In this document: positions 1-64,000 of the stretch, in pieces | Layout: each line of letters begins with the position of its first letter | How positions within the stretch are numbered: position 1 is the first letter of the stretch | From: Lepidodermella squamata | Lineage: Eukaryota; Animalia; Gastrotricha | Assembly (NCBI GenBank): GCA_047495785.1 | Contig: JBLDXI010000040.1 | Span: 62,001 to 126,000 of the forward strand | Length of the DNA stretch: 64,000 nucleotides | Direction: 5' to 3' | Notes under the pieces: model-generated | What the model was told of the DNA's origin: nothing | Database searches by the model: none | What the model saw: the letters and a program-made list of their open reading frames with translations, nothing else | Made by a program: the position numbers and the translations under genes

Positions 1-483
1 TATCAGTGAAAGCAAATAACAAGAAATCGATGCAAGGTTACGCGCGTGATTATTCGAATGAATACGAACTATGTTAATGATGCATGGGCTTTCGTCTTCT
101 GGGGCGAAAAAAATGCGCTATCAATCATGTGACATGTAAAAAACTCCAGGTGGTTCTGACAGACAAACAACACACTCCAGCTTTCATTTGTGATAATTTA
201 ACTTCAAAGGATTATTACTTTTTGTGTGAACATTTGAAGATTAGTGGCCGTTAATTATAGCGCATTTCAGATCGAAAATTCCTCGGCATCAAATAGAATT
301 ATCTTGGTCTGGGTGGATGTTTCCGAAGAGACTGTCCACTTATATGGGAGATCAAAATGCATACATTAACACAATTAAACAAAAATATTAAGCGAAGATT
401 GAATATTAAGAAGAAAAATATTTCGGCCATGAGCTCGAATGAATCTTCGGAGAAAATCCTTATATGTTGTAATGATTTACTTG

Positions 484-797
484 GTACTTGCACAAACGAT
501 TACGCACAAAAGACATTGCACAAACGAGATGTTTGTAGCAAGTTCCAATCCTCAATGAAAATAACATATAACGAATATAACGCAGTCACGTTATCTCTTA
601 TAAAAATGATATAGTAGTAACAGGATTTTGATTTATACTTTATACTACTACTACTACTACCACTATTACTGTACTACTGCTATGTTATTTTCATTGAGGA
701 AAATTCGTTTTTGCAAACATTTTTTTGGAAGTGTTTTTGTGGTACGTCTTTTGCGCAAAATCGCTGTTGCACGTACAGACACACCGTTGAAATATGG
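484..797. mobile_element. Degenerate MITE (~310 bp inverted repeat) with internal (TAC)n microsatellite
   Basis: cctcaatgaaaataacata (550-568) is inverted at 681-699. tgcacaaacgattacgcacaaaagac is imperfectly inverted at ~746-772. (TAC)n at ~643-680. No clear TSD. Confidence 0.6.
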
Positions 798-1318
798 GAT
801 TTTTCAAACTTTTCTGCACCAAGCTTCACATTCAAGGTAGAATTGATCCAATCTTTTTTCGCGGCTCTTAGCTCTCTTTCCGTTTTCCTCTTTCCGTATT
901 CACATGCAAACTGTAGCACTGCCGTTATACAAGAAGCGAACTGGTATACAACTATGCCCGGGGGACAAAGGCATGCCAATAATGGATAGGGAAAGTTGGG
1001 AAACGTTTAATTTCTCAATTAAGATGATTATCGCGGTAATGGCATCGCGATGAGCATCCAATGTGATTTTGAAGCTAAATGGAGACTCCCAAGGCTTATA
1101 AAAGCTTCGTTCTTTCCAATTCTAACTTCAAACATTTGTAATAATTTTTTTCATAGCTTGTTTAAAATTTCTCGAATCGGAACCCGACGTGGGCTGCTGG
1201 CGCTCGGAAGGCCAGGAAGGTCATGATACTTATTAGGGATTTTGTCAGTCAATTGTTGATGTGCCACCTTTTATTCTGGCTGCAACAGTTTGCAAGGGAA
1301 TACGGCATGTGTCACACT

Positions 1319-2339
1319 CATAGACATAATTTAGGATAGACTGCCTACTCACGAGAAAAGGGTGGAACACCATGGGTCGCAGATGTTCAGCTGAATCATG
1401 AAAAACGCTCAAAATTTCGGTGGGAAAGTAAACAAAGCCTTTGATTTTTCTTCGATCGATTTCGTTAAATCAGCGCTGGTTCCCTCAATTTTGTTGATGG
1501 AACCGGGAAGAGAATTTCGAGAGGAACAAGATGGTTATTTTTTCGTGAAATTATGATTTTTTTAAATTAGACAAAATGCATTTTATAGTTTTTGAGCCAG
1601 CAAATAAAATGGGAAATCGACAAGAATAAAAGTGAAATTGAATCAATTATCGATGGATCTAAACGCGGCTTGGCATGAGCTCTCTTTTAAGCCCAAGTTT
1701 GACCTTCGACGATTTTTTACTGAATTATAACAATTTTTTGAAGTTTTTCGGTGGGAAACACCATTAATTTTTGCTTGTTAGCAAAACAGACACAAACAAA
1801 CACGTGATTCATGCGCATGAATCTAAACCAGAACACAGCGCGAACCTTGCGCGTGAATCACATGTTTTGCTAAGATGTCCAATCCAAAAGTAATGGTTTT
1901 TTCCACCGAGAATCCTTCAAAAAATTTCTAAAATTCAGTAAAAAATCGTTGAAGGTCAAGCTTGGGCTCAAAAGACAGCTCACGCCAAGCCGCGTTTGGA
2001 ACCGTCGGCAACTGCTTCAATTTCGCTTTTATTCCTGTCGATTTTGGATTTTATTTGCAACCTCAAAAACTTTGAAATGAATTTTGACCCGTTTAAAAAA
2101 ATCCTAAAATTACGAAAAAATAACCATCGTGTCTGTCGTGAAATTCTCTTCCAGGTTCCATCAACAAACTCGAGAGAACCAGCTCTGACTCCAAAAGATC
2201 GATCGAAGAAAAATCAAAGGCTTTGTTTACTTTCCCACCGAAATTTTGAGCGTTTTTCATGATTCAGCTGAACATCTGCGACCCATGGTGTTCCACCCTT
2301 TTCTCGTGAGTAGGCAGTCTATCCTAAATTATGTCTATG
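1319..2339. mobile_element. 1021-bp foldback DNA element, P-element/Galileo-like termini
   Basis: About 140 bp of perfect TIR starting CATAGACATAATTTAGG, with imperfect palindromy continuing to the centre (~1830). 8-bp TSD GTCACACT at 1311-1318 and 2340-2347. CANRG termini with an 8-bp TSD fit the P superfamily; hAT is not excluded. Confidence 0.88.
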
Positions 2340-3667
2340 GTCACACTGCTATTTGTGTTATTGTTCTTTTCGCACATCTGATTCTTCGAATTAGTGACAC
2401 TTTGGCGAACTTGCACAAGTGTCTTGTTATCTGTAAATTTTACCTCCTCGATTTACAGGCCGTGCAAACGATTGGTGCTTATCATCAATTATTAAATTAT
2501 TTTATTTTGGAATGAACTCACATTTGTTTCTTTCAATTTTGTCCATTGTCTGATATTTTTTTATTATTTAATTTTTTTTCTTTACAAAATTGCCCTGACG
2601 TGAATGGATGTCTACAGAATGTTTGAAGAGATTCACCGTTTTTACTATTTTGTATTTGATGCCTATAGTATCACGTTGTTGCTGTATTATCTACTTTCAA
2701 ATAAACTATAAACTAAAAATGCTGCCCTGATGTTATAGAGTGGCTGTCTGGAAGAGTTGACAGATAACGCCGTTAATAAGAAATTGACGCGGCCGCCGGC
2801 TCACGCAAGCCCGCCTGGTCGTGACAAAGACCCCAGCTAGCAGCGTGGATAAAAAATGTATGAGATTATTACGACGATATAAGTTGACGCAAAGACTCGC
2901 ACTCGTCGAGACTAATTAAAATTGTCTATTGTCGAGCTTCATTTTTTTCGAACATGAAAAAAACGAAATGTAGAACAGACAAAAGTATCACAAGAGAAGT
3001 TTTCCTTCATTTAACGGGAAATTCAACCCCCAAGTCAGGATGAATATAACTATGAGGCATTAAGATCATTATTATCAAATAGCGTTTTTATGGTAAAACT
3101 TTTTCTAATTCTACGATTTTTAAGCCGATGATGGGTATACTTGGTACCCTTAATGTTGCTGTGTCTCCAACATCTGAATAAAATAAGTTGACTCGAGGTT
3201 GCAAAATTGTTTTTCTTGATTTGAATCTGGGTCATTTTTCTTGTTATGGCTGAGCTAATCCCGTCGCAACCTGATAGCAATGCAGCTGATTTGGTGCGAA
3301 TTCAATATGTGAATTACATGATATCGCCCTTGCGTAGTCATTTGCCTGCTCACATGTTATCTTCAGCAGGGTACGAAAAAATAGCTAGAAATGCGAGGCT
3401 CGAAGCAAGGGCCGTAAATATTTCTACCGGAACAACGTCTCTATTACGCGGAACAAAATACCGTCGGAATCTATCGGAATAATAAAAATATTATCTCTTT
3501 TCATGCGGAATTACTTATTTTCCACTCTCAATATATTTTTCCTCGAATAATGTATTTTCGATGACAGAACAAAGAACCACGCCTCTTGCCACCAAGAACA
3601 GGAGCACAGCTTTCACTACCTAATATTCAGATTCGATAACTGAGAACTTAGTTTGGGGTCACACGAC

Positions 3668-4860
3668 CAGGGCTGCAAAAAGTGTACCACCGTGCCACCT
3701 TTGATGGTGGGAAGTTTTAGGACTGTGAACCCTCTTTTTGTGGGAAGTTTGAATGGGGAATCGAAATTTTAATAAATCAACTGTTTAACTAATCCAAATC
3801 AGATATCAGTTTTATTTTTCACTCAACTCTCCTCGCCTCTTTGAGGGCTTTTTCCTTTGCCGTTTGTCATCATCAAAATTCGATTCGCCCTTCCTCTTTG
3901 GCAATTCGGTCGACGAACTTGTTTTACGAAATTCGAGAATCGCCTGATCGACGTTGGAAATGCCACGGCTCATTCGAAAAATGCCTATTCAACGCTGATT
4001 TAATTAACAGATCTTATTTTTTCCCAGCCAGGTTCGGCTCGTTCCAATGAAGGAATAGTTCTTTGGCCACTGCTGCCTCGCCGATTGGCATGTCATGAGA
4101 GGCATGGCGATCCAACACAGCCCACATGCTCTCGACGATGCTCTCTTAATGAGTTTTCAGAGAGTTCATGAGATAAAACCTCATGAACTCCTTAATGCCG
4201 TCGCACAGGGATTCAACCGCGAGGAATTTGTAAAGGATCTCAATTGGTTTTTGGGAAGCGATCGCGGGAAGCGTTTTCAGATTGAGTACTGGGGAAGAAT
4301 CGCTGGCTTTGGGAAATTCTACCATCTCCGCTAGAGTCGCAGTGCAATCGGGAGTCGGGGCAGTGGTTTCGTATCATCTATAAGTTGAAAACCAGCTCAG
4401 CTTTTCGGATCAGGTCCTTTGCAATCGGAAATCTTTTGAAAAGCTCATTTCCCAAGCGACCACAGAACTTCATTCCCAGCCCAGCACAAAACAACGCAAC
4501 GTCTTCAATCGTATTTCCCGAATTCTCATTCGACCGAGTAGAGGAACAAGTAGTTTTCGAGCTATCGGTAAGCGAAATTTCAGCGTTCCGGTATTTCCCA
4601 GTTTCTAGCAATTGGCTCCTCGCCTTGTAGAAATTCGGGAAGTTTTCGATGATTTCCAGTTCGGTAAATTCGTTTCAGCTAAATTCGAAAAAGTTAACCT
4701 GGCCAGTTTGATGATGGTGTCAATTGCCCAAGGCGGCATTTCGAAGATTTGTACCTCTCTGATGATAATTTGCCAAGTCGATCGTCGATGTCGATTAATA
4801 ATTCCAAGAGGAGCACAAATCGGACGTTCCCAATTTTGGACGAGAGATCATTATCGCATG
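3668..4860 (-). mobile_element. Decayed hAT-like transposase 3' region
   Basis: The minus-strand frame at ~3870-4340 reads ...LKTH*ESIVESMWAVLDRH...KELFLHWNEPNL...SALNRHFSNEPWHFQRRSGDSRIS*NKFVDRIAKEEGRIEF*, which resembles hAT-type C-termini and carries several stops. CAGGGCTGCAAAAAG at 3668 is a hAT-like terminus; the other end was not found. Confidence 0.55.
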
Positions 4861-4964
4861 GTAGGTGTATTACTTGTAACCCACACCTACCTCCTCCTCA
4901 CTCCCAGACTCCTAACTCACACCTACACCGAATAGAGCTGCCTTTTTCGTGCTATAACATGCTA

Positions 4965-5200
4965 TAATCGCCCAATGGGCCACCAGTCGCTGATTTATGG
5001 AGACTTGTCTGAATTTTCAAAATTCGTGGCTTAAAATGGCCAAGTTCGAATATGTATTTCGCTCGTAAATTTTCCCATTTTCTCTGCAACCCTGATGAAT
5101 ATCACCCTTTGTTTGATATCGTTCGACTGCTCGTTAATTGATCTTGAAAGTAGCACTAAAATCTCACGATGTCAAACATTTTGCCAACCTCACTTGTTAA
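4965..5200. repeat. Dispersed repeat fragment
   Basis: Similar to ~10450-10525 and ~16480-16565 (tcgctgatttatgg...tctgaattttcaaaattc), to ~51695-51820, and, through the 51.5-51.8 kb element, to ~45900-46240 inverted. Confidence 0.65.
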
Positions 5201-5824
5201 CAGTCATGCTATGTTTAGGTTTCTCACTTTAGTTACCGCCAATAACTCAGGCCCAATGTCGTATCAAGTTTGGCGATCCGCCATTGTTTGATAACAACTC
5301 GATACATGCAGTGAATCCTTTCATCATATCTAGTCAAAACGCGCATGACCACCAATATGGATGAGACATTGTGAACTCGCAAACAGGCACCGAATAGGCT
5401 CTCTAACTCGGTGGACGCGCAGTCGAATATGACATGTCAACATTTCCTTGGATCGAAACAAAGATAAAGGTTCATCATTTTTAGTCGATTCGACTATTTA
5501 GTTTAGTTTAGTTTAGACGATTTAGTTTATTCGACTTACAGTAGCCGATTTTAAAATATATTTCACTAAATAATGTGGTGACGCTAAAATTGCGTCTCAT
5601 GGAGAGACCATGAAAACTAGCTGCATATTGGTTTATGGGGATGATTTACAAAATGAGGAAAAACAGCGAGCAATTAGCAAGAATTTCGATTTACCGCAAG
5701 AATTGAAGTTTCTACTATCGATAAGCTGTTTCTTGAGACGAAATGTTAGCGTCACTGTGTGAAATTAGTCAGTTTTTCAATCGATTCGCCGATATTGAAG
5801 GAAATCAATCAATTCGTTGTGTTT

Positions 5825-6687
5825 TTAAGTATTAGAGGCGGAGCATCTTTCCATTACTAAGCCGTAAACGGGGGTTGAAGTGGGAATTTGTCTAACGGGT
5901 GCGGTGCCGAGATAGAAGCAACAAACGGCGAATGTAGACTGGCCATATTGAGACCCTGGAACGGTGGTCTGTAACATAACATCAATTATTATACCTTAGA
6001 TACGGAAAAAAACGCCTGCTCACCAATCCGCTAGTTAGAACCATGTTGCCAGCAGAGCTAGCAGTGTTGGGGAAGCGGATGCATTCGCCAGCCGTTGCAC
6101 TGGCACTCGCGCCAGTTACTTTGTAAGGATTCCCATCAGCTGCGCCGATACAGGTCAAAATGCCAGGGGCATTGCTCGCCTGTGGGAGGACTTCGTATTG
6201 GATGAACCCAGCGAGGATAGTAGTCTGTGTGGCTGCACAGCATGCAGCAAATGTGCTGAAACTGTTTGGCGAGTCAGTTGAAGCCTATAGCAACAAAAAT
6301 CGATATTGGGTTCTGATGAGTTACTGAAATAATTACCATAGCAGCAGGTGATACTGTAAGATAAGCCGTACACGAAGCTCCGGCGATGTTGTGGCAAAAT
6401 TTGACAGTTTTACCAACCCCAGGGCCAGTCCCTAGAGTCGTCATTGAGCATAATTGGTAAGTAGACTAATAAAGGGAAGAATTGAATTGAATGCTCAAGA
6501 AAGGTTTAGATCATACCGCTGCTTGGCAGCTCTGGCCGCTTGTAGTGCACGGATTGGCCGTGTTCAGGCAGCTTTGACCTGATGAGCAAGTCGAGCCAGT
6601 TGGGCATGGAGTCGTAGTCGTCGAAGCTGGGCAGGCTGTGACTGCAGCACAGGCAGCAGCGAGAATCGTCAGGGTAAGGTAAGCCAT
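5825..6687 (-). CDS. Secreted Cys/Thr/Ser/Ala-rich protein, 234 aa, with degenerate Kunitz-like segment
   Basis: Exons 6687-6517, 6465-6337, 6284-6024 and 5968-5825, joined by three phase-0 GT-AG introns of 51, 52 and 55 nt, give an open frame. Signal peptide MAYLTLTILAAACAAVTA. Confidence 0.85.
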
Positions 6688-6703
6688 TGGGAAAGATGAG
6701 AAG

Positions 6704-6743
6704 ACTGATATTCTTTTAGCGCCATTTCACCAGGAATATATAT
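6704..6743 (-). promoter_or_regulatory. Putative TATA box plus initiator for the 234-aa secreted gene
   Basis: Minus-strand TATATAT at ~6742-6736 and TCAGT (Inr-like) at 6708-6704, about 30-35 nt apart and just upstream of the ATG at 6687. Confidence 0.45.
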
Positions 6744-8449
6744 CTGCGCCGCCTTATGACAGACATACTTCGTACGAACCGCCATAAAATCAGCTCGAAA
6801 ATTTTCTGAAGTTACAGATGCTTCATTGTGGGACGGGGAATCTTTAATGCTTCAAAGCTGTCGAGGTATCTTGAATCTAAATCAAAATAAACCGGTTAAA
6901 ACAAAAAATAAACATTTGATGCAAGGTTACACTTGTAATTATTCGAATGAATACGGAAGGCGTTAATGCTGTAGACTTTCGTCTTCTGGGGCGAAAAAAA
7001 TGTATTAAGAAACTTGTAAATAACTCCAAGTAGTTCGGACTGCCAAAAAGCACAGTCTAGCTTTCATTTGTGATATTTAACTTCACAGGATTGTTGCTTG
7101 AGACGGCAACATTGCAATTAGGTGCATGCACGGGCCTCAAATGCACACATTCTGGTCTAATACCGAAGTTTCCGGAGAGATTGATCAAACAGGACTCAGT
7201 GGGATGTTGAACTTCTGAAACGAATGAAATATTCATCCAAGAATTTCGGTTCAGCAAGTTTTTGTCATCATCTCGAATGAATCTTCAAATGTCATCCTTC
7301 AAACTTTGAAATCCTGTATCTTCTATATCTTCTGCGCTGAAAATAAAAAATTTGCGTTTTGGAATCACTCTAAGGAAAAAATGTTCTAGGCTGCAAAAAA
7401 TTGAAAATCACCAAATCGTTTCGAATTTTTAGTTGGAAACGAATTTTGAAAACGGAAAAAAAACGATTTTTCATAGCTTGATGAGTCCTATCGCTGGTAT
7501 GAACAGCTCCAAAATCTAACAAATTGGATTAATTCATAGGGTCTCATTGGAGTAACTCTTATATCGTTTTCCTATTATGTCGCTGCTCTGCGGTCATTGC
7601 TTTTTTCGCTCATCTGCTTCGAAGTGACACTTTGGCGAACTAGCCCGATTGTCTCTTCATCTGTAAATATACAGGCCGTGCCAACGATTGCGTATCGTCA
7701 CCAGTTGAATCATTTTATCATCGAATGAACTCAAAATAATGTCTTTTTTTTCTTCACAAATAAAAACACTGCCCTGATGTTGATGAATGGATGTCTAGAG
7801 TAGTTTGCCGGTTATAAGAGATTACCCTAATTTTACTACATATTTGTAGCTTAGTTCCTTATAGTAGTATCACGTTGTTGTTTTAACATACTTATACTTC
7901 TAAACAAACTAAAAACGCAGCCCTAATGTAATTGACTGGCTGTCTGGAAGAGTTGACAGATAGCCAGCTCGTGAAATTGTATGAAATTGACGCGGCTGTA
8001 TTACCTGCCGCCAGCTCACGTTTTGCCCGCCTTCGGTCGAGACAAAGACTCCAGCTAGCAGTTGGATAAATAATGTTTGAAAAAAAGTATTCAACTTTGG
8101 CGCACTCGTCGCGACGACTAATTAAAATTGTCTAGCTTAATTTTTTCGAAAATGAAAAAAAAAACAAAAAATGTAGAACAGACAAGGACATGGCGAAACG
8201 TGATTTTTCCATATCATTCAGGAATTAAAGGGGAAACTAATTCCACACAAGTCTGAACATTTATTATTGCGATGAGATTATTTTGCAATTTTAATTTAAG
8301 AAATTTAACACTGGCCAGCAATTTTATTGTGTTTTATCTAAATCTTGGGGCTGGGATGATTCAAGCTAGATTTCAACTAAATGATTTCAACCAAGTTTTC
8401 TAGGCCTTTAATAAAACCTCAGAGAACTGATGAGGCTGGTATGTGGAGA

Positions 8450-8520
8450 AAGGAACCTTTTTGAAGCTAAGGGAACCTTTTTGAGGCTAAGACTTAGCTT
8501 CAAAAAGGTTCCTTAGCTTG
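8450..8520. repeat. Short direct-plus-inverted repeat (GGAACCTTTTTGAAGCTAAG)
   Basis: Two ~21-bp direct copies are followed by one inverted copy (cttagcttcaaaaaggttcc). Confidence 0.7.
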
Positions 8521-9179
8521 CCAAGTCGCTAAAAATTGAGGACTTATCAAGCTCACAGATCACAAACTTCAAAAACTTTAGAAAATTTGGAAAAATTTAG
8601 ATCTTCAACAGACCCCATCGTGCGTGTACATTTTTCGACGAGATGTCCCTAAATGAGGTCACGGCAAGCTAGTATTCACAGGTGAGTTTAGGCCGATGAA
8701 AACGACCCGCCCATGTAACATGTAAATCCAGACCAATGCCGAGGTTTTAGGTTCGGATGATATTTTATTTCCTCCGATCATTTCCTTAGTTGATATAATT
8801 CATTGTGTCCAATATTTTACGCAAGCAAAGAAAGTAAACGACAATTTTTTAGAAAAAAATTAAAAAAATCACGAGAATACTAATAAAATTAAAAAAAATC
8901 CGAAGAAATTCGATCAAACCAGATAAGAGCCGAAAATTACCGAACCAGTTATCATCGGGGTTTCCCCGGAACATTATTAATTTTTTGGTTAAATCGCGAA
9001 TAGATGATCTATCGGTACATTTTAAATAGGAGAATTAGCTGAATTTTCTACAAAATTTGCGAAATTAAAAAATAGTTGCACAAATTCTGGAACACGCTGT
9101 ATAGTAAAACGCGACCTGAGGCGACGCACAGTTATGGCTATAGGTAATTGCGGCCAAATTTCCCAATGAAAAATTCAAT

Positions 9180-9720
9180 CACTGAGGCGAATTGGTATAT
9201 TTATTTATTTAGGTGGTAATCTTCCAACTTGTATTCCTGATTCCTGCCTTGAAAAAAAATAACCGAAAAAATATGGGTCTTCCTGTTACCGGAACCAAAT
9301 TTACAGTGAGCGGAACCAAATTTGCTGTATCGGAACCAAATATGCTGTAGCGGAACCAAATTTTAGAATTTTCTAGTGGCCTGAAATCGTTTTTCGGATA
9401 TTTATTGAATGTCAAAATGGGCCCCAATAATTCTAGAAAATTCACCAGTGAATTCAGCGCAACATTCTCTATAAGACGCAGTGTTCAATTCAGAATTCAT
9501 GCTTAGCCTAAAATTCATAGAAATATTCAAAAAATGACTCTTGGCATATTTCGAGTTTGGTTCCGGAAAAAGCAAATTTGGTTCCGCTACAGCATATTTG
9601 GTTCCGATACAGCAAATTTGGCTCACTGTAAATTTGGTTCCGGTGAAAGATATTCCCAAAAAATATAATGATAAAATTGAAAAAAATGAAAATGTGGCCA
9701 ATTCAATAATTGCCCAAGTG
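9180..9720. mobile_element. Foldback element with tandem CGGAACCAAAT subrepeats in both arms
   Basis: 9287-9362 (four CGGAACCAAA units) is inverted at ~9555-9643. Outer ends are CACT...AGTG flanked by AT; outer boundaries are tentative. Confidence 0.7.
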
Positions 9721-10744
9721 ATATCGCATCAAAGTTTTCCCTACTTTAATGGCGTGAGATTTCTGCGTTCATTTTCCATTTCTTACGCTCATTCATTCAT
9801 GATTCATGCGATGAAAGCAAAAACACGCGACCTCGCAAACGGGCAATAAAAATCAAACAAACGACAACAGCGTCGTCTATTAAGGCGGAATTTTTTACTA
9901 AATTCCTCTTTTGTTGCACGTTAACTCAGCATTGAAGATAATGGCCGACTGCATGTGATTGGCAATCTGTTCATCGTTTTCCCACTTGAAAGTTCCCGCT
10001 TCCCGCTCAATGCTTATCACCTACAGCTTCAGCGTCATCGTTCAAATTCTTATGGAATGTTATTTCGGGAATTTTTTAAACATTTTTATTTACGATTATT
10101 TTCACGTATTTTTCTTAATTTTAATCTCTGCGACAAATTCATCCGATAGCTTTTCGCGATCCTATTCGAATTGAATTATACCTTGAATCCAGATAAATCT
10201 CGATTTCTCGTAAATTTCAAGAAATTTCCCAATCGGCGCTTCCGACTTCCGATTTTCCGCCGAAAATAAAGAAAGCAAAATTTGGAGAGTTTTGAACGAA
10301 AAGGAAGACCATTTTTCCGCTCTTTTCTTTTTCGACCTGAATTTCGACCTTGCATCCAGAAGGAACTGCCGTGTTCATTTTTGCCTCTGCTTTATTTTGC
10401 ACCTTTGGAAATTTTTTAAACTGAAATCAAGCTTATTCCAGCGAATGAAGGCATGCTAGTCCTGATTTAAGGCGAGTTAGCTGTATTTTCGAAATTCATG
10501 GCTGAAAATTGCCGAGTGAACATCGCGTGATACTTTTATTGTTTATCGCCACACTCATTCACGAAAAAATGAGCACACACAAAATGGGGCACGCGATTTG
10601 AGAAGCAAGCAGACGATGACCTCGCACGCACTTGGAAAAGAAAAGCGACGCAATCATTATTTTTAAGGTGGCCTTTTTATTATTTTCTTGTTTTATTATT
10701 ATTATAGATTTGTGCATCAAAGCTGTCATTGCTGTTGTAATAAA

Positions 10745-11755
10745 ATGAAGTATCAATTGAACCTGATTTGTGCTGTGGCTCTGCTGATGATCGGAATTGG
10801 GTCAAATGCTGCTAAACCTGAACCCCAGCTCTACTACTTGGAGATGTCAATCCCGGCAATAAACGATGACCACTGCGCTGGCGATATCTCAAACCTGGTT
10901 ATTCACGCTTCGAAGGAATCGAATCTTTTCCCTGAAATTGCCAGCAAATTTTCAACGAATATTTCGATTTGTAAGGCAAATCTCGTGAGTGATGATGATG
11001 TGTTTTCTGGCTGGAATTTCCTGCAGTTGAACATGACGTGTTATTCACTCGAGCCGTCTTGCCCCAATTTTCCGAGGTTCGAACCGTCGAATTTATCGCT
11101 GAATTCGACGTGTCAATATGGCCGGAATTCGACGATGGATCTTTGCAGCGATAAGGAGGCGGCAAAGCCGGCTCAATTCAAGCTGTCTCTCGTCGCCGGG
11201 CATGACCAGGCCCATTCGAATCACGGCCAGCAATCGATTGTAAATTGCCGAGGCAGCGTGGCTGTGCTGAATGGTGGCATCGACAAAGCTCAGGCCCAGG
11301 GATGGGATAACGGCCACTATGAAATTCAAAAGAAATACGAAGACAAGGCAAAAGATCTAACATTGGAATATCAGGCTGCAGTTATTCGAAGCCACGAATC
11401 ATTTCAGCGAATTACGAAGATTCGTAAGTAATTTATAGGCTATCCCTGTTTTTTTTCCGGAATCAAGCTAATTAATTACTTGAAAGCCCGAATTGCAGAA
11501 GAAAATGACGACTGGAAAATTTTTCAATTTTTTTTTATTGCGTTGTAAAGCAATTGTGATTTTTTTGTGATTTTTGTTAAAATTCCAATACAAATTTGAG
11601 GTCTGCTGAAAATTGTATTTTCTTTATATTTTTGCTTTTTAGTCTGGAGCATTTTGGTTATACTTTTGATTGTTTGGGGCATCTATTATTGCCTGAAAAA
11701 AAGTCACGAATCGAAGAAAAAGCAGCGCCAAAACACTGCTAACAGCGCGGCCTGA
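10745..11755 (+). CDS. Orphan type-I membrane protein A1 (263 aa)
   Basis: Exons 10745-11423 and 11643-11755 (phase-1 intron, C|gtaagt...ttttag). Signal peptide MKYQLNLICAVALLMIGIGSNA, Cys-containing ectodomain, TM LWSILVILLIVWGIYYCL, basic tail. Paralogue A2 has the same structure. Confidence 0.85.
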
Positions 11756-11969
11756 AGACGATTCGCTCGAATTCTACCAACAAACAAGTATAATTATAGA
11801 ATTTGCACATTTTCCCCCAAGATTTAAGGGGGATTTATTGCCGATGATGAGCTGAAAGATGAAATAATGATTGTATGTGATTGATTTTAAAGTCAGGTTG
11901 ATGATGAGAAATATTATTTTTCTGCTTTCAAGATTAATCCAATTTTTTAGAAATTTTATTCGTTTAAAA

Positions 11970-13695
11970 ATGATGATTTTATGTCTTGTCGCGATATTGC
12001 TATCTCTGCCGATTCTCGTTTTCTCGAAACACGAATTGGCCATGTTTTTCCGAGCTACAATTGCGAAAATCGACGATGAATGTACGGCGAATTTGAAGAC
12101 GATGCACATTTTTGCGAGCACGAACGCTGCTAGCCGGCAATATTTCGATGGAAAGCGCGAAAAATCGGCGGTTGTTTTGCCAATTTTCCCACGATATTTG
12201 GCGGAAATTGATGAAAATGGCAACGAATTTATCGAATTTTTCCCGCGATTCAATTTGACCTGTTTTCTTGGCTCGTGCCCAAATAATCTCACTTTTTCAT
12301 CGAATTCGAGCCAGTTTCGTAAATTGCCGGGTAGATTTCCGCGGAAAATGATGAAGCTTTATTACGTTGATCAAACTGGAGATCGGCCTTTTTTCGATTT
12401 CTACCTGCTGGATAATAACGAAAATTTGGGCGATTTATTTCCGAAAATCGGAGATGAACTTTTCGAGTGTTTTGGCGAGGTGATTTACGAAGCTTCATTG
12501 GGTCGAGTGAAGCGATCTCAGGTTCGGCGATTGTCGAGAGGCAGGGCCCATTCGAATCCGATCAATAATCAGCGAATAATAGCCCCATCTTCGAGCAATT
12601 CGAATAGCACGTCAGAAGGCTTGGATAAATCCGGTATTTTTAAGTATTTTAATTCAATGGTTTAGATTTTCCTCGAAGACCCCGATAAAAGAGCGAATTT
12701 CGATTTCGGATTGCAATTTATATAAATTCGATGTAAAAATATTTGGCATATAGCTTAGGCCGGCGCAGTCATGGCCTTTGATTTCATGGCCCAGCACTTC
12801 TATGACTAAATTTAGGGCTGCAAACTTTAATCCTAAATTTAAGCTATAAATTCCATCTTGATAATATTCGATTTCGATAATAATTTACGGGTCCCCTACA
12901 AAGTAGGGAAAATTTAGTAACAGGCTTCAAAGCAAAAGCTTCAAAGCACCATGACCTCAAAGCAAAATTAAAAAATGGCTTCAAAGTAAAATAATAGTAT
13001 TAATTCCAATACATGGTGATCATTGCTTAATACTTTATTTTACTTTTTTTATGGGAGTGCTTTGAAGCCATTTGGTCTGAAGTTTGCACCATTTGTTGCT
13101 CTCTGCTTTATTTGAAGCCTGCTACTCTGTGGGGGACCCTAATTTACCCAATAGCCCTGATAATTTTCGTGTTTTAATTTCCATGCGGTATCCTTGGGCT
13201 GGTTTTAGCAAATTATCTGAATTTGGTATTCGAAATTTTGGTATCGGAAAAATGTCCCATAAATTCAGATATTTTTTAGGAAATTAAACTGAGTTTTGAA
13301 ATTATGCGCAATTCCATCTTTTTTCTTTATCCAAAAAAATAAAAACATTACCTGAGAAATAAACCCCGATGGTAATTTTTGGTACTATTTTACCTGGCAG
13401 GAACAAATTTTTTCGGATTTCTTTAATCCCATTAACAAGTTGATTATACTTGATGGCATTTTTTTAGATTTTTCTAGCCATGCGACTTCCCTTTCATTTT
13501 TGAGTTTCTGATCCCTTTTTCCTTTGTTTGTGTTACTGTGTCAAAGGTGAAATTAATTGCATTTTTTGTGTTTCAGTGGTCAATTTTTACTTGTGGGTCG
13601 CCTTGGCTGCCGGCATTGGTCTCGTTATATGCGGAGCTCCTTTTATGTGGTGTAGCTGCCTTTGCTGCCCCGAATTAACTCTGAGATCCCACTGA
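11970..13695 (+). CDS. Orphan type-I membrane protein B1 (260 aa) with furin-like RVKR site
   Basis: Exons 11970-12633 and 13577-13695 (phase-1 intron). Signal peptide MMILCLVAILLSLPILVFS, RVKR at 12504-12515, Ser-rich stalk, TM plus Cys cluster FYLWVALAAGIGLVICGAPFMWCSCLCCP. AATAAA at 13791. Confidence 0.82.
12889..13139. mobile_element. MITE with GGG...CCC termini and 8-bp TSD (Merlin/MULE-like)
   Basis: TIR GGGTCCCCYACARAGTAG. TSD TAATTTAC at 12881-12888 and 13140-13147. A single TAATTTAC marks the empty site in the B2 intron (18965-18972). Confidence 0.9.
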
Positions 13696-15594
13696 AACGA
13701 ACATGATGCTCACCTCGACAAATAACTGCGAACTTGTTAGCTGTTTAAAATTGATCTATCTTATAGTCTATGAAATTCGATTTGAACAAAAATAAAGTTG
13801 AAATTCGGATTATCTGGCTTTGCATGTAAAGCTTGAAACAAGGTTAACGGTTGGTGAAAGTTTTTTGGTGTTATCAATAATGAAGCAATCCAGCGAGCCT
13901 CTGTTTGACAATCGAGAGTGTGAATTTATAAAAAAAGCACCGGATAGCAAGAAGTCTGACTTCGCCATTTTTCACTATTGCTTTCAACTACTGCTTGATG
14001 GGTAACATTTCGGGATGAAGTTGAACCGATGAGTTAACAATTAGAATAGCGATAATGGCGAAAAATTGCATGCGTTCCACTAAATTCATTTATTAGTTCG
14101 AAATTGCAAAATAAATCGAATTTTATTCAATTTTTCAAACAAAAATTGGTCATGGTTCTAATTATTACTGAGTTCGAGGTTGCAGGAATCGATTTGTCGA
14201 CGCAGGAAAAATTGAAATTTCAGGCATCAGTAGTCGAATTTTCAGATATTATGAAAACAATTGACAATTTCAAACTTGGAAATGAGTTGAATATTTTCTC
14301 ACCGTTGATCGAAATTTCAGCCCCGCGTAAATTTTGCTAGATAGATTTATTAGCCGAAATCGGCGCCTCAAATTTTGCATATTATCTGAAAATTTTAAAT
14401 TAACAATAATTATTTTTTTATTTTTTGAAAATTCGAAATTTGGCAAATAATCTGAAAATAATGTGTATGTTTCGTATCCAGTGCCAGTTATAATTTCACG
14501 CTAAATTAACAGAAATTTCGAATAAAACAATCTCAAGCAGGGATCGAAAGGTTTGCTAATTACCGAATGTCGAAAATCGTACAGGATCGTATAGGAATTT
14601 TCGAGGTTTCGTCGCGATTAAATTTCCACCGGCTTTAATCGCCTAGCTAATCGACGTCCGATGGAGAACGTGATGGCTGCTTCCGTTGGGGATCAGTCAG
14701 CCTTGCGGGTAACTAACAATTTAGAGAGGTAGCAATTAATTAAGGTGGATTAAGACCTCATTATTAAATACAAGCAAAAAGTAGGACATGACCTGGAACT
14801 GCCTTGAGGAATTCGAAGTTGAGTGATTTCAGAAATTATTTCTGGCTGACGTGTATTTATTAAATAATAATCTATTAGTAAGAGCTATAGAACTAGAAAT
14901 TAATCAATAAATAAAAATTAAATACAGACTTAAATGCCTTTAACCCTAATAATAGATGAAGTTTCAAGTCAGTACCTTCCCGACCGAAATTTCACGAAAT
15001 AAAAGCTACGAGAAACGGTTTCAGTATTGAAGATTTCGAATTTAAAAGCCCTGTTCGTCGAAATAATCAAATCATAGACAACGCTGTAACAGATAGGACA
15101 CGAACGATCTTTCCATAGTGAATTTATTCGAGCTGTTATTGCAAAAAGGGCGGCACGCGACCACTTTTTATGCCACCTAACGCCCTATCCGCCCATTATA
15201 ATTTTAATTAATTTGAACAATTGAAAAAGCCGCAGGTACCTCTTTCGAAAATTTTGATTTTCTGCTCATAAATACTAGAAGCGGCCCTCTATCTAATGAT
15301 ACCAGGCACACCTAGTGTTCCCCTATGGATAATTTTCTAAAATTCGCCAAAAAGCTATATTTGTTGTTTTTGGGCAAAATTGCCATTCTTCTGCCACGGT
15401 TGGCTCTTTCGGAAAAATTTTGAAAATTTTGAAAAAATGAGTGTATCCATATTGAGAATTTTCTCTATCCGACGATATAAAATTTGTAGGGTAAATAATA
15501 TATTTTGATTGTTTGATTATTTTCGGTCTTGCTACATGGACTTTGACTTCTCTTAAAGCGTTGCTTGATTTAGAGAAATTCTTGAAAACAATAA

Positions 15595-16056
15595 CGAAGT
15601 GCACTTTCATACATATTTATGTATGACAAAATTAACTTTCATACATATTTTTTTTCATAAAATCATGTTTTCCAGCCAAACTGTGACTAGGAATTGGTAC
15701 TAGGGGTTAGGGTTAGGTGCCAGGGTTCGGGTTAGGGTTAGGGTTAGGTTTAGGGTTCGGTTAGGGTTCAGGATTAAGGTTAGGGTTAGGAAATTTCGAG
15801 TTTCGGGTTTCTTCGAAGCTCGATTTTTGGGCCCTTGCGCTTCCCCAATAACCATTTCCATGCGGAAAAAATTGACTACGCTTTCGGAACCCCGTTTTTC
15901 TTTGTCATAAACCGAAAACTAGTCATCTGGCATTTCCCTAATGATTTCAGCTTGAATTTAATGAAAAAAAATATGTATGAAAGTTAATTTTGTCATACAT
16001 AAATATGTATGAAAGTTGAAAATTTCATACATATTTATGTATGAAAGTTGGCACCC
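15595..16056. mobile_element. MITE carrying an interstitial (TTAGGG)n-like tract
   Basis: Inverted arms ctttcatacatatttatgtatgacaaaattaactttcatacata at ~15605-15660 and ~15960-16015. 9-bp direct repeat AAACAATAA at 15586-15594 and 16057-16065. Degenerate TTAGGG array at ~15700-15790. Confidence 0.8.
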
Positions 16057-16079
16057 AAACAATAATTTGTGTGGCCCAA

Positions 16080-16180
16080 AAAAATCGAAAAATCAAAATC
16101 AAAATCAAAAATCAAAAATCATAAAATCAAAATCAAAATCGAATCTCAACGATGATGGTAGATCTTTATTCGCACATGCC
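16080..16180 (-). repeat. (TCAAAA)n microsatellite, possibly the 3' tail of a non-LTR retroelement
   Basis: About 9 imperfect TCAAAA(A) units. On the minus strand an AATAAA precedes the (TTTTGA)n tail. Confidence 0.5.
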
Positions 16181-16797
16181 GATATTTCTCGGTCTACTTA
16201 TTTACGACCGGGTAGCCATAACCCAGATAATTTCAGCCTCTAGTTGAATCCTATTTTCCTATTCTTCCTATTTTTCGGTAACAAAAAGATGAAATAATCT
16301 GGGTTCAGGTTCGTCACGAGAAAATATTGAGCAACGTAAACGAATAATTTTCAAATTTGAAAACCACGAATTACGAAGAAACTGCCGTGGTTATTTTTCC
16401 AACCCGCACTTTATATCTCATCTCATAGAATTCGTCAAGCTACGAAAAATTCTCCCGCGATTGAAAGCATGCAAATCTCTTGATCGCCCAATCGCTGATT
16501 TATGGCGAGTTATCTGAATTTTCAAAATTCATGGCTTAATGAAATTACCGAGCTCGAATATGTAGCAAGAGCGTCGTCTGCGATTCTTTCATTGTTTATT
16601 GCCACGCTCATTCACGAAATAATCACACACACACACAATGGGGCACGCGACGCGAGAAGCAAAAGCAGACGATGACCTCGTTCGCACTCAGAAAAGAAAA
16701 GCGGCGCAATCATTATTTTTAAGGTGGCATTTTTATTACTTTCTCGTTTTATTATTATAGATTTTTGCATCAAAGCTGTAATTGCTGTTGTAATAAA

Positions 16798-17872
16798 ATG
16801 AAGTATCAATTGAACCTGATTTCTGCCGTGGCTCTGCTGATGATCGGAATTGGGTCAAATGCTGCTAAAACTGAACCCCAGCTCTACTACTTTGATTTGT
16901 CAATCCCAGCAATCGACGATGACCACTGCGCTGGCGATATCTCAAACCTGGTTATTCACGCTTCGAAGGAATCGAATCTTTTCCCTGAAATTGCCAGCAA
17001 ATTTTCAACGAATATTTCGATTTGTAAGGCAAATCTCGTGAGTGATGATGATGACTTTTCTGGCTGGAATATCCCGCAGCTGATGAATATGACGTGTTAT
17101 TCACTCGAGCCGTCTTGCCCCGATTTTCCGAGGTTCGAACCGTCAAATTTATCGCTGAATTCGACGTGTCAATATGGCCGGAATTCGACGATGGATCTTT
17201 GCAGCGATAAGGAGGCGACCCCAGCTCGATTCAAGCTGTCTCTCGTCGATGGGGATGAGCAGCAGCCCGGCTTGAATCACGGCCAATCGATTGTGAAATG
17301 CCGAGGCAGCGTGGCTGTGCAGAAGGGTGGCATCGACAAAGCTCAGCCTCAGCGATGGGATTCGCTGGGATGGGATTACAAACAACAAAAAGCTCAAGAT
17401 GAATTAACATATTATTTACAAGAACAAGATCGAAAGCGGAAGGAACACGAAAAACAGTTAAAAGATGCCGAACAGCGATTTCAGGCTGAACGCGCGCGAA
17501 TCCTGGAATCGAGAAAGCCATTGTGGGGTGAGTAATTTTTAACGTTCACGGCTATCTTTGAAACGCGAGCAATCGATTCTAATTCTTGATAAATTTCGAA
17601 ATCCCGAACCTCAATACAATTGGAAAATCGACAGGATTTATTACTTTTTTACGCACACATGAACGATAACCGAAAAATTATGGATTTTTTTTTAATTTTG
17701 GGCGAAATTCCAATCTGAATAATCTGAAATCATTGCTTAATTTTCTTTTTTTTCAGCCATGCTCATCATTTTGGGTTCAACCATTATTGGCTATTCAATC
17801 TATTATTGCTGCAAAAAATGTCACGAATCGGAAAGAGAGCAACGCCAAAATGCTGCTAACAGCGCGGCCTGA
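16798..17872 (+). CDS. Orphan type-I membrane protein A2 (281 aa)
   Basis: Exons 16798-17527 and 17757-17872 (G|gtgagt...tttcag). N-domain is near-identical to A1, followed by a longer charged helical stalk and TM LWAMLIILGSTIIGYSIYYCC. Confidence 0.85.
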
Positions 17873-18088
17873 AGAAGATTCGTTCGAAATCTACTAACAA
17901 AAAGTCTAATTCTAGAATTTCCTCGGTTTTCCCCAAGTTTTAAGGGGGATTTATTGCAGATGATGAGCTGAAAGCTGAAATAATGATTGTATTTAATTAT
18001 TTTTGAAGTCAGGTTGATGATGAGAAATATTATTTTTCTGCTTTTACCAAGATTATTCCAATTTTTTAGACATTTTATTTGTTTAAAA

Positions 18089-19226
18089 ATGATGATTTTA
18101 TGTCTTGTCGCGATTTTGCTATCTCTGCCGATTCTCGTTTTCTCGAAACACGAATTGGCCATGTTTTTCCGAGCTACAATCGCGAAAATCGACGATGAAT
18201 GTACAGCGAATTTGAAGTCGATGCAAATTTTTGCGAGCACGAACGCCGCTAGCCGGCAATATTTCGATAAAAAGCGCGAAAAATCGGCGGTGGTTCTGAC
18301 GATTTTCCCACGATATTTGGCGGAAATTGATGAAAATGGCAACGAATTTATCGAATTTTTCCCGCGATTCAATTTAACCTGTATTCTTGGCTCGTGCCCA
18401 AATAATCTCACCTATTCAATTAATTCGAGCCAGTTTCTTGAATTCCCTGGTAGATTTCCGCGGACAATGATGAAGCTTTATTACGTTGATCAAACTGGAG
18501 ATCGGCCTTTTTTCGATTTCTACCTGTTGGAGAATAACGAAAATTTGGGCGATTATTTTTCGAAATTCGGCGATGAATCTTTCGAGTGTTTTGGCGAGGT
18601 GATTTACGAGGCTTCATTGGGTCGAGTGAAGCGATCTCAGGTTCGGCGATTGTCGAGGGGTAGGGCCCATTCGAATCCGATCAATAATCAGCGAATAATA
18701 ACCCCATCTTCGAGCAATTCGAACAGCACGTCTTCGATTGACGGCTCTGATAAATCAGGTATTTAAGTTGTTTAATTCGAAATTGTTTAGATTTCTAGTC
18801 GAAGAAATCAACATCTGAGCGAATTTCGATTTTAGATTGAAATTTATATAATTTAACGATAAAACTTTAACCGCGCATCCTTGCCATATGAAAAGGCTGT
18901 AGTTCGCAAACCTAAATTCTGAATTTTAACTCAATTTCCTTTCGATATTGTTCGATTTTGATAATAATTTACCCAATAGCCCTGACAATTTTAATTTTTT
19001 AAATTTTGCGTGAATTCATTTGGTTTTTTTTAAAAAAAATATATCCTGATTTTATCTTCAAAATTGTGATAACGGAAAAATCAGTAATTTGTAAAATCGA
19101 TACCTGAAATCGATTATCTCAATTAGATTATCCTTGGCTGCCTGCATTGGTCTCGTTATATGCGGAGTTCCTGTAATGTATTGTAGCTGCCTTTGCTGCC
19201 CCGAGTCAATCCTGCCAGTCCACTGA
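18089..19226 (+). CDS. Orphan protein B2; exon 1 intact, TM exon lacks an in-frame acceptor
   Basis: Exon 1 at 18089-18758. B1-homologous TM codons remain at 19131-19226, but the nearby AGs (19084, 19126) give a stop or a shifted frame. The unspliced frame stops at 18766. Confidence 0.65.
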
Positions 19227-19700
19227 AACGAACATGATGAATCCCCTTGAATGCAGGCCACCTCGAGAAATGACTGAGAACTTGTTAGCTGTTTAAAATT
19301 GATCTATCCTATAGCCTATGAAATTCGATTTGAATAAAAGTAAGGGTGAAATATTGTTTATTATTTGGCTTTGCAGATAAAGCTTAACGCAAGGGCGGTT
19401 AAGGTGTTATCAATACTTCGGAGATCTAACGAGCCGCTGTTTAAATTGCTGCTCTTATCTTTCTCAGCTATAGTATTAACGATGAGGTAAGAAGTTCATT
19501 CATGAACCGCTATGAAGGTATTTTGAATTTCAACAAAATTCACAAACCGAAAAAGCTGAAATCACAGATGAGAGCAGCTATTGCAGAAATAAGAAGATAT
19601 TATAATTAATTCAATCTACGCGAGATAAGAAATTTTTCTAGGCTTAGCATGCAGTTGAGCTCGAAAGCTTTCGTATTCATTGCCTGAACCAAGTTTACAA

Positions 19701-22700
19701 TCAGGCCAGCGTGTGCAACACAATCAACGAAGCTCCGCTGTAGTTGCTCGCCGTTGAAAAGCCATTTATCCCATAGGAATCACTGATAAAACAGTAAAAG
19801 GTCAAGATACAATTTTAAGATTCTAGCTAAAAAAGCTCACGGTGTCATGCAAGTGAAACACGCCAAGCCAGTGAGCGTGTTGTTTGTCATCCAGGAACCT
19901 CCGCCGAACGTCGCCGAGTTGGCCGGCCGGTCCTGGGCTAAGAAAGGCAGTTCGAGAGCCAAGGCCCCACTTGTCATTCCACTTGGCGCGTAAGTTGACT
20001 GCGACTGAAAAAGCAATGATAGGTTTTTATGTTTCCTTTCTTTTAAAACTGAGAGCTAACATTCGATGTAGATGCACAAGCAATTCTATAGCTATTGATT
20101 TCGTTGTCGATATAGCAATCCTTGAAAACCAAGCCACCCATTCTACCGGCTGATGTTTCCATTTGCATGATAATGGTCCAAGTTGCTGTCATATGAAAAG
20201 CTGAATTTGCATCAAGATGAAACTCAGGTCCACTTACACGGGATTTTAACCAAAGCTAGACCGTCGTCGTAAGTTTTAGCCGGAGTAGCAGAAACAGGCG
20301 TTCTGATTTGCCCATTGCCGGACCATCTGCGAGTTCCGTCAGACCAAGGTGGGTCATATCGTTCAATGACACGGCTGATGTACTCGTCGAAGTAGAATTT
20401 TCTAGACAAGTAGTAGTTGCAGCCACACGTGACCACGTAATCAGTCATCGCATCGTGACACAAGCATACGGATCGATTTTTTATGAATAGCTTGCGAAAA
20501 AATGTAGGTTTACCTATTGGTAAAGTTCGGCAATATATAATAAATTCTCACCTTGCCTTGTCTAGAAACAAAGCGAGAACACGCTGTATTGGTGGTTGGG
20601 TTCGAGACGACAAGGAATGACGTAGTGCTGTTGAGAGGTTCCACTTTCAAACAGTTTGTCTTGTCCGCTGAAGTTGCAATCAAATAGTTTGACATCAAGC
20701 GGTTGGCCCACTCCAAGCCGAGCCATTGCGTTGAGTTGGTTTTCGACCCGAATCCTGGAGCAAGATTGCGGCAATTCTATAGCCATTTTAGGATCAAATT
20801 GATCTTACCCCATTTATAGTCTTGGTACATCATTTTCCAGTAATTCCAGTCGACTAACGCTATTTTAAATGACTTTCATGTTATTTCGACTTATTCTCAA
20901 ACTACTCAAGACTTACCGGTTCGGCGATGAAATACCATTACCACTGATCAAAATTCGTTATAAATTATAATGAATCATCAACAGGAAAAATTACTTTCCG
21001 TAGGCTTAAGTGGACCACCAATGCAAGTCGCGTTGCAAACGCTGTTAGGCAGATAGATACAATCAGCTTCGAACGATTTATCGCCAATGTCAGCTTGAAA
21101 TCGATATCTGCCGGGGCCCAAGCCGAGCCGTGTCACCAGCGTGCAATCTATTGAAGAAATTGACTTGTTGACAGTCGTCTACAACCTAACAGATTTTACC
21201 AGTGTAAGTGTTGGCCCTGCAAATCGGAGTCTCATCTGCCTCCTGCGAGTGAAATATCGAAGTAAGACTATGCAACGCCATCGCATGAAAGACCTTACCA
21301 AGTGGTAGTAAAACCAGCCTAGAGCAGCCTCGAGACCCTCCCACAGCTCGTTCGTGTGCCCGGTGTTCAGCCAGCACGTTGCATTCGACGGATTATATGA
21401 GGCGGAGCGGCATCGATAACCGCCACTTCTGTAGCACGTATCCAAGCATGTCCTCAAGTCAATGCCGATGATTTCTTGATAAGTGTCTGCTTTGATCAAC
21501 CGAAAGCCCTTCCCGCAATTCCCAGGTAAATAAAACTGAGGGCGAGCTATGATGAAAGAAATTTGCGTGTTGAAAAGACATTTTCGTAGGCAAAATACTC
21601 TTCTCGCTGCAGTCATCTCCAGTTAGTCCTTTGGGACACTTGCAAATGCCAGGCCCTATGCTTGTCCCTCCATTTTTGCATGGGAAAATTTCTAAAAACT
21701 CGAAAAGTCGAGGATCCAAAAATACTTAGTTACCACTCACTTTTAGAACAATCAACGCCCATCCAGCCTTGTTTGCAGTAGCACTGATTGGGCCCACCAT
21801 TCTGTCCGGGAGCACAGTGGCCGCGGATGCAAGTAACAGGACATATCATGAGCGAATAAACTCGCAGGTCTATGACATCGACGTGGTTGCCACAAGCATA
21901 CACGCCGACGTAGGCAGACTCCCCAGAAATCGGGAAGGTGTTACCCGGAATAGCTGAGTGTGTCGAAACACAACTAGTCGTCGTGCATTGGTCGACCTGA
22001 AACAAAATATAAGGTTGTATGGGCGAGGGGATCCTGCTATCACCAACCCAGAATTGGCCGTTGCGCACGACCATGCCGACGTGGTAACGTGTGTTGACTC
22101 TCGTAACTGTCGTGTAGTAATTCGTTTTCTTCATTGTAAATGCGGATATTAGCCCAGTAGTGCCATCGAACCCAAATTCGGTTATAACACCCCGTAACTT
22201 GCTGGGGTCGACGTTGTTGCCTGAGCACAACAAATGGCTGTAAACTGTATGAAGCTATTATGCTTGTTCAACACACCCCCTCCAGATGGACTTGGAATCA
22301 GTGCATTTTCGTTGGCAACATATACACCCGTGAAGGAATAGTTGGCGCCTTCGTGTGAATAAATCGTTGCGTTGATGCTGAAGTCTGTCAGCGTGAATGG
22401 TACCTTCCCGAGCATGTAGCCATTATTGTGAGGGCCTTGGCCGAAAGTCAACCTCACAGCTTTGTTAGGCTGTAAAACAGGCCCGGGTGCTGTCGCAGAA
22501 TAACGGTACTTCCAGAGGCTGTAGTTTGCATTGTTCGGATAGGACCATTGCTCAATGTAGTTGTCAGGATCCGTTAGAGGTGTGCTGATATCTGAACGTT
22601 ATAACGATTACCCACTATACTATATGTTTTAGCTTTTTCTGAGAACTTCGCAGAAATTATTCTCAGATTCGGAAAGCATACAAAATTTCCACAAGACTTG

Positions 22701-23327
22701 AGATAATGGGGGGTTACCTGTATTTCAAGCAGGATGGGAGCCTCCTTAAAGATATAAAATTTGGAGATTCTAAATCCTGAATAGAAACTTAATATCCACA
22801 ATTTGGAATCCTTCTTCAAGTCAACACACTCTTTGCTGGAAAATACAGAAATTTGCCAAACCAGGTTTTCTTGGTCGGATCTGTGGAGCTGGGGGTACGG
22901 TACCCCTTGTTCCCCCTGTACTTCGCATACTGGATTTTTTAAATTTACATTGTGAGCATCGAGGGCCAGTGAATCTTGCCAAACACGTGCAGACATTGGG
23001 TGCAGTGCAGCCGGAAGTCGGCGGGTTGCATGTGTCAGCGCAAACCGCTACGAGAGATGTTAAGTAATTCCAGTGGGAAAACATCACTGTGGTAAAAAGT
23101 AAAACTTACGAGTTTCGCAAATTTTTTCCGAGTAACTCGGCTGACATATGCAACTATTTGTCGCGATGCACGTGCCTCCGTTCATGCAAGCAGGGGAGCA
23201 TGCTATAGGTTAATGATGAAGCCAACATTTATCGAGACCTACGAATGATCAACCGCTTACATTGCGTTAGGATTAGCGGGATAACATATGATGAAGCGAC
23301 AAATAGAAAAGCTAAGGCGATTGCCAT
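19701..23327 (-). CDS. Secreted multidomain protein, ~850 aa: EGF-EGF-(ConA/L-lectin-like?)-EGF-EGF-PAN-fibrinogen C; one frame break
   Basis: Exons 23327-23261, 23202-23110, 23047-22949, 22591-21741, 21691-21599, 21546-21299, 21178-20995, 20943-20917, 20859-20809, 20754-20552, 20490-20238, 20200-20061, 20004-19841, 19782-19701. EGF CSPACMNGGTC..CIC; PAN CLDTC..YRCRSASY..CWL; FReD motifs VFHRRT, YKWGFG, WLGLE, IDNEINSYRI, DR..GGGSW. Exon 4 is 851 nt and changes frame near 22240. Confidence 0.8.
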
Positions 23328-23611
23328 CTGAAATTATAACTCAAGCTGAAAGAATTGTTGTTATCGATTCAGAGGCTTGCGATATGATCAGTAAATTTTA
23401 TATTCAAAGCAACTACGTGACGTCAGGAAATTTCGTAACATTTTTTCTCCGGCTGGCTTATTTCTTCGTTTCATCAGCATGTCACCTCAACTGTCCATCA
23501 AATATCTTGCATACAGTAGTTTTGGCATCGATTGAAAATGTTTGCAGGAAAAGAAAGGACAAAAGTTTCGGTAAATTAGGCCGGATATCAATATCTACTC
23601 GATAGCTAATA

Positions 23612-24174
23612 CAGTGCTACCTCCATAAATGCAACCTCCATAAACAGAAAACCTCCGTATTTGCAAGCAATTTTGTCTCCTGTTAATTTTATTTATTGAA
23701 AAATTATTTTTCATCAAAATAAACATTATAGTTTCATAATTTTTATTTACTGTGAAAAAACAGGCGTCGTTGGCAACGAAATTTAACCCCCGTGGCCGGA
23801 TTTCTAGCTTTTTAATTTGGCGGTCGCGCGGCGTAATCTCAACCAACACCCAACCTCTGGATCTTTACAGACCGTTGTTTTTTATAAGCTCATTGAGATT
23901 ACGAATCAACAAAATCGTGCGCACGCGATTTTTCGAGTTTTTGCTTTTACAAATACTACAGTCCATTCAAATCAATGAGGTTTACTGAATTCGTTCCGGC
24001 TTATCTTAAAACATGGCTAACCAGTAAAATCATCGTCGCCTTAGCAACTTAAGAAAAAACTTAGCGACGCACTTATGATTCATCGCTAGCTCTTTAACAG
24101 CCCTCTATAGATGCAACCCTCCGTAAAAGCAAACGCTTGTCTCCCGACCCTTTGCATTAATGGAGGTCGTACTG
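23612..24174. mobile_element. pogo/Tigger-like (Tc1/mariner) MITE, family 1, copy 1
   Basis: TA|CAGTGCTACCTCC...GGAGGTCGTACTG|TA. Empty site in the paralogue at ~33391 (ggctactgcact). Confidence 0.9.
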
Positions 24175-24300
24175 TACTGCACGTAATATTCAGTGCTGGT
24201 TGAGAGCTCACTCTCGGTGGAAGATGGCACGCACACGAAATGAAGTTAATATTCCAGTACCTCCATTTTCTCAAGCGCCCGTCAAGCCAATCGAGCTTTA

Positions 24301-24863
24301 CAGTGCTACCTCCATAAATGCAACCTCCATAAAAAGAAAACCTCCGTATTTGCAAGCAATTTTATCTCCCGTTAATTTTATTTGTTGAAAAATTATTTTT
24401 CATCAAACTAAAATTTTTAGTTTGATAATTTTTATTTACTGTGAAAAAACAGGCGTCGTTAGCAACAAAATTTCAGCGCTGCGGGCGGATTTCTGGTTTT
24501 TAAAATTGGCGGCCGCGCGGTTGTTTCTCGCCGAACACCCAACTTCTCGATCTTTAAAGATCGCTGTTTTTTATAAGCTCATTGAGATTGCGAATCAACA
24601 AAATCGTGCGCACGCGATTTTTCGAGTTTTTGCTTTTACAAATACTACAACCCATTCAAATCAACAAAGTTGACTGAATTCGTTCCGGGTTATTTAAAAA
24701 TATGGCTAACCACTAAAATCATCGTCGCCTTAGAAACTAAGAAAAAAACGTAGCGACGCACTTATGATTCATCGCTAGCTCTTTAACAGCCCTCTATAAA
24801 TGCAACCCTCCGTAAAAGCAAACGCGTGTCTCCCGACCCTTTGCATTTGTGGAGGTCGTACTG
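24301..24863. mobile_element. pogo/Tigger-like MITE, family 1, copy 2
   Basis: Same termini and TA TSD, high similarity to 23612-24174. Empty site at ~33515 (gagcttttcaagcc). Confidence 0.9.
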
Positions 24864-25507
24864 TACAAGCCAAAAACGAACGTGAAATCCGGACTCCGTT
24901 AACGGCAGCCTCAAGGCGACGCAGTGTCTTACAAGCGATCTGGGCTTCCTCATTCGTTTCTTGGAGGCCTTGAGCAAGACCGACCCCGTAATTCAAAAGA
25001 CATAAGGCTTTATACCTACGCCACATTTTTCTTACGATTACATGTGAACGCTTTTGATAACGGAGCACATGACTAGCACATCTGTTAACAAGATCTGCGC
25101 GGTGTTAGGGAAAATTTAGTTTATCGGCGACAAACAGTGCGACTTTCAGAGGGGTGGGGGTATTATCCCACCCAGCTCGGCCAGACCGGACAACGAATTG
25201 AAAATTTCGCCCGCTATCAGAGGTTTTTGAGCGTGTTTCAGTCAACAATCTTTAACATTTCCTTGCTTCGCTCATTTTTTCGCTGAAATCACTAGTAATT
25301 TTGGCAAATACAGCAAAATGTTGTTTCATCCCTGGCATTTATTGCACAATTATTTTTTCTTCATTTGTCCCGATGCAAAGAACGCTAGATTCCCAACCAT
25401 TAATTTCAAGATCGCTTTGCAATATTTGTGTATCTTCTTCGGTCATAATAGGTCTGAAAACGTTGTTATTATCAGCAAACAAAATAAAGCGAGGAATCAA
25501 TATTTAA

Positions 25508-25684
25508 GGACATGGCTATGTGAACACAGGATTGTGTATTACCTATTGGCTATGCGTACACATTGTGTGTGCTCGATTGGCTATTTGAACAATGCGCGCG
25601 CTTAAATTTGGCTGTGTGTCACGCACATTGTGTACGCATAGCCATTGGGCGATACACTGTTCCTGTGTTCACATAGCAACATCC
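25508..25684. mobile_element. 177-bp palindromic MULE-like MITE
   Basis: GG...CC termini, long TIR (gctatgtgaacacagga), 9-bp TSD AATATTTAA at 25499-25507 and 25685-25693. Empty site at ~33841. Confidence 0.88.
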
Positions 25685-27163
25685 AATATTTAACTTGCCA
25701 TCAGTAGCAATCAAAAATAGAATAAACAATAGTAGGCGGGGGACAATGCCTTGAGGAATGCCCGCGTTTCGAAGTGTTCTTATCGAAGTGTTGGATAAGA
25801 TTATTAGAAATTAAGCAGTTGTTGACGCCAGCTTAGCTTTGTTTCGAGTAAAAACACGCACGGAGAAGAGTATATTCTTATAATTTATTTTTCTATTCTG
25901 TTGTGCCACCTCTCTAACACAGCTCTAACACACTCGTTAAATCACCAGAATTGGTCTTAGAGTCCAATATCCATCATTCAATCCATCTATCCATGCATGA
26001 TGGCCAGATCTAAGCCACGGCCGCAATCAAATTTTCGCTCTCAAGCTAGTCACTGGGAATAATTTAACTTGATTTACTTATAATTAATTTACATCGAGTG
26101 CATTAAATTTCGGTATTTATCAGAAAGTAATTCCAGGGACGTGAGGGACGTGAGGGACTTAGCGGGTAGCGCTGTTGACGGGCTTCAGTTGCCTCAATAT
26201 CGCTCAAAACTCCACTATGAATGAGACATTTGATGGTATTTCAATGCTATTTCGAATTTACTGTCTGACGGATCTCTCATTGTCTTGACTGTCACTGGGA
26301 ATAATACGCCCCTAAATGTCTACAAGGCCGTGTTGGAGAGGAAGCAAAGGCAATTGATATCAAGGGTCGATGTCTGAATCCTTTCAAATTTCATCTGTTA
26401 GCAAGTTTTGAGCGAGTATTGACGGGATTTTAGCTTTTTTATTTCCGCTTGGCTATTCTAAAAAGAGTTTAAAATTAGTCATTCCTAGTAAATAGTAAGA
26501 AAAATTGGCTATTTAATCATTAAAACCCATTCAAAAATCCTTAACGTTATCCCAATCAAAAAGGGCTGAATGAGGGAAGAATTATTGATTCCTCTAATTT
26601 TTCCCCAATCCCATCGGCAAAATCACGCCGGAAGGGATAGTCAATTATTGATGCTCATCAAAACTGACTATTTCATCATTAAGAAACCCCTCATAAATCC
26701 GTTTTTCGCTAACGTTTTCCCAAAAATAATTGCCGAATGAGAGAACAATTATTGATATCTCTACATGTTTCCCCAGTCGCATGGGGATCTCGGGATGGCA
26801 ATTTTCCCAACCCTATCCGTAGCAATATTTTAATATTGGTTAATTAATTATGCAACGATTTGTGAAAACACCAACATTTTGGCATGGAAATGGCTCCAGG
26901 AAAAATAATCCAGCTTTTGTTATTTACAAGTATTTGCATAATTCATGAAACGATATGACGCACCACAGCGTATCTTTAACCGACAGTGCCCAGTGGCAAC
27001 GTAGCTGCAATCGCCCGTCTAAGTTGATAATAGCATATTTACCCTCAAATTATGTATTTAATTCGCTTAAATTCGAATGGGTGCATCAGACATCTGCTGG
27101 CATCAGATCGAGCAAGATCGAGTCTGAAAATTGCACTCTTTTACGGCAGCATTATTTGACAAA

Positions 27164-28413
27164 ATGGCGATCAGCGTTTGCATCATCCTTTTTGCCGCAC
27201 ACTTCACAGCGGCGCAGCCGTCTGTATTTTTGCAAAATCCGAACGATGATATCGATAATCGGAGCTACACGAAAGAAATATCCGACTACTTCTTCAATAG
27301 CGCGTGTCCTCTTGCGCGCGAGATCGAGCTCGACGTCGAGATGGGGCACAGAGGCCGACTAACCGACCTGCCCATCAACGTCTCAATCGATATCCGTATG
27401 CACAGATTGGTTGAAGTTGACGATCTGTCTCAAAGGTGAGCCGATTCCGGCTTAGGAAGAAAAGCTAGATTTCTTCCATCAGTTTAACAGTTCTCGCGAG
27501 CTATTGGCTCTATTGGTACATGCCGGCTTCAGGTTGCAAACCAATGAGCACGAACGATGTACCGACGATGTCGAATAAAACCTCGATATATGTCCCTAGT
27601 GGCACTTCAAAATCATGGCGGCCTGTTTTTGAGCATATGAATGGCGTGGATTCGGGCGACATTTTAGCCGGCGAGCCCGATCTTCGAATTTTCTACGCCG
27701 CATCAGAGAGTCCTGTTAACGGCTACATCCGTGTTTTCAAACCTATTAAAACGTATTGCTACGGCTTTGACATTCGCAACTTCCCCTACGACAGACTTGA
27801 TTGTTCGATTGAGCTTGAAGCTAAAGATGACGGAGGGATTATCAGAATCGCAGAGGCGAGCTTCGCAATTCCTAGCTTTGCAAGATTCGTTTCTGATACT
27901 GACGTCTGGGATTCAATAGGAAACTCCGTGTTTTACAATATCACCAAAAAGTCGAGGTACGACCATCTTTCAATGCAATTTTCCCTGCAACGAAGGGGTA
28001 ACTACTATGTTGCGAACATTTTTCTGCCAGTTTTTGCGACAGTAATCTTGCAGATGTGTGCTTTGATTATGAATCCTAAACACCCTGATAGGCCTACTTA
28101 TTGCATTACAGTTGTTATAGCCATATCAGTTCTATTGGCTCTGGTTTTCAGCCAGATTCCGCGTACGTCCCAAACTGTTTATTTGATCGTTATGATTACT
28201 ATCAAAGTGATCTATTGTTGTCTGATGACGATTTACGCTCTGATTGCTTGCAATATTGCCAAGTCGAAATGGGGCCGGCAGCGTGTTGCTATCGGCAAGT
28301 TGCGCCCAACTAAGGTTCGGCTTATCGACTTGGCAGTCACTGTCTTCTCAATTTTCTCTTTGCTTATCATCGACCTTTTTCTATTTTTGAAAATGAGTGG
28401 ACAGCTGGATTAA
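27164..28413 (+). CDS. Divergent pentameric (Cys-loop) ligand-gated ion channel subunit, copy 1, 400 aa
   Basis: Exons 27164-27435 and 27483-28413. Signal peptide, loop A WRP, Cys-loop CYGFDIRNFPYDRLDC, pre-M1 LQRRGNYY, M1 Pro, DR before M2, M2-M3 IPRTS, RLID before M4. Confidence 0.93.
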
Positions 28414-29033
28414 GAATGATGACCTCCAAAAGGTCACTTGGCTCACTCCCGGTTATAATACATTAGAAGCTGCATAATCCGAACCCTAGCAATGCGGACA
28501 TCGGGTTAGTCCGGGAACGTTTATGGCGACGGACAGAGTTTACGTTATCACATGCAGCTTCTACTGTACTTCTTTTGTCTGGACCATTTAGGCCAATTGG
28601 GCAATACAGTTTTTTGCCTTGTCGATGTCGGATCGTTGCTTTCATGTTGTTGCATGCGGTCGTGGATTTTCTGATGATGCAAAAATAAGCGCTATTTTAC
28701 TCTTAATATTGATATCTCTGAAATGACCTTCTCCAATGGGAAAATTTGAAAATTTGAATCTGGGTTTTTGAAGTTCATTAAGGTACTTAAGAATATGGTT
28801 GGGTGGTATGTATAATTAAGCGATGAGGAAACGCCCCCCATCGTGCCTCGCTAGCCATGCCTGGGTAAGAATCTGGTTAAATCTTCAAGTCACTCCATTC
28901 AAGCCAACACTCTATTTGGGATTTTCTGGAAATTATGGTAAATTTAAACCCCCACTTTTCACCTGTTTGCGGTCATGTTGCACTTCTCGATGATATTTTG
29001 TATTACGGAAACTTTGTAAACTAATGAAAAATT

Positions 29034-29712
29034 CGTCGTCGGTGCGGCCAAAAGTAATATGTCCATCCAAAATCGAAAATGAGATTTTTTCAGTTTCGAA
29101 CTCAGAATTTAACGGCGGTCATTATTCTGAAAACCGCATCTCAAAATTCGCCAGGGGTCAAAAGTTATATGTCCACTTTCGTGACTTTTTTGCCAGGTCA
29201 ATTTGTCGGCAGAATCAACAGTAATATGTCCATGGCACGAGTTCGAAAAGGGCACCAAAAGTAATATGTCCAGCAAAAAATCACTGAATTGCGAGCAAAA
29301 TGGTAGTGTAAAAATCGCCGAAAAAATAGATGCTCGCATGAGGGATCGAACCACAGCAGCGCGATGTTGATGCCAAGTGAAAAATAATCCTCTTTCTTCA
29401 CGCTTAAAAATAAAATAGCTTAAAAAATGGATGTGTGCACGAGGAATCGAACCACCCTATGTTAAAACCCCATAACAAAATAACAAAAAAAGTACAAAAC
29501 AGTAATATGTCCAACGAATGTCTCAATGGCGCAAAAATGGTGCATCACCGGTAGAAATGGCCGGCGCCATTCGATCCGCCGTAATCAACTACCCCCTTGG
29601 TCATCTCGGTGACATATTTTACTGAAAATATTTCGAAAATATAAAGCTGTTTTTACGATTTATCTCAAAATTATCACTCTTGGACATATTACTTTTGGCC
29701 GCATCGACGACG
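29034..29712. mobile_element. Non-autonomous DNA transposon (Sola1-like, tentative)
   Basis: 32-bp TIR CGTCGTCGRTGCGGCCAAAAGTAATATGTCCA. Flanks AATT and AAAT (AWWT-type, one mismatch). Internal repeats of AGTAATATGTCCA and two reverse B-box-like motifs (~29342, ~29443). Confidence 0.8.
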
Positions 29713-30050
29713 AAATATCTCTCGTGAGTTCTTGTGCTACTGAGTTAATCTTGCGAAGGATTAATATGAGGCTCGTAAAACTTCTTGTAAATGAAATATA
29801 ATACACCTTTTTTCATTTGCATTTTCATAATGTGCAAAACAAATTTCACAATGGTTTCTTAGCCCGAGCCAATAATTTCTTTCTGCGTTTTCATTTTTTT
29901 CATTTTTCACTACCTGTTTTTCCTATCTTTCATTGAGAATTTTCCGGAAATTGACCGTAAAAGCGATAAAGTCAGCGTTTCACTTGGAGTTATAAATAAC
30001 ATCAGTAAAATATTTACCATTGAAAAAATATTCATTCGATATCCGTTTAA

Positions 30051-31121
30051 ATGCCGCGAGCGTACAAAAAGACATCAAATATTGACAGGGAAAGGTTGGT
30101 AGCTGCCATCGAAAATGGCGAAGATTTTCATGCGGCTGCAAAGGTCCTCGGAATTTCAAGCAGAACCATGTATAATATCATCAACACATATCGCACCGAT
30201 GCTCGCATTGAAGCTGAGCATCGAGGAGTTGCTCCCCGCCGTTGGGAAGGTCAGTTTACTGATCATTTAGTTGGGGCTATCGAAGAAAACTCCCAGCTGA
30301 CGTTGGAAGGATCTCAGGATGAGACTGTTGCAAAATTGTAATGCAGAATTTTCGATCACGACGATCCGCACAGAAAATTGGATGGCGCCCTAATTACGAT
30401 GAAACGTCTTCACCCGTATCCCGCTACTCGCAACCGGGCTGATGTTATTTTGGAACGAGCCGCATATGCGCTCTGGTTCTCTGATATCCGCAATCGCCAA
30501 ATTCACTACTACCAAGACGAATTCGGCGTTTCGCTCTGGACTCGTCGCGGCCGTGGCAGAGCGCCGAAGAGACAGCGAGCCTATGTTTTACTGCCGACAG
30601 CTTCTCCCGGCAACAATATGTCTGTGGCGGTGGTAGTTTCACCTGTTAGAGGGCTGGTCTACTACTACTACGAAATTTCTGTAACGGGCATGACTGCTGA
30701 ACGATTCGCAACGTTTACCACGCAAACTAGCGAGCGAATTGGCCATCAAAACGAAGCTGTTATTATTCTGGACAATTTGAGAAGCCATTATCCTGACGCC
30801 GATTTTCCGCTGTGGGAGCTGCATCAGTTCAAATTTCTCCCACCTTATTCGCCGTTTTTGAACCCTATCGAAAACGTTTTTTCAGCTGTGAAAGCTGCGG
30901 TAAAAAACGAACCAGCTATGCGTAGGCTGGAATACTACCAGCTTATCGAGGCTGCGCGTGTTGTTGGCGCTGTTCTAGAAAATACCCGTCGTGAATTTTT
31001 GAGTGAAATCATTGAAAGGCATCTTCGTGCAGTTATTACACCTGAACTTGTGGCTAATTGCGATCGCCATGTGCTAAACCATCTACCAGCCTGCATCGCG
31101 AGCGAACCAATAATGGGTTAA
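30051..31121 (+). mobile_element. IS630/Tc1-type DDE transposase, frameshifted near 30310-30380
   Basis: N-terminal HTH (AAAKVLGISSRTMYNII), YYQDEFG, IILDNLRSH, LPPYSPFLNPIENVF. D-to-E spacing counts as 32. TIRs not found. Confidence 0.9.
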
Positions 31122-31241
31122 ATATCAAACATTAATTGCGATTTCGAAATTGGCGAGAATTATAAGTTGAATAAAAGCTGTGAGGAGCAAACACCTGAAG
31201 TAATGATTTATTTCTTCTTCATCAAATTAAACGCTTCAAAT

Positions 31242-31979
31242 TCAAGTTTTATTTATTTTTTTGCGATCCCTGATGACTTGGCTGGCTTTGTAAGAAATCG
31301 CTCTAGAGTTGCGGCGCAGCAAAACTGAAAAATCGCCCCGACCAGTATTGCGGAACCAAGCGATAAAGTCATCGACCATCTGCTCCGAAGGTTTATCACC
31401 CAGTGAATTGCAGTACCATATGACCCATTCAAGAAGGCTTATCTCGTACGGGTTCCATTGTCTTTTTGCACGCGAGGATTGATAGTACAGTTGAATTGAA
31501 GTCACATTCGGGGCCTGAAATCCTGTTGTATCAGGCGGCTAATTTGGCGTCGCGGAAACAAACGAACCAAATGAACCTTGGTTTGAGGTACCTGCCGAAT
31601 CGGGAGAAACGGACATTCCCGTGGCTAGCGTATGAAACGTCGATGATGAGGACGCACCAAATGAGGTTGGAAAGCCGGACGGATTCGGCAGTGGCAGTGG
31701 AGGACCGGCTGCTAAAACAGAGTCTTTATCCGCGTTCTTCATCGGCCATCCGCGCCGCTTGTTGACTGCCGCATCGCGATTTTTCTTCTGTTTAGCAGCT
31801 TGTTTAGCTTTCTCAGTCTCTTTTTTCTCGATAAGCTGTTGTAGATTTGGGGTTTTCACCGTTGAGCGCGAACGCAGCGTAATGCGCCTTGCTGTTTCAA
31901 CAATGACAGTTTTTGGAGAAACTGGCGAGAAGTGCGCGCTAGTGTTATTTATAGAAACTGCTTCTTCAGTTGAAGCCAT
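31242..31979 (-). CDS. Putative DNA-binding protein (AT-hook-like plus Myb/SANT-like) convergent with the transposase; one in-frame TAG
   Basis: The two track ORFs share one frame, separated by TAG at 31541-31539, which a 69-nt GT-AG intron (31591-31523) would remove. Motifs KRRGWP and RQWNPYEISLLEW...RNSRAISYK. Minus-strand AATAAA at ~31212. Confidence 0.6.
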
Positions 31980-32153
31980 GATGGAAACGAAAAAAGTAGC
32001 GCGAGTAATAAAATGAAAATAATGAGAAAAAAAATCAAATTTAATTGATATAATATAAACTAAACTATATTGTTTAGTTTCTTCTGAGAACTTCGCAGAA
32101 ATTATTCTCAGATTCGACAAGCATACAAAATTTCCAGAAGACTTGAGATAATT

Positions 32154-32485
32154 GGGTGTGACTTTCATCCGACCAATGTCTTATTTCATCCGACAACCAA
32201 AAATGTGACTAAAATCATCCGACATGAAAATATTGATTTTCTCGATTTTCCAGAGTTCGATTTTTCGGTAAGGGCCTACCCCTTTTATGCACCCTGAACC
32301 CGCTGAACCGCCAGAATTTTATGGTGAAAGATTTATGGCGATCCGAATTGTCAATTTTTTACTGTAATTTTCTGAAAATATGAAAAAGCAAGTCGGATGA
32401 TTTTAGTCACATTTTTGGTTGTCGGATGAAATAAGACATTGGTCGGATAAAAAAAGACATTGGTCGGATGAAAAAGGTTTTTCCC
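32154..32485. mobile_element. MITE with GGG...CCC termini and 8-bp TSD
   Basis: Arms built of TCATCCGAC subrepeats. TSD AGATAATT at 32146-32153 and 32486-32493. Empty paralogous site at ~22701. Confidence 0.88.
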
Positions 32486-32718
32486 AGATAATTGGGGGTT
32501 ACCTGTCTTTCAAGGAGGATTGGAAATTGGACCCCCCTAAGATCTAAAATTTGAAGATAGCAAATCCTGAATAGAAGCTTAATATCCACAATTTGGGATC
32601 CTTCTTTAAGTCAACACACTTTTTTGCTGGAAAATTTGCCAAACCGGGTTTTCTTGCTCGGATCTCTGGAGCTGGGGGTAACGGTACCCCTGTACTCCCC
32701 ATACTGGATAAATTTACA

Positions 32719-33106
32719 TTGAGAGCACCGAGGGCCAGTCAATCTTGCCAAGCACGTGCAGACATTGTGTGCAGTGCAGCCTGAAGTCGGCGGGTTGCAT
32801 GTGTCAGCGCAAACCGCTACGAGCTACGAGGCATGTTAAGTAATTCAAGCGGCAAAACATCACTGTGGTAAAAAGTAAAACTTACGAGTTTCGCAGATTT
32901 TTTCCGGGTAACTCGGCTGACATATGCAACTATTTGTCGCGATGCATGTGCCTCCGTTCATGCAAGCAGGGGAGCATGCTATAAGTTATTGATAAAGCTA
33001 ACATTTATCGAGACCTACGAATAATGATCAACCGCTTACATTGTGTTAGGATTAGCGGGATAACAAATGATGAAGCGACTAATAGAAAAGCTAATGCGAT
33101 TGCCAT
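32719..33106 (-). pseudogene. Truncated duplicate of exons 1-3 (SP-EGF-EGF) of the EGF-PAN-FReD gene
   Basis: Near-identical to 22949-23327. Homology ends inside intron 3 at ~32060 and the downstream exons are absent. Confidence 0.85.
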
Positions 33107-34340
33107 CTGAAATTATAACTCAAGCTGAAACAATTGTTGTTATTGATTCAGATATATGCTCAGTAAATTTTATATTCAAAGCAACTACGTGACGTCAGGA
33201 AATTTCGTAACATTTTTTTCTCCGGCTGGCTTATTTCTCCGTTTCATCAGCATGTCACCTCAACTGTCCATCAAATATCTTGCATACAGAGTAGTTTGAG
33301 GCCAAAGCTTGGCATTGATTGAAAATGTTTGCAGGAAAAGTACGGACAAAAATTACGGAAAATTAAGCTGGATATCATTATCTATTCGGCTACTGCACTT
33401 AATATTCAGTGCTGGTTGAGAGCTCACTCTCGGTGGAAGATGGCACGCACACGAAACCAAGTTAATATTCCAGCACCTCCATTTTCTCAAGCGCCCGTCA
33501 AGCCAATCGAGCTTTTCAAGCCAAAAACGAACGTGAAATTCGGACTCCGTAAACGCAGTTCGTTTCTCGGAGGCCTTGAGCAAGACTGACCCCATAAGAA
33601 GTAGGCTTTAATAGGTACGTACAAATTTTCTTACGATTACATCTGAACGCTTTTGATAACGGAGCACATGACTAACACATGTGTTAAGAAGATTATTTTT
33701 TTCTTCATTTCCCGATGCAAAGAACGCTAGATTTCCAACCATTAATTTCAAGATCGCTTTGCAATATTTGTGTATCTTCGTCGGTCAGAATAGGTCTGAA
33801 AACGTTGTTATTATCAGCAAACAAAATAAAGCGACGAATCAATATTTTACTTGGCATCAATAGCAATCAAAAATAGGATAAACAACAATAGGCCGAGGAC
33901 AGTGCCTTGAGGAATGCCCGCGTTAGCTCAGGTTTATCGAAGTGTTGGATAAGATTATTAGAAATTAAGCAGTTGTTGACGCCAGCTTAGCTTTGTTTCG
34001 AGTAAAAACACGCACGGAGAAGAGTATATTCTTATAATTTATTTTTCTATTCTGTTGTGCCACCTCTAACACAGCTCTAATGATAGGTCTTTTCAAACTA
34101 TCAACACAAGTCCTGTTAAATCACCAGAATTGGTGGTATAGTCCAATATCCATTATTCCTTACATCTATCCATGCATGATAGATATCACGCATCTATCCC
34201 AAACGTTATCCAAATCAAAAAGGGCTGAATGAGGGAAGAATTATTGATTATTCTAATTTGTCCCCAATCCCATCGGCAAAATCACGCCGGAAGCGATAGT
34301 CAATTATTGATGCACATCAAACAGGAAAAACTGACTATTA

Positions 34341-34899
34341 ACGTATTTGCCTGAAAATAAGCCCGGTCTCAAACACAAGCCCATGGGCTTCTATAACGGG
34401 GTGGGCCTTAATTTCGGTACCAAAATCGAAATCAAAACCTGAGGCGATATATTGACATTAATGCATTAAATATTATCATTTTGAACTTATTTTCAATAAA
34501 TTCCACTGAAATTAATTTTAATGTATTAAAATGGGGCGATTTTCACATCCAACGCGCTCTCTCTCCTCGTGTTCTCTCAAGCTCGGAGACTCATGTGGTA
34601 CTTGGGAGATGTGTTACCGTTTTACAAGCCGTTTTACATGCCGCCTGATATCATTTGATGTTTTCCAATGTGATTTTGTCCTGCGAGCGATGGGCTGCGG
34701 TCCGTTTAAATGACGAATGAAGATGTTTGAATTGAATCAAGTTCATTTTCCGAATATTTTCTGCCAAAAACGAAAAGTACTTAGCTATAGGCCCGGGGCC
34801 ATATTAGAAGCCCGGGCTTCTACATTTATTTTGCTGAAAACGCTTAAATTTTGAAATAGTACTCGAATATAAGCCGGGCTTGTTTTCAGGCAAATACGG
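34341..34899. mobile_element. Tc2/pogo-like MITE
   Basis: TIR (C)CGTATTTGCCTGAAAAYAAGCCCGG with TA flanks. Absent from the paralogous sites at ~26670 and ~43970. Confidence 0.85.
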
Positions 34900-35157
34900 T
34901 AATCATCAAGAAACCCCTCAGAAATCCGTTTTCCCCAACATTTTCCCAAAAAAAAATTGCCTAATGAGAGAACAATTATTGATATCTCTACATGTTTCCC
35001 CAATCGCATTGGGAACTCAGGATGACAATTTTTCCAACCCAATCCGTAGCAATATTTTGATATTGGTTAATTAACTATGCAACGATTTGTAAAAACAATC
35101 GATTTTGGCATGCAAATGGCTCCAGGAAAAATATCCAGCTTTTGTTATTTACGAGTA

Positions 35158-36339
35158 CAGTGCTCCCTCGATTAGTGCACGGGGTCGGGGCTGTGGGTCG
35201 TGCACTTATCTAGGGATGCAACTAACGAGGGCTGTTAAAGAGCTAGCGATGAATCATAAGTGTGTAGCTACGTTTTTTTCTTAGTTGCTAAGGAGACGTT
35301 GTTTTTAGTGGTTAGCCATATCTAACCTAGCTCGCATATATTTGTTTAAAAGAATCCGAAAATTATTAGATAAAAGCATCTCTTACGAGTGCCGAAGTAA
35401 AAATGATCTCTGGTCAACCATGTTCATTTCGATCATCTATTGGATCAATGATGTTTGGCCTTACGCAGCAATTGTGTTAATTACGTGGCTTTTTTATAAT
35501 TAATAATACCGAAATTAATTTTTTGAAGTTTAAAATAAAAATCGTTTACATGTTAGCAATTAAAACATTAAGCTCAGAATGAGTTTTCGAATAAATTCGA
35601 GATTTCTGGAAATCATTGCGCAATTGAAATCCTTTGCTAATATCGACATTCACATTTTAACCTAACATCCTTGCATTTATGACGTTGGGTTATTTCTCGG
35701 CAAATTAATTAATTCCTTGATTTTAGATACAATTATACCGGGATGAGTCAGCTAAGTTTATTTCAAATGTCATTTTGTTAAACAAGCACTTCTATTGCAG
35801 TATTTGTTAAAATGAATCCAAGGTTATGATGGGGGAACAATCTATAAATTACTCCTCAAACTGAATAGCATCGTAAATCCCTCTAATTTGCCAAGTCATT
35901 AAATCATCCACTATCCACCGCCGTTCCATCAATGAGATAATAGTAGTTGTGAATGAAAAAAAATCACGAAAAGTCGGACGCGTGCACGTCATCAATTGCT
36001 CTCTCAACGATCTAAGATAAAAAACGTTGATCTGTAAAGATCGAGATAACGTCGCCTATTCTTGCCTGGAATAATTAGGAATGCGTAACGTTTATCTTTT
36101 CCAGCTAATTCAAAATAAATTGCGTCAGGCTTTATCAATGGGATCATCTTCTTTATTAGAGCAAAAATTATTCGATCGAATAACAACAAATTGGCATCTG
36201 AAATTCCCCGCGACGATCCAAGTTTTACCGTCCCGCATTTTCGCTGCTAAATAATTGCCAAATTTCAGGGGGCTGTAAATGTGTGGCAGATAACGAGAGA
36301 ATTGCACATAGCCAGGGTGCACTAAGCGAGGGAGCACTG
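35158..36339. mobile_element. pogo/Tigger-like non-autonomous element, family 2, copy 1
   Basis: TA|CAGTGCTCCCTCG...CGAGGGAGCACTG|TA. Empty sites at ~26931 and ~44238. Confidence 0.92.
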
Positions 36340-36541
36340 TATTTGCATAATTAATGAAACGATATCACGCACCACAGCGATTTTAACTTACCGTGCCCAT
36401 TGGCAACGCCGCTGCAATCGTCTGTCTGAATTGATAATAACATATTTACGCTTAAATTATGTATTTAATTCGCTTAAATTCGAATGGATGCATCCGACCT
36501 GTTGGCATCAGTTCGAGTCTGAAAATTGCAACATACTGAAA

Positions 36542-37794
36542 ATGTCGATCAGCCTTTGCATCTTCCTTTTTGCTGTACACTTCACAGTTGCGCAGCCATC
36601 TGGATTTTTGCAAAATACGTATGATGATATCGATAAGCGGAGCTACACGAAAGAAATATCCGACACTTTCTTCAATAGCGCGTGTCCTCTCGCGCGCGAA
36701 ATCGAGCTCGACGTCGAGATTGGGCACAGAGGCCGACTAACTGACCTGCCCATCAATGTCTCAATCGATGTCCGTATGCACAGATTGGTTGAAGTTGACG
36801 ATCTTTCTCAAAGGTGAGCCGATTCCGGCATAGGAAAAAAGCTATATTTTTTCTATCAGTTTAACAGTTCTCGCGAGCTATTGGCTCACCTGGTACCTGC
36901 CACCTTCAGGTTGCAAAACAATGAGCACGAACGATGTACCGACGATGTCGAATAAAACCACGATATACGTCCTTAGTGACACTTAAAAATCGTGGCGACC
37001 TGTTGTTGAGCATATGAACGGCATGGATTCGGGCGACATTTTAGGCAGCGAAGATCTGCGAATTTTCTACGCCGCATCAGAGAGTCCTGTCTACGGCTAC
37101 GTCCGTATTTTCAAACCTATTAAGACGTATTGTTACGGCTTTGACATTCGCAACTTCCCCTACGACAGACTTGATTGTTCGATTGAGTTGGAACCTAGAG
37201 ATTACGGAGGGATTATCAAAATCACAGAGGCGAGCTTCGCGATTCCTAGCTATGCAAGATTCGTTTCTAATACTGATGTCTGGGATTCAATAGGAAACTC
37301 CGTGTTTTACAATATCACCAAAAACTCGAGGTTCGACCATCTTTCAATGCAATTTTCCCTGCAACGAAGGGGTAACTACTATGTTGCGAACATTTTTCTG
37401 CCAGTTTTTGCGACAGTAATCTTGCAGATGTGTGCTTTGATTATGAATCCTAAACACCCTGATAGGCCTACTTATTGCATTACAGTTGTTATAGCAATAT
37501 CATTTCTATTGGCTCTGGTTTTCAGCCAGATTCCGCGTTCGTCTCAAACTGTTTACTTGATCGTTATGATTACTATGAAAGTGCTCTATTCTCTATTGTG
37601 TTCTGATGACAATTTACGCGTTGATTGCTTGCAATATTGCGAAGTCGAAATGGGGCCGGCAGCGTGTTGCTATCGGCAAGTTGCGCCTAACTAAGGTTCG
37701 GCTTATCGACTTGGCAGTCATTGTCTTCTCAATTTTCTCTTTGCTTATCATCGACCTTTTTCTATTTTTGAAAATGAATGGGCAGCTGGATTAA
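36542..37794 (+). pseudogene. Cys-loop channel subunit copy 2 (pseudogene)
   Basis: Exons 36542-36813 and 36860-37794. Nonsense TCA>TAA at 36984-36986. A 7-bp duplication CTCTATT (37584-37597) frameshifts M3. Confidence 0.92.
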
Positions 37795-38814
37795 GAATGA
37801 TGATCTCCAAAAGGCCACTTGGCTCAGTCCCGGTTATAATACGTTAGAAGCTGCATAATCTGGACCTGGACAGCGGGTTAGTCCGGACAATTTTGATGTT
37901 TTTAGTCTTGTCTACGTCGGATCGTTACTTTCATGTTGTTGCATGTGGTTGTGGATTTGTCGATGATGCAAAAATAAGCGCTATTTTACTCTTGATATTG
38001 ATATCTCTGAAATGACCTTGAACTAGTGGAAAGTGAGGTTTGGCATACTTTTTTAAACAGTACCTACTGTTAAAGATATTCGTTACTTTTTTCTTCTCCA
38101 ATGGGAAAACTTAAAATGGAAAATCAATCTGGATTTTTTGAAATTCATTAAGGTGCTTAAGAATATGGTTGGCTAGTATGTATAATGAAGCGATGAGGAA
38201 ACGCCCTCTATCATGCCATGCGCTATAGCATAGAGAGTAACATCTCTAACATAGAGTAACATAGAGAGTAACGTGTCCCGAACGGCAAGGCTCTGAGCCG
38301 AATACCCAAGAGTATGGATGCGGCTTAAGACCCATTGAGTCCAGGAGTTCAGCGATATCAAAAACATCTCGCTAGGCATTCGAAACGTTTGATTCAATCA
38401 AACGAACGTGTGAGGTTGAACCTAAAAGCTGTTCAGCGACATTAAAAGATTCCATTCTTTTGAGGTGCATACTGCCCTCCATGAGGTCTGACAATAGAAG
38501 AATCAACATCTGTGGGAGAACCTGGCTAAGAATCTGGTTAAATCCGCAAGTCACTCCTTTCAAGCCAACACTCTATTTGTGATTTCTGGAAATTACGGTA
38601 AATTTCTACCCCCACTTTTCACCTGTTTGCGGTCATGTTGCACTTTTCGATGATATTTCATGAGATTCATTGAGCGCTGCGTGCCGCGTGAGGATATCTC
38701 TTTTATCCCTTTTGAAAACTTTAAAGTTGACATTTTTTGCGAATAAACTGACGTTTTGATAAGTACCGAACATTTTTCGGAAAAACCTAGTTATTTTTGG
38801 GGAAATGTACAGTA

Positions 38815-40078
38815 CAGTGCTCCCTCGACTAGTGCACGGGGTCGGGGCTGTGGGTCGTGCACTTATCTAGGGTTGCAGCTAACGAGGGCTGTTAAAGAGC
38901 TAGCGATGAATCATAAGTGCGTAGCTACGTTTTTTTCTTAGTTGCTAAGGAGACGTTGTTTTTAGTGGTTAGCCATATCTGAAACCAAGCTCGAGATCTT
39001 TTTTAAGGATCCGCATTTTTTCTTCTTAAAAGCATCGGCTGCCATGTAATGAATTGAAAATGATCCACTAGGGTCATTTGGATAATGTTTCGGATCAATG
39101 GTGTCTGGCGTTTTGGAGCAATTATGATAATTAGGTGGTGGCTTTTCTCATGATTATCGATACCGAAATAATTTTTGAAAATGGGCTGGTAGTTATTATC
39201 ATGTCAAAATTTAAAGCATATTGTTCGAAATTTCTGGAATTATCGCAATTAAATCTGGAATTAACATTCTGTGCGACGCCAATTTGTTCAACAGGCGCAA
39301 AAATCTAAGATTTTGTGATCATGAATTATTTCTCAATAAACTTATAACTGATTTTAGCCGTATTTTACCGGGATGAGCCAGCTAGGTTAAGTTCACATTT
39401 CCCTTCAATCAACGAGCTTTTCTGTTGAAAAATTTGTTAAAGCGAATTCAAGATTATCTTAAGGGCTGAATAATCAATCAATTTATCTTCACGCTGAACA
39501 GCATCGTAAAGCACTCTAATTTGAACTCCAAGTCATTAAATCATCCACTATCCAGCGTTCCATCAATGAGATAATAGTAGTTGTGAATGAAAAAAAATCA
39601 CGAACAAGTCAGACGCGTGCACACTATCAATCGCTTTCTCTAAAGATCTAAGATAAAAAACGTTGATCTGTAAAGATCGAGAGATCTCGTCGCCTAAAAT
39701 TACCAGGTTAATGATTAGGCACGGAAAACGTTTATCGCCTTCAGCTAATTCCAACTAAATCAGGCCGGCCTTTATCAATGGGGTGATCTTCCTTTTTAGA
39801 GAGCGAAACTTATTCGAAAAGAATAAAACTAGCTGTTGAAATTCCCCGCGTCGATCCAAGCTTAACCGGCACCTCCTTTTCATTGCTGAAAAAGCTGTTG
39901 CTCAGCCAGCGTTGCTAATGAAGCTTTTTTCTTGAACTTTAATAAATTTAATTTTGTAAATAATTTTTTCTTTCACAAATAAAAAATATTTAATTACCAA
40001 ATTTGAGGGGGCTGTAAAAGTGTGGCAGATAACGAGGGAATTGTACATAGCCAGGGTGCACTTAGCGAGGGAGCACTG
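38815..40078. mobile_element. pogo/Tigger-like non-autonomous element, family 2, copy 2
   Basis: Same TIRs and TA TSD as 35158-36339; colinear but diverged interior. Confidence 0.92.
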
Positions 40079-40319
40079 TATCGGCTTCAGCTAATTCAGA
40101 GAAAATTAGCAGAGAAATCAAAAGAAAATTAAATTTGAAATTTTGGTCACGTTTGCTAATTTTCCTGATTGTCAGGCCGGTGATTTTTATGTTTTTTCCG
40201 GCCAGGGGGTGTAATTTAAAAGGCAGATTCCTGATTCTTGCATCCAGGTACCAGGCAAAAAATGGAATAAAACGTCAAGTGGAGATAATTCATGGAAATT
40301 GCAGATCGCTTAAAAAAGT

Positions 40320-40392
40320 CGTGTGATGAGCGGGGTTCGAACCCGAGCCTCCAATCGTCGAGGTCAGTCAATAACCAACCTCACCACAACGA
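40320..40392 (-). repeat. tRNA-derived SINE head or pseudo-tRNA
   Basis: Minus strand shows A-box-like TGGTGAGGTTGG and B-box GGTTCGAACCC, without a clean cloverleaf. Confidence 0.5.
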
Positions 40393-40694
40393 CGTTCGCA
40401 AACAGTGAGAGAATTTCTCCGGTTTTATTTGTGATACCATCACAACTCGGCGAACATTGAAGTTGAAAATTATAATTTTTTCGACTAATTGAATAATTAT
40501 CAAGAACTCGATGGAAATTCAGAAAAATTGAGAAAAATTCAGAAGATTTTTTTTAATTCCCTGTACCTTTTGAGGCCCTTTGGGATAACAAAATAAGAAA
40601 TTATATATATGCTCTATCAATAATTACCAATTATATTAATTAATAATTATATCACGTCAAGTACTGATTACTTCAGTACTTGACTTCATGCGTC

Positions 40695-40902
40695 TTATTT
40701 GTGTAATCGGTGTTATGCCGATCTCACAAACAAGTCACCCGGGTTCGATCCCTGGTCAGAGCAAGCCTTTTTTAGGCGACACCGGCGTTCAGGTTACTGA
40801 CAGGTTATTTGTGTAATCGGTGTTATGCCGATCTCACAAACAAGTCACCCGGGTTCGATCCCTGGTCAGAGCAAGCCTTTTTTAGGCGACACCGGCGTTC
40901 AG
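40695..40902 (+). repeat. Tandem pair of identical ~97-bp tRNA-derived units (Val-CAC-like)
   Basis: Units at 40695-40791 and 40805-40901. Each has B-box GGTTCGATCCC, a CT-CAC-AA loop-like motif and a T6 run; stems are degenerate. Confidence 0.65.
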
Positions 40903-41059
40903 CAAAAACATAACGCTTATGCATGCAGAGTTTGTGAATAGGGTCCGTATGTGGTCGTATGTTTTTCGTCGTATGCGTAAGTGATTGGTCGTATGCGTAA
41001 GCAAAAAAAAAGATACGGAGTTTGTGCGGAGACCTATAGTCACAGATGAGATTACAAAA

Positions 41060-42500
41060 GAAGTTGCAGCTAGCTGACAGACCGGCCCAGAAAGATGGTG
41101 GAATCCTGGACCAAGTGTTCACGGACATCGACACATCCGCTATCGAGATCACTGTTGGCAAGCAACTCGTCAGCGACCACTACCCGGTGCTGGCTACAGT
41201 TGCTCTGGACGTCAAGGAGGGGCAACTACCACCAAGAATGGTTTGGAAGTTCAAAGAAGCTGACTGGAAAAGTCTACGGAAGCAGGTTGCGCAGCGGCTG
41301 CGACGATTATTAGCAGACAGCCTCGCTTCGAAAGTAATCTCCACTATCGGCAGAGGAATGCCATTGGGTTCCTCAAAAAGAACTAAGATCACTGAGTAAT
41401 CGGTTTAATGGTGGAATAAGAAATGCCAAGCCCTATACAACCAGATGGAAACAACAGTAGAAGACCAAGAAAAGCAGCAACTTCAATCGGAAATAAACCG
41501 AACACGCCGCTAGCTATTAACAAAGCGCTATTACCAGATCCTCTGCCAAGTTCAAATGGCCGTAAAGCCGAACTCGAGAAGAATTCCTGGAAAAAGCGAT
41601 CCGGAAAAAGCTGAACGATCATTTCCAAGCGAAAATGGAGCTACCGATACCTATAACGGAGACTGGCAAGATGCGAAGAACGAGCCGAAATTTCGAAACG
41701 CCTGAAATCACTCAAACTCGGCAAAGCCCCTGGCCCAAGCGGTATTGGCGCCACACCTCTGCGCAAGCCAGCGGACTGGATTGCAGCACCACTGCTCACC
41801 TTAGGGGAGAAAATTCAACGTGAAGGCGTATGGCCGTCATTCTTCAAGATTGTCAACGTCTGCCCAATCCATAAGAAAAAGTCCAAATCGCTAAAAGAAA
41901 ACTACCGTCCTGTCGGCATGGGCGAGGTCATCGGAAAAATGTTCGAGCGCACGGTTGCTACGAAGCTGATTGCATTCGCGATCCGGAACAAGATCTCCCG
42001 ACCAGGCGGCATTTCTGTCAGGCTGCTGTACGACTGACACCCAGATGGCAACAACCGACTTGCGACCCATCTGTCCTGCTGGGCCTCACTCTCAACCCGG
42101 CACTCTCTATGGAGCCATGTGTCACGAAACTGGTAGCGCGAGCTAACACGATTGTGACCCAGCCGCTTCGCCTCCGCCTATTCGTAGCACCATGGCAACT
42201 GGGAAAGGCGTTCAAAACACACGCCCTGGCAATACTCGAGTCCGGCATGAGTCCGGCGAGTCCGGCCCACGCGTCGCAAAGCACACTAGACCGCCTTCAG
42301 TCCGCCCAAGATCGCTTTAAACTCGCCAAACAGGGGTAAAACTACTGCCTCTGGGCGAAAGACGATTCGTCGGCGTGATGTGTTACTTTTACAAAGTCAT
42401 CGTCGGCAGAAAAGGAACGAAAGAAATCCGCGACCGCTTCCAACTCATATCCAAGCGACAAACGAAATCTCGTGATTCGGCAAAGCAGCAGCATCGCTTC
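41060..42500 (+). mobile_element. Internally deleted, decayed LINE ORF2 (APE end plus RT N- and C-terminal parts)
   Basis: GILDQVF...SDHYPV...KEADW (endonuclease end and linker); KSPGPSGI; GVWPSFFKIVNVCPIHKK..ENYRPVGMGEVIGKMFER; LLGLTLNPALS; LDRLQSAQDR. Frameshifted, and the RT core is missing. Confidence 0.85.
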
Positions 42501-43030
42501 AGAGCAAAACTTCAGAGCAGATATAGGAAAATTATGTTTTTTCTTCATTTTTCCCCGATTCAAAGAACGCTAGATTTCCGAAAATTAATTTCGAGACCGT
42601 TGGAAAAGAAGGATTCTATCAAGTTATCAAGATCACATTGCAATATTTGTGCATCTTCGTCGGTCATAATAGGTCTGTAAACTGTGTCCTCATCAGCAAA
42701 AAAATATAGCGAGGAATCGATATATTAAACTTAGCATCAATAGCAATCAAAAATAGGATAAACAACAAATAGGCCGAGGACAGTACCTTGAGGAACGCTC
42801 GCGTTATTAGCTCGCGTAGGCTTATCGAAATAAGATTATTAGAAATTAAGAAGTTGTTGACGCCAGCGTAACTTTGTTTCTAGTAAAAACACTCACGGAC
42901 AAGAGTATATTTTTATAATTTGTTTTCGTATTCTGTTGTGCCACCTCTAACACCGTAATTACAGGTCTTTTCAAACTATCAACCCTAGTCTTGTTGAATC
43001 GCCAGAATTGGTGGCGGAGTCCATCATTCC

Positions 43031-43846
43031 CAGGGTATAATATCGACCGATTTTTTTGTTGAAAAAACCACCCACCGGTATAAACCGGTTTAAACCGGTG
43101 AAAAAAACCGGTTTTTTTTATAAATGCTAAAATCACTGAAATTGACATAGCCAAAGCTCGCTAGCACTTAGTCCTATAGAGATTTGGACTGCACCACGTG
43201 AATCTACGTGAAAAACTGCATAGTTTGACATATCACACGGCCATTTTTCTCACCCGGAAGAAAAATTATTTTTAGTGCAATAAAGCAATAAAAAAATTAA
43301 AAAAGCGCAGTTATCTCCGGAAGTATGATGACTAGTAAAATTCTGAAAACGGATTCTGATCCGCCGTAAAAAGTTACCCCTCCGGGGTTTCTAAGGGGGG
43401 TTTCGAAGACAAAGGAAGCGGGTTTGCCGGTTTCATTTGAAAATTTCAACTTGAAAGGTCTAAAACCGCCTAATTATACCCTTCCGGAAGTAAAACTGAT
43501 TTCACGATAGTTGCCTTACTATGATCGATATTGCCATAAAAATTTGGGATCTAGGCTAGAATTTGCCGCTGAACACGATGGTGACATCGAATCACCCGCA
43601 TCAGGTATCGCATATCGATTATCGATTATTGGTAACTGATCGAGTGATCGATTTTTTAAAATTTAGTCAAATCGATTCTATGTGATACAGTGTAGTCTTT
43701 CTAGAGTATTTCAGCTGTACGGTATTGATCCTGGGGACATAATGACTCTTAGACGACTTCTGGGCATTTGTTATATATGAAAATGTGAGCTTTTTTGCGT
43801 GAAAACACCCCAAAAACAGCTTTTTGAAAAAACCGCGGTTATCCTA
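43031..43846. mobile_element. Copy-specific insertion, hAT-like non-autonomous element
   Basis: Begins CAGGG with subterminal AAACCGG repeats and is absent from the two paralogous upstream regions. Right end approximate; no TSD seen. Confidence 0.55.
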
Positions 43847-44458
43847 AAAAAAGGCCGAGAGAGGGAACAATTATTGATTCTCTATTTGTGCCTTCGGCAA
43901 AAATTACGCCGGAAGCGATAAGCGATTGTCAATTATTGATGCAAATCAAACAGGAAAAAACTGACTATTTAATCATTAAAAAAACCACTCAGAAATCCGT
44001 TTTTCCCCAACGTTTTCCCAATCGAAAAAAATTGCTGCTGAATTAGGAAACAATTATTGATTTCACTAAATTTTCCCCATCCCATTGGGATCTCCGGATG
44101 ACAATTTTTCCAATCCAATCCTGCAAAACAGTGGCAAAATGTTCATATTGGTTAATAAATTATGCCACGTTTTGTTAAAAAAATATTTGGCATGCAAATG
44201 GCTCCAGGAAAAATCTTTTATTCTTGTTGTTTACGAGTATTTGCATAATTAATGAAACGATATCACGCACCATAGCGTATCTTGCAGCGATTTTAACCGG
44301 CGTCATTGTTCGTGCCTAGTAGCAACGCCGGTGCAATCGCCTGTCTGAGTTGATAATAACATTTACGCTTAAATTATGTATTTAATTCGCTTAAATTCGA
44401 ATGGGTGCATCCGACCTGTTGGCATCAGATCGAGCCTGCAAATTGCAACATACTGAAA

Positions 44459-45706
44459 ATGGCGATCAGCGTTTGCATCATCCTTTTTGCTGTGCACTTT
44501 ACAGTGGCGCGGCCATCGGGATTTTTGCAAAATACAAACGATGATATCGATAAGCGGAGCTACACGAAAGAAATATCCGACTACTTCTTCAATAGCGCGT
44601 GTCCTCTCGCGCGCGAGATCGAGCTCGACCTGGAGATTGGGCACAGAGGCCGACTAACCGACCTGCCCATCAACATCTCAATCTATGTGCGTATGCACAG
44701 ATTGGTTGAAGTTGACGATCTTTCTCAGAGGTAAGTCAGAATAGGCTTCGGATAAGGCTATATTTTCTTTATCAGTTTAACAGTTCTCGCGAGCTATTGG
44801 CTCACTTGGTACCTGCCGCCTTCAGGTTGCAAACCAATGAGCACGAACGATGTACCTAGCATGTCGAATGAAACCACGATATATGTACCAAGTGACACTT
44901 CAAGATCGTGGCGACCTGTTGTTGAGCACATGAATGGCATGGATTCGGGTGACATTTTAGCCGGCGAACCCGATTTGCGAATTTTCTACGCCGCATCAGA
45001 GAGTCCTGTCTACGGCTACGTCCGCGTATTCAAACCTATTAAAACGTACTGCTACGGCTTTGACATCCGCAACTTCCCCTACGACAAACTTAATTGTTCG
45101 ATTGAGGTTGAACCTAGGGACAGTGTCTCAGTTCTCAAAATAACAGAGGCCAGTTTCGCAATTGCTAGCGCAGCAAGATTCGTTTCTGATACTGACGTCT
45201 GGGATTCAATACGAGGCTCATCTGCTTCCAATATTTCCCAAAAGGGCAGGTACAGCCATCTTACAATGTCATTTTCCTTGCAACGAAGGTATAACTACTA
45301 TGTCGGCAATATTTTTCTCCCAGTTTTTGCGACTGTAATCTTGCAAATGTGTGCTTTGATTATGAATCCTAAACACCCTGATAGGCCTACTTATTGCATT
45401 ACGGTTGTTATAGCAATATCATTTCTATTGGCTCTGGTTTTCAGCCAGATACCGCGTACGTCCCAAACTGTTTACTTGATCGTTATGATTACTATGAAAG
45501 TGCTCTATTGTGTTCTGATGACGATTTACGCTCTGATTGCTTGCAACATTGCCAAGTCGAAATGGGGCCGGCAGCGAGTTGCTATCGGCAAGTTGCGATT
45601 AACTAAGGTTCGACTTATCGACTTGGCAGTCACTATCTTCTCAATTTTCTCTTTGCTTATCATCGACCTTTTTCTATTTTTGAAAATGAGTGGACAGCTG
45701 GATTAA
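44459..45706 (+). CDS. Divergent Cys-loop channel subunit copy 3, 400 aa
   Basis: Exons 44459-44730 and 44776-45706, same lengths as copy 1, open frame. Cys-loop CYGFDIRNFPYDKLNC. Confidence 0.93.
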
Positions 45707-47611
45707 GAATGATCTACAAGTGATCTACTTGGCTCAGTCCCGGTTATAATTCTCCTTTTGTCTTGACCATTTAGGCCAAATACGCTGACGTTTTTTGACC
45801 TGTCTCTGTCGGATGGTTGTTTCCGTGTTGTTGCATGCGGTTGTGGATTTTTATGATGCAAAAAGAAGCGCTATTTTACTCTTGATATTGATCTTGATAT
45901 TGATACGAATGTTAACAGGCTTGGTAAAAAAGTTTACATTGTGGGATGTTGATGCCGCTTTTAAGACCGATTGGCGAGGAGCCGAACGATATCAAAAACA
46001 AGTTGAAAGTCTCCAGGGTTGCTGAAATACAGGCTTCAACTTCAATTAACAAATGCTCATTTCGAAAAAAACGCGCTCAAAAATTCGAAAGATTTCATTG
46101 CATCAGTTCGCAACACAATTAATTGTAATCTTTTTTTCTTATTCGAGGTCGAAGTTGTCCAGGATAAGTTGAGGTATGGAATCTCGCTAGATATTCAAAC
46201 ATTTTGTTGGAATCAAGCTAGTGTCTCTCTGTGAACCTACAGGCACTTTGGCGACACGTTTGTTTTAAGGTGGATGGGGTCCACGAGATCTTAAAATAGA
46301 AGAATCAACAATCTTCAAGAAAATCTGGCTAAGCAAATTGTTAAATCCGCCAATCGCTTCTTTTCAAGCCGACACTCTATTTGGGATTTTCTAAAAAATA
46401 CGATAAATTCCCTGAACCCCACTTTTCACCTGTTGGCAGTCATATTGCACTTCTTGATAAAATTGGATGAGATTTATTGAGCGATGCGTGCAAATCGAGC
46501 TTACATCATTTACCCGTTTTTGAAGGAAGCTTTAGCTTTTCAATTTTTGCCAAATAAAATGAAGGTTTCAAAAGTACGGAAAAACGTTCAAGAAGAGAAA
46601 CTTTGCTTTTTAGGAAAATGTACGAAATAAATATGGAAAAATCGGCTTCGGCCAATTTCAGAAGTGGAGAGAAGCCTAGAATAATAGAATTGGATCTTCT
46701 ATTCTCAGTTCCAGCTCCATTCAACAGAATACTGTCCTCAGACACACTTTCGCTAATTTGCTTATTTATTACAGTTGATTTAGGCAGTAAAGAGGCCCAT
46801 AATTGTTTCTCTCACCATTAATAAAACTTTAATATTCATTGTTTTTCCTGGCGGAAGGGGTTTATAATGCCGTTTCTTTCGGTGAGTGACGACGCCCATC
46901 GCAATGCACCGTTTTGTGTCTTGCTATCCTGATAACATAGGTTTGGAAGCGACAGGATTTAGCGGCAGATAAGAGAAACGGCACCCCCAAAGATGCTCGA
47001 AAGAGTTGGTGTCCTAAGTGAAACATATACCTATCAAGCAAGATATATTACAAGTTTCCTTTTCTTACTTAGGCCATTTACTATTGCAGGGCGAAGGGCG
47101 ACTAAAACGACCCTTTCTTAATTGCGTCACGGCCAAGAAAATCTGTCAAATAAATTTTCTAGTCGCAAACTAAAACAAAATATATTGCACTGAGTAAGCC
47201 TAAGATGAGCGCATTTCTGTCATTTTTGCTTTTTTCAACTCAATTTCGAGCTGAAATGGAGATTTCGCTTTACAAGTCTAAGTCAAAGTTCGCAAAATAC
47301 TCCTCAGAATAACCGGAAGAATTACGAAAGATGAATTATTAGTTCTCACTTTTCAGCCCTTGTTTTCTATTTCGCAAGGATAACAAAACCGTCTTATCCG
47401 CCTGATGACAAGCGACAAATTGTTTCTAGAAACATTCATTTGAAAATCATATTTGAATCAAAACCTTAGCCCGCGTTAGCTTCTTATCATCGTAAATCGT
47501 AACTACAACCGCAAGAAACATTGCTATTTATATTGTCTACCTACAATCACTTACATAAAACTAGCATTATCGCGCCTCTTCTTTTTGAGAAATTGTTCTA
47601 GCTGCTTGGAG

Positions 47612-50285
47612 ATGGCATCGCCCTACTCGTTCCAATCAATAGCCGACTTCACGGACGTTAAGCCTTTGTTACGTAGCGAGAAACTCCTCAGAAACGCATA
47701 TTCATGCAGACGCAGTGAGCGCTATCCTTATGACTTCGTCATTAAAAAAGCTAATCTGACCAAGCTGCAGAAGGAATTCGACCAAGACTTTGAAACAATT
47801 AGCCGACTTCTTCGCGAAAAAGTAAGGAATCGATCCATTTTCGTAATAGCCATTGAGAACATTTGAAATGAAAATCAGAAATCCTGTTTTGCTGATTATT
47901 GGATGTCATAACGTCTTTTTATCTTGTTTTCAGAATTTGAAAATGCTAACAATTAGCCACCCAAACATTGTCCGAATATTTGGAACGTTCGAAGGTTCGT
48001 ATGTAATGCTCTCACGTAAAATTAATCCTTAAAATTTAATTCAGAAAAATATCCGGGTAGTGACGTTGCTTGTTTTAACCACCTGGTGATGGAGTTTTGC
48101 AGAGGCGGAAGTTTCGAAACTCTGATCAAAGCTGAGGGTGAACCGATTCGCGAATTTATGCTTCGAATTTGGTCTCGCCAGCTCGTCTCGGCTTTGGATT
48201 ATCTACACAAGCAAGACATTGTCCATGGCAACATTAAGCCAAGCAATATCCTACTATCGAAGAATCAAGGCAGGGTGAAACTGGCGGAGATAGGGATAGT
48301 AGAAACCCTTGACACGTAAAGCCATCATATTTAAGACTTTGCATGTATTTTAGCCGTAATTTTCAGAAAATCAAAAGCGATATCTCTGTTGCAAGGAATG
48401 CTCGGCTATTTGCCTCCTGAAGTATGGAACGGAAATGGCAGTAGACCTTTGTCTCGTGCCAGTGATGTCTGGTCGCTGGGTGTTACGCTATACGAACTCG
48501 CGAACTACAAAAGACCGGTTTGACAATGATTTAACGTTGAAATTTGAGCCTAATTTATTTTACATAGTTCGAACCAATGCACACTATCCAGACGTAAGTC
48601 AGATTAACTACTTCACATATTTCCATACGTGCAGTGTGCGGAGGAGGGGTAGGGGAACGGGGGTTACAGTATCCCCATAGTGGGGGCCCATCTCTAGAGG
48701 TCCGGAGGCCCATCTAAAACCAAAAACCACGAGCTTTGTCAGATGAAGTCGAGGCTGAAAATATCCATGCGTAACCCCCACCTCCGCTGCTCACAGGTCG
48801 CAGGATTCAATCCGAAACTACTCAATCTCGATTATTATGCTTTGTTTAGAGAAGAAGCTCAAGAGTTCGAAGAGTCGCGTGGTTATTCAAAATATATCCG
48901 GGACTTTGTAATGACCATGCTCACGAGAAACGCAGAGGTTCGACCGAGCACTGATCAGCTCGTAAAAAATAGCACTCTACTGAACGCATCAGAAAATATG
49001 GAGGTGAGATTTTTAGCCAGAGATCAGCGTGAGTTTGGTTTCCTCCTCTGTTTTTCAGGCGGACTTGCCGCGGACAACCGCAACGCCACAGCCAGATTCA
49101 AAGGCTGTTGAGGTATTGAATTTTAGGGAAGGTCGATGAGTTTATTGTGATTATATTTGTCAGGAGTTATTTGGCTGCGTTGATAACAACGATAAGTTGA
49201 TATTAAGAAAGCTATTGGAGGATGAAAAGCTCGGTCTCAGCTCTAACTGCAAAGACACAGATGGGTGTCCTTTGCTGAGTATTGCTGCTATGAAGGGCTA
49301 CAATGACATTGTGGAGATCCTTCTCGAGCAATTCAACGCCAATGTAGAGGCTACAGATACAGATGACGATACACCTTTGCACAAGGCCGCTGTTTATGGC
49401 TACGTCGATGTTGTGAAAACACTGGCTGGCGAGTTCAACGCTAATGTCGAGGCTACAGATACAGAGGGCGATACACCTTTGCACGACGCAGCCCGGAGAG
49501 GCAAAGTCGAAGCGGTGAAGACACTGGCTGGCGAGTTCAACGCCAATGTCGAGGCTACCAATAAAGATGGCGAGACACCATTGCACATTGCTGCTTCGAA
49601 TGGCCACTTCGAGATCGTGAAGACACTGGCTGGCGAGTTCAACGCTAATGTCGAGGCTCCAGATACAGAGGGGGATACACCTTTGCACATCGCAGCCTGG
49701 AATGGCCGAGTCGAAGCGGTGAAGTCACTGGCTGGCGAGTTCAACGCCAATGTCGAGGCTACCAATAAATGTGGCTGGACACCTTTGCACAGGGCCGCTT
49801 TTTGGGGCTGCGTCGAGGTGGTGAAGACACTGGCCGGCCAGTTCAACGCCAATTTCGAGGCTACAGATGAATATGGCGATACACCTTTGCACATTGCTGC
49901 TTCGAATGGCCACTTCGAGATCGTGAAGACAATGGCTGGCGAGTTCAACGCTAATGTCGAGGCTACAGATACAGAGGGCGATACACCTTTGCACGACGCA
50001 GCCCGGAGAGGCAAAGTCGAAGCGGTGAAGACACTGGCTGGCGAGTTCAACGCCAATGTCGAGGCTACCAATAAAAGAGGCTGGACACCATTAATGTGCG
50101 CAGTAAAACGCGGCAATCACGCAGTAGTCGATACACTGATCAATGAATTTCGAGCAAATGTCAACACGACCTGCAATGAAGGAAGAACTGCTCTGTATTA
50201 CGCTAATAACTCCCACTTCTTGGTTTTTACAGCCGAGAACAAGCGTAAAACAATTGAAATTCTGATGAAAGCGAATGCTAGATAA
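47612..50285 (+). CDS. Pseudokinase-ankyrin repeat protein copy 1, 682 aa
   Basis: Exons 47612-47821, 47934-47994, 48045-48315, 48367-48517, 48568-48593, 48850-49003, 49059-49112, 49164-50285 total 2049 nt. Motifs HPNIV, LVMEFC, HGNIKPSN, KLAEIG, YLPPE, SDVWSLG. About 10 ANK repeats in the last exon. Confidence 0.9.
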
Positions 50286-50289
50286 CTGT

Positions 50290-51130
50290 GCATAAGGAAA
50301 TGTCAAGAGCAAGAAAAAATAGCCTGGCTGAGCATTTGAGACACGCAACGCTGGGTTTTTGAACAAATGGTATTGATACTAGGGCCGAGTTAGCCCTTCG
50401 ATGATCTGCTTTCTCACATCTCTGATGGAAATATCCATTGTACCCGGCGTTTTTCGCAAAAGACACCATGTGTTGACCACAGCGCTGTTCAGCGGCAGTT
50501 CTACGGCAACTTTGAATTCCCACCGTCGCGCAGTGCTCCGAGTACGGGGGGCAAGGCGGGTAAACAAACCCCCCTGACGTTTGAAAATTTCTGAAAAACG
50601 TAAGGGCCCCCCGTTGATTTGCTAATTTTGGGCTCAAAATGGCTCTATTTACCCCCCTCAGAGCTGGACCTAGTCGGATCACTGCCGTCGCGACTTCCGC
50701 AATGCCGGGTGGTAAGAAGCCATCTGGTCTTGTTTATCGATGCCGCATTTGCAGAGATTGTAGTCAATCAACGCTTTTGGAAGTAATCTGGGATGCCCTG
50801 TACGCTTCGAATGGTCCAAGGATTTTTTATTTTGGTGGAAGTTTGAGAGAAGCATGACTTCCCGTCGATCGAAGAACCGAAAAATCATCAAAGTTCCGAG
50901 ATCATCGGTCGCAGCAGCCAGATTGCCACGTTCGAGGCGTCGCTGCAAGAGTTCCTGAGGGTTGCCGTTTCTGTTCTTACGCAAGGTCCCAATAAAATGT
51001 GTGCTTCGTTTTCATAGCTTTCGAGAAAGCAAATAGGACGTAAAATAGTTGTCAGTGAATAAGATATGACCTCGGTGGAGGTGGTGACGCATAAGGCGCA
51101 TGCAAAGCCTGGCTGCAGGGGCGTATCCAG
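50290..51130 (-). mobile_element. Decayed piggyBac transposase fragment
   Basis: HILFTDNYFTSYLL, FIGTLRKNR, IDYNLCKCGIDKQDQMASY, SAVVNTWCLL. Carries stops and frameshifts and is interrupted by a GC-rich insert at ~50530-50672. Confidence 0.88.
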
Positions 51131-51232
51131 GCGGTTGTTTTGGTTGTAAAACAACTACCAAAATGAATTCTGAAAAACCCCTCTCAACAAGAACTTCCCA
51201 ATTTTCGATCATTTGGCTGATCATTCCTTCTC

Positions 51233-51867
51233 CAGATGCGGTTTTAAGGTTCAAATTAAGCAAAAATAAATGACCGACAATAAGTGAAAAGTGGGGTTTG
51301 GCGAATTTTCTGAATTTTCCAGCAAATCGCAAAGAGTGTTTTCACTCGAATTAGGACCATTCTTGGATTCCAAGGTTTTCTGACTCAGTTTTTCTTGAGG
51401 ATTTGAAATTTTCAAATGTCAGACCTCTACGAGGCTCCCATCCGCCTTAAAATACGGAAAACCTCAGAGCAGCTCTGAAAAGTGTTATTGATTCACGTTG
51501 TCGTAGAGACACTATCTTGATCCAAACACAATTTTTGAATATACAGCGAGATTCCTCACCTCAGATTACCCTTAGACCTTAGAAATGTCAACTGTGCATA
51601 AGAAACTAAAATCAGAATTTATTGCGTGGGGAATTTTGAAATGATGCAATAAAAAACTAAATTTTTAAGCTCGTATTTCACTCGTATACTTTGAAGCCCA
51701 TTTTCTCAGCAACCCTGATGAATATCAACCGCTTTCTTATACCGTTCGACTCCTCGTTAATAGATCTTGAGAGTGGCATCAAAATCTCACTATGTCAAAA
51801 ATTTCGCCAAACCCCACTTTTCACTTATTTTCGGTCAAATGCAAAATCCAAATTTTTCAAGCATCTG
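51233..51867. mobile_element. Old inverted-repeat element (CAGATGC...GCATCTG)
   Basis: tgaccgacaataagtgaaaagtggggtttggcgaa (~51271-51305) is inverted at ~51803-51837. Interior is related to 4965-5200 and 45900-46240. Confidence 0.65.
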
Positions 51868-52196
51868 TATGAAACCATACTTAGCGTTTCATGGTTGGTT
51901 TCACAGCCCAGCTATAACCTGCAATGGCTACTTCTGGGAAACATAAATCGCGGGGCACAGGGTTGTAAATATTTCAGTAAATATTGCGTATGAACGGCGA
52001 TTTTCTCGGTATAAAAGGTTATAAGAGCTTCCTTTCGGAGCAATTTTAGGCTATTTCCAGCTCACATTGCTCTTGTGATTGGCATGAGTGATTCAGCCCT
52101 TGAAAATACCCTCGGGCTACGCTTCGATACGCCCTCGGGCATTTTCAGCGGGCCGAAATCTCGTATCTGCCCTCAACACCGTTAAGGATTCCTTAA

Positions 52197-52291
52197 CTCT
52201 GTACTACGCTAAAAACAGCTTCTGCTATGTTACAGCCGAGAACAAGCAGAAAACAATTGACATCCTGAAAAGAGCGAATAACGCTAGATAA
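52197..52291 (+). pseudogene. Orphan 3' end of another pseudokinase-ankyrin copy
   Basis: LYYAKNSFCYVTAENKQKTIDILKRANNAR* matches the C-terminus of copies 2 and 3; upstream is repeat DNA. Confidence 0.85.
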
Positions 52292-53226
52292 CTATATAGA
52301 CTGCTCTCGTCAAACAATTACCAAAATGCTTTCAATTCGATTCTCTGTTTTGATGAATAAAATGAAACGTGCCTAAAAGGATTCTCGCAAAACCGTCTTT
52401 TGAATCTGTTCAAGCGTCGTTTTAAAGCGGTGCGAAGTTCCTACTAACGGCCCGAAGTGACGGTTCTATTGGCGACGAGCAAGTAACTGTGCAATAGAAG
52501 CCAGCTCTCTCAGTGAAACTCCCTGCGATTCCACTGTTCCAGCTCCTTTCATCAGGATAAGGTCCTCGAACACACTCTCGCTTATTCGCATATTTGTCAA
52601 ATTTGATTTAGGCATTAAAAAGTAAAAAGACCCGAACTTTTTGTTCCTACCGTTAATGAAACTTTATTTTTATCGCGGGCAGAAGGGGATTTATAATGCC
52701 GTTCCTTTCGCCGAGTGACGAAGACCAACGCATTGTACCGTTATCCAATGTTATTTTGATAACATAAGGTTGGACAGCGACAGAATTTAGTGGCAGACAG
52801 GAGAAACGATAAGAATCTTTTCTAGCTTATGCAACATAAATTGCACTCCTGGCTTAGTCATTTTTAGAATAACACATGTTCTGAGCCTAAGATAAGTGCA
52901 TTGCTATCATTTTAGCTTTTTCAACTCCTCAGAATTACCGGAGGAGGAGGCGGGTTTCAGCCTTGGAAATTACAGAAGATAAATGGAATAATTCTAACTT
53001 TCCCCATTGATCTTTTCGTTAGATGAATAATAAACACGTCATAGATGGGTAATCGTCTTATGACGAGCGACAGATTTCCGTATCAGTGACGCATGTTGGA
53101 AAGCAGCCTTCCCCCGCACTACCTTCTCATTACCATAATTTTCAGGGAGAAACATTGGCTACCTACTAACCTTTATACATATAGAACCGTCTTCATTTTT
53201 TTAGAAATTGTTTTAGCTGCTTGGAG

Positions 53227-55485
53227 ATGACATCGCCCTACTCGTTTCAATCAATAGCCGAGTTCACGGAAGTTCAACCTTTGCTAGGTAGTGAGAAACT
53301 CCTCAGAGACGCGTATTTATACAGACGCGATGGGTGTTACCCTTTCGATTTCGTAATTAAAAAAGCTAATCTGAGCAAGCTGCAGGCGAAATTCAAGGAA
53401 GACTTTGAAACAATTACCCGACTTCTTCGCGAAAAAGTAAGGAATCTATCCATTCTTGCAATCAGTGAGAACATTGTAAATGGTATTCAGAAATCCAGTG
53501 TTGCTGATAACTAGATGTTATGAATCATTTTATCTTCTTTCCAGCATTTGAAAATGGTAAAAATTAGCCACCCAAACATTGTCCGAGTATTTGGAACGTT
53601 CGAAGGTTCGTATGTAATGCTGTCACGTAAAATTAATCCTTAACATTTAATTTAGAAAAATATCCGGGTAGTTACGTTGCTTGTTTTAACCACTTGGTAA
53701 TGGAGTTTTGCGAGGGCGGAAGTTTCGAAACTCTGATCAAAGCTAAGGGTGAGCCGATTCGCGAAGTTAGGCTTCATAGTTGGTCTCGCCAGCTTGTCTC
53801 GGCTTTGGATTATCTACACAAGCAAGACATTGTCCATGGCAACATTAGGCCGAGCAACATCCTACTATCGAAGAATCAAGGCACCGTGAAATTGGCAGAG
53901 TTAGGAATAATCGAAACCTTTGACACGTAAAGCAATCATGTTTAAGAATTTACTAATATTTTGGCCATAATTTTTCAGAAAATCAAAAACGATATCTCTA
54001 TTGCAAGGAATGCGCGCATATTTTCCTCCTGAAGTTTGGAACGGTGCGCCTTTGTCACGCGCTAGTGATGTCTGGTCGCTTGGTGTTACTCTGTACGAAC
54101 TCACGAACTACAAAATACCAGTTTGACAATCAGTTAACGTTGAAATTCAAGACTAATTTATTTATTTAGTTCGACCCGATGCACACAATCTTGACGTAAG
54201 TCGGATCAACTATCATATATTTTCTAAGGCAATGTGCGGAGAAGGGCTAGGGGTACGGGGGTACAGCATCCCCACGGCGGGGGCCCTCGAGAGGTACAGG
54301 GTCCAGGCGTGAAAACCTTAAAAACTATGAGGGAGGCCCTTCTGTCAGGTAAATTCGAGGCTGAAATTGTCCAACAGTAACCTTCACTTCGGGGATCCGA
54401 CTTTATCCACTGCTCACAGGATTCAATCTAAAACCACTGAATCTCGCTTTGCTTAGACATGAAGCTCAAGAGTTCGACGAGTCGCGTGGTTATTCAAAGC
54501 ATATTCGGGATTTTGTAATGGCCATGCTCACGAGAAACGCTGAGGTTCGGCCGATCACTGATCAGCTTGTAAACGATACCTTTCTACTGAACGCACCAGA
54601 GGATGTCGAGGTGAGATTTTTAGCCAGATGCTAAAGATCAGCGTGAGTTTGGTTTCTTCCGTTTTTCAGGCGGACTTGTCCTCGACCACAACGCCGCAAC
54701 CAGATGCAAAGGCTGTTGAGGTATTGTGATTTAGGTAACGTCGATGAGTTTATTGTGATTATGTTTATCAGGAGTTATTTAAATGCGTGCGGAACAACGA
54801 CAAGTTGAAATTAGTGGAGCTACTGGAGGATAAGAAGCTGGGTCTTAGCTCCAGCTGCAGAGACACAGATGGGTGTCCTTTGCTATGTACTGCTGTTCGC
54901 TCAGGCTACAATGACATTATGTGGATCCTTCTCGAGCAATTAAGCGCCAAAGTCGAGACTAAAGATAAATATGGCGATACACCTTTGCACGACGCAGCCT
55001 GGAAGGGCGATGTCGAAATGGTGAAGACACTGGCCGGCCAGTTCAACGCTAATGTTGAGGCTACCAATAACTGGGGCCGGACACCTTTGCACAAGGCCGC
55101 TTACTACGGCAACGCCGAGATGGTGAAGACGCTGGCTGGCCAGTTCATCGCCAATGTTGAGGTTAATGATAAAGGTGGCGATACACCTTTGCACGACGCA
55201 GCCTGGAATGGCCACGTCAATGTGGTGAAGACACTGGCTGGCCAGTTTAACGCCAATGTCGAGGCTGCCAATAATAAAGGCCACACACCGTTAATCGTCG
55301 CAGCGAATCGCGGCGAACACGCCGTAGTCGATACGCTGATAAATTTATTTCGAGCAAATGTTAACGCGGCCTGCAATGAAGGAAAAACGGCTCTGTATTA
55401 CGCTAAAAACTGCTTCTGGTATGTTACAGCCGAGAACAAGCAGAAAACAATTGACATCCTGATAAAAGCGAATGACGCTAGATAA
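53227..55485 (+). CDS. Pseudokinase-ankyrin repeat protein copy 2, 542 aa
   Basis: Exons 53227-53436, 53545-53605, 53656-53926, 53979-54120, 54170-54195, 54457-54610, 54670-54720, 54772-55485 total 1629 nt. HGNIRPSN, KLAELG, about 6 ANK repeats. Confidence 0.9.
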
Positions 55486-56059
55486 CTATATAGCTTTCAC
55501 TACGAGTACTATGTAACGGGATCGGGATCATTTTATTGGAATTGCCGGGATTGCTTATTAAATTTTCGAAATGTTTAGAATTGTTTCAGTTCTTTATCGT
55601 TAATTTGCTGCCAGCTCAGCGCAGTTATCGAGTTTGGTTTCGTATGATTTTACCCGAGTGATAAGTATTGGAAGGCAGGCAATTTATTTTTTCAAACAGC
55701 TGACAGTATAATATCGAGTAAGGTCAGGGCCATAGGGATAGAAAATTATGAAATCCTGCAAATATGCCTTGATTGTTTTTGTTTCTAAACTTTCTGGATA
55801 GTCTTCGATTTCGGCTTAGTCGTAAAGCCAACGTTTTTTCAAGGATTTGTCTGTCAACGCCAAAATTTGAACTTGGCGTCTCGTGAAACAGCTGCCACGA
55901 TGAACGTGACAATTCTTCAATTGTTTCAATTCGATTCAGTCTTGATGAATAATTCAGTCATTCAGTCTTCTTATCGTGAATGAAGAGGCAAAACAAAAGA
56001 CTTTTTACTTGCCACCTCTAACTTTGAAACAAACGTAAACAAGCTTAAATCCGAGTTAT

Positions 56060-56490
56060 TCAACGTCGCTAACGATATGTAACGTAGCGGGTGGGAAATG
56101 CGCCATCCTGACCCGGGCAGATTCGGGCCTGGGGTCCTGGCTAATCGGTGGAAAAATGACATGTCCCGAAAGCAGCGGCGTAGCGCTTGATCGATGTGGG
56201 TCTGCCACGTTAGTCGCCGGATCAAAGTGAATGCCCAGGACACGGATGGAGGTGACCGCCGGATCCGGGGACCACGATTCAGTTAACGGATAGGTTGAGT
56301 TGGGTAGGCACAGGGCCGAATGCCATGTCTTCGCATTTGCTTGCATTGAATTTTTGGTGCCAGTCGCGGGCCCCGGCAAAGATTCAGTTTATTTCAGGTT
56401 GGGCTGCTTCTTGGGCGGTTTTGAAATTCATACAGGTGGCACTGACGGTTTGGTCATCGGCGTATGCCTCAGTGATGCTGTTGGGCGATG
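56060..56490 (-). mobile_element. LINE RT fragment
   Basis: Minus strand AYADD (~56453-56467), KFNASKC, IRVLGIHFD, RRLTWQTHI. Confidence 0.8.
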
Positions 56491-56930
56491 GCCGGTCGAA
56501 TTTTGTCGGTCGAAGACGCGCCGAGAAACCAGCCATTGTCGCCTCTAACGTTGCTATGGCTAGTCGCTGAATTTCTGTTGCTGCTCAAAACCGCGATTCC
56601 GGAGGAAAAACCGGATTTGCATCGCGACAGCTGCCGGCAAGAGATTTCGACGACCTCATTTTTCGTCTCATTTTGTCATAATATCTTTGTTTTTGCACGT
56701 GAAATTGCTTTTAGGTAAAATAGAGATTTTCGTTGTTTTTGTCGAGACTTTCCTAAGATTCTCGAGGAATGCTTTTTCTGGGGGTTTCTTGGCCGATTCC
56801 AAGTGAAATGCTGCCAAAATTCTTGGTTGTCATAGAGAAATTCATTGTAGCCATAGAGAAATTCAATTTCCCAATGGCAAAATTTACCATACTCCCTTAT
56901 TCCCATCTATTCGCAGCTCTTATTCTCAAC
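56490..56930. repeat. Dispersed repeat; copies at ~61160-61620 and inverted at ~62750-63180 and ~63715-64000
   Basis: Shared blocks caagagatttcgacgac, ttttgcacgtgaaattgct, ccatagagaaatt. Confidence 0.8.
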
Positions 56931-56937
56931 CGAACAT

Positions 56938-57000
56938 GATAGCGTAGTGGTTAGCAGTGATCTCAGAAGATCCATAGTTCGAGCCCGCCTCCATTGGGCT
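56938..57000 (+). repeat. tRNA-derived SINE-like head (copy at ~61620-61682)
   Basis: A-box TAGCGTAGTGG and B-box AGTTCGAGCCC; no cloverleaf. Confidence 0.5.
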
Positions 57001-57575
57001 AGTTTCTTTATTTTGTACTTTTTTTAAGATTAACGATGACGACGAAATAACGGAATCCCGAACTTGTTTCTATTAATAAGTTGGCCTCATATCCTGCATA
57101 TCCGGACTATAATGCAATAACAGATAACCGTCTTATGACAGATTTTCATACCAGTGGCGTATGAAAGAAGCCGTCGCCCACGCCAGCTTCTTATCATCGC
57201 AACGGCAAGAAACATTGCTGCTGATAATTTTTTATACGGTCTATCACTTAGATAGAACCGGCGCTTTTTCATTTTGAGAATGCATCTTTAGCTGATTGGA
57301 GACTACTTCGCCCTACTCGAAGATAAATGGAATACTTCTAACTTTCCACCTTGTTCTTCTCGTAAGATGAATAATAAACACCTCATAGATGGGTAATAGC
57401 AATCGCCTTATGACGAGCGACAAATTTCCGTATCAGTGACGAATGTTGGAGAGCAGCCTTCCCCCGCACTACCTTCTCATTACCATAATTTTCAGAGAGA
57501 AACATTGGCTGCCTACTAACACTTATACATATAGAACCGTCTTCATTTTTTTAGAAATGTTTTAGCTGCTTGGAG

Positions 57576-59838
57576 ATGACTTCGCCCTACTCGTTTCAAT
57601 CAATTGCCGAGTTCACCGAAGTTAAGCCTTTGCTAGGCAGCGAGAAACTCCTCAGAGACGCTTATTTATTCAGTCGCGATGCTTGTTACCCTTACGACTT
57701 CGTAATTAAAAAAGCTAATCTGAGCAAGCTGCAGGCGAAATTCAAGGAAGACTTTGAAACAATTACCCGACTTCTTCGCGAAAAAGTAAGGAATCTATCC
57801 ATTCTTGCAATCAGTGAGAACATTGGAAATGGTATTCAGAAATCCAATGTTGCTGATAACTACCTGGATGTCATAACGAATTTTATCTTCTTTCCAGGAT
57901 TAGAAAATGGTAAAAATTAACCACCCAAACATTGTTCGAGTATTTGGCACGTTCGAAGGTTTGCATGTAATACTATCAAGTCAAACTTATCTCAACGATT
58001 TTGTTCAAAAAGAGGAATACCTAGGTAGTGACGTTGCGTGTTATAAACATTCCATGCATTATTTGGTGATGGAGTTTTGCGGGGGCGGAAGTTTCGAAAC
58101 TCTGATCAAAGCTAGGGGTGATCCGATTCGCGAAGTTAGGCTTCACAGTTGGTCTTGCCAGCTCGTCTCGGCTTTGGATTATCTACACGAGAAAAACATT
58201 GTCCATGGCAACATTAAGCCAAGCAACATCCTACTATCGAAGAATCAAGGCACCGTGAAATTGGCAGAGTTAGGAATAATCGAAACCTTTGACATGTAAA
58301 GCCATCGTATTTAAGATTTTACTTATATTTTGGCCTTAATTTTTCAGAAAATCAAAAACGATATCTCTGCTGCAAGGAATGCGCGGCTATCTACCTCCTG
58401 AAGTATGGGACGGCGCGCCTTTGTCACAAGCTAGTGATGTTTGGTCGCTTGGTGTTACGCTATTCGAACTCGCAAACTACAAAAGACCAGTTTGATAATG
58501 AGTTAACGTTGAAATTCAAGCCTAATTTTTTTTATTTAGTTCGAACCGATGCACACTATCCAGACGTAAGTCGAATTAACTATTAACACATATTTCTATA
58601 GGCTGTGTGCGAAGTACGAAGTGAGGGGTGCTGTTACGATATACGGCATACAGACAAGAAACCCCCCAAAAAATCACAAGAGGGACCCTTTTGTCAGATG
58701 AATTCGAGGCTGAAAATATCCAAGGAAACCCACCGCTTCGAGGATCCTGCATCATCTACTGCTCGAAGCCGATTCAATCTGAAACTATTCAATTTAGAAT
58801 ACTATGATTTGTTTAGACAAGAAGCTCAAATGTTTGACGAGTCTCATGGATATTCAAATTATATCCGGGATTTTGTAATGGCCATGCTTACGAGAAACGC
58901 CAAGGATCGACCGAGTACTGATCAGCTTCTGAAAAATATATTTCTACTGAAAGCACCAGAGGATGTCGAGGTGAGATTTTTAGCCAGAGATCAGCGTGAG
59001 TGTGTTTCCCTCCTCTTTGTTTCTCAGGCGAACTTGTCCACAACCAAAACTCAACCAGATGCAAAGGCTGTTGAGGTATTGTTTTACGTACCGTCAATGA
59101 GTTGATTGTGATTATATTTATCAGGAGTCATTTGATTGTATGGAGAGCAACGATAAGTTGAAATTAATGAAGCTACTGGAGGATAAGAAGCTGGGTCTTA
59201 GCTCCAGCTGCAGAGACACAGATGGGTGTCCTTTGCTATGTACTGCTGTTCGCTCAGGCTACAATGACATTGTGTGGATCCTTCTCGAGAAATTAAGCGC
59301 CAAAGTCGAGACGAAAGATAAATATGGCGATACACCTTTGCACGACGCAGCCTGGAAGGGCGATGTCGAAATGGTGAAGACACTGGCCGGCCAGTTCAAC
59401 GCTAATGTTGAGGCTACCAATAACTGGGGCCGGACACCTTTGCACAAGGCCGCTTACTACGGCAACGCCGAGATGGTGAAGACGCTGGCTGGCCAGTTCA
59501 TCGCCAATGTTGAGGTTAATGATAAAGGTGGCGATACACCTTTGCACGACGCAGCCTGGAATGGCCACGTCAATGTGGTGAAGACACTGGCTGGCCAGTT
59601 TAACGCCAATGTCGAGGCTGCCAATAATAAAGGCCACACACCGTTAATCGTCGCAGCGAATCGCGGCGAACACGCCGTAGTCGATACTGTGATAAATGAA
59701 TTTCGAGCAAATGTTAACGCGGCCTGCAATGAAAGAAAAACGGCTCTGTATTACGCTAAAAACTGCTTCTGGTATGTTAAAGCCGAGAACAAGCAGAAAA
59801 CAATTGACATCCTGATAAAAGCGAATGACGCTAGATAA
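57576..59838 (+). CDS. Pseudokinase-ankyrin copy 3; TAG at the start of exon 2 (pseudogene, or rescued by a shifted acceptor)
   Basis: Exons 57576-57785, 57898(or 57904)-57958, 58013-58295, 58348-58489, 58540-58565, 58817-58970, 59028-59075, 59125-59838. TTG>TAG at 57901-57903. Confidence 0.75.
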
Positions 59839-60329
59839 CTATATAACTTGCACTAGAGTACTATGTAACGGAATCGGGATTTTTTTATTGGAATTGCCGC
59901 GATTGCTTATTAAATTTTCGGAATGTTTAGAATTGTTTCAGTTCTTTATCGTTGATTTGCTGCCAGCTCAGCGCAGTTATCGAGATTGGTAAGGTCAGGG
60001 CCATAGGGATAGAAAATTATGAAACCCTGCAAATATGCCTTGATTGTTTTTGTTTCCAAACTTTCTGGATAGTCTTTGATTTCGGCTTAGTCGCAAGGCC
60101 AGCGTTTTTTCAAGGATTTTTCTGTCAACGCCAAAATTTGAACTTGGCGTCTCGTGAAACAGCTGCCACGATGAACGTGACAATTCTTCAATTGTTTTAA
60201 TTCGATTCAGTCTTGATGTATAATTCAGTCATTCAGTCTTCTCATCGTGAATGAAGAGGCAAAACAAAAGACTTTTTACTTGCCACCTCTAACTTTGAAA
60301 CGGACGTAAACAAGCTTAAATCCGAGTTA

Positions 60330-61160
60330 AGTATTCAACGTCGCTAACGATATATACAAATGTACAAATATCCGAATACTTATACAAAGCATGAGGCAAT
60401 TGCAAACGCGGAAAGAGGTGTGTTTGTATTTGCAAGAGTATGAAATTGAGCATTGAGCATTTAGTTAGGTTTAAAGATAGGCGATGGGGGACCGAGCTGG
60501 CGGGTCCTTTCAGAGTCTTCGATGTCCTCTCGTACGTGGAGGATGGTTGTAACGGCGTTGGCCACGTAGCGGGTCTGACATTTTTGTAAGAACCGGTCAA
60601 GGGATTCGACGTGGATGTGCTGCTTGAGCGCGGTGGTTGCAAGCGGTCACTGCAGCGCGCCCGGAGGGCGGCACGCAAGCAGTCGTTTTCTAGCACTTTG
60701 AGGCGTTTAATTTGTCGCGCTGACATACAGCCAAGGACGATTTTGCCATATGCGAATGGCGCGAATCAGGGAGAAATACACCATTATGACGCAGCGCAGA
60801 TTCGGGCCTGGGGTCCTGGCTAATCGATGGAACAATGACATGATGTCCTGAGAGCAGCGACGTAGCGCTTGATCGATGTGGGTCTGCCACGTTAGTCGCC
60901 GGATCAAAGTGAATGCCCAGGACACGGATGGAGGTGACCGCCGGATCCGGGGACCACGATTCACTTAACGGCTAGGTTGACTTGGGCTGGCACAGGGCGA
61001 ATGCCACGTCTTCGCTTTTGCTTGCATTGCATTTTTGGCGCCAGTCCCCGGCGAAGATTCAGTTTATTTCAGATTGCTGCTTCTTGGCGGTTTAGAAATT
61101 CATACCGGTGGCACTGATTCTGAGGTCATCGGCGTATACCTCAGTGATGCTGTTGGGCGA
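60330..61160 (-). mobile_element. LINE RT core-to-thumb fragment (longer copy of 56060-56490)
   Basis: Minus strand YADD (~61125-61137), RRLTWQTHIDQ, VYFSLIRA, QIKRLKVLENDCLRAAL. Confidence 0.82.
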
Positions 61161-61991
61161 TGGCCGGTCGAATTTTGTCGGTCGAAGACGCGCCGAGAAA
61201 CCAGTCATTGTCGCCTCTAACGTTGCTATGGCTAGTCGCTGAATTTCAGTTGCTGCTCAAAACCGCGATTCCGGAGGAAAAACCGGATCTGCATCGCGAC
61301 AGCTGCCAGCAAGAGATTTCGACGACCTCGTTTTTCGTCTCATTTTGTCATAATATCTTTGCTTTTGCACGTGAAATTGCTGTTAAGTAAAATTGAGATT
61401 TTCGTTGTTTTTGTGACTTCCCTTAGATTTTCGAGAAAATGCATCTGGGGGTTTCGAGGTCAATTTCGAGCAAAATCCTGCCAAAATTTGTGGCAGTTTC
61501 AAGCCATAGAGAAATTCTTGGTTGCCAAAGAGAAATTCATTGTAGCCATTGTAAATTAAATTTCCCAAATTTTACCATAATCCCTTATTCCCATCTATTC
61601 ACAGCTCTTATTCTCAACCGAGTATGTATAGTGGTTGCGCTATCTCAGAAGATCCACAGTTCGAGCTCGCCTCCTTTGGGCTAGTTTCTTTATATTTTAA
61701 TTTTTTAAAAGAATTAACGATGGCGACAAAATGACGGAATCACGAACCTGTTTCTATTTATAAGTTGGACTTTGATCCTGCATAGCCGGACTATAATGCA
61801 ATAACACAAAACCGTCTTATGACCAGATTTTCATACCAGTGGCGTATGAAAGAAGCCGTCGCCCGCGCAAGCTTCTTATCATCGTAACGGCAAGAAACAT
61901 TGCTGCTGATATTGTATGCTGTCTATCACTTACATAGAACCGGCCTTATTGCGCTTTTTCATTTTGAGAATACATTTTTAGCTGCTTGGAG

Positions 61992-62712
61992 ATGACTTCA
62001 CCCTACTCGTTTCAAACAATTGCCGAGTTCACCGAAGTTAAGCCTTTGCTAGGCAGCGAGAAACTCCTCAGAGACGCACATCTATGCAGACGGGATACGT
62101 GCTACCCCTACGACTTCGTAATTAAAAAAGCTAATCTGAGCAAGCTGCAGGCGAAATTCAAGGAAGACTTTGGTACTATTACCCGACTTCTTCGCGAAAA
62201 AGTAAGGAATCTATCCATTCTTGCAATCAGTGAGAACATTGGAAATGGTATTCAGAAATCCAATGTTGCTGATAACCACTTGGATGTCATAACGAATTTT
62301 TATCTTGTTTTCAGGATTTGAAAATGGTAAAAATTAACCACCCAAACATTGTCCGAGTATTTGGCACGTTCGAAGGTTTGCATGTAATACTGTCATGTCA
62401 AACTTATCTCAAAGATTTTGTTCCAAAAGAGGAATACCTAGGCAGTGACGTTGCGTGTTATAAACACTCCATGCAATATTTGGTGATGGAGTTTTGCGGC
62501 GGCGGAAGTTTCGAAACTCTGATCAAAGCTGGGGGTGGGCCGATTCGCGAAGTTAGGCTTCGAAGTTGGTCTCGCCAGCTCGTCTCGGCTTTGCATTATC
62601 TACACAATCAAGGCATAGTCCATGGCAACATCAGGCCGAGCAATATCCTACTGTCGAAGAATCAAGGCACCGTGAAATTGGCTGACTTGGGAATAATCGA
62701 AAACTTTGACAC
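61992..62712 (+). CDS. Pseudokinase(-ankyrin) copy 4, exons 1-3 only within the window
   Basis: Exons 61992-62201, 62315-62375, 62430-62712. HGNIRPSN, KLADLG. Intron 3 is interrupted by repeat DNA from ~62745 to the window end. Confidence 0.8.
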
Positions 62713-64000
62713 GTAAAGCCATCATAATTACGATTTTACATGTACAGGTATTCCTACATACGCATGGTAAAATTTTGCCATTGGGAAATTTGATTTCTCC
62801 ATGGTTACAATGAATTTCTCTATGACAACCAAAATTTTTCTATGACATGAAACTGTCCCAAATTTGGGCAGCATTTTGCTCAGAATTAGCCTCAAAACCC
62901 CCCATGAAACGCAGTTTCTCGATAATTTTAGGAAAGTCACTAAAACAGCGAAAACCTCAATTTTACTTAAAAGCAATTTCACGTGCAAAAACAAAAGACA
63001 AAATGAGGCGAACAACGATGTCGTCGAAATCTCTTGCTGGTAGCCGTCGCGATGCCGATCCGGTTCTCCCTCCGAATTCGCGGTTTTGAACAGCAACGGA
63101 AATTCAGCCACCGGCCATAGCAACGCTAAAGCCGACGACGACTGGTATCTCGGCGAGTCTTCGATCTTCGGCAAAATTGACCCAAATCCATGATTAGTTT
63201 CCGCCGCAACCTGGATACCATTTTGCAGCGAGCGGATGGCTTCTTTTATTGTCAGTCATCCAAACGCCGCGATGTTGACGCATTGATTTCTGTGCGAACC
63301 CAGCTGGCAGGTGACCGATTTGAGTGGCTTCTTCGAAGCAAAGATTTGTTCGTTTCCAGACTCGATCGAACCAAGGCGACGGATAATCTTGGGGCTTGAT
63401 ATCGGCTGTTCCATGAGTCTTGACCACTGATGATTCGGCCAGCCGGAGAGCATGAAGCTTTCGACGACGAATGACGGTTGACCAAAAACCAAGTTGCAAA
63501 CAAGAAAAAAATCGCCGAATGAAAAGTGTTTTTCGCTTTCAAACGAAGAATTGGTTTCGTGAAATTTTAAGTTGGATGTTTTATTTTCTCGAAATTATTA
63601 TCCTGAAATCACCCCTATGTACCAATTGCACCCTTTTGGAAATGGTTTGGCTGCGCCAAACTCGCTCGGGGTTTCAGATCGGGGGGAAATTTCATTTCTC
63701 TATGGCTAGCTATAGAATAATCCTTTATTCCTACATGCGCATGGTACAGTTTTGCCATTGGGAAATTGAATTTATCTATGGCTTGAAACTGCACCAAAGT
63801 TGGGCAGCATTTTGCTCGAAATTGACCTCGAAACCACCCAGAAAAAGCATTTTCTCGAAAATCTTAGGAAAGTCTCAATTTTATTTCAAAGCAATTTCAC
63901 GTGCAAAAATGGAATTGTGACAAAAAGAGGCGTAAACGAGGTTGTCGAAATCTCTTGCGGCAGCCGTCGCAATGATGCAAATCCGTTTTCCCCTACGGAT

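Follow-up and report, generated by a model that had tools for sequence, protein, structure and literature searches.

Two neighbouring genes, here called A and B, occur twice in the window (the whole 64,000-nucleotide stretch of Lepidodermella squamata DNA that was analysed), and they raise the question of whether two membrane proteins that look unrelated derive from one domain and whether their adjacency marks a working partnership. The initial annotation had read them as a two-gene module whose members share a single unrecognised domain and were duplicated together, possibly encoding a heterodimer or a shed ligand with its receptor.

Gene models and protein architecture

By models read directly from the sequence, A and B lie on the + strand in both units and are predicted to have two exons each and to encode type I membrane glycoproteins. 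In the first unit, A1 exon 1 (10745–11423) begins with the ATG at 10745 and ends one base (C) into a codon, followed by the donor GTAAGT (phase 1); its product comprises a signal peptide, a domain of ~160 aa with seven cysteines and five N-glycosylation sequons, and a charged stalk. Exon 2 (11643–11755; stop codon 11753–11755) encodes a transmembrane (TM) helix, the motif YYCL and a basic tail. An intergenic stretch of 214 nt (11756–11969) leads to B1 and contains a polypyrimidine-AG acceptor-like site that ends at 11950, 19 nt 5′ of the B1 ATG; between the two units this stretch is 86–96% identical, the level at which the exons are conserved. B1 exon 1 (11970–12633; ATG at 11970) ends in G before the donor GTATTT, again in phase 1, and encodes a signal peptide, a ~160-aa domain with four cysteines, the furin-type site RVKR (12504–12515) and a Ser/Asn-rich linker. 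B1 exon 2 (13577–13695; stop codon 13693–13695) adds a TM helix and the cysteine cluster CSCLCCPE, and AATAAA lies ~95 nt 3′ of it. The canonical AATAAA was not found 3′ of the stop codons of A or of X, a related gene described below.

This layout of signal peptide, ~160-aa β-rich domain with up to six conserved cysteines, phase-1 intron and TM exon with membrane-adjacent cysteines is common to A, B, X and the fourth type, Y, so that the gene structure which the initial annotation gave to A and B can be read directly in all four. Hydropathy places a hydrophobic signal-like segment at the start of every exon 1, which has no other hydrophobic stretch, and a single TM segment in every exon 2. The contrast that had been drawn between a cleavable B with a Cys-rich tail and a stalked A likewise stood: RVKR follows the last strand of the domain directly in B1, B2 and B3 (the third B copy, on contig C29), the B tail reads CSCLCC, and A carries a charged stalk of 40–60 aa whose composition suggests a helix. 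RVKR is not conserved in Y, which has a long Pro/Tyr-rich cytoplasmic tail. The genome holds at least eight genes with a proprotein-convertase P domain, which makes cleavage of B plausible. The tail motifs hint at a likeness of B to Y (CCP[EQ]) and of A to X ([YF][YF]CCK[KE]) and are too short to count. A viral envelope origin of B, suggested by the furin site and the Cys-rich tail, was ruled out, as RVKR is followed by no hydrophobic fusion peptide, the locus has no viral or LTR neighbours, and it is present in two collinear host copies.

Duplication of the pair

That A and B were copied together is borne out by blastn, which delimits duplicated segments at 10462–13906 (A1–B1) and 16495–19442 (A2–B2), both on the + strand and 72–90% identical across blastn segments, locally up to 96%; the proteins are 76% (A1/A2) and 91% (B1/B2) identical. 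A2 exon 1 (16798–17527) has a domain 85% identical to that of A1 and a strongly diverged stalk lengthened by insertions of 15 nt and 42 nt, and exon 2 (17757–17872; stop codon 17870–17872) encodes the TM helix and a YYCCKKC tail. Import of the diverged A2 stalk/TM segment from another gene was ruled out, as nothing else in the genome matches it. B2 exon 1 (18089–18758) is intact and 91% identical to that of B1, with RVKR at 18623–18634.

The second pair is, however, not whole, and here the description of a duplicated pair needs amending. Only a remnant of the B2 TM exon is left (19132–19226), since a deletion has removed the acceptor together with the exon's first 27 nt, both kept in B1 and in B3. 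From 19095 onwards the TM frame is open, but splicing from the phase-1 donor cannot enter it in frame; the sole AG on offer, at 19125–19126, joins out of frame.

Genome-wide occurrence

In the 121-Mb genome the family amounts to only 10 matches, which form five ordered head-to-tail pairs, located at C40:72–82 kb (the window's contig), C29:3.110–3.115 Mb, C29:3.219–3.222 Mb and C46:17–21 kb. The second kind of pair, X–Y, lies ~107 kb away and has the same intron phase and cysteine columns. All five loci are paired and no member is unlinked, as expected if A and B always occur as ordered pairs. The gaps within pairs are 155–216 nt (~0.2 kb), the distance between pairs is 3.1 kb, and an acceptor-like site lies 2–37 nt 5′ of each ATG.

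The window is collinear with C29 (3.08–3.13 Mb) at 92–95% identity, and C29 is probably the other haplotype. The two differ in the number of A–B units: the window has two and the C29 copy one. This single unit is chimeric, with a 5′ end like unit 1 and a 3′ end like unit 2, which indicates that copy number changes by unequal crossing-over.

One domain in four paralogue types

The three motif alignments on which the relatedness of A and B had been proposed were reproduced exactly by MAFFT and hhalign, yet direct A–B similarity is not significant (BLASTP E 2.3; hhalign E 0.079). The relationship is carried instead by Y as an intermediate that bridges A and B. With hhalign, B matches Y with a probability of 93.5% (E 3.5e-8), X matches Y with 63.5%, A matches Y with E 5e-4, and an alignment of A and Y matches one of B and X with 93%. 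With phmmer, A–Y and B–Y score 18.7 and 21.3 bits, and no more than 11.4 bits was reached in 300 shuffles. Eight columns (C18, I27, A29, S30, C73, C80, C142 and G144) are invariant in 10/10 sequences. Of six aligned cysteine columns, B lacks exactly columns 2 and 5, both of them, and A has an extra seventh cysteine; C2 and C5 are predicted to pair. On these sequence comparisons A, B, X and Y are one shared domain family; derivation of A and B from one domain thus holds by way of Y, the shared cysteine columns, the gene structure and the predicted strand order, and not by any direct match.

The paralogues are ~2–3.6 substitutions per site apart. In the best tree A clusters with B, and X with Y (support 74/88); alternative topologies were not rejected (AU p 0.31), so the tree does not separate an ancient duplication of the whole pair (A with X, B with Y) from independent origins of the pairs (A+B, X+Y).

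AlphaFold models of A1 and B1 are β-rich and of moderate confidence (pLDDT 63 and 72). The A1 model has 44 strand residues, 40 of which align with strand residues of the B1 model; this agreement is not independent evidence of homology, since both models were built from the same alignment.

Database and structure searches

The domain had been reported to match no recognised family, and our searches, with exons as separate queries, agree. Against Pfam-A, which includes Zona_pellucida, Shisa, Ig and PA, the exon 1 products of A1, B1, A2, B2, X1 and Y1 matched no family at E ≤ 1; the TM and tail exons gave weak, composition-driven rows only. No relative was returned by protein homologue searches with A1 exon 1 or, at E ≤ 10, with an 8-sequence alignment, by a complete HMMER profile search against 1.84 billion representative proteins, by metagenome scans with Y1 and B1 or by a genome-contig scan with Y1. 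A 15-billion-protein collection contains none of the four, the ESM Atlas returned only noise below 0.9 for Y1 and B1, and a sequence profile search of the PDB found nothing beyond one chance row (E 0.73). Foldseek with A matched no known fold; its weak top rows were all ZNRF3/RNF43 ectodomains, with E 0.15–0.6, TM-scores of ~0.2 and an rmsd of 17 Å. Orphan status is valid only within the coverage of these databases, in which gastrotrichs are hardly represented. An Rfam search of the whole window found nothing, and a scan for bacterial promoters and terminators, of a type that does not apply to an animal, did not exceed shuffle expectation.

Selection between copies

Between copies, pN/pS is 0.21 for B1–B3 (p 2e-6), 0.36 for B1–B2, 0.37 for A1–A3 (p 0.009) and 0.44 for X1–X2 (p 0.01). 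The exceptions are Y1–Y2, at 1.36 with only 17 differences, and A2, at 0.7–0.85. Purifying selection in the range of 0.2–0.45 argues that the genes are real. Sites that differ between copies are concentrated in two loops, the same ones in A and in B, and in X in the first of these.

Discussion

We favour, with moderate confidence, the reading that A and B are paralogues of long standing that have diverged strongly, and that together with X and Y they make up a very small family of rapidly evolving surface glycoproteins with a single membrane pass (type I), known to date from this gastrotrich genome only. In this they resemble the lineage-restricted tandem surface-glycoprotein families of invertebrates, which are likewise small type I proteins with no outside homologue, fast evolution, local tandem copies and a copy number that shifts by unequal crossing-over. 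Unlike those families, this one is tiny (four paralogue types), is arranged in strict two-gene pairs 155–216 nt apart, and has a convertase site in one member. Shisa-like/STMC6 proteins are single-pass adaptors (Pfam Shisa), comparable in having a Cys-containing ectodomain and one TM segment, and in the long Pro/Tyr-rich tail of Y; the present proteins, by contrast, have no Pfam match, space their cysteines differently and carry an ectodomain two to three times as large.

The pairs would have been born by local tandem duplication, and their members are probably co-transcribed, as the 155–216-nt gaps and the acceptor-like site ahead of each ATG suggest. The arrangement recalls the spliced-leader operons of nematodes, tunicates and flatworms in its closely spaced same-strand genes with such a site 2–37 nt 5′ of the ATG. 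It differs from them in that the upstream gene lacks a canonical poly(A) signal at its 3′ end and in that the genes are paralogues where classic operons usually join unrelated genes. A furin-type convertase would cut B at RVKR and free the B domain, and A would stay anchored in the membrane on its helical stalk with its seventh cysteine unpaired; palmitoylation is also predicted. The proteins may act at the cell surface or extracellularly, in the binding or recognition of a partner.

Whether that partner is the neighbouring gene product is a separate matter. A and B, as well as X and Y, could be obligate partners, either as a heteromer of paralogous chains or with the shed B domain as ligand of an anchored A, kept adjacent for co-expression and serving cell–cell or gamete recognition. 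The pairing of every family member, the spacing within as against between pairs, the exon-like conservation of the A–B intergenic stretch, RVKR in B beside a stalk and an odd cysteine in A, and the shared location of inter-copy differences in two loops of A and B (the first loop in X) are all consistent with this. There are also precedents, such as CD8A and CD8B, adjacent paralogous co-receptor chains that form heterodimers. Like them, A and B are same-strand neighbours, and each consists of a single ectodomain followed by a stalk, a TM segment and a short tail whose cysteines lie close to the membrane; unlike them, they have no Ig domain and show no detectable homology, B looks shed and not anchored, and their association is putative. 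We nevertheless consider obligate partnership unlikely. Grouping of A with B and of X with Y, as in the best tree (74/88; AU p 0.31 for the alternatives), is what independent tandem duplications would give, and plain tandem duplication explains the pairing equally well or better. Loss of the TM-exon acceptor in B2 beside an intact A2 shows that the pair is not strictly co-maintained, and RVKR is missing as a conserved site in Y.

The domain might instead belong to a known extracellular fold from which it has diverged very far, for instance an Ig-like/ZP-N type sandwich or a PA-like domain, and the family might be only a fast-evolving branch of something already described. Furin-processed type I precursors include ZP-module proteins such as uromodulin, and the R-X-K-R of B, between ectodomain and C-terminal TM anchor, recalls these and predicts ectodomain release. 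The β-rich models, the uniform ZNRF3/RNF43 rows for A (E 0.15–0.6) and the long branch of the gastrotrich lineage (PMC11660948) point the same way. We regard this as quite unlikely, given that neither Pfam at E ≤ 1 nor the PDB sequences gave a match and that the Foldseek superpositions are so poor (TM-scores ~0.2, rmsd 17 Å). B also departs from ZP-module proteins in lacking a Zona_pellucida match and a hydrophobic patch after its site, and in a domain of ~160 aa and 4 Cys as against ~260 aa and 8–10 Cys.

The fullest form of the partnership idea would make A–B and X–Y co-transcribed partners in a heteromeric or shed-ligand/anchored-receptor system with a new extracellular fold, in which two hypervariable loops and haplotype differences in copy number would serve gastrotrich-specific self, mate or environment recognition; we hold this to be very improbable. 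That the ORFs are not working genes at all, whether they arose by chance, are pseudogenes in decay or reflect an error of assembly, is scarcely credible: no family protein is in any database searched, B2 is damaged and the assembly was made from multiple-displacement-amplified DNA (PMC11660948), but ten exon 1 ORFs of 215–266 codons are open, splice sites, signal peptides, TM exons and cysteine columns are conserved, A, B and X have pN/pS values significantly lower than 1, and an amplification chimera would look different from units that differ by 6–14% in a region with two diverged collinear copies.

On present evidence, then, the diverged paralogues A, B, X and Y remain an ordinary orphan family. 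If expressed, they would add an extracellular domain without sequence or fold relatives, in a phylum with almost no molecular biology. They would also offer a compact case of surface-protein gene birth, combining tandem duplication, extreme divergence, unequal crossing-over between haplotypes and the loss of an anchor in one copy, and their strict pairing with gaps of ~200 nt may make them useful for testing whether gastrotrich paralogues are co-expressed in an operon-like manner.

Structure of the A and B genes

The assembly searched (121.2 Mb, 151 contigs) contains the window as C40:62001-126000. The four open reading frames described there by the initial annotation, belonging to the adjacent genes A1 and B1 (unit 1) and A2 and B2 (unit 2), are all present, and gene models read from the sequence place them on the plus strand: A1 with exon 1 at 10745-11423 (donor C/GTAAGT) and exon 2 at 11643-11755; B1 with exon 1 at 11970-12633 (donor G/GTATTT) and exon 2 at 13577-13695; A2 with exon 1 at 16798-17527 (donor G/GTGAGT) and exon 2 at 17757-17872; and B2 with exon 1 at 18089-18758. 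Every A and B intron is in phase 1. By hydropathy, exon 1 of each gene opens with a signal-like hydrophobic segment and contains no further hydrophobic stretch, while exon 2 encodes a single transmembrane (TM) segment followed by Cys residues. The furin-type site RVKR does follow immediately on the final predicted strand of B, at 12504-12515 in B1 and at 18623-18634 in B2, and the tail of B reads CSCLCCPE. A has five N-glycosylation sequons (four in A3, the copy on contig C29) and a charged stalk 40-60 residues long.

One domain of no recognised family

The proposal that A and B are built from a single domain drew no support from direct comparison, in which their similarity went undetected (BLASTP E 2.3; hhalign E 0.079); phmmer gave 6.4 bits, where 300 shuffles gave no more than 4.2. 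A whole-genome search with B gave a weak match on contig C46 that proved to be another such pair, X-Y. Y matches B with an hhalign probability of 93.5% (E 3.5e-8; phmmer 21.3 bits), X with a probability of 63.5%, and A with an hhalign E of 5e-4 (phmmer 18.7 bits), and the grouping A+Y matches B+X at 93%; by these profile comparisons the family is linked through Y. X and Y are likewise two-exon genes in which the intron ahead of the TM exon (52 nt and 115 nt, respectively) is in phase 1. Eight positions are invariant in the 10-sequence alignment (C18, I27, A29, S30, C73, C80, C142, and G144). Six Cys columns align across the family; A has an extra, seventh Cys, and in B columns 2 and 5 are both without Cys, a joint absence suggesting that these two form one disulfide. 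AlphaFold2 models of A1 (pLDDT 63, pTM 0.66) and B1 (pLDDT 72, pTM 0.68) are both beta-rich with the same strand order: of the 44 residues that the A1 model places in strands, 40 line up with a residue that is also in a strand in B1. This agreement is not independent, because both models were built from the same alignment. With the link through Y, the shared Cys columns, the intron phase, and the strand order, we consider the homology of A and B well supported and highly probable.

The domain belongs to no recognised family, as the initial annotation had supposed: neither Pfam nor PDB sequences gave a match, and none came from word-indexed searches of 5.8 billion protein clusters, from 1.84 billion representatives searched in full with an HMMER profile, from two scans of metagenomes and one of genome contigs, or from the ESM Atlas; Foldseek returned no fold match (best E 0.1-0.15, TM-score ~0.2).

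Long cytoplasmic tails, missing in A and B, are a feature of X and Y (X exon 2 at 788-1339 and Y exon 2 at 2414-2995 of L007, the stretch with these genes). The X tail contains a CCYFFCC cluster, and in the Y tail an acidic Ser/Asp cluster precedes a Pro/Tyr-rich end; these features may be sorting or signalling motifs.

Strict pairing and probable haplotypes

Profile searches of the genome, run exon by exon with exons as separate queries, identified exactly ten family members, all in same-strand ordered pairs with none unpaired: A1-B1 and A2-B2 on C40, A3-B3 (C29 3111670-3113568, minus strand), X1-Y1 (C46 17318-19489), and X2-Y2 (C29 3219460-3221599). The window has an inverted collinear counterpart at C29:3.08-3.13 Mb (92-95% identity, including non-coding DNA), and C46 (1-30 kb) is collinear with C29:3.20-3.22 Mb (93-95%). 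Given this collinearity, C40 and C46 are most simply read as the uncollapsed second haplotype of C29 in the single sequenced animal; a very recent large duplication would be the alternative. If C40 and C46 are the second haplotype, the haploid set comprises one X-Y pair and, ~107 kb away, one or two A-B pairs. In this region, gene-family copy numbers taken from the assembly may be too high.

Duplication of the A-B unit

The A-B pair was recently copied as a unit, as had been proposed, and its copy number was changed by unequal recombination. The duplicated segments span 10462-13906 and 16495-19442, with protein identities of 76% for A1/A2 and 91% for B1/B2 and a B1-to-A2 gap of 3.1 kb. The single C29 unit is 97-100% identical to unit 1 over the 3' half of A and the A-B spacer, and 95-98% identical to unit 2 from the B intron onward; such a chimera is the expected product of unequal crossing-over between two units. 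A 450-520-bp repeat whose ends are inverted occurs twice in the 2.6-kb spacer between units 1 and 2 and has >150 matches (86-96% identity) across many contigs. The copies are adjacent (15073-15594 and 15603-16056), with ends of ~60-90 nt, and are MITE- or foldback-like.

Between the units, the A stalk, intron, and TM exon (11310-11700 versus 17360-17820) are only 52-73% identical, amid flanking exon 1, A-B spacer, and B at 86-98%, and the A2 stalk carries 15-nt and 42-nt insertions. This pattern suggests either ectodomain gene conversion or a fast-changing stalk.

B2 is intact in its exon 1 reading frame but not in its TM exon: the acceptor and first 27 nt, both kept in B1 and the C29 copy, are lost. 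An open TM frame begins only at 19095, and splicing from the phase-1 donor to the only AG in reach (19125-19126) would not keep the frame. Since the TM frame cannot be reached in frame from that donor, B2 may be a truncated, probably secreted variant, may use a non-consensus upstream donor, or may be in early decay.

Other neighbours of the array are intron-poor Cys-loop channel genes, with a Tc1/mariner-type DDE_3 transposase ORF between them (30378-31121; PF13358, E 3e-19), and kinase-ankyrin arrays. Another secreted or surface protein gene probably lies just downstream of the array, on the minus strand (21179-22457), where ORFs have a weak EGF match (PF23301, E 1.4e-4) and, on visual inspection, a PAN/apple-like Cys pattern.

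Selection and history of the pairs

The coding sequences bear the mark of purifying selection, pN/pS being below 1 for B1-B3 (0.21, p 2e-6), B1-B2 (0.36), A1-A3 (0.37, p 0.009), and X1-X2 (0.44, p 0.01); for Y1-Y2 it is 1.36, not significant on only 17 differences, and for A2 it is relaxed (0.7-0.85), mostly in the stalk. Amino-acid differences between copies and haplotypes, small in number, appear to cluster in the same two loops of A and B: one before the N-x-T-C strand (family alignment columns 60-78; A1 ~10995-11050, B1 ~12210-12260) and one before the last C-x-G strand (columns 165-190; A1 ~11190-11250, B1 ~12410-12470). In X most of the variation falls in the first loop, where X2 carries a deletion of 7 residues. 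These loops may be tolerant or binding surfaces.

In the maximum-likelihood tree, branches are very long (those to A and B measure ~2 substitutions per site, that to X 3.6), and Y lies near the centre. A groups with B (support 74/88), and the AU test does not reject the other topologies (p 0.31), so that the tree is compatible either with an ancestral pair copied as a unit or with a separate tandem duplication for each pair.

Implications for the family

Stop-to-ATG gaps are 214 nt for A1-B1, 216 nt for A2-B2, and 155 nt for X1-Y1, and a polypyrimidine-AG acceptor-like site lies 2-37 nt upstream of the ATG in A, B, X, and Y alike (window 10707-10744 and 11940-11969; L007 45-66 and 1465-1497). 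No canonical AATAAA follows the stop codons of A and X; one lies ~95 nt past the B1 stop. The tight spacing and the site before each ATG fit co-transcription of the genes of a pair, which we infer. The family comprises four paralogous types of gene for type I membrane glycoproteins, strictly paired. B would be cut at RVKR by a convertase (the genome has at least eight genes for such enzymes), shedding its domain, and A, with a free Cys, would remain anchored through its putatively helical stalk. That A and B act as partners is possible, if unlikely.

What the first reader, a model, noticed from the sequence alone, without database searches (positions are those of the whole stretch)
47612..62712. 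Tandem array of pseudokinase-ankyrin genes: candidate diversifying intracellular sensor system
Seen: all four copies have HGN in place of HRD, no GxGxxG loop, and EIG/ELG (DLG in copy 4) in place of DFG, yet keep the beta3 Lys (FVIKK), PPE and DVWSLG. In copies 1-3 the kinase is fused to a single-exon ANK array. Established: HGN occurs in pseudokinases such as JAK JH2 and receptor guanylyl cyclase kinase-homology domains; RIPK4/ANKK1 have this domain order but are HRD/DFG-type kinases; ILK and RNase L have the reverse order. Inference: a lineage-specific family coupling a variable binder to a non-catalytic switch or scaffold, plausibly in innate immunity.
Basis: partly seen in the sequence, partly recalled or inferred. 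Interest (0 to 1): 0.8.

Follow-up and report, generated by a model that had tools for sequence, protein, structure and literature searches.

The report
Dead-kinase ankyrin gene array
The stretch holds a tandem row of real, spliced animal genes that each join a catalytically dead-looking protein kinase to a variable run of ankyrin repeats; they belong to a very large family in this genome whose function, including the proposed immune role, is untested.

Summary
Four tandem genes (period 4.35-5.6 kb) each encode an N-terminal kinase domain with HGN for HRD, EIG/ELG/DLG for DFG and no glycine loop, followed by a single-exon ankyrin array.

The genes have 8 exons and 49-60 nt GT-AG introns, so the apparent frameshifts in the raw ORFs are introns. 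Copies 1, 2 and 4 read through intact. Copy 3 has a TAG just after its usual exon-2 acceptor. Copy 4 also has an ankyrin exon, beyond the window end, and two more copies follow.

The kinase part is under purifying selection (dN/dS 0.22-0.36; exon indels all multiples of 3). The ankyrin binding face varies fastest.

In 49 sampled paralogues, all dead-site copies form one clade derived from HRD/DFG kinase-ankyrin genes in the same genome. Those active genes score best against GCN2 and NEK1, not RIPK4/ANKK1. No close relative was found in 1.84 billion proteins.

The best-described parallel is the Giardia Nek-ankyrin expansion. An immune role is a guess: expression could not be tested.

The scan has already met this family in at least 8 other windows of this genome.

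The parts
47612..50285 (+). Copy 1: 8-exon gene, 682 aa, intact. Pseudokinase (HGN, EIG) plus an ANK exon with 8 full 34-aa repeats and caps.
   Evidence: Exons 47612-47821, 47934-47994, 48045-48315, 48367-48517, 48568-48593, 48850-49003, 49059-49112 and 49164-50285. All introns are GT-AG, and there is no internal stop. Pfam Ank E 1.8e-76.
53227..55485 (+). Copy 2: 8-exon gene, 542 aa, intact. Pseudokinase (HGN, ELG) plus an ANK exon with 4 full repeats and caps.
   Evidence: Exons 53227-53436, 53545-53605, 53656-53926, 53979-54120, 54170-54195, 54457-54610, 54670-54720 and 54772-55485. All introns are GT-AG, and there is no internal stop. The apparent frameshifts lie in introns.
57576..59838 (+). 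Copy 3: 8-exon gene, 543 aa only if the acceptor at 57904 is used. With the family's usual acceptor (57898) there is a stop at codon 72.
   Evidence: Exons 57576-57785, 57904-57958, 58013-58295, 58348-58489, 58540-58565, 58817-58970, 59028-59075 and 59125-59838. Intron 2 (54 nt) is also open in frame if retained.
57901..57903 (+). TAG in copy 3 where copies 1, 2 and 4 have TTG. It is both a stop codon and a new AG acceptor.
   Evidence: DNA alignment A1; model test.
61992..64000 (+). Copy 4, 5' part: exons 1-3 (HGN, DLG) and the start of a 1997-nt intron 3 that carries an insertion. The gene continues beyond the window to equivalent 66790 (627 aa, intact).
   Evidence: Exons 61992-62201, 62315-62375 and 62430-62712, then 64710-64851, 64902-64927, 65525-65678, 65734-65784 and 65834-66790 in C40 minus 62000 coordinates.
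48224..48232 (+). HGN in place of HRD in copy 1. The same motif is at 53835-53843, 58204-58212 and 62621-62629.
   Evidence: alignment.
58264..58275 (+). A-ELG in place of x-DFG in copy 3. Copy 1 has A-EIG (48284-48295), copy 2 A-ELG (53895-53906) and copy 4 A-DLG (62681-62692).
49164..50285 (+). ANK exon of copy 1: 102-nt (34-aa) units. Repeats 2 and 7 are identical in protein, and repeats 3 and 6 nearly so, which points to an internal block duplication.
58540..58565 (+). 26-nt mini-exon (FEPMHTIQ) of copy 3. The equivalents are 48568-48593 and 54170-54195.
   Evidence: AG and GTAAGT are conserved in all paralogues, and the frame closes only with this exon included.

Best explanation
These are real genes for soluble proteins of about 540-720 residues. 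Each has an N-terminal protein-kinase fold that has lost the residues needed for phosphotransfer, a short Thr/Pro-rich linker, and a C-terminal ankyrin solenoid of variable length.

They form the HGN/ELG branch of a very large kinase-ankyrin family in this genome. That family arose from catalytically competent, GCN2/NEK1-like kinase-ankyrin genes, lost the catalytic Asp once, and then kept expanding by tandem duplication and unequal crossing-over.

The most likely mode of action is non-catalytic (inferred). The dead kinase domain is kept as a binding or allosteric module, plausibly pairing with active paralogues as JAK JH2, HER3, KSR and STRAD do. The ankyrin array decides which partner is bound. 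Its binding face and repeat number change fast, so the partners are diverse or fast-evolving.

Shown: gene structure, intactness, selective constraint, family structure and motif states. Inferred: lack of catalysis, the scaffold or allosteric role, and partner diversity. Not shown: expression, any ligand, or any immune role.
For: - Gene models: 8 exons, and all 14 splice sites are GT-AG in each of 5 full copies on this contig and in 2 on contig C29. None has an internal stop, except the conditional TAG in copy 3.
- Frame kept: all 6 distinct indel events in the 948 aligned columns of the kinase-part exons are multiples of 3. In 355 columns of short introns, 17 of 20 are not.
- Purifying selection on the kinase part: dN/dS 0.22-0.36 for in-window pairs, with bootstrap upper bounds of 0.55 or less.
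- The degenerate motifs are themselves conserved. HGN is found in 10 sampled copies, with one further close copy reading HGS. Of those 11 copies, 8 have ELG at the DFG position, 2 have EIG and 1 has DLG.
- Tree of 49 catalytic-core exons: all 33 tips without HRD form one clade (SH-like support 0.94). The HGN tips form a subclade of 10 (0.76).
- HRD/DFG paralogues have a GxGxFG loop, a VVK lysine and a downstream ANK exon.
- ANK: a 34-aa unit with an invariant framework. Entropy peaks at positions 1-3, 5, 10, 13, 14, 16 and 34. dN/dS is 1.9 at the a-priori DARPin binding positions against 0.5 elsewhere.
- Copy-number and array differences between two colinear regions that are 91-96% identical.
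Against:
- The closest pair (copy 1 vs C29a) has dN/dS 1.18 (0.6-2.9), compatible with relaxed constraint.
- Copy 3 carries a probable premature stop. C29b looks truncated under the mapped model. One copy is a fragment. So some members are dying.
- The ANK dN/dS comes from non-independent repeat pairs and is not a formal test.
- Loss of catalysis is predicted from motifs only. HER3 and JAK2 JH2 keep weak activity with the same Asp-to-Asn change. Copy 4 keeps an Asp at the DFG position.
- The whole kinase domain could not be folded, because a joined exon model could not be submitted.
Confidence: 0.65

Rival explanations
1. Diversifying intracellular immune sensor. The ANK arrays recognise pathogen or foreign molecules, and the pseudokinase acts as the signalling switch or as a decoy.
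For: - Large, tandem, fast-turning-over family.
- Hypervariable ANK binding face with dN/dS above 1.
- Repeat-number variation between near-allelic copies.
- Notes from other windows report members with an active kinase, a dead kinase and ANK together, as in plant tandem-kinase resistance proteins (not checked here).
Against: - No death, TIR, CARD, NACHT or other immune signalling domain. The protein is only kinase plus ANK.
- No expression or induction data.
- The same evolutionary signature fits any recognition system with fast-evolving partners, for example transposon control, gamete or self recognition, or cytoskeletal targeting as proposed for the Giardia Neks (PMC3218828).
Confidence: 0.15
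2. Atypical but active kinases. Phosphotransfer is kept despite HGN/ELG, as with the weak activity of HER3 or JAK2 JH2, and the ANK array acts as a substrate-recruiting domain.
For: - The beta3 Lys, a candidate alphaC Glu, the catalytic-loop Lys/Arg and Asn, PPE and the subdomain IX Asp and XI Arg are all retained.
- Glu at the DFG position could still bind metal, and copy 4 has Asp there.
- The active-site neighbourhood is strongly conserved among copies.
Against: - Three lesions coincide: no Gly in the loop (copy 1 has none at all), the catalytic base Asp replaced by Asn, and the DFG Asp replaced by Glu.
- The sister branch also changes the catalytic-loop Lys to Thr (HRNITTSN), which fits relaxation of catalysis in the whole clade.
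Confidence: 0.12
3. Young, functionless duplicates on their way to becoming pseudogenes. They are intact only because they are recent.
For: - Exon and intron identity are similar for the closest pairs. dN/dS is 1.18 for copy 1 vs C29a.
- Copy 3 has a TAG, there is a fragment copy, C29b is truncated, and transposon fragments lie between the genes.
- Other windows report many damaged copies.
Against: - At dS 0.25-0.33 between copies, seven genes of 1.6-2.2 kb keep open frames and all their splice sites.
- Exon indels are only multiples of 3.
- dN/dS is significantly below 1 for 6 of the 7 tested pairs.
- The dead-site state is old and monophyletic, with about 33 sampled descendants.
Confidence: 0.08

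Closest known systems
Giardia lamblia Nek kinase expansion (Manning et al. 2011, PMC3218828)
   Same: - An N-terminal kinase domain is followed by a variable ankyrin array (1-26 repeats in Giardia).
- Most members lack catalytic residues.
- The family is large, with fast duplication and loss.
- The kinase type is near Nek.
   Different: - This is a different lineage: an animal genome with short spliced introns.
- The repeats start TPLH with a 34-aa unit, not Giardia's TALM class.
- The dead members here form one clade sharing a single Asp-to-Asn change.
- No homology beyond the general kinase and ANK level was shown, so this is a parallel, not membership. [quoted passage not shown]
RIPK4 / ANKK1 (TKL group)
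   Same: Domain order: kinase at the N-terminus, ankyrin repeats at the C-terminus.
   Different: - Those are HRD/DFG active kinases of the RIPK family.
- Here no RIPK or other TKL chain is among the nearest solved structures. RAF is about 20 bits below GCN2 and NEK1.
- The catalytic residues are lost here.
HGN-type pseudokinase domains (JAK JH2, receptor guanylyl cyclase kinase-homology domain); the motif comparison is from general knowledge
   Same: - His-Gly-Asn stands in place of His-Arg-Asp.
- The domain is kept under constraint as a regulatory, non-catalytic or weakly catalytic module.
- JAK appears among the weak PDB hits (7t6f, E 1e-11).
   Different: - No FERM/SH2, cyclase or second kinase domain in these genes.
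- The kinase lineage is different.
- HGN arose here independently, within a local HRN clade.
Designed ankyrin repeat proteins (DARPins) and natural variable ANK binders
   Same: - An invariant framework.
- Variability concentrated at the beta-turn and first-helix positions (2, 3, 5, 13, 14 and the last residue).
   Different: - The unit is 34 aa rather than 33.
- The variation is natural and comes with unit duplication and shuffling.
- The array is fused to a pseudokinase.
Plant tandem-kinase/pseudokinase resistance proteins and pseudokinase decoys (ZED1/RKS1 type); comparison from general knowledge
   Same: Dead kinase domains are kept in fast-evolving families, where they act as baits or switches.
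   Different: - No NLR partner or immune phenotype is known here.
- The genes in this window have a single kinase domain.

Membership tests
Eukaryotic protein kinase superfamily (Pfam PF00069) | Significant match to the Pkinase profile above the gathering score | tested here: met
   Exon with the catalytic loop: 73.1 and 76.9 bits against a cut-off of 31.7. Subdomains II-XI are recognisable across the exons.
Pseudokinase (predicted) | Loss of at least one of beta3 Lys, catalytic Asp (HRD) and metal-binding Asp (DFG) | tested here: met
   The HRD Asp is Asn in all four copies. The DFG Asp is Glu in copies 1-3, while copy 4 keeps Asp. The Lys is kept and the Gly loop is lost.
Pseudokinase (predicted) | No phosphotransfer activity in vitro | not testable with these tools
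   Needs a recombinant protein assay.
RIPK4/ANKK1 (RIPK family, TKL group) | Kinase domain closest to RIPK/TKL kinases | tested here: not met
   The best PDB matches of the pseudokinase exon are GCN2, LKB1, JAK and ULK3. Those of two active paralogues are GCN2 then NEK1. No RIPK is in the best 60.
RIPK4/ANKK1 (RIPK family, TKL group) | Kinase at the N-terminus, ANK repeats at the C-terminus | tested here: met
NEK family | Kinase domain groups with NEKs rather than with other families | tested here: inconclusive
   - Active paralogues carry HRDIKPxNIFL...GDFG, and NEK1 is the second-best solved match (67.8 and 69.7 bits).
- GCN2 scores slightly higher (74.8 and 75.6 bits).
- Only about 100-residue exon pieces could be searched, and no kinome-wide tree was made.
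Giardia Nek-ankyrin proteins | TALM-type ankyrin repeats after the kinase domain | tested here: not met
   The repeats here begin (T/S)PL(H/L/M/I) and none has TALM. The resemblance is one of architecture and evolutionary mode only.
Ankyrin repeat proteins (PF00023/PF12796) | Repeated ANK units above the gathering score | tested here: met
   Ank E 5.5e-34 (copy 3), 6.1e-34 (copy 2) and 1.8e-76 (copy 1). The period is 102 nt.

The most novel reading that the evidence does not exclude
A small invertebrate (probably a gastrotrich) has built a germline-encoded, diversifying intracellular recognition system out of a dead NEK/GCN2-like kinase switch and a natural DARPin-like ankyrin binder. It did so in parallel with Giardia's Nek-ankyrin expansion and by analogy with plant pseudokinase and tandem-kinase immune receptors. 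The dead-kinase members would work with active paralogues of the same family.
Probability: 0.2. Interest if true: 0.85.

Novelty: new variant of a known kind. Interest (0 to 1): 0.55.

Why it matters
Kinase-then-ankyrin proteins and pseudokinase expansions are both known. However, a family of dozens to more than 100 kinase-ankyrin genes in an animal does not appear in the literature I could search. The genome paper for the likely species (Lepidodermella squamata) mentions neither kinases nor ankyrins.

In this family a single ancient loss of the catalytic Asp was followed by continued expansion under constraint. That is a natural case of a dead enzyme fold being reused many times with exchangeable binders.

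It would give a tractable system for asking what pseudokinase domains are kept for. It also offers a second, independent instance of the Giardia Nek-ankyrin design.

Tried and rejected
1. Reading the mechanical ORFs as exons suggested frameshifts in copies 1 and 2. Paralogue DNA alignments showed these are 50-60 nt introns and two mini-exons, so 'mostly broken copies' was rejected for this array.
2. A 30-32 nt mini-intron and other acceptor choices for exon 6 were tried by hand and rejected, because they give stops. Only the 8-exon model closes the frame in all copies.
3. The big representative search with the catalytic exon had its top ranks filled by unrelated multi-kinase proteins from a plant, an oomycete and Euglena. 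None of those checked has ANK. The only family-like hit is P0040, a 189-aa active fragment from another organism (47% identity; at most 62% to this genome).
4. The word search with the copy-1 ANK exon found only generic ankyrin proteins at 49% identity or less. It gave no relatives and no taxonomy.
5. The ESM Atlas feature search returned generic kinase fragments.
6. An SL1 RNA test for a nematode origin was uninformative.
The census therefore rests on 50 loci.
9. The spliced proteins were never joined for any search or fold. Every search was done exon by exon by reference, so no structure prediction of the whole kinase domain was made.
Full report
**What is there**

The window is G000:C40:62001-126000 of a 121 Mb, 151-contig genome. 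Direct-repeat analysis finds a unit repeated four times between 47.6 and 62.8 kb, with spacings of 5.6, 4.35 and 4.4 kb. Inside each unit is a 102-nt sub-repeat.

Pfam places a protein kinase domain on the exon that carries the catalytic loop (E 3e-20 and 2e-21). It places ankyrin repeats on the last exon (E 1e-34 to 1e-76).
- FVIK(K), the beta3 Lys.
- HGN for HRD.
- EIG, ELG, ELG and DLG for DFG in copies 1 to 4.
- PPE and DVWSLG.
- LL(G/R)SEKLLR(D/N)A where active relatives have LGRGGFGSA.

**Gene structure**

The raw ORFs suggested frameshifts in copies 1 and 2. DNA alignments of the paralogues show stretches with conserved GT and AG ends that tolerate indels of any length. These are introns of 49-60 nt.

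The model that closes the frame has 8 exons. It includes a 26-nt exon (FEPMHTIQ, the stretch after subdomain IX) and a 48-54-nt linker exon. When copy 3's boundaries are mapped onto the other copies, nearly every boundary lands on AG/GT.

Final models:
- Copy 1: 47612-50285, 682 aa.
- Copy 2: 53227-55485, 542 aa.
- Copy 3: 57576-59838, 543 aa.
- Copy 4: 61992 to window-equivalent 66790, 627 aa.
- A fifth full gene at equivalent 82172-84949, 718 aa.
- An exon-1 + ANK fragment at ~76186-77045.

None has an internal stop, with one exception. In copy 3 the codon after the usual exon-2 acceptor is TAG (57901-57903; TTG in the others). The same change creates an AG 6 nt downstream that would keep the frame. 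Which acceptor is used cannot be told without RNA.

All database searches were made exon by exon by reference. The joined translations were used only inside scripts, for frame checks and codon alignments.

**Are the genes alive?**

Seven models were compared: five on C40 and two on C29.
- In 948 aligned columns of the kinase-part exons there are 6 distinct indel events, all multiples of 3.
- In 355 columns of short introns there are 20 events, of which 17 are not multiples of 3.
- dN/dS of the kinase part is 0.22-0.36 for pairs inside the window, with bootstrap upper limits of 0.55 or less, at dS 0.26-0.33.
- The degenerate catalytic loop and its surroundings (IVHGNI[KR]PSNILLSKNQGTVKLAELGI) are nearly invariant across the 11 sampled members of this branch.

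So the dead site is conserved, not decaying.

Against this, the closest pair (copy 1 and C29a, 95% identical) has dN/dS 1.18 (0.6-2.9). Copy 3 has the TAG. C29b looks truncated under the mapped model, which I did not curate. One copy is a fragment. This is a birth-and-death family with some members dying.

**The family**

The catalytic exon finds at least 150 places in the genome, a number that includes ordinary kinases. I read 50 of the best loci. They fall into four types:
- HGN-IKPSN / ELG: C40, C29 and C11.
- HRN-IKPSN / ELG: C17.
- HRN-ITTSN / DLG: C34, C36, C78 and C4, about 20 sampled.
- Canonical HRDIKPxNIF / DFG genes.

Nearly all, including the canonical ones, have an ankyrin exon 0.5-1.5 kb downstream on the same strand. 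The canonical ones also have a normal GxGxFG loop and the family's characteristic N-terminus and C-lobe.

In a tree of 49 catalytic-core pieces (about 88 aa, midpoint-rooted), all 33 tips without HRD form one clade (SH-like support 0.94). The HGN tips form a subclade of 10 (0.76). The simplest reading is a single Asp-to-Asn loss in an active kinase-ankyrin ancestor, followed by continued expansion. Later changes were Arg to Gly and Asp to Glu in this branch, and Lys to Thr in the sister branch.

**Kinase type**

Two canonical paralogues score best against GCN2 (75.6 and 74.8 bits) and NEK1 (69.7 and 67.8 bits). Everything else is at 63 bits or less, and no RIPK is listed. The pseudokinase exon itself gives weak hits to GCN2, LKB1, JAK and ULK3.

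The RIPK4/ANKK1 likeness is therefore one of domain order only. NEK membership is plausible but not settled.

**Ankyrin arrays**

The unit is 34 aa, with an almost fixed framework (TPLH.AA..GH.E.VKTLAGQFNANVEA). Entropy peaks at positions 1-3, 5, 10, 13, 14, 16 and 34.

With the positions fixed in advance (the DARPin randomised positions), dN/dS is 1.9, against 0.5 for the rest. With data-chosen positions it is 1.5 against 0.34. The 351 repeat pairs are not independent, so this is indicative only.

Full-repeat number is 4 (copies 2 and 3) and 8 (copy 1), with more than 20 on C17. Copy 1 contains an internal block duplication, and C29a has two identical neighbouring units.

**Copy-number change**

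The upstream flank and the array are colinear with C29:3.068-3.088 Mb on the other strand:
- 95.9% identity over the flank plus the kinase part of copy 1.
- 91-94% over the copy 2 region.
- The ANK arrays do not align at 90% or more.
- C29 has three genes where C40 has five plus a fragment.

This is either a diverged second haplotype or a recent segmental duplication. Read depth would decide.

**Relatives elsewhere**

An exhaustive phmmer search of the catalytic exon against 1.84 billion representatives gave no close relative. The top ranks are multi-kinase proteins with summed scores, and none of those checked has ANK.

The only family-like hit is P0040, a 189-aa active kinase fragment at 47% identity with the family's N-terminal signature. 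It comes from another organism: it is at most 62% identical to anything in this genome, and its source is Logan run SRR21279729.

The ANK exon finds only generic ankyrin proteins.

**Known parallels**

Manning et al. (PMC3218828) describe 198 Giardia Neks. About 70% lack catalytic residues, and 67% have an N-terminal kinase domain followed by 1-26 ankyrin repeats. They state that this association is not seen in other species. The present family is an independent parallel with a different repeat class (TPLH, not TALM).

**Context from the scan**

After I had reached the NEK/Giardia comparison, the scan's notes showed that at least 8 other windows of this genome hold members of the same family. 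Some are reported with an active and a dead kinase domain in one gene.

One search does list several same-strand kinase-exon hits 1.2-2.1 kb apart, for example on C42, C2, C8, C7, C32 and C24. That fits those reports, but I could not fetch these loci.

The notes also propose the gastrotrich Lepidodermella squamata as the source organism. The published assembly has 122 Mb, 157 contigs, N50 3.9 Mb, GC 43% and heterozygosity 2.99% (PMC11660948). This fits G000's size, contig number and largest contigs. That is a match of statistics, not of sequence. The paper mentions neither kinases nor ankyrins.

**Verdict**

It is wrong about the RIPK-type comparison. It is unsupported on immunity.

Noticed in passing
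window 50679-51332 (-): Fragments of a piggyBac-type transposase (Pfam DDE_Tnp_1_7, E 2.8e-12 and 1.8e-4) lie just downstream of copy 1's stop codon. They account for part of the longer 5.6 kb period between copies 1 and 2.
   Followed up: partly
window 52197-52307: An orphan 111-nt piece is 90-91% identical to the 3' end of the ANK exons of copies 2 and 3 (55391-55501, 59744-59854). It looks like a relic of a lost copy between copies 1 and 2.
   Followed up: no
window 62713-64000 and on to equivalent 64709: Intron 3 of copy 4 is 1997 nt instead of ~52 nt. The insertion holds an internal direct repeat (62833-62938 ~ 63769-63874, 83%) and ORFs with no Pfam match. It is probably a non-autonomous element.
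   Followed up: partly
window 43841-48709 vs G000:C29:3.083-3.088 Mb (-): The 386 kb contig C40 is colinear with part of the 3.9 Mb contig C29 at 91-96% identity, but with a different gene number in the array. It may be an unpurged second haplotype or a segmental duplication.
   Followed up: partly
C40:138186-139045 (window-equivalent 76186-77045, beyond the window): A fragment copy: the first ~45 codons of exon 1 lie next to an ANK exon, in different frames. It is a deletion derivative lacking most of the kinase domain.
   Followed up: no
window 55718-57139 vs 59989-61823: The intergenic stretches after copies 2 and 3 are 95-97% identical. They carry minus-strand ORFs without a Pfam match (55971-56379, 60316-60964). 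This may be a repeat element duplicated together with the unit.
   Followed up: partly
window 41000-46000: The upstream flank has many 76-98% matches across the genome (for example query 2032-2841 on C4, C11, C46 and C42).
   Followed up: no

Follow-up and report, generated by a model that had tools for sequence, protein, structure and literature searches.

Gene structure and kinase domain

The window (the whole stretch of Lepidodermella squamata DNA analysed here, 64,000 nucleotides long) contains a tandem cluster of pseudokinase-ankyrin genes, and the region 49350–50170 forms the central part of the final exon (49164–50285) of copy 1. The gene model of copy 1 consists of seven exons, all on the plus strand. 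Exon 1 (47612–47821) encodes a degenerate kinase N-lobe, without a glycine-rich loop and with a VIKK lysine motif, and ends at a GTAAGG donor; a spliced contig from a related organism has the joint at 47821. Exon 2 (47934–47994), for which both acceptor and donor were read, carries the motif HPNIVRIFGTFE, and in the contig comparison its end at 47994 runs on into the letters of 48045 onward. Exon 3 (48045–48315) is the kinase catalytic core (Pkinase, 2.4e-16), in which HGN replaces HRD and AEIG replaces DFG; on this basis the domain is predicted to be a pseudokinase. Exon 4 (48367–48517; Pkinase, 4e-7; joints 48516/48517) encodes the kinase C-lobe with PPE and DVWSLG motifs. The end of the kinase domain is assigned to exon 5 (48797–49003) from its frame and splice sites, its 5′ boundary being inferred, and this exon is kept in copies 2 and 3 (repeat family D5). 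Exon 6 (49059–49112), placed from its splice sites, is an 18-codon linker, and both introns flanking it are skipped in one contig from the related organism. Exon 7 (49164–50285) is an open frame holding the whole ankyrin domain (Pfam Ank, 1.8e-76): an N-cap unit, seven internal units, two diverged units at the C-terminus and the stop codon. The related organism's spliced contig carries a gene of this kind, which shows that such a gene is transcribed.

The kinase exons were searched singly, with a 246-residue open frame of a paralogue (L033:4340-5077) as a stand-in for the N-terminal part of the kinase; this frame matches Pkinase at 3e-20. Within the close family the motifs are HGN and AE(I/L)G, and HRD together with DFG is found in 22 of 40 distant members. 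The best structural-database matches of the pseudokinase are MAP4K3 and LKB1, and those of the kinase of the active relatives are GCN2, NEK1 and ULK; assignment to a RIPK4/ANKK1-like class is unsupported by these matches. Beside copy 1 are the remnant of a transposase and a dead gene fragment. A 110-bp duplicated element at 40695–40902 gave no tRNA in ARAGORN.

The ankyrin array

The array of copy 1 is recognised in Pfam not only by Ank but also by Ank_2 (1.3e-72), and matches AnkR/AnkB at 3e-116. The AlphaFold model has pLDDT above 93 over the units, with helix pairs at a 34-residue period and unit positions 10–11 terminating the inner helix, and Foldseek aligns it with the AnkB repeats (TM 0.77, rmsd 1.9 Å). 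The domain thus belongs to the ankyrin repeats (PF00023/PF12796), with a unit of 34 rather than 33 residues, the extra residue being placed by the alignments in the loop from helix 2 to the hairpin. When the ankyrin exon was used in a word-based protein search, the matches were generic ankyrin proteins only, with identities of 49% or less.

Tandem Repeats Finder reports a period of 102 (7.2 copies, 77% matches) at 49332–50068, and also a period of 306 with 84% matches. In-frame units of 102 bp, or 34 amino acids, start at 49263+102n. The seven internal units u1–u7 (49365–50078, plus strand) follow the class order B-A-B-A-C-B-A, as judged from an identity matrix and a codon alignment, and all of them have the framework TPLH..AA..G....VKTLAG(E/Q)FNANVEA, in line with a preliminary description of this DNA. 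The variable residues are exactly those listed there: K/VY, D/RR, I/SN, I/WN, R/FW, I/SN and D/RR in copy 1, and D/WK, K/YY and D/WN in copies 2 and 3. The recurrence of about 140 bp at an offset of 510 proved to be an exact identity of 143 bp on the plus strand, between 49423–49565 (the tail of u1 and u2) and 49933–50075 (the tail of u6 and u7). Counting cap units, copy 1 has ten ankyrin units (seven internal) and copies 2 and 3 have six each (three internal), so that copy 1 does have the four additional units claimed for it. The fourth unit (49671–49772) had been described as looking chimeric. Its class-A synonymous markers run through the whole unit, and its likeness to class B is confined to one codon (Ile, unit position 7) whose third base is different; a chimera is not demonstrable from a single codon. 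A 180-bp "skip" joint from 49853 to 50034, seen with contigs of public runs, was set aside as repeat noise, as its length is not a multiple of 102 and one side has only 26 letters.

Repeat conservation in copy 1 itself is only moderate: the mean identity between units is 73%, the synonymous difference between units is 0.24, and 10% of unit pairs are at least 85% identical, compared with 44–50% of pairs in the arrays C17a, C11d and C29c. Against this background two pairs are near-copies, u2/u7 (97%) and u3/u6 (96%).

An array of this kind could have been mis-assembled in the number or order of its units, perhaps through chimeras of whole-genome amplification. The genome statistics are consistent with the sequencing of multiple-displacement-amplified DNA from very small animals (PMC11660948), and the short-read contigs of public runs break inside the array, none of them spanning it. 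However, the array is just about 0.7 kb long, against a mean HiFi read length of 13 kb, at 83x, in the paper cited, where no chimeric contig was found (PMC11660948); the positions 49930–50122, which include the u6-u7-u8 junction, have zero differences to a 193-nt contig of an independent run; the reading frame is intact; and arrays of the same kind occur in 13 paralogues. We therefore regard an artefact as extremely improbable.

Recombination within and between arrays

The members of the near-copy pairs are separated by five units (u2/u7) and three units (u3/u6). These unequal spacings rule out a single block duplication as the source of the extra units, and imply at least two exchanges.

Exchange is also evident between genes. 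The ankyrin exons of copy 2 (54787–55485) and copy 3 (59140–59838), both on the plus strand, each have three internal units, and are identical over 374 bp of the array (54961–55334 in copy 2 coordinates), whereas these copies are otherwise about 89–91% alike overall; the chance of such an identity at 10% divergence is roughly 8e-18. Conversion thus homogenises as well. Between copy 1 and its sister gene on contig C29, identity is 94.7% across 1.3 kb of exonic and intronic kinase sequence and 90–93% in the cap units, but in pairings of their internal units it never exceeds 86%. The sister's own units v1–v4 are 89–100% alike, v2 and v3 being identical. Internal units that differ between the genes, with mutually similar ones inside the sister, show that the two arrays were remodelled independently after the genes split.

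The 13 close paralogues have from 3 to 24 internal units, and every ankyrin exon examined has an open frame, between 230 and 968 residues long. For most units of copy 1, C29c, C17a and C11d, the nearest relative lies within the same gene. Some arrays are colinear (copy 2 with C29b, and C11a with C11c), so that the turnover of units is episodic. Genome-wide there are about 60 same-strand pairs of a kinase exon and an ankyrin array, a number counted by eye from search listings and to be read as at least about 60.

Taken together, the sequence comparisons support the view that recombination acts on units inside arrays and between paralogues, and the events seen are unequal exchanges and gene conversions of the ordinary germline kind, on an evolutionary time scale. 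The preliminary description had proposed a recombination-driven specificity generator. Exchange of units in and between arrays, and the fast change of face codons described below, bear out part of this proposal; a dedicated generator is not supported. Such a generator would make the arrays hypervariable between individuals, with alleles polymorphic in repeat number and order in the style of Podospora het-d/het-e, or rearrange them somatically, in the style of lamprey VLRs. The sequence signature is the same as that of the internally highly conserved repeats of fungal NLRs (PMC4986451), and some events are very recent, as witnessed by the exact tracts of 143 and 374 bp and by the identity of v2 and v3 in the sister gene. 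However, the germline ankyrin exon of copy 1 is complete and its reading frame open; repeat searches find units inside paralogous genes only, with no partial donor cassettes, flanking or otherwise; and one conversion made two paralogues alike rather than different. We see no sign in the sequence of a programmed or somatic generator, and consider a true generator of either style very unlikely.

Selection on the binding face

DARPins are designed ankyrin repeat proteins, based on consensus design, in which positions 2, 3, 5, 13, 14 and 33 are randomised. Selection on the corresponding face was measured family-wide by counting methods on 44 independent unit pairs. For face codons so defined, pN was 0.196 and pS 0.116 (Fisher p = 4.6e-6), compared with 0.055 for the rest of the codons; 0-fold sites in the face differed at 0.181 and 4-fold sites at 0.091 (p = 2.8e-6), compared with 0.047 for 0-fold sites elsewhere. 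Non-face codons change at about half the neutral rate. Of 14 arrays, 11 have a ratio between 1.4 and 4.5, multi-base codon differences at recombination junctions being counted as substitutions in all these ratios. Copy 1 alone gives 0.41 vs 0.22, from 21 unit pairs that are not independent of each other.

The fast unit positions are 2, 10, 11, 32, 33 and 34, corresponding to DARPin positions 5, 13, 14, 1, 2 and 3. Unit position 31, which is DARPin position 33, has a ratio of 0.89, and unit position 7 is not elevated family-wide (0.85). The suggestion that the variable positions are those randomised in DARPins thus holds for unit positions 2, 10, 11, 33 and 34 (DARPin 5, 13, 14, 2 and 3), but not for unit positions 7, 13 and 16, which vary in copy 1 and belong to the DARPin framework. 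By these counts there is purifying selection on the framework of each 34-residue unit, and amino acid changes at the hairpin tip (positions 32–34 and 2) and at the end of the inner helix (10 and 11) occur at about twice the neutral rate. In old arrays the synonymous sites are saturated (pS 0.52–0.56) and the framework is kept; its constancy therefore comes from selection at the protein level, and DNA-level constraint or codon bias is excluded as its cause.

The preliminary description had named dN/dS across the repeat units as a check on its proposal, with values of 1 or less at the variable sites counting against it; the check was run, and face codons change at about twice the synonymous or 4-fold rate, above that limit.

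A family with fast turnover could nevertheless arise without adaptive meaning, if similar tandem DNA simply recombines, the face is unconstrained and copy 1 is a weakly constrained young duplicate. Outside the array, pN/pS between copy 1 and its C29 sister is about 0.7, a value based on no more than about 14 synonymous changes, so that this young pair is weakly constrained and one of its members may be in decay. In keeping with such an account are also the transposase remnant and dead gene fragment beside copy 1, the average likeness of just 73% among its units, and a face pN/pS of about 1 in old arrays. However, relaxation gives a ratio of 1 or less, whereas the face codons stand at 1.7 to 2.0 in independent pairs (p about 3e-6 to 5e-6), non-face codons at about 0.5, and every ankyrin exon examined has kept an open frame. 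We regard turnover without adaptation as unlikely, though it deserves to be taken seriously.

Proposed function

The explanation that we favor, and consider probable, is that the array is the binding domain of a pseudokinase-ankyrin gene family, with units remodelled by recombination and a fast-changing binding groove. The product would be a cytosolic protein of about 690 residues, with a kinase-like domain that lacks the catalytic Asp and is predicted to be dead, and C-terminal to it 10 ankyrin units that are proposed to form a target-binding solenoid. The pseudokinase domain would then be a scaffold or signalling partner and not an enzyme. The family is lineage-specific, with the 13 close paralogues among its kinase-ankyrin genes, put at no fewer than about 60, and its arrays undergo germline remodelling through unequal exchange and gene conversion, in which near-identical 102-bp units of one array, or of neighboring paralogues, take part. 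A fast face combined with unit turnover suggests that binding specificity changes in two ways: by point substitutions under diversifying selection on the groove, and by whole units being gained, lost or replaced. As to the ligand, we conjecture that the likeliest class is a fast-changing partner, for example a pathogen or selfish element.

A more specific version, which we consider rather improbable, is that of a NOD-less animal repertoire for intracellular recognition, in which the ankyrin arrays, shuffled in the germ line and positively selected, are variable sensors of pathogens or non-self, the dead kinase is the signalling scaffold, the arrays are polymorphic between individuals in the number and order of their units, and the whole is convergent, in the little-studied phylum Gastrotricha, with the repeat sensors of fungal NLRs.

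If the favored explanation is true, a microscopic animal has many related natural binders in which the scaffold is fixed and the face varies. Their diversification would follow the route of fungal immune receptors, with unit shuffling and selection on the groove, on a pseudokinase chassis. This would widen the known architectures of innate recognition in animals, and offer a testable case of convergence with fungal NLRs and with the Nek-ankyrin proteins of Giardia. It would also provide protein engineering with a natural 34-residue ankyrin consensus and a catalogue of tolerated face residues. Should the ligands prove to be housekeeping partners, the family would still be a clear textbook example of how the units of a repeat protein evolve in concert.

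Comparison with known systems

Like DARPins, the array is a solenoid with a consensus-like framework, and it is 38–42% identical to DARPin chains. Of the six positions that change fastest in nature, five are randomised in DARPins; however, DARPin position 33 is not fast here and position 1 is, the natural unit of 34 residues has one extra loop residue, and copy 1 varies at framework positions too.

RIPK4/ANKK1, DAPK1 and ILK are likewise single cytosolic chains that contain both a kinase or pseudokinase and an ankyrin array. Their genes are single-copy and slowly evolving, and their repeats are old and diverged; here MAP4K3, LKB1, GCN2 and NEK1, rather than RIPK or DAPK, give the best structural-database matches, and the domain order of ILK is opposite to that of the present genes. 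The VLR type, an incomplete germline gene with banks of partial donor cassettes, differs from what is found here.

The Nek-ankyrin kinases of Giardia are closer in layout. They form a massive lineage-specific family in which the N-terminal kinase is often dead, as here, and have arrays of 1–26 ankyrins of a lineage-specific subclass, with related members gaining or losing repeats (Manning et al. 2011, PMC3218828). The same order of kinase or pseudokinase and variable array, with large expansion, is seen in the present family (3 to 24 units). However, Giardia is an unrelated protist lineage, and its repeats have TALM where those described here have TPLH and a 34-residue unit with the FNANVEA loop. 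Its kinases are Neks; for the kinase here, a possible Nek, the best matches are GCN2, NEK1 and ULK (active relatives) and MAP4K3 and LKB1 (pseudokinase). The Giardia study reports no analysis of selection on the binding face (PMC3218828).

The closest parallel in evolutionary behavior is provided by the fungal NLRs (STAND proteins; Podospora HNWD/het-e, het-d) whose ANK, TPR or WD repeats have high internal conservation, and which likewise have near-identical tandem units that are gained, lost and shuffled within and between paralogues (Dyrka et al. 2014, PMC4986451; Paoletti et al. 2007, PMC1805685). In fungal ANK units positive selection affects only the inner helix and β-hairpin of the binding surface, a likeness to the present family, and the order of an N-terminal signalling or effector domain followed by a C-terminal variable repeat sensor is comparable. 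Of the marks of these receptors, repeat identity above 85% over at least 100 residues is not reached by copy 1 (mean unit identity 0.73), and positive selection on binding-surface repeat positions is found here family-wide, by counting methods only. A further mark is repeat-number polymorphism among the alleles of one locus; the repeat-number differences seen here are those between paralogues. The N-terminal partner here is a pseudokinase; Pfam searches of the exons found only Pkinase and Ank families, and no central NOD (NACHT or NB-ARC) domain. Unlike that of the fungal NLRs, the host of the present family is an animal, and in animals repeats with such internal conservation are reported to be rare (0.8% of ANK/TPR/WD repeats; PMC4986451). 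The pattern itself is already known from fungal immune receptors.

Gene structure and domains

Contig C40, from which the window is taken, belongs to a eukaryotic assembly of 121 Mb in 151 contigs (the published L. squamata assembly is given as 122 Mb in 157 contigs, from HiFi sequencing of amplified DNA; PMC11660948), in which introns are 50–110 bp long. The copy 1 gene has seven exons. Exons 1–6 lie at about 47612–47821, 47934–47994, 48045–48315, 48367–48517, 48797–49003 and 49059–49112, and the last, exon 7 (49164–50285), contains the array and encodes a pure ankyrin domain. The introns at 47821/47935 and 48517/48850 are absent from contigs of a related organism, as are those on either side of the 49059–49112 micro-exon, and we therefore conclude that a homologous gene is spliced and transcribed there.

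When the exons were searched one by one, exons 1–5 were found to encode a protein kinase fold (Pkinase, 2.4e-16 for exon 3 and 3e-20 for the 246-residue frame of a paralogue), and exon 7 matched the Ank profile at 1.8e-76. In the kinase, HGN replaces HRD and AEIG replaces DFG; the catalytic aspartate is therefore absent, and the domain is predicted from its motifs to be a pseudokinase. No signal peptide was found in the copy 1 protein, which is presumably cytosolic.

Immediately downstream of copy 1, on the minus strand, is an inserted and decayed transposon (50679–51332), which has two open frames with matches to DDE_Tnp_1_7, a transposase domain of the piggyBac type (2.8e-12 and 1.8e-4); contig depth in public runs is very high here, as for a repeat family. 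Between copies 1 and 2, on the plus strand, lies a dead gene remnant (52088–52291), an orphan piece encoding no more of a copy-2-like gene than its final ankyrin cap (tail ...TAENKQKTIDIL...). In a contig of the related organism, 50211 is joined straight to 52231. Elsewhere in the window, 40695–40902 is a perfect 110-bp tandem duplication with a tRNA-like GGTTCGATCCC box, which may be a fragment of a tRNA-derived SINE (ARAGORN found no tRNA in it), and 15704–15790 is an interstitial, degenerate telomere-like (GGGTTA)n tract of 14 copies with 76% matches.

Ankyrin units and their fold

The preliminary description of copy 1 holds wherever it could be measured: the array has a period of 102 bp (7.2 copies), with in-frame units starting at 49263+102n, a constant framework and the variable residues reported for it; the recurrence at an offset of 510 bp is exact over 143 bp (49423–49565 and 49933–50075); and copy 1 has four extra internal units, seven (u1–u7) as against three each in copy 2 (exon 54787–55485) and copy 3 (59140–59838). 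A chimeric origin for unit 4, also suggested, has a single codon behind it and could not be demonstrated. Misassembly of the array is very improbable, given that HiFi reads are 13 kb long and that an independent contig spans the u6–u8 junction.

Nucleotide identity and class-specific synonymous markers divide the units into class A (u2, u4, u7 and units 1 and 3 of copy 2), class B (u1, u3, u6) and class C (u5 and unit 2 of copy 2), giving the order B-A-B-A-C-B-A in copy 1 and A-C-A in copy 2.

In an AlphaFold model predicted from the single sequence, pLDDT exceeds 93 across the units, and helix pairs recur at a strict 34-residue period (inner helix at unit positions 4–11, outer at 14–23). The model superposes on AnkB repeats (TM 0.77, 1.9 Å) and also on DARPins. 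Alignments place the extra residue relative to canonical 33-residue repeats in the loop after helix 2, and the units are a lineage-specific 34-residue ankyrin subclass.

Selection on the binding face

The positions compared were fixed beforehand to avoid circularity, as the six randomised in DARPins (unit positions 2, 10, 11, 31, 33 and 34), and the sample was 44 disjoint nearest-neighbour unit pairs from 110 units in 14 arrays. Nonsynonymous difference is 0.196 in face codons and 0.055 in other codons, against a synonymous reference of 0.116 (Fisher p 4.6e-6, face versus reference). The comparison of 0-fold with 4-fold sites, which is free of site-counting bias, gives 0.181 in face codons and 0.047 elsewhere, against 0.091 (p 2.8e-6). 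The dN/dS check proposed for the variable sites thus yields a family-wide ratio of about 2 at the DARPin-defined face codons, by counting methods in which recombination junctions inflate multi-base codon changes. The fast single positions are 2, 10, 11, 32, 33 and 34 (ratios 1.5 to 2.8). Across the family there is no elevation at positions 7 and 13, which had also been named as variable. In copy 1 alone the values are 0.41 for the face versus 0.22, from non-independent unit pairs.

At 4-fold sites the face is not older than its surroundings (0.082 within face codons, 0.092 elsewhere; small numbers), which speaks for accelerated replacement and against ancient lineages preserved amid homogenised flanks. 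In 11 of the 14 arrays the face ratio is 1.4–4.5; in the other three, which are old and have saturated silent sites (pS 0.43–0.56), it is about 1. Because these old arrays still keep the framework, its constancy reflects purifying selection on the protein rather than constraint at the DNA level.

The main alternative, neutral turnover in a young, weakly constrained duplicate, is rather unlikely. It would fit a pN/pS of about 0.7 outside the array and the decayed surroundings (the transposase remnant at 50679–51332 and the orphan C-cap fragment at 52088–52291), but a ratio of 2 is beyond its reach.

Recombination among units

Exchange of units by recombination, as had been proposed, is borne out by three independent lines: within copy 1, between sister genes and between neighbours. 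Within copy 1, u7 and u2 are 97% identical, the sole difference being all three bases of the last codon, which marks a junction, and u6 repeats u3 almost exactly (96%). Since the first pair is separated by 5 units and the second by 3, one block duplication could not have produced both; two or more exchanges are required.

Across 1.3 kb of kinase exons and introns, copy 1 matches its closest paralogue (on C29, locus L035) at 94.7% identity; their cap units agree at 90–93%, but internal units of the two genes never match each other above 86%. Within the sister, units v1–v4 are mutually 89–100% identical. Silent divergence is about 0.07 between the genes outside the array, and between units 0.24 in copy 1 and 0.05 in the sister; the sister array was therefore mostly re-amplified after the split, and the two near-exact copies in copy 1 also postdate it.

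Copies 2 and 3, only 89–91% alike overall, are identical for 374 bp across all internal units (54961–55334 and 59314–59687; chance about 8e-18). As judged from this identity, the tract is a recent inter-paralogue gene conversion. Since it made the two copies alike, recombination at this locus does not by its nature generate diversity. Colinear array pairs persist (copy 2 with its paralogue C29b, and C11a with C11c), and turnover is therefore episodic. Nor is there positive evidence for the recombination-driven specificity generator put forward earlier: a true generator, whether it worked through hypervariable alleles or through somatic rearrangement, is highly improbable in a gene that is complete and for which repeat searches found no donor cassettes.

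We consider it fairly probable that the copy 1 array serves as a binding module that evolves in the germ line. Units would be added, deleted and overwritten by unequal exchange and conversion, and selection would favour new variants in the groove of hairpin and inner helix, the surface by which ankyrin proteins canonically bind. A scaffolding role is probable for the dead kinase.

A kinase-ankyrin family

Genome searches gave 150 matches with the kinase exon and more than 170 with the ankyrin exon (2283 first-look candidates); counted by eye, about 60 kinase matches have an ankyrin array 1–4 kb downstream on the same strand. There are 13 close relatives (kinase exon identity 71–88%; five on C40, three on C29, two on C17 and at least three on C11), with 3 to 24 internal units per array. 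The 24-unit array (L036 2951–5409; G000:C17:545150–547608), in a 968-residue open frame, is 90% self-identical, with about four unit types in irregular order, and no other array of the subfamily is so strongly conserved from repeat to repeat. In copy 4 (61986–62716 and past the window end), the kinase exons have ADLG in place of AELG; the ankyrin exon (L031, frame from about 4011) is about 3 kb away across repeat-derived sequence, and hairpin insertions stretch several units to 35–39 residues.

Among 40 more distant kinase exons, 22 retain HRD and DFG; 15 make up a second subfamily that looks inactive (HRN or HLN, ITTSN for IKPSN, mostly ADLG), one has HRN with DIG, and two have HRA with GFG. 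The second subfamily is located on C34, C36 and C78 (L043–L057). With these motifs kept in some members and lost in others, the family contains both competent-looking and dead kinases, and loss of catalytic residues seems to have occurred on more than one occasion in the superfamily.

Comparison with known systems

The L. squamata genome paper does not mention ankyrin (PMC11660948), and Dyrka et al. found only 0.8% of metazoan ANK, TPR and WD repeats to be highly conserved (PMC4986451). The process described for the highly conserved internal repeats of fungal NLRs is the one seen here (PMC4986451, PMC1805685, PMC2873952), and the selected sites of Dyrka et al. fall on the same elements, the hairpin and inner helix (PMC4986451); however, the copy 1 gene lacks a NOD domain and its array does not reach 85% internal identity. 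The architecture is that of the Giardia Nek-ankyrin proteins, which likewise mix competent-looking and dead kinases and whose kinase-ankyrin association was stated to be seen in no other species (PMC3218828), but the repeats here are not of the TALM type. The copy 1 gene is thus best placed in neither family; it shares its process with the one and its architecture with the other.
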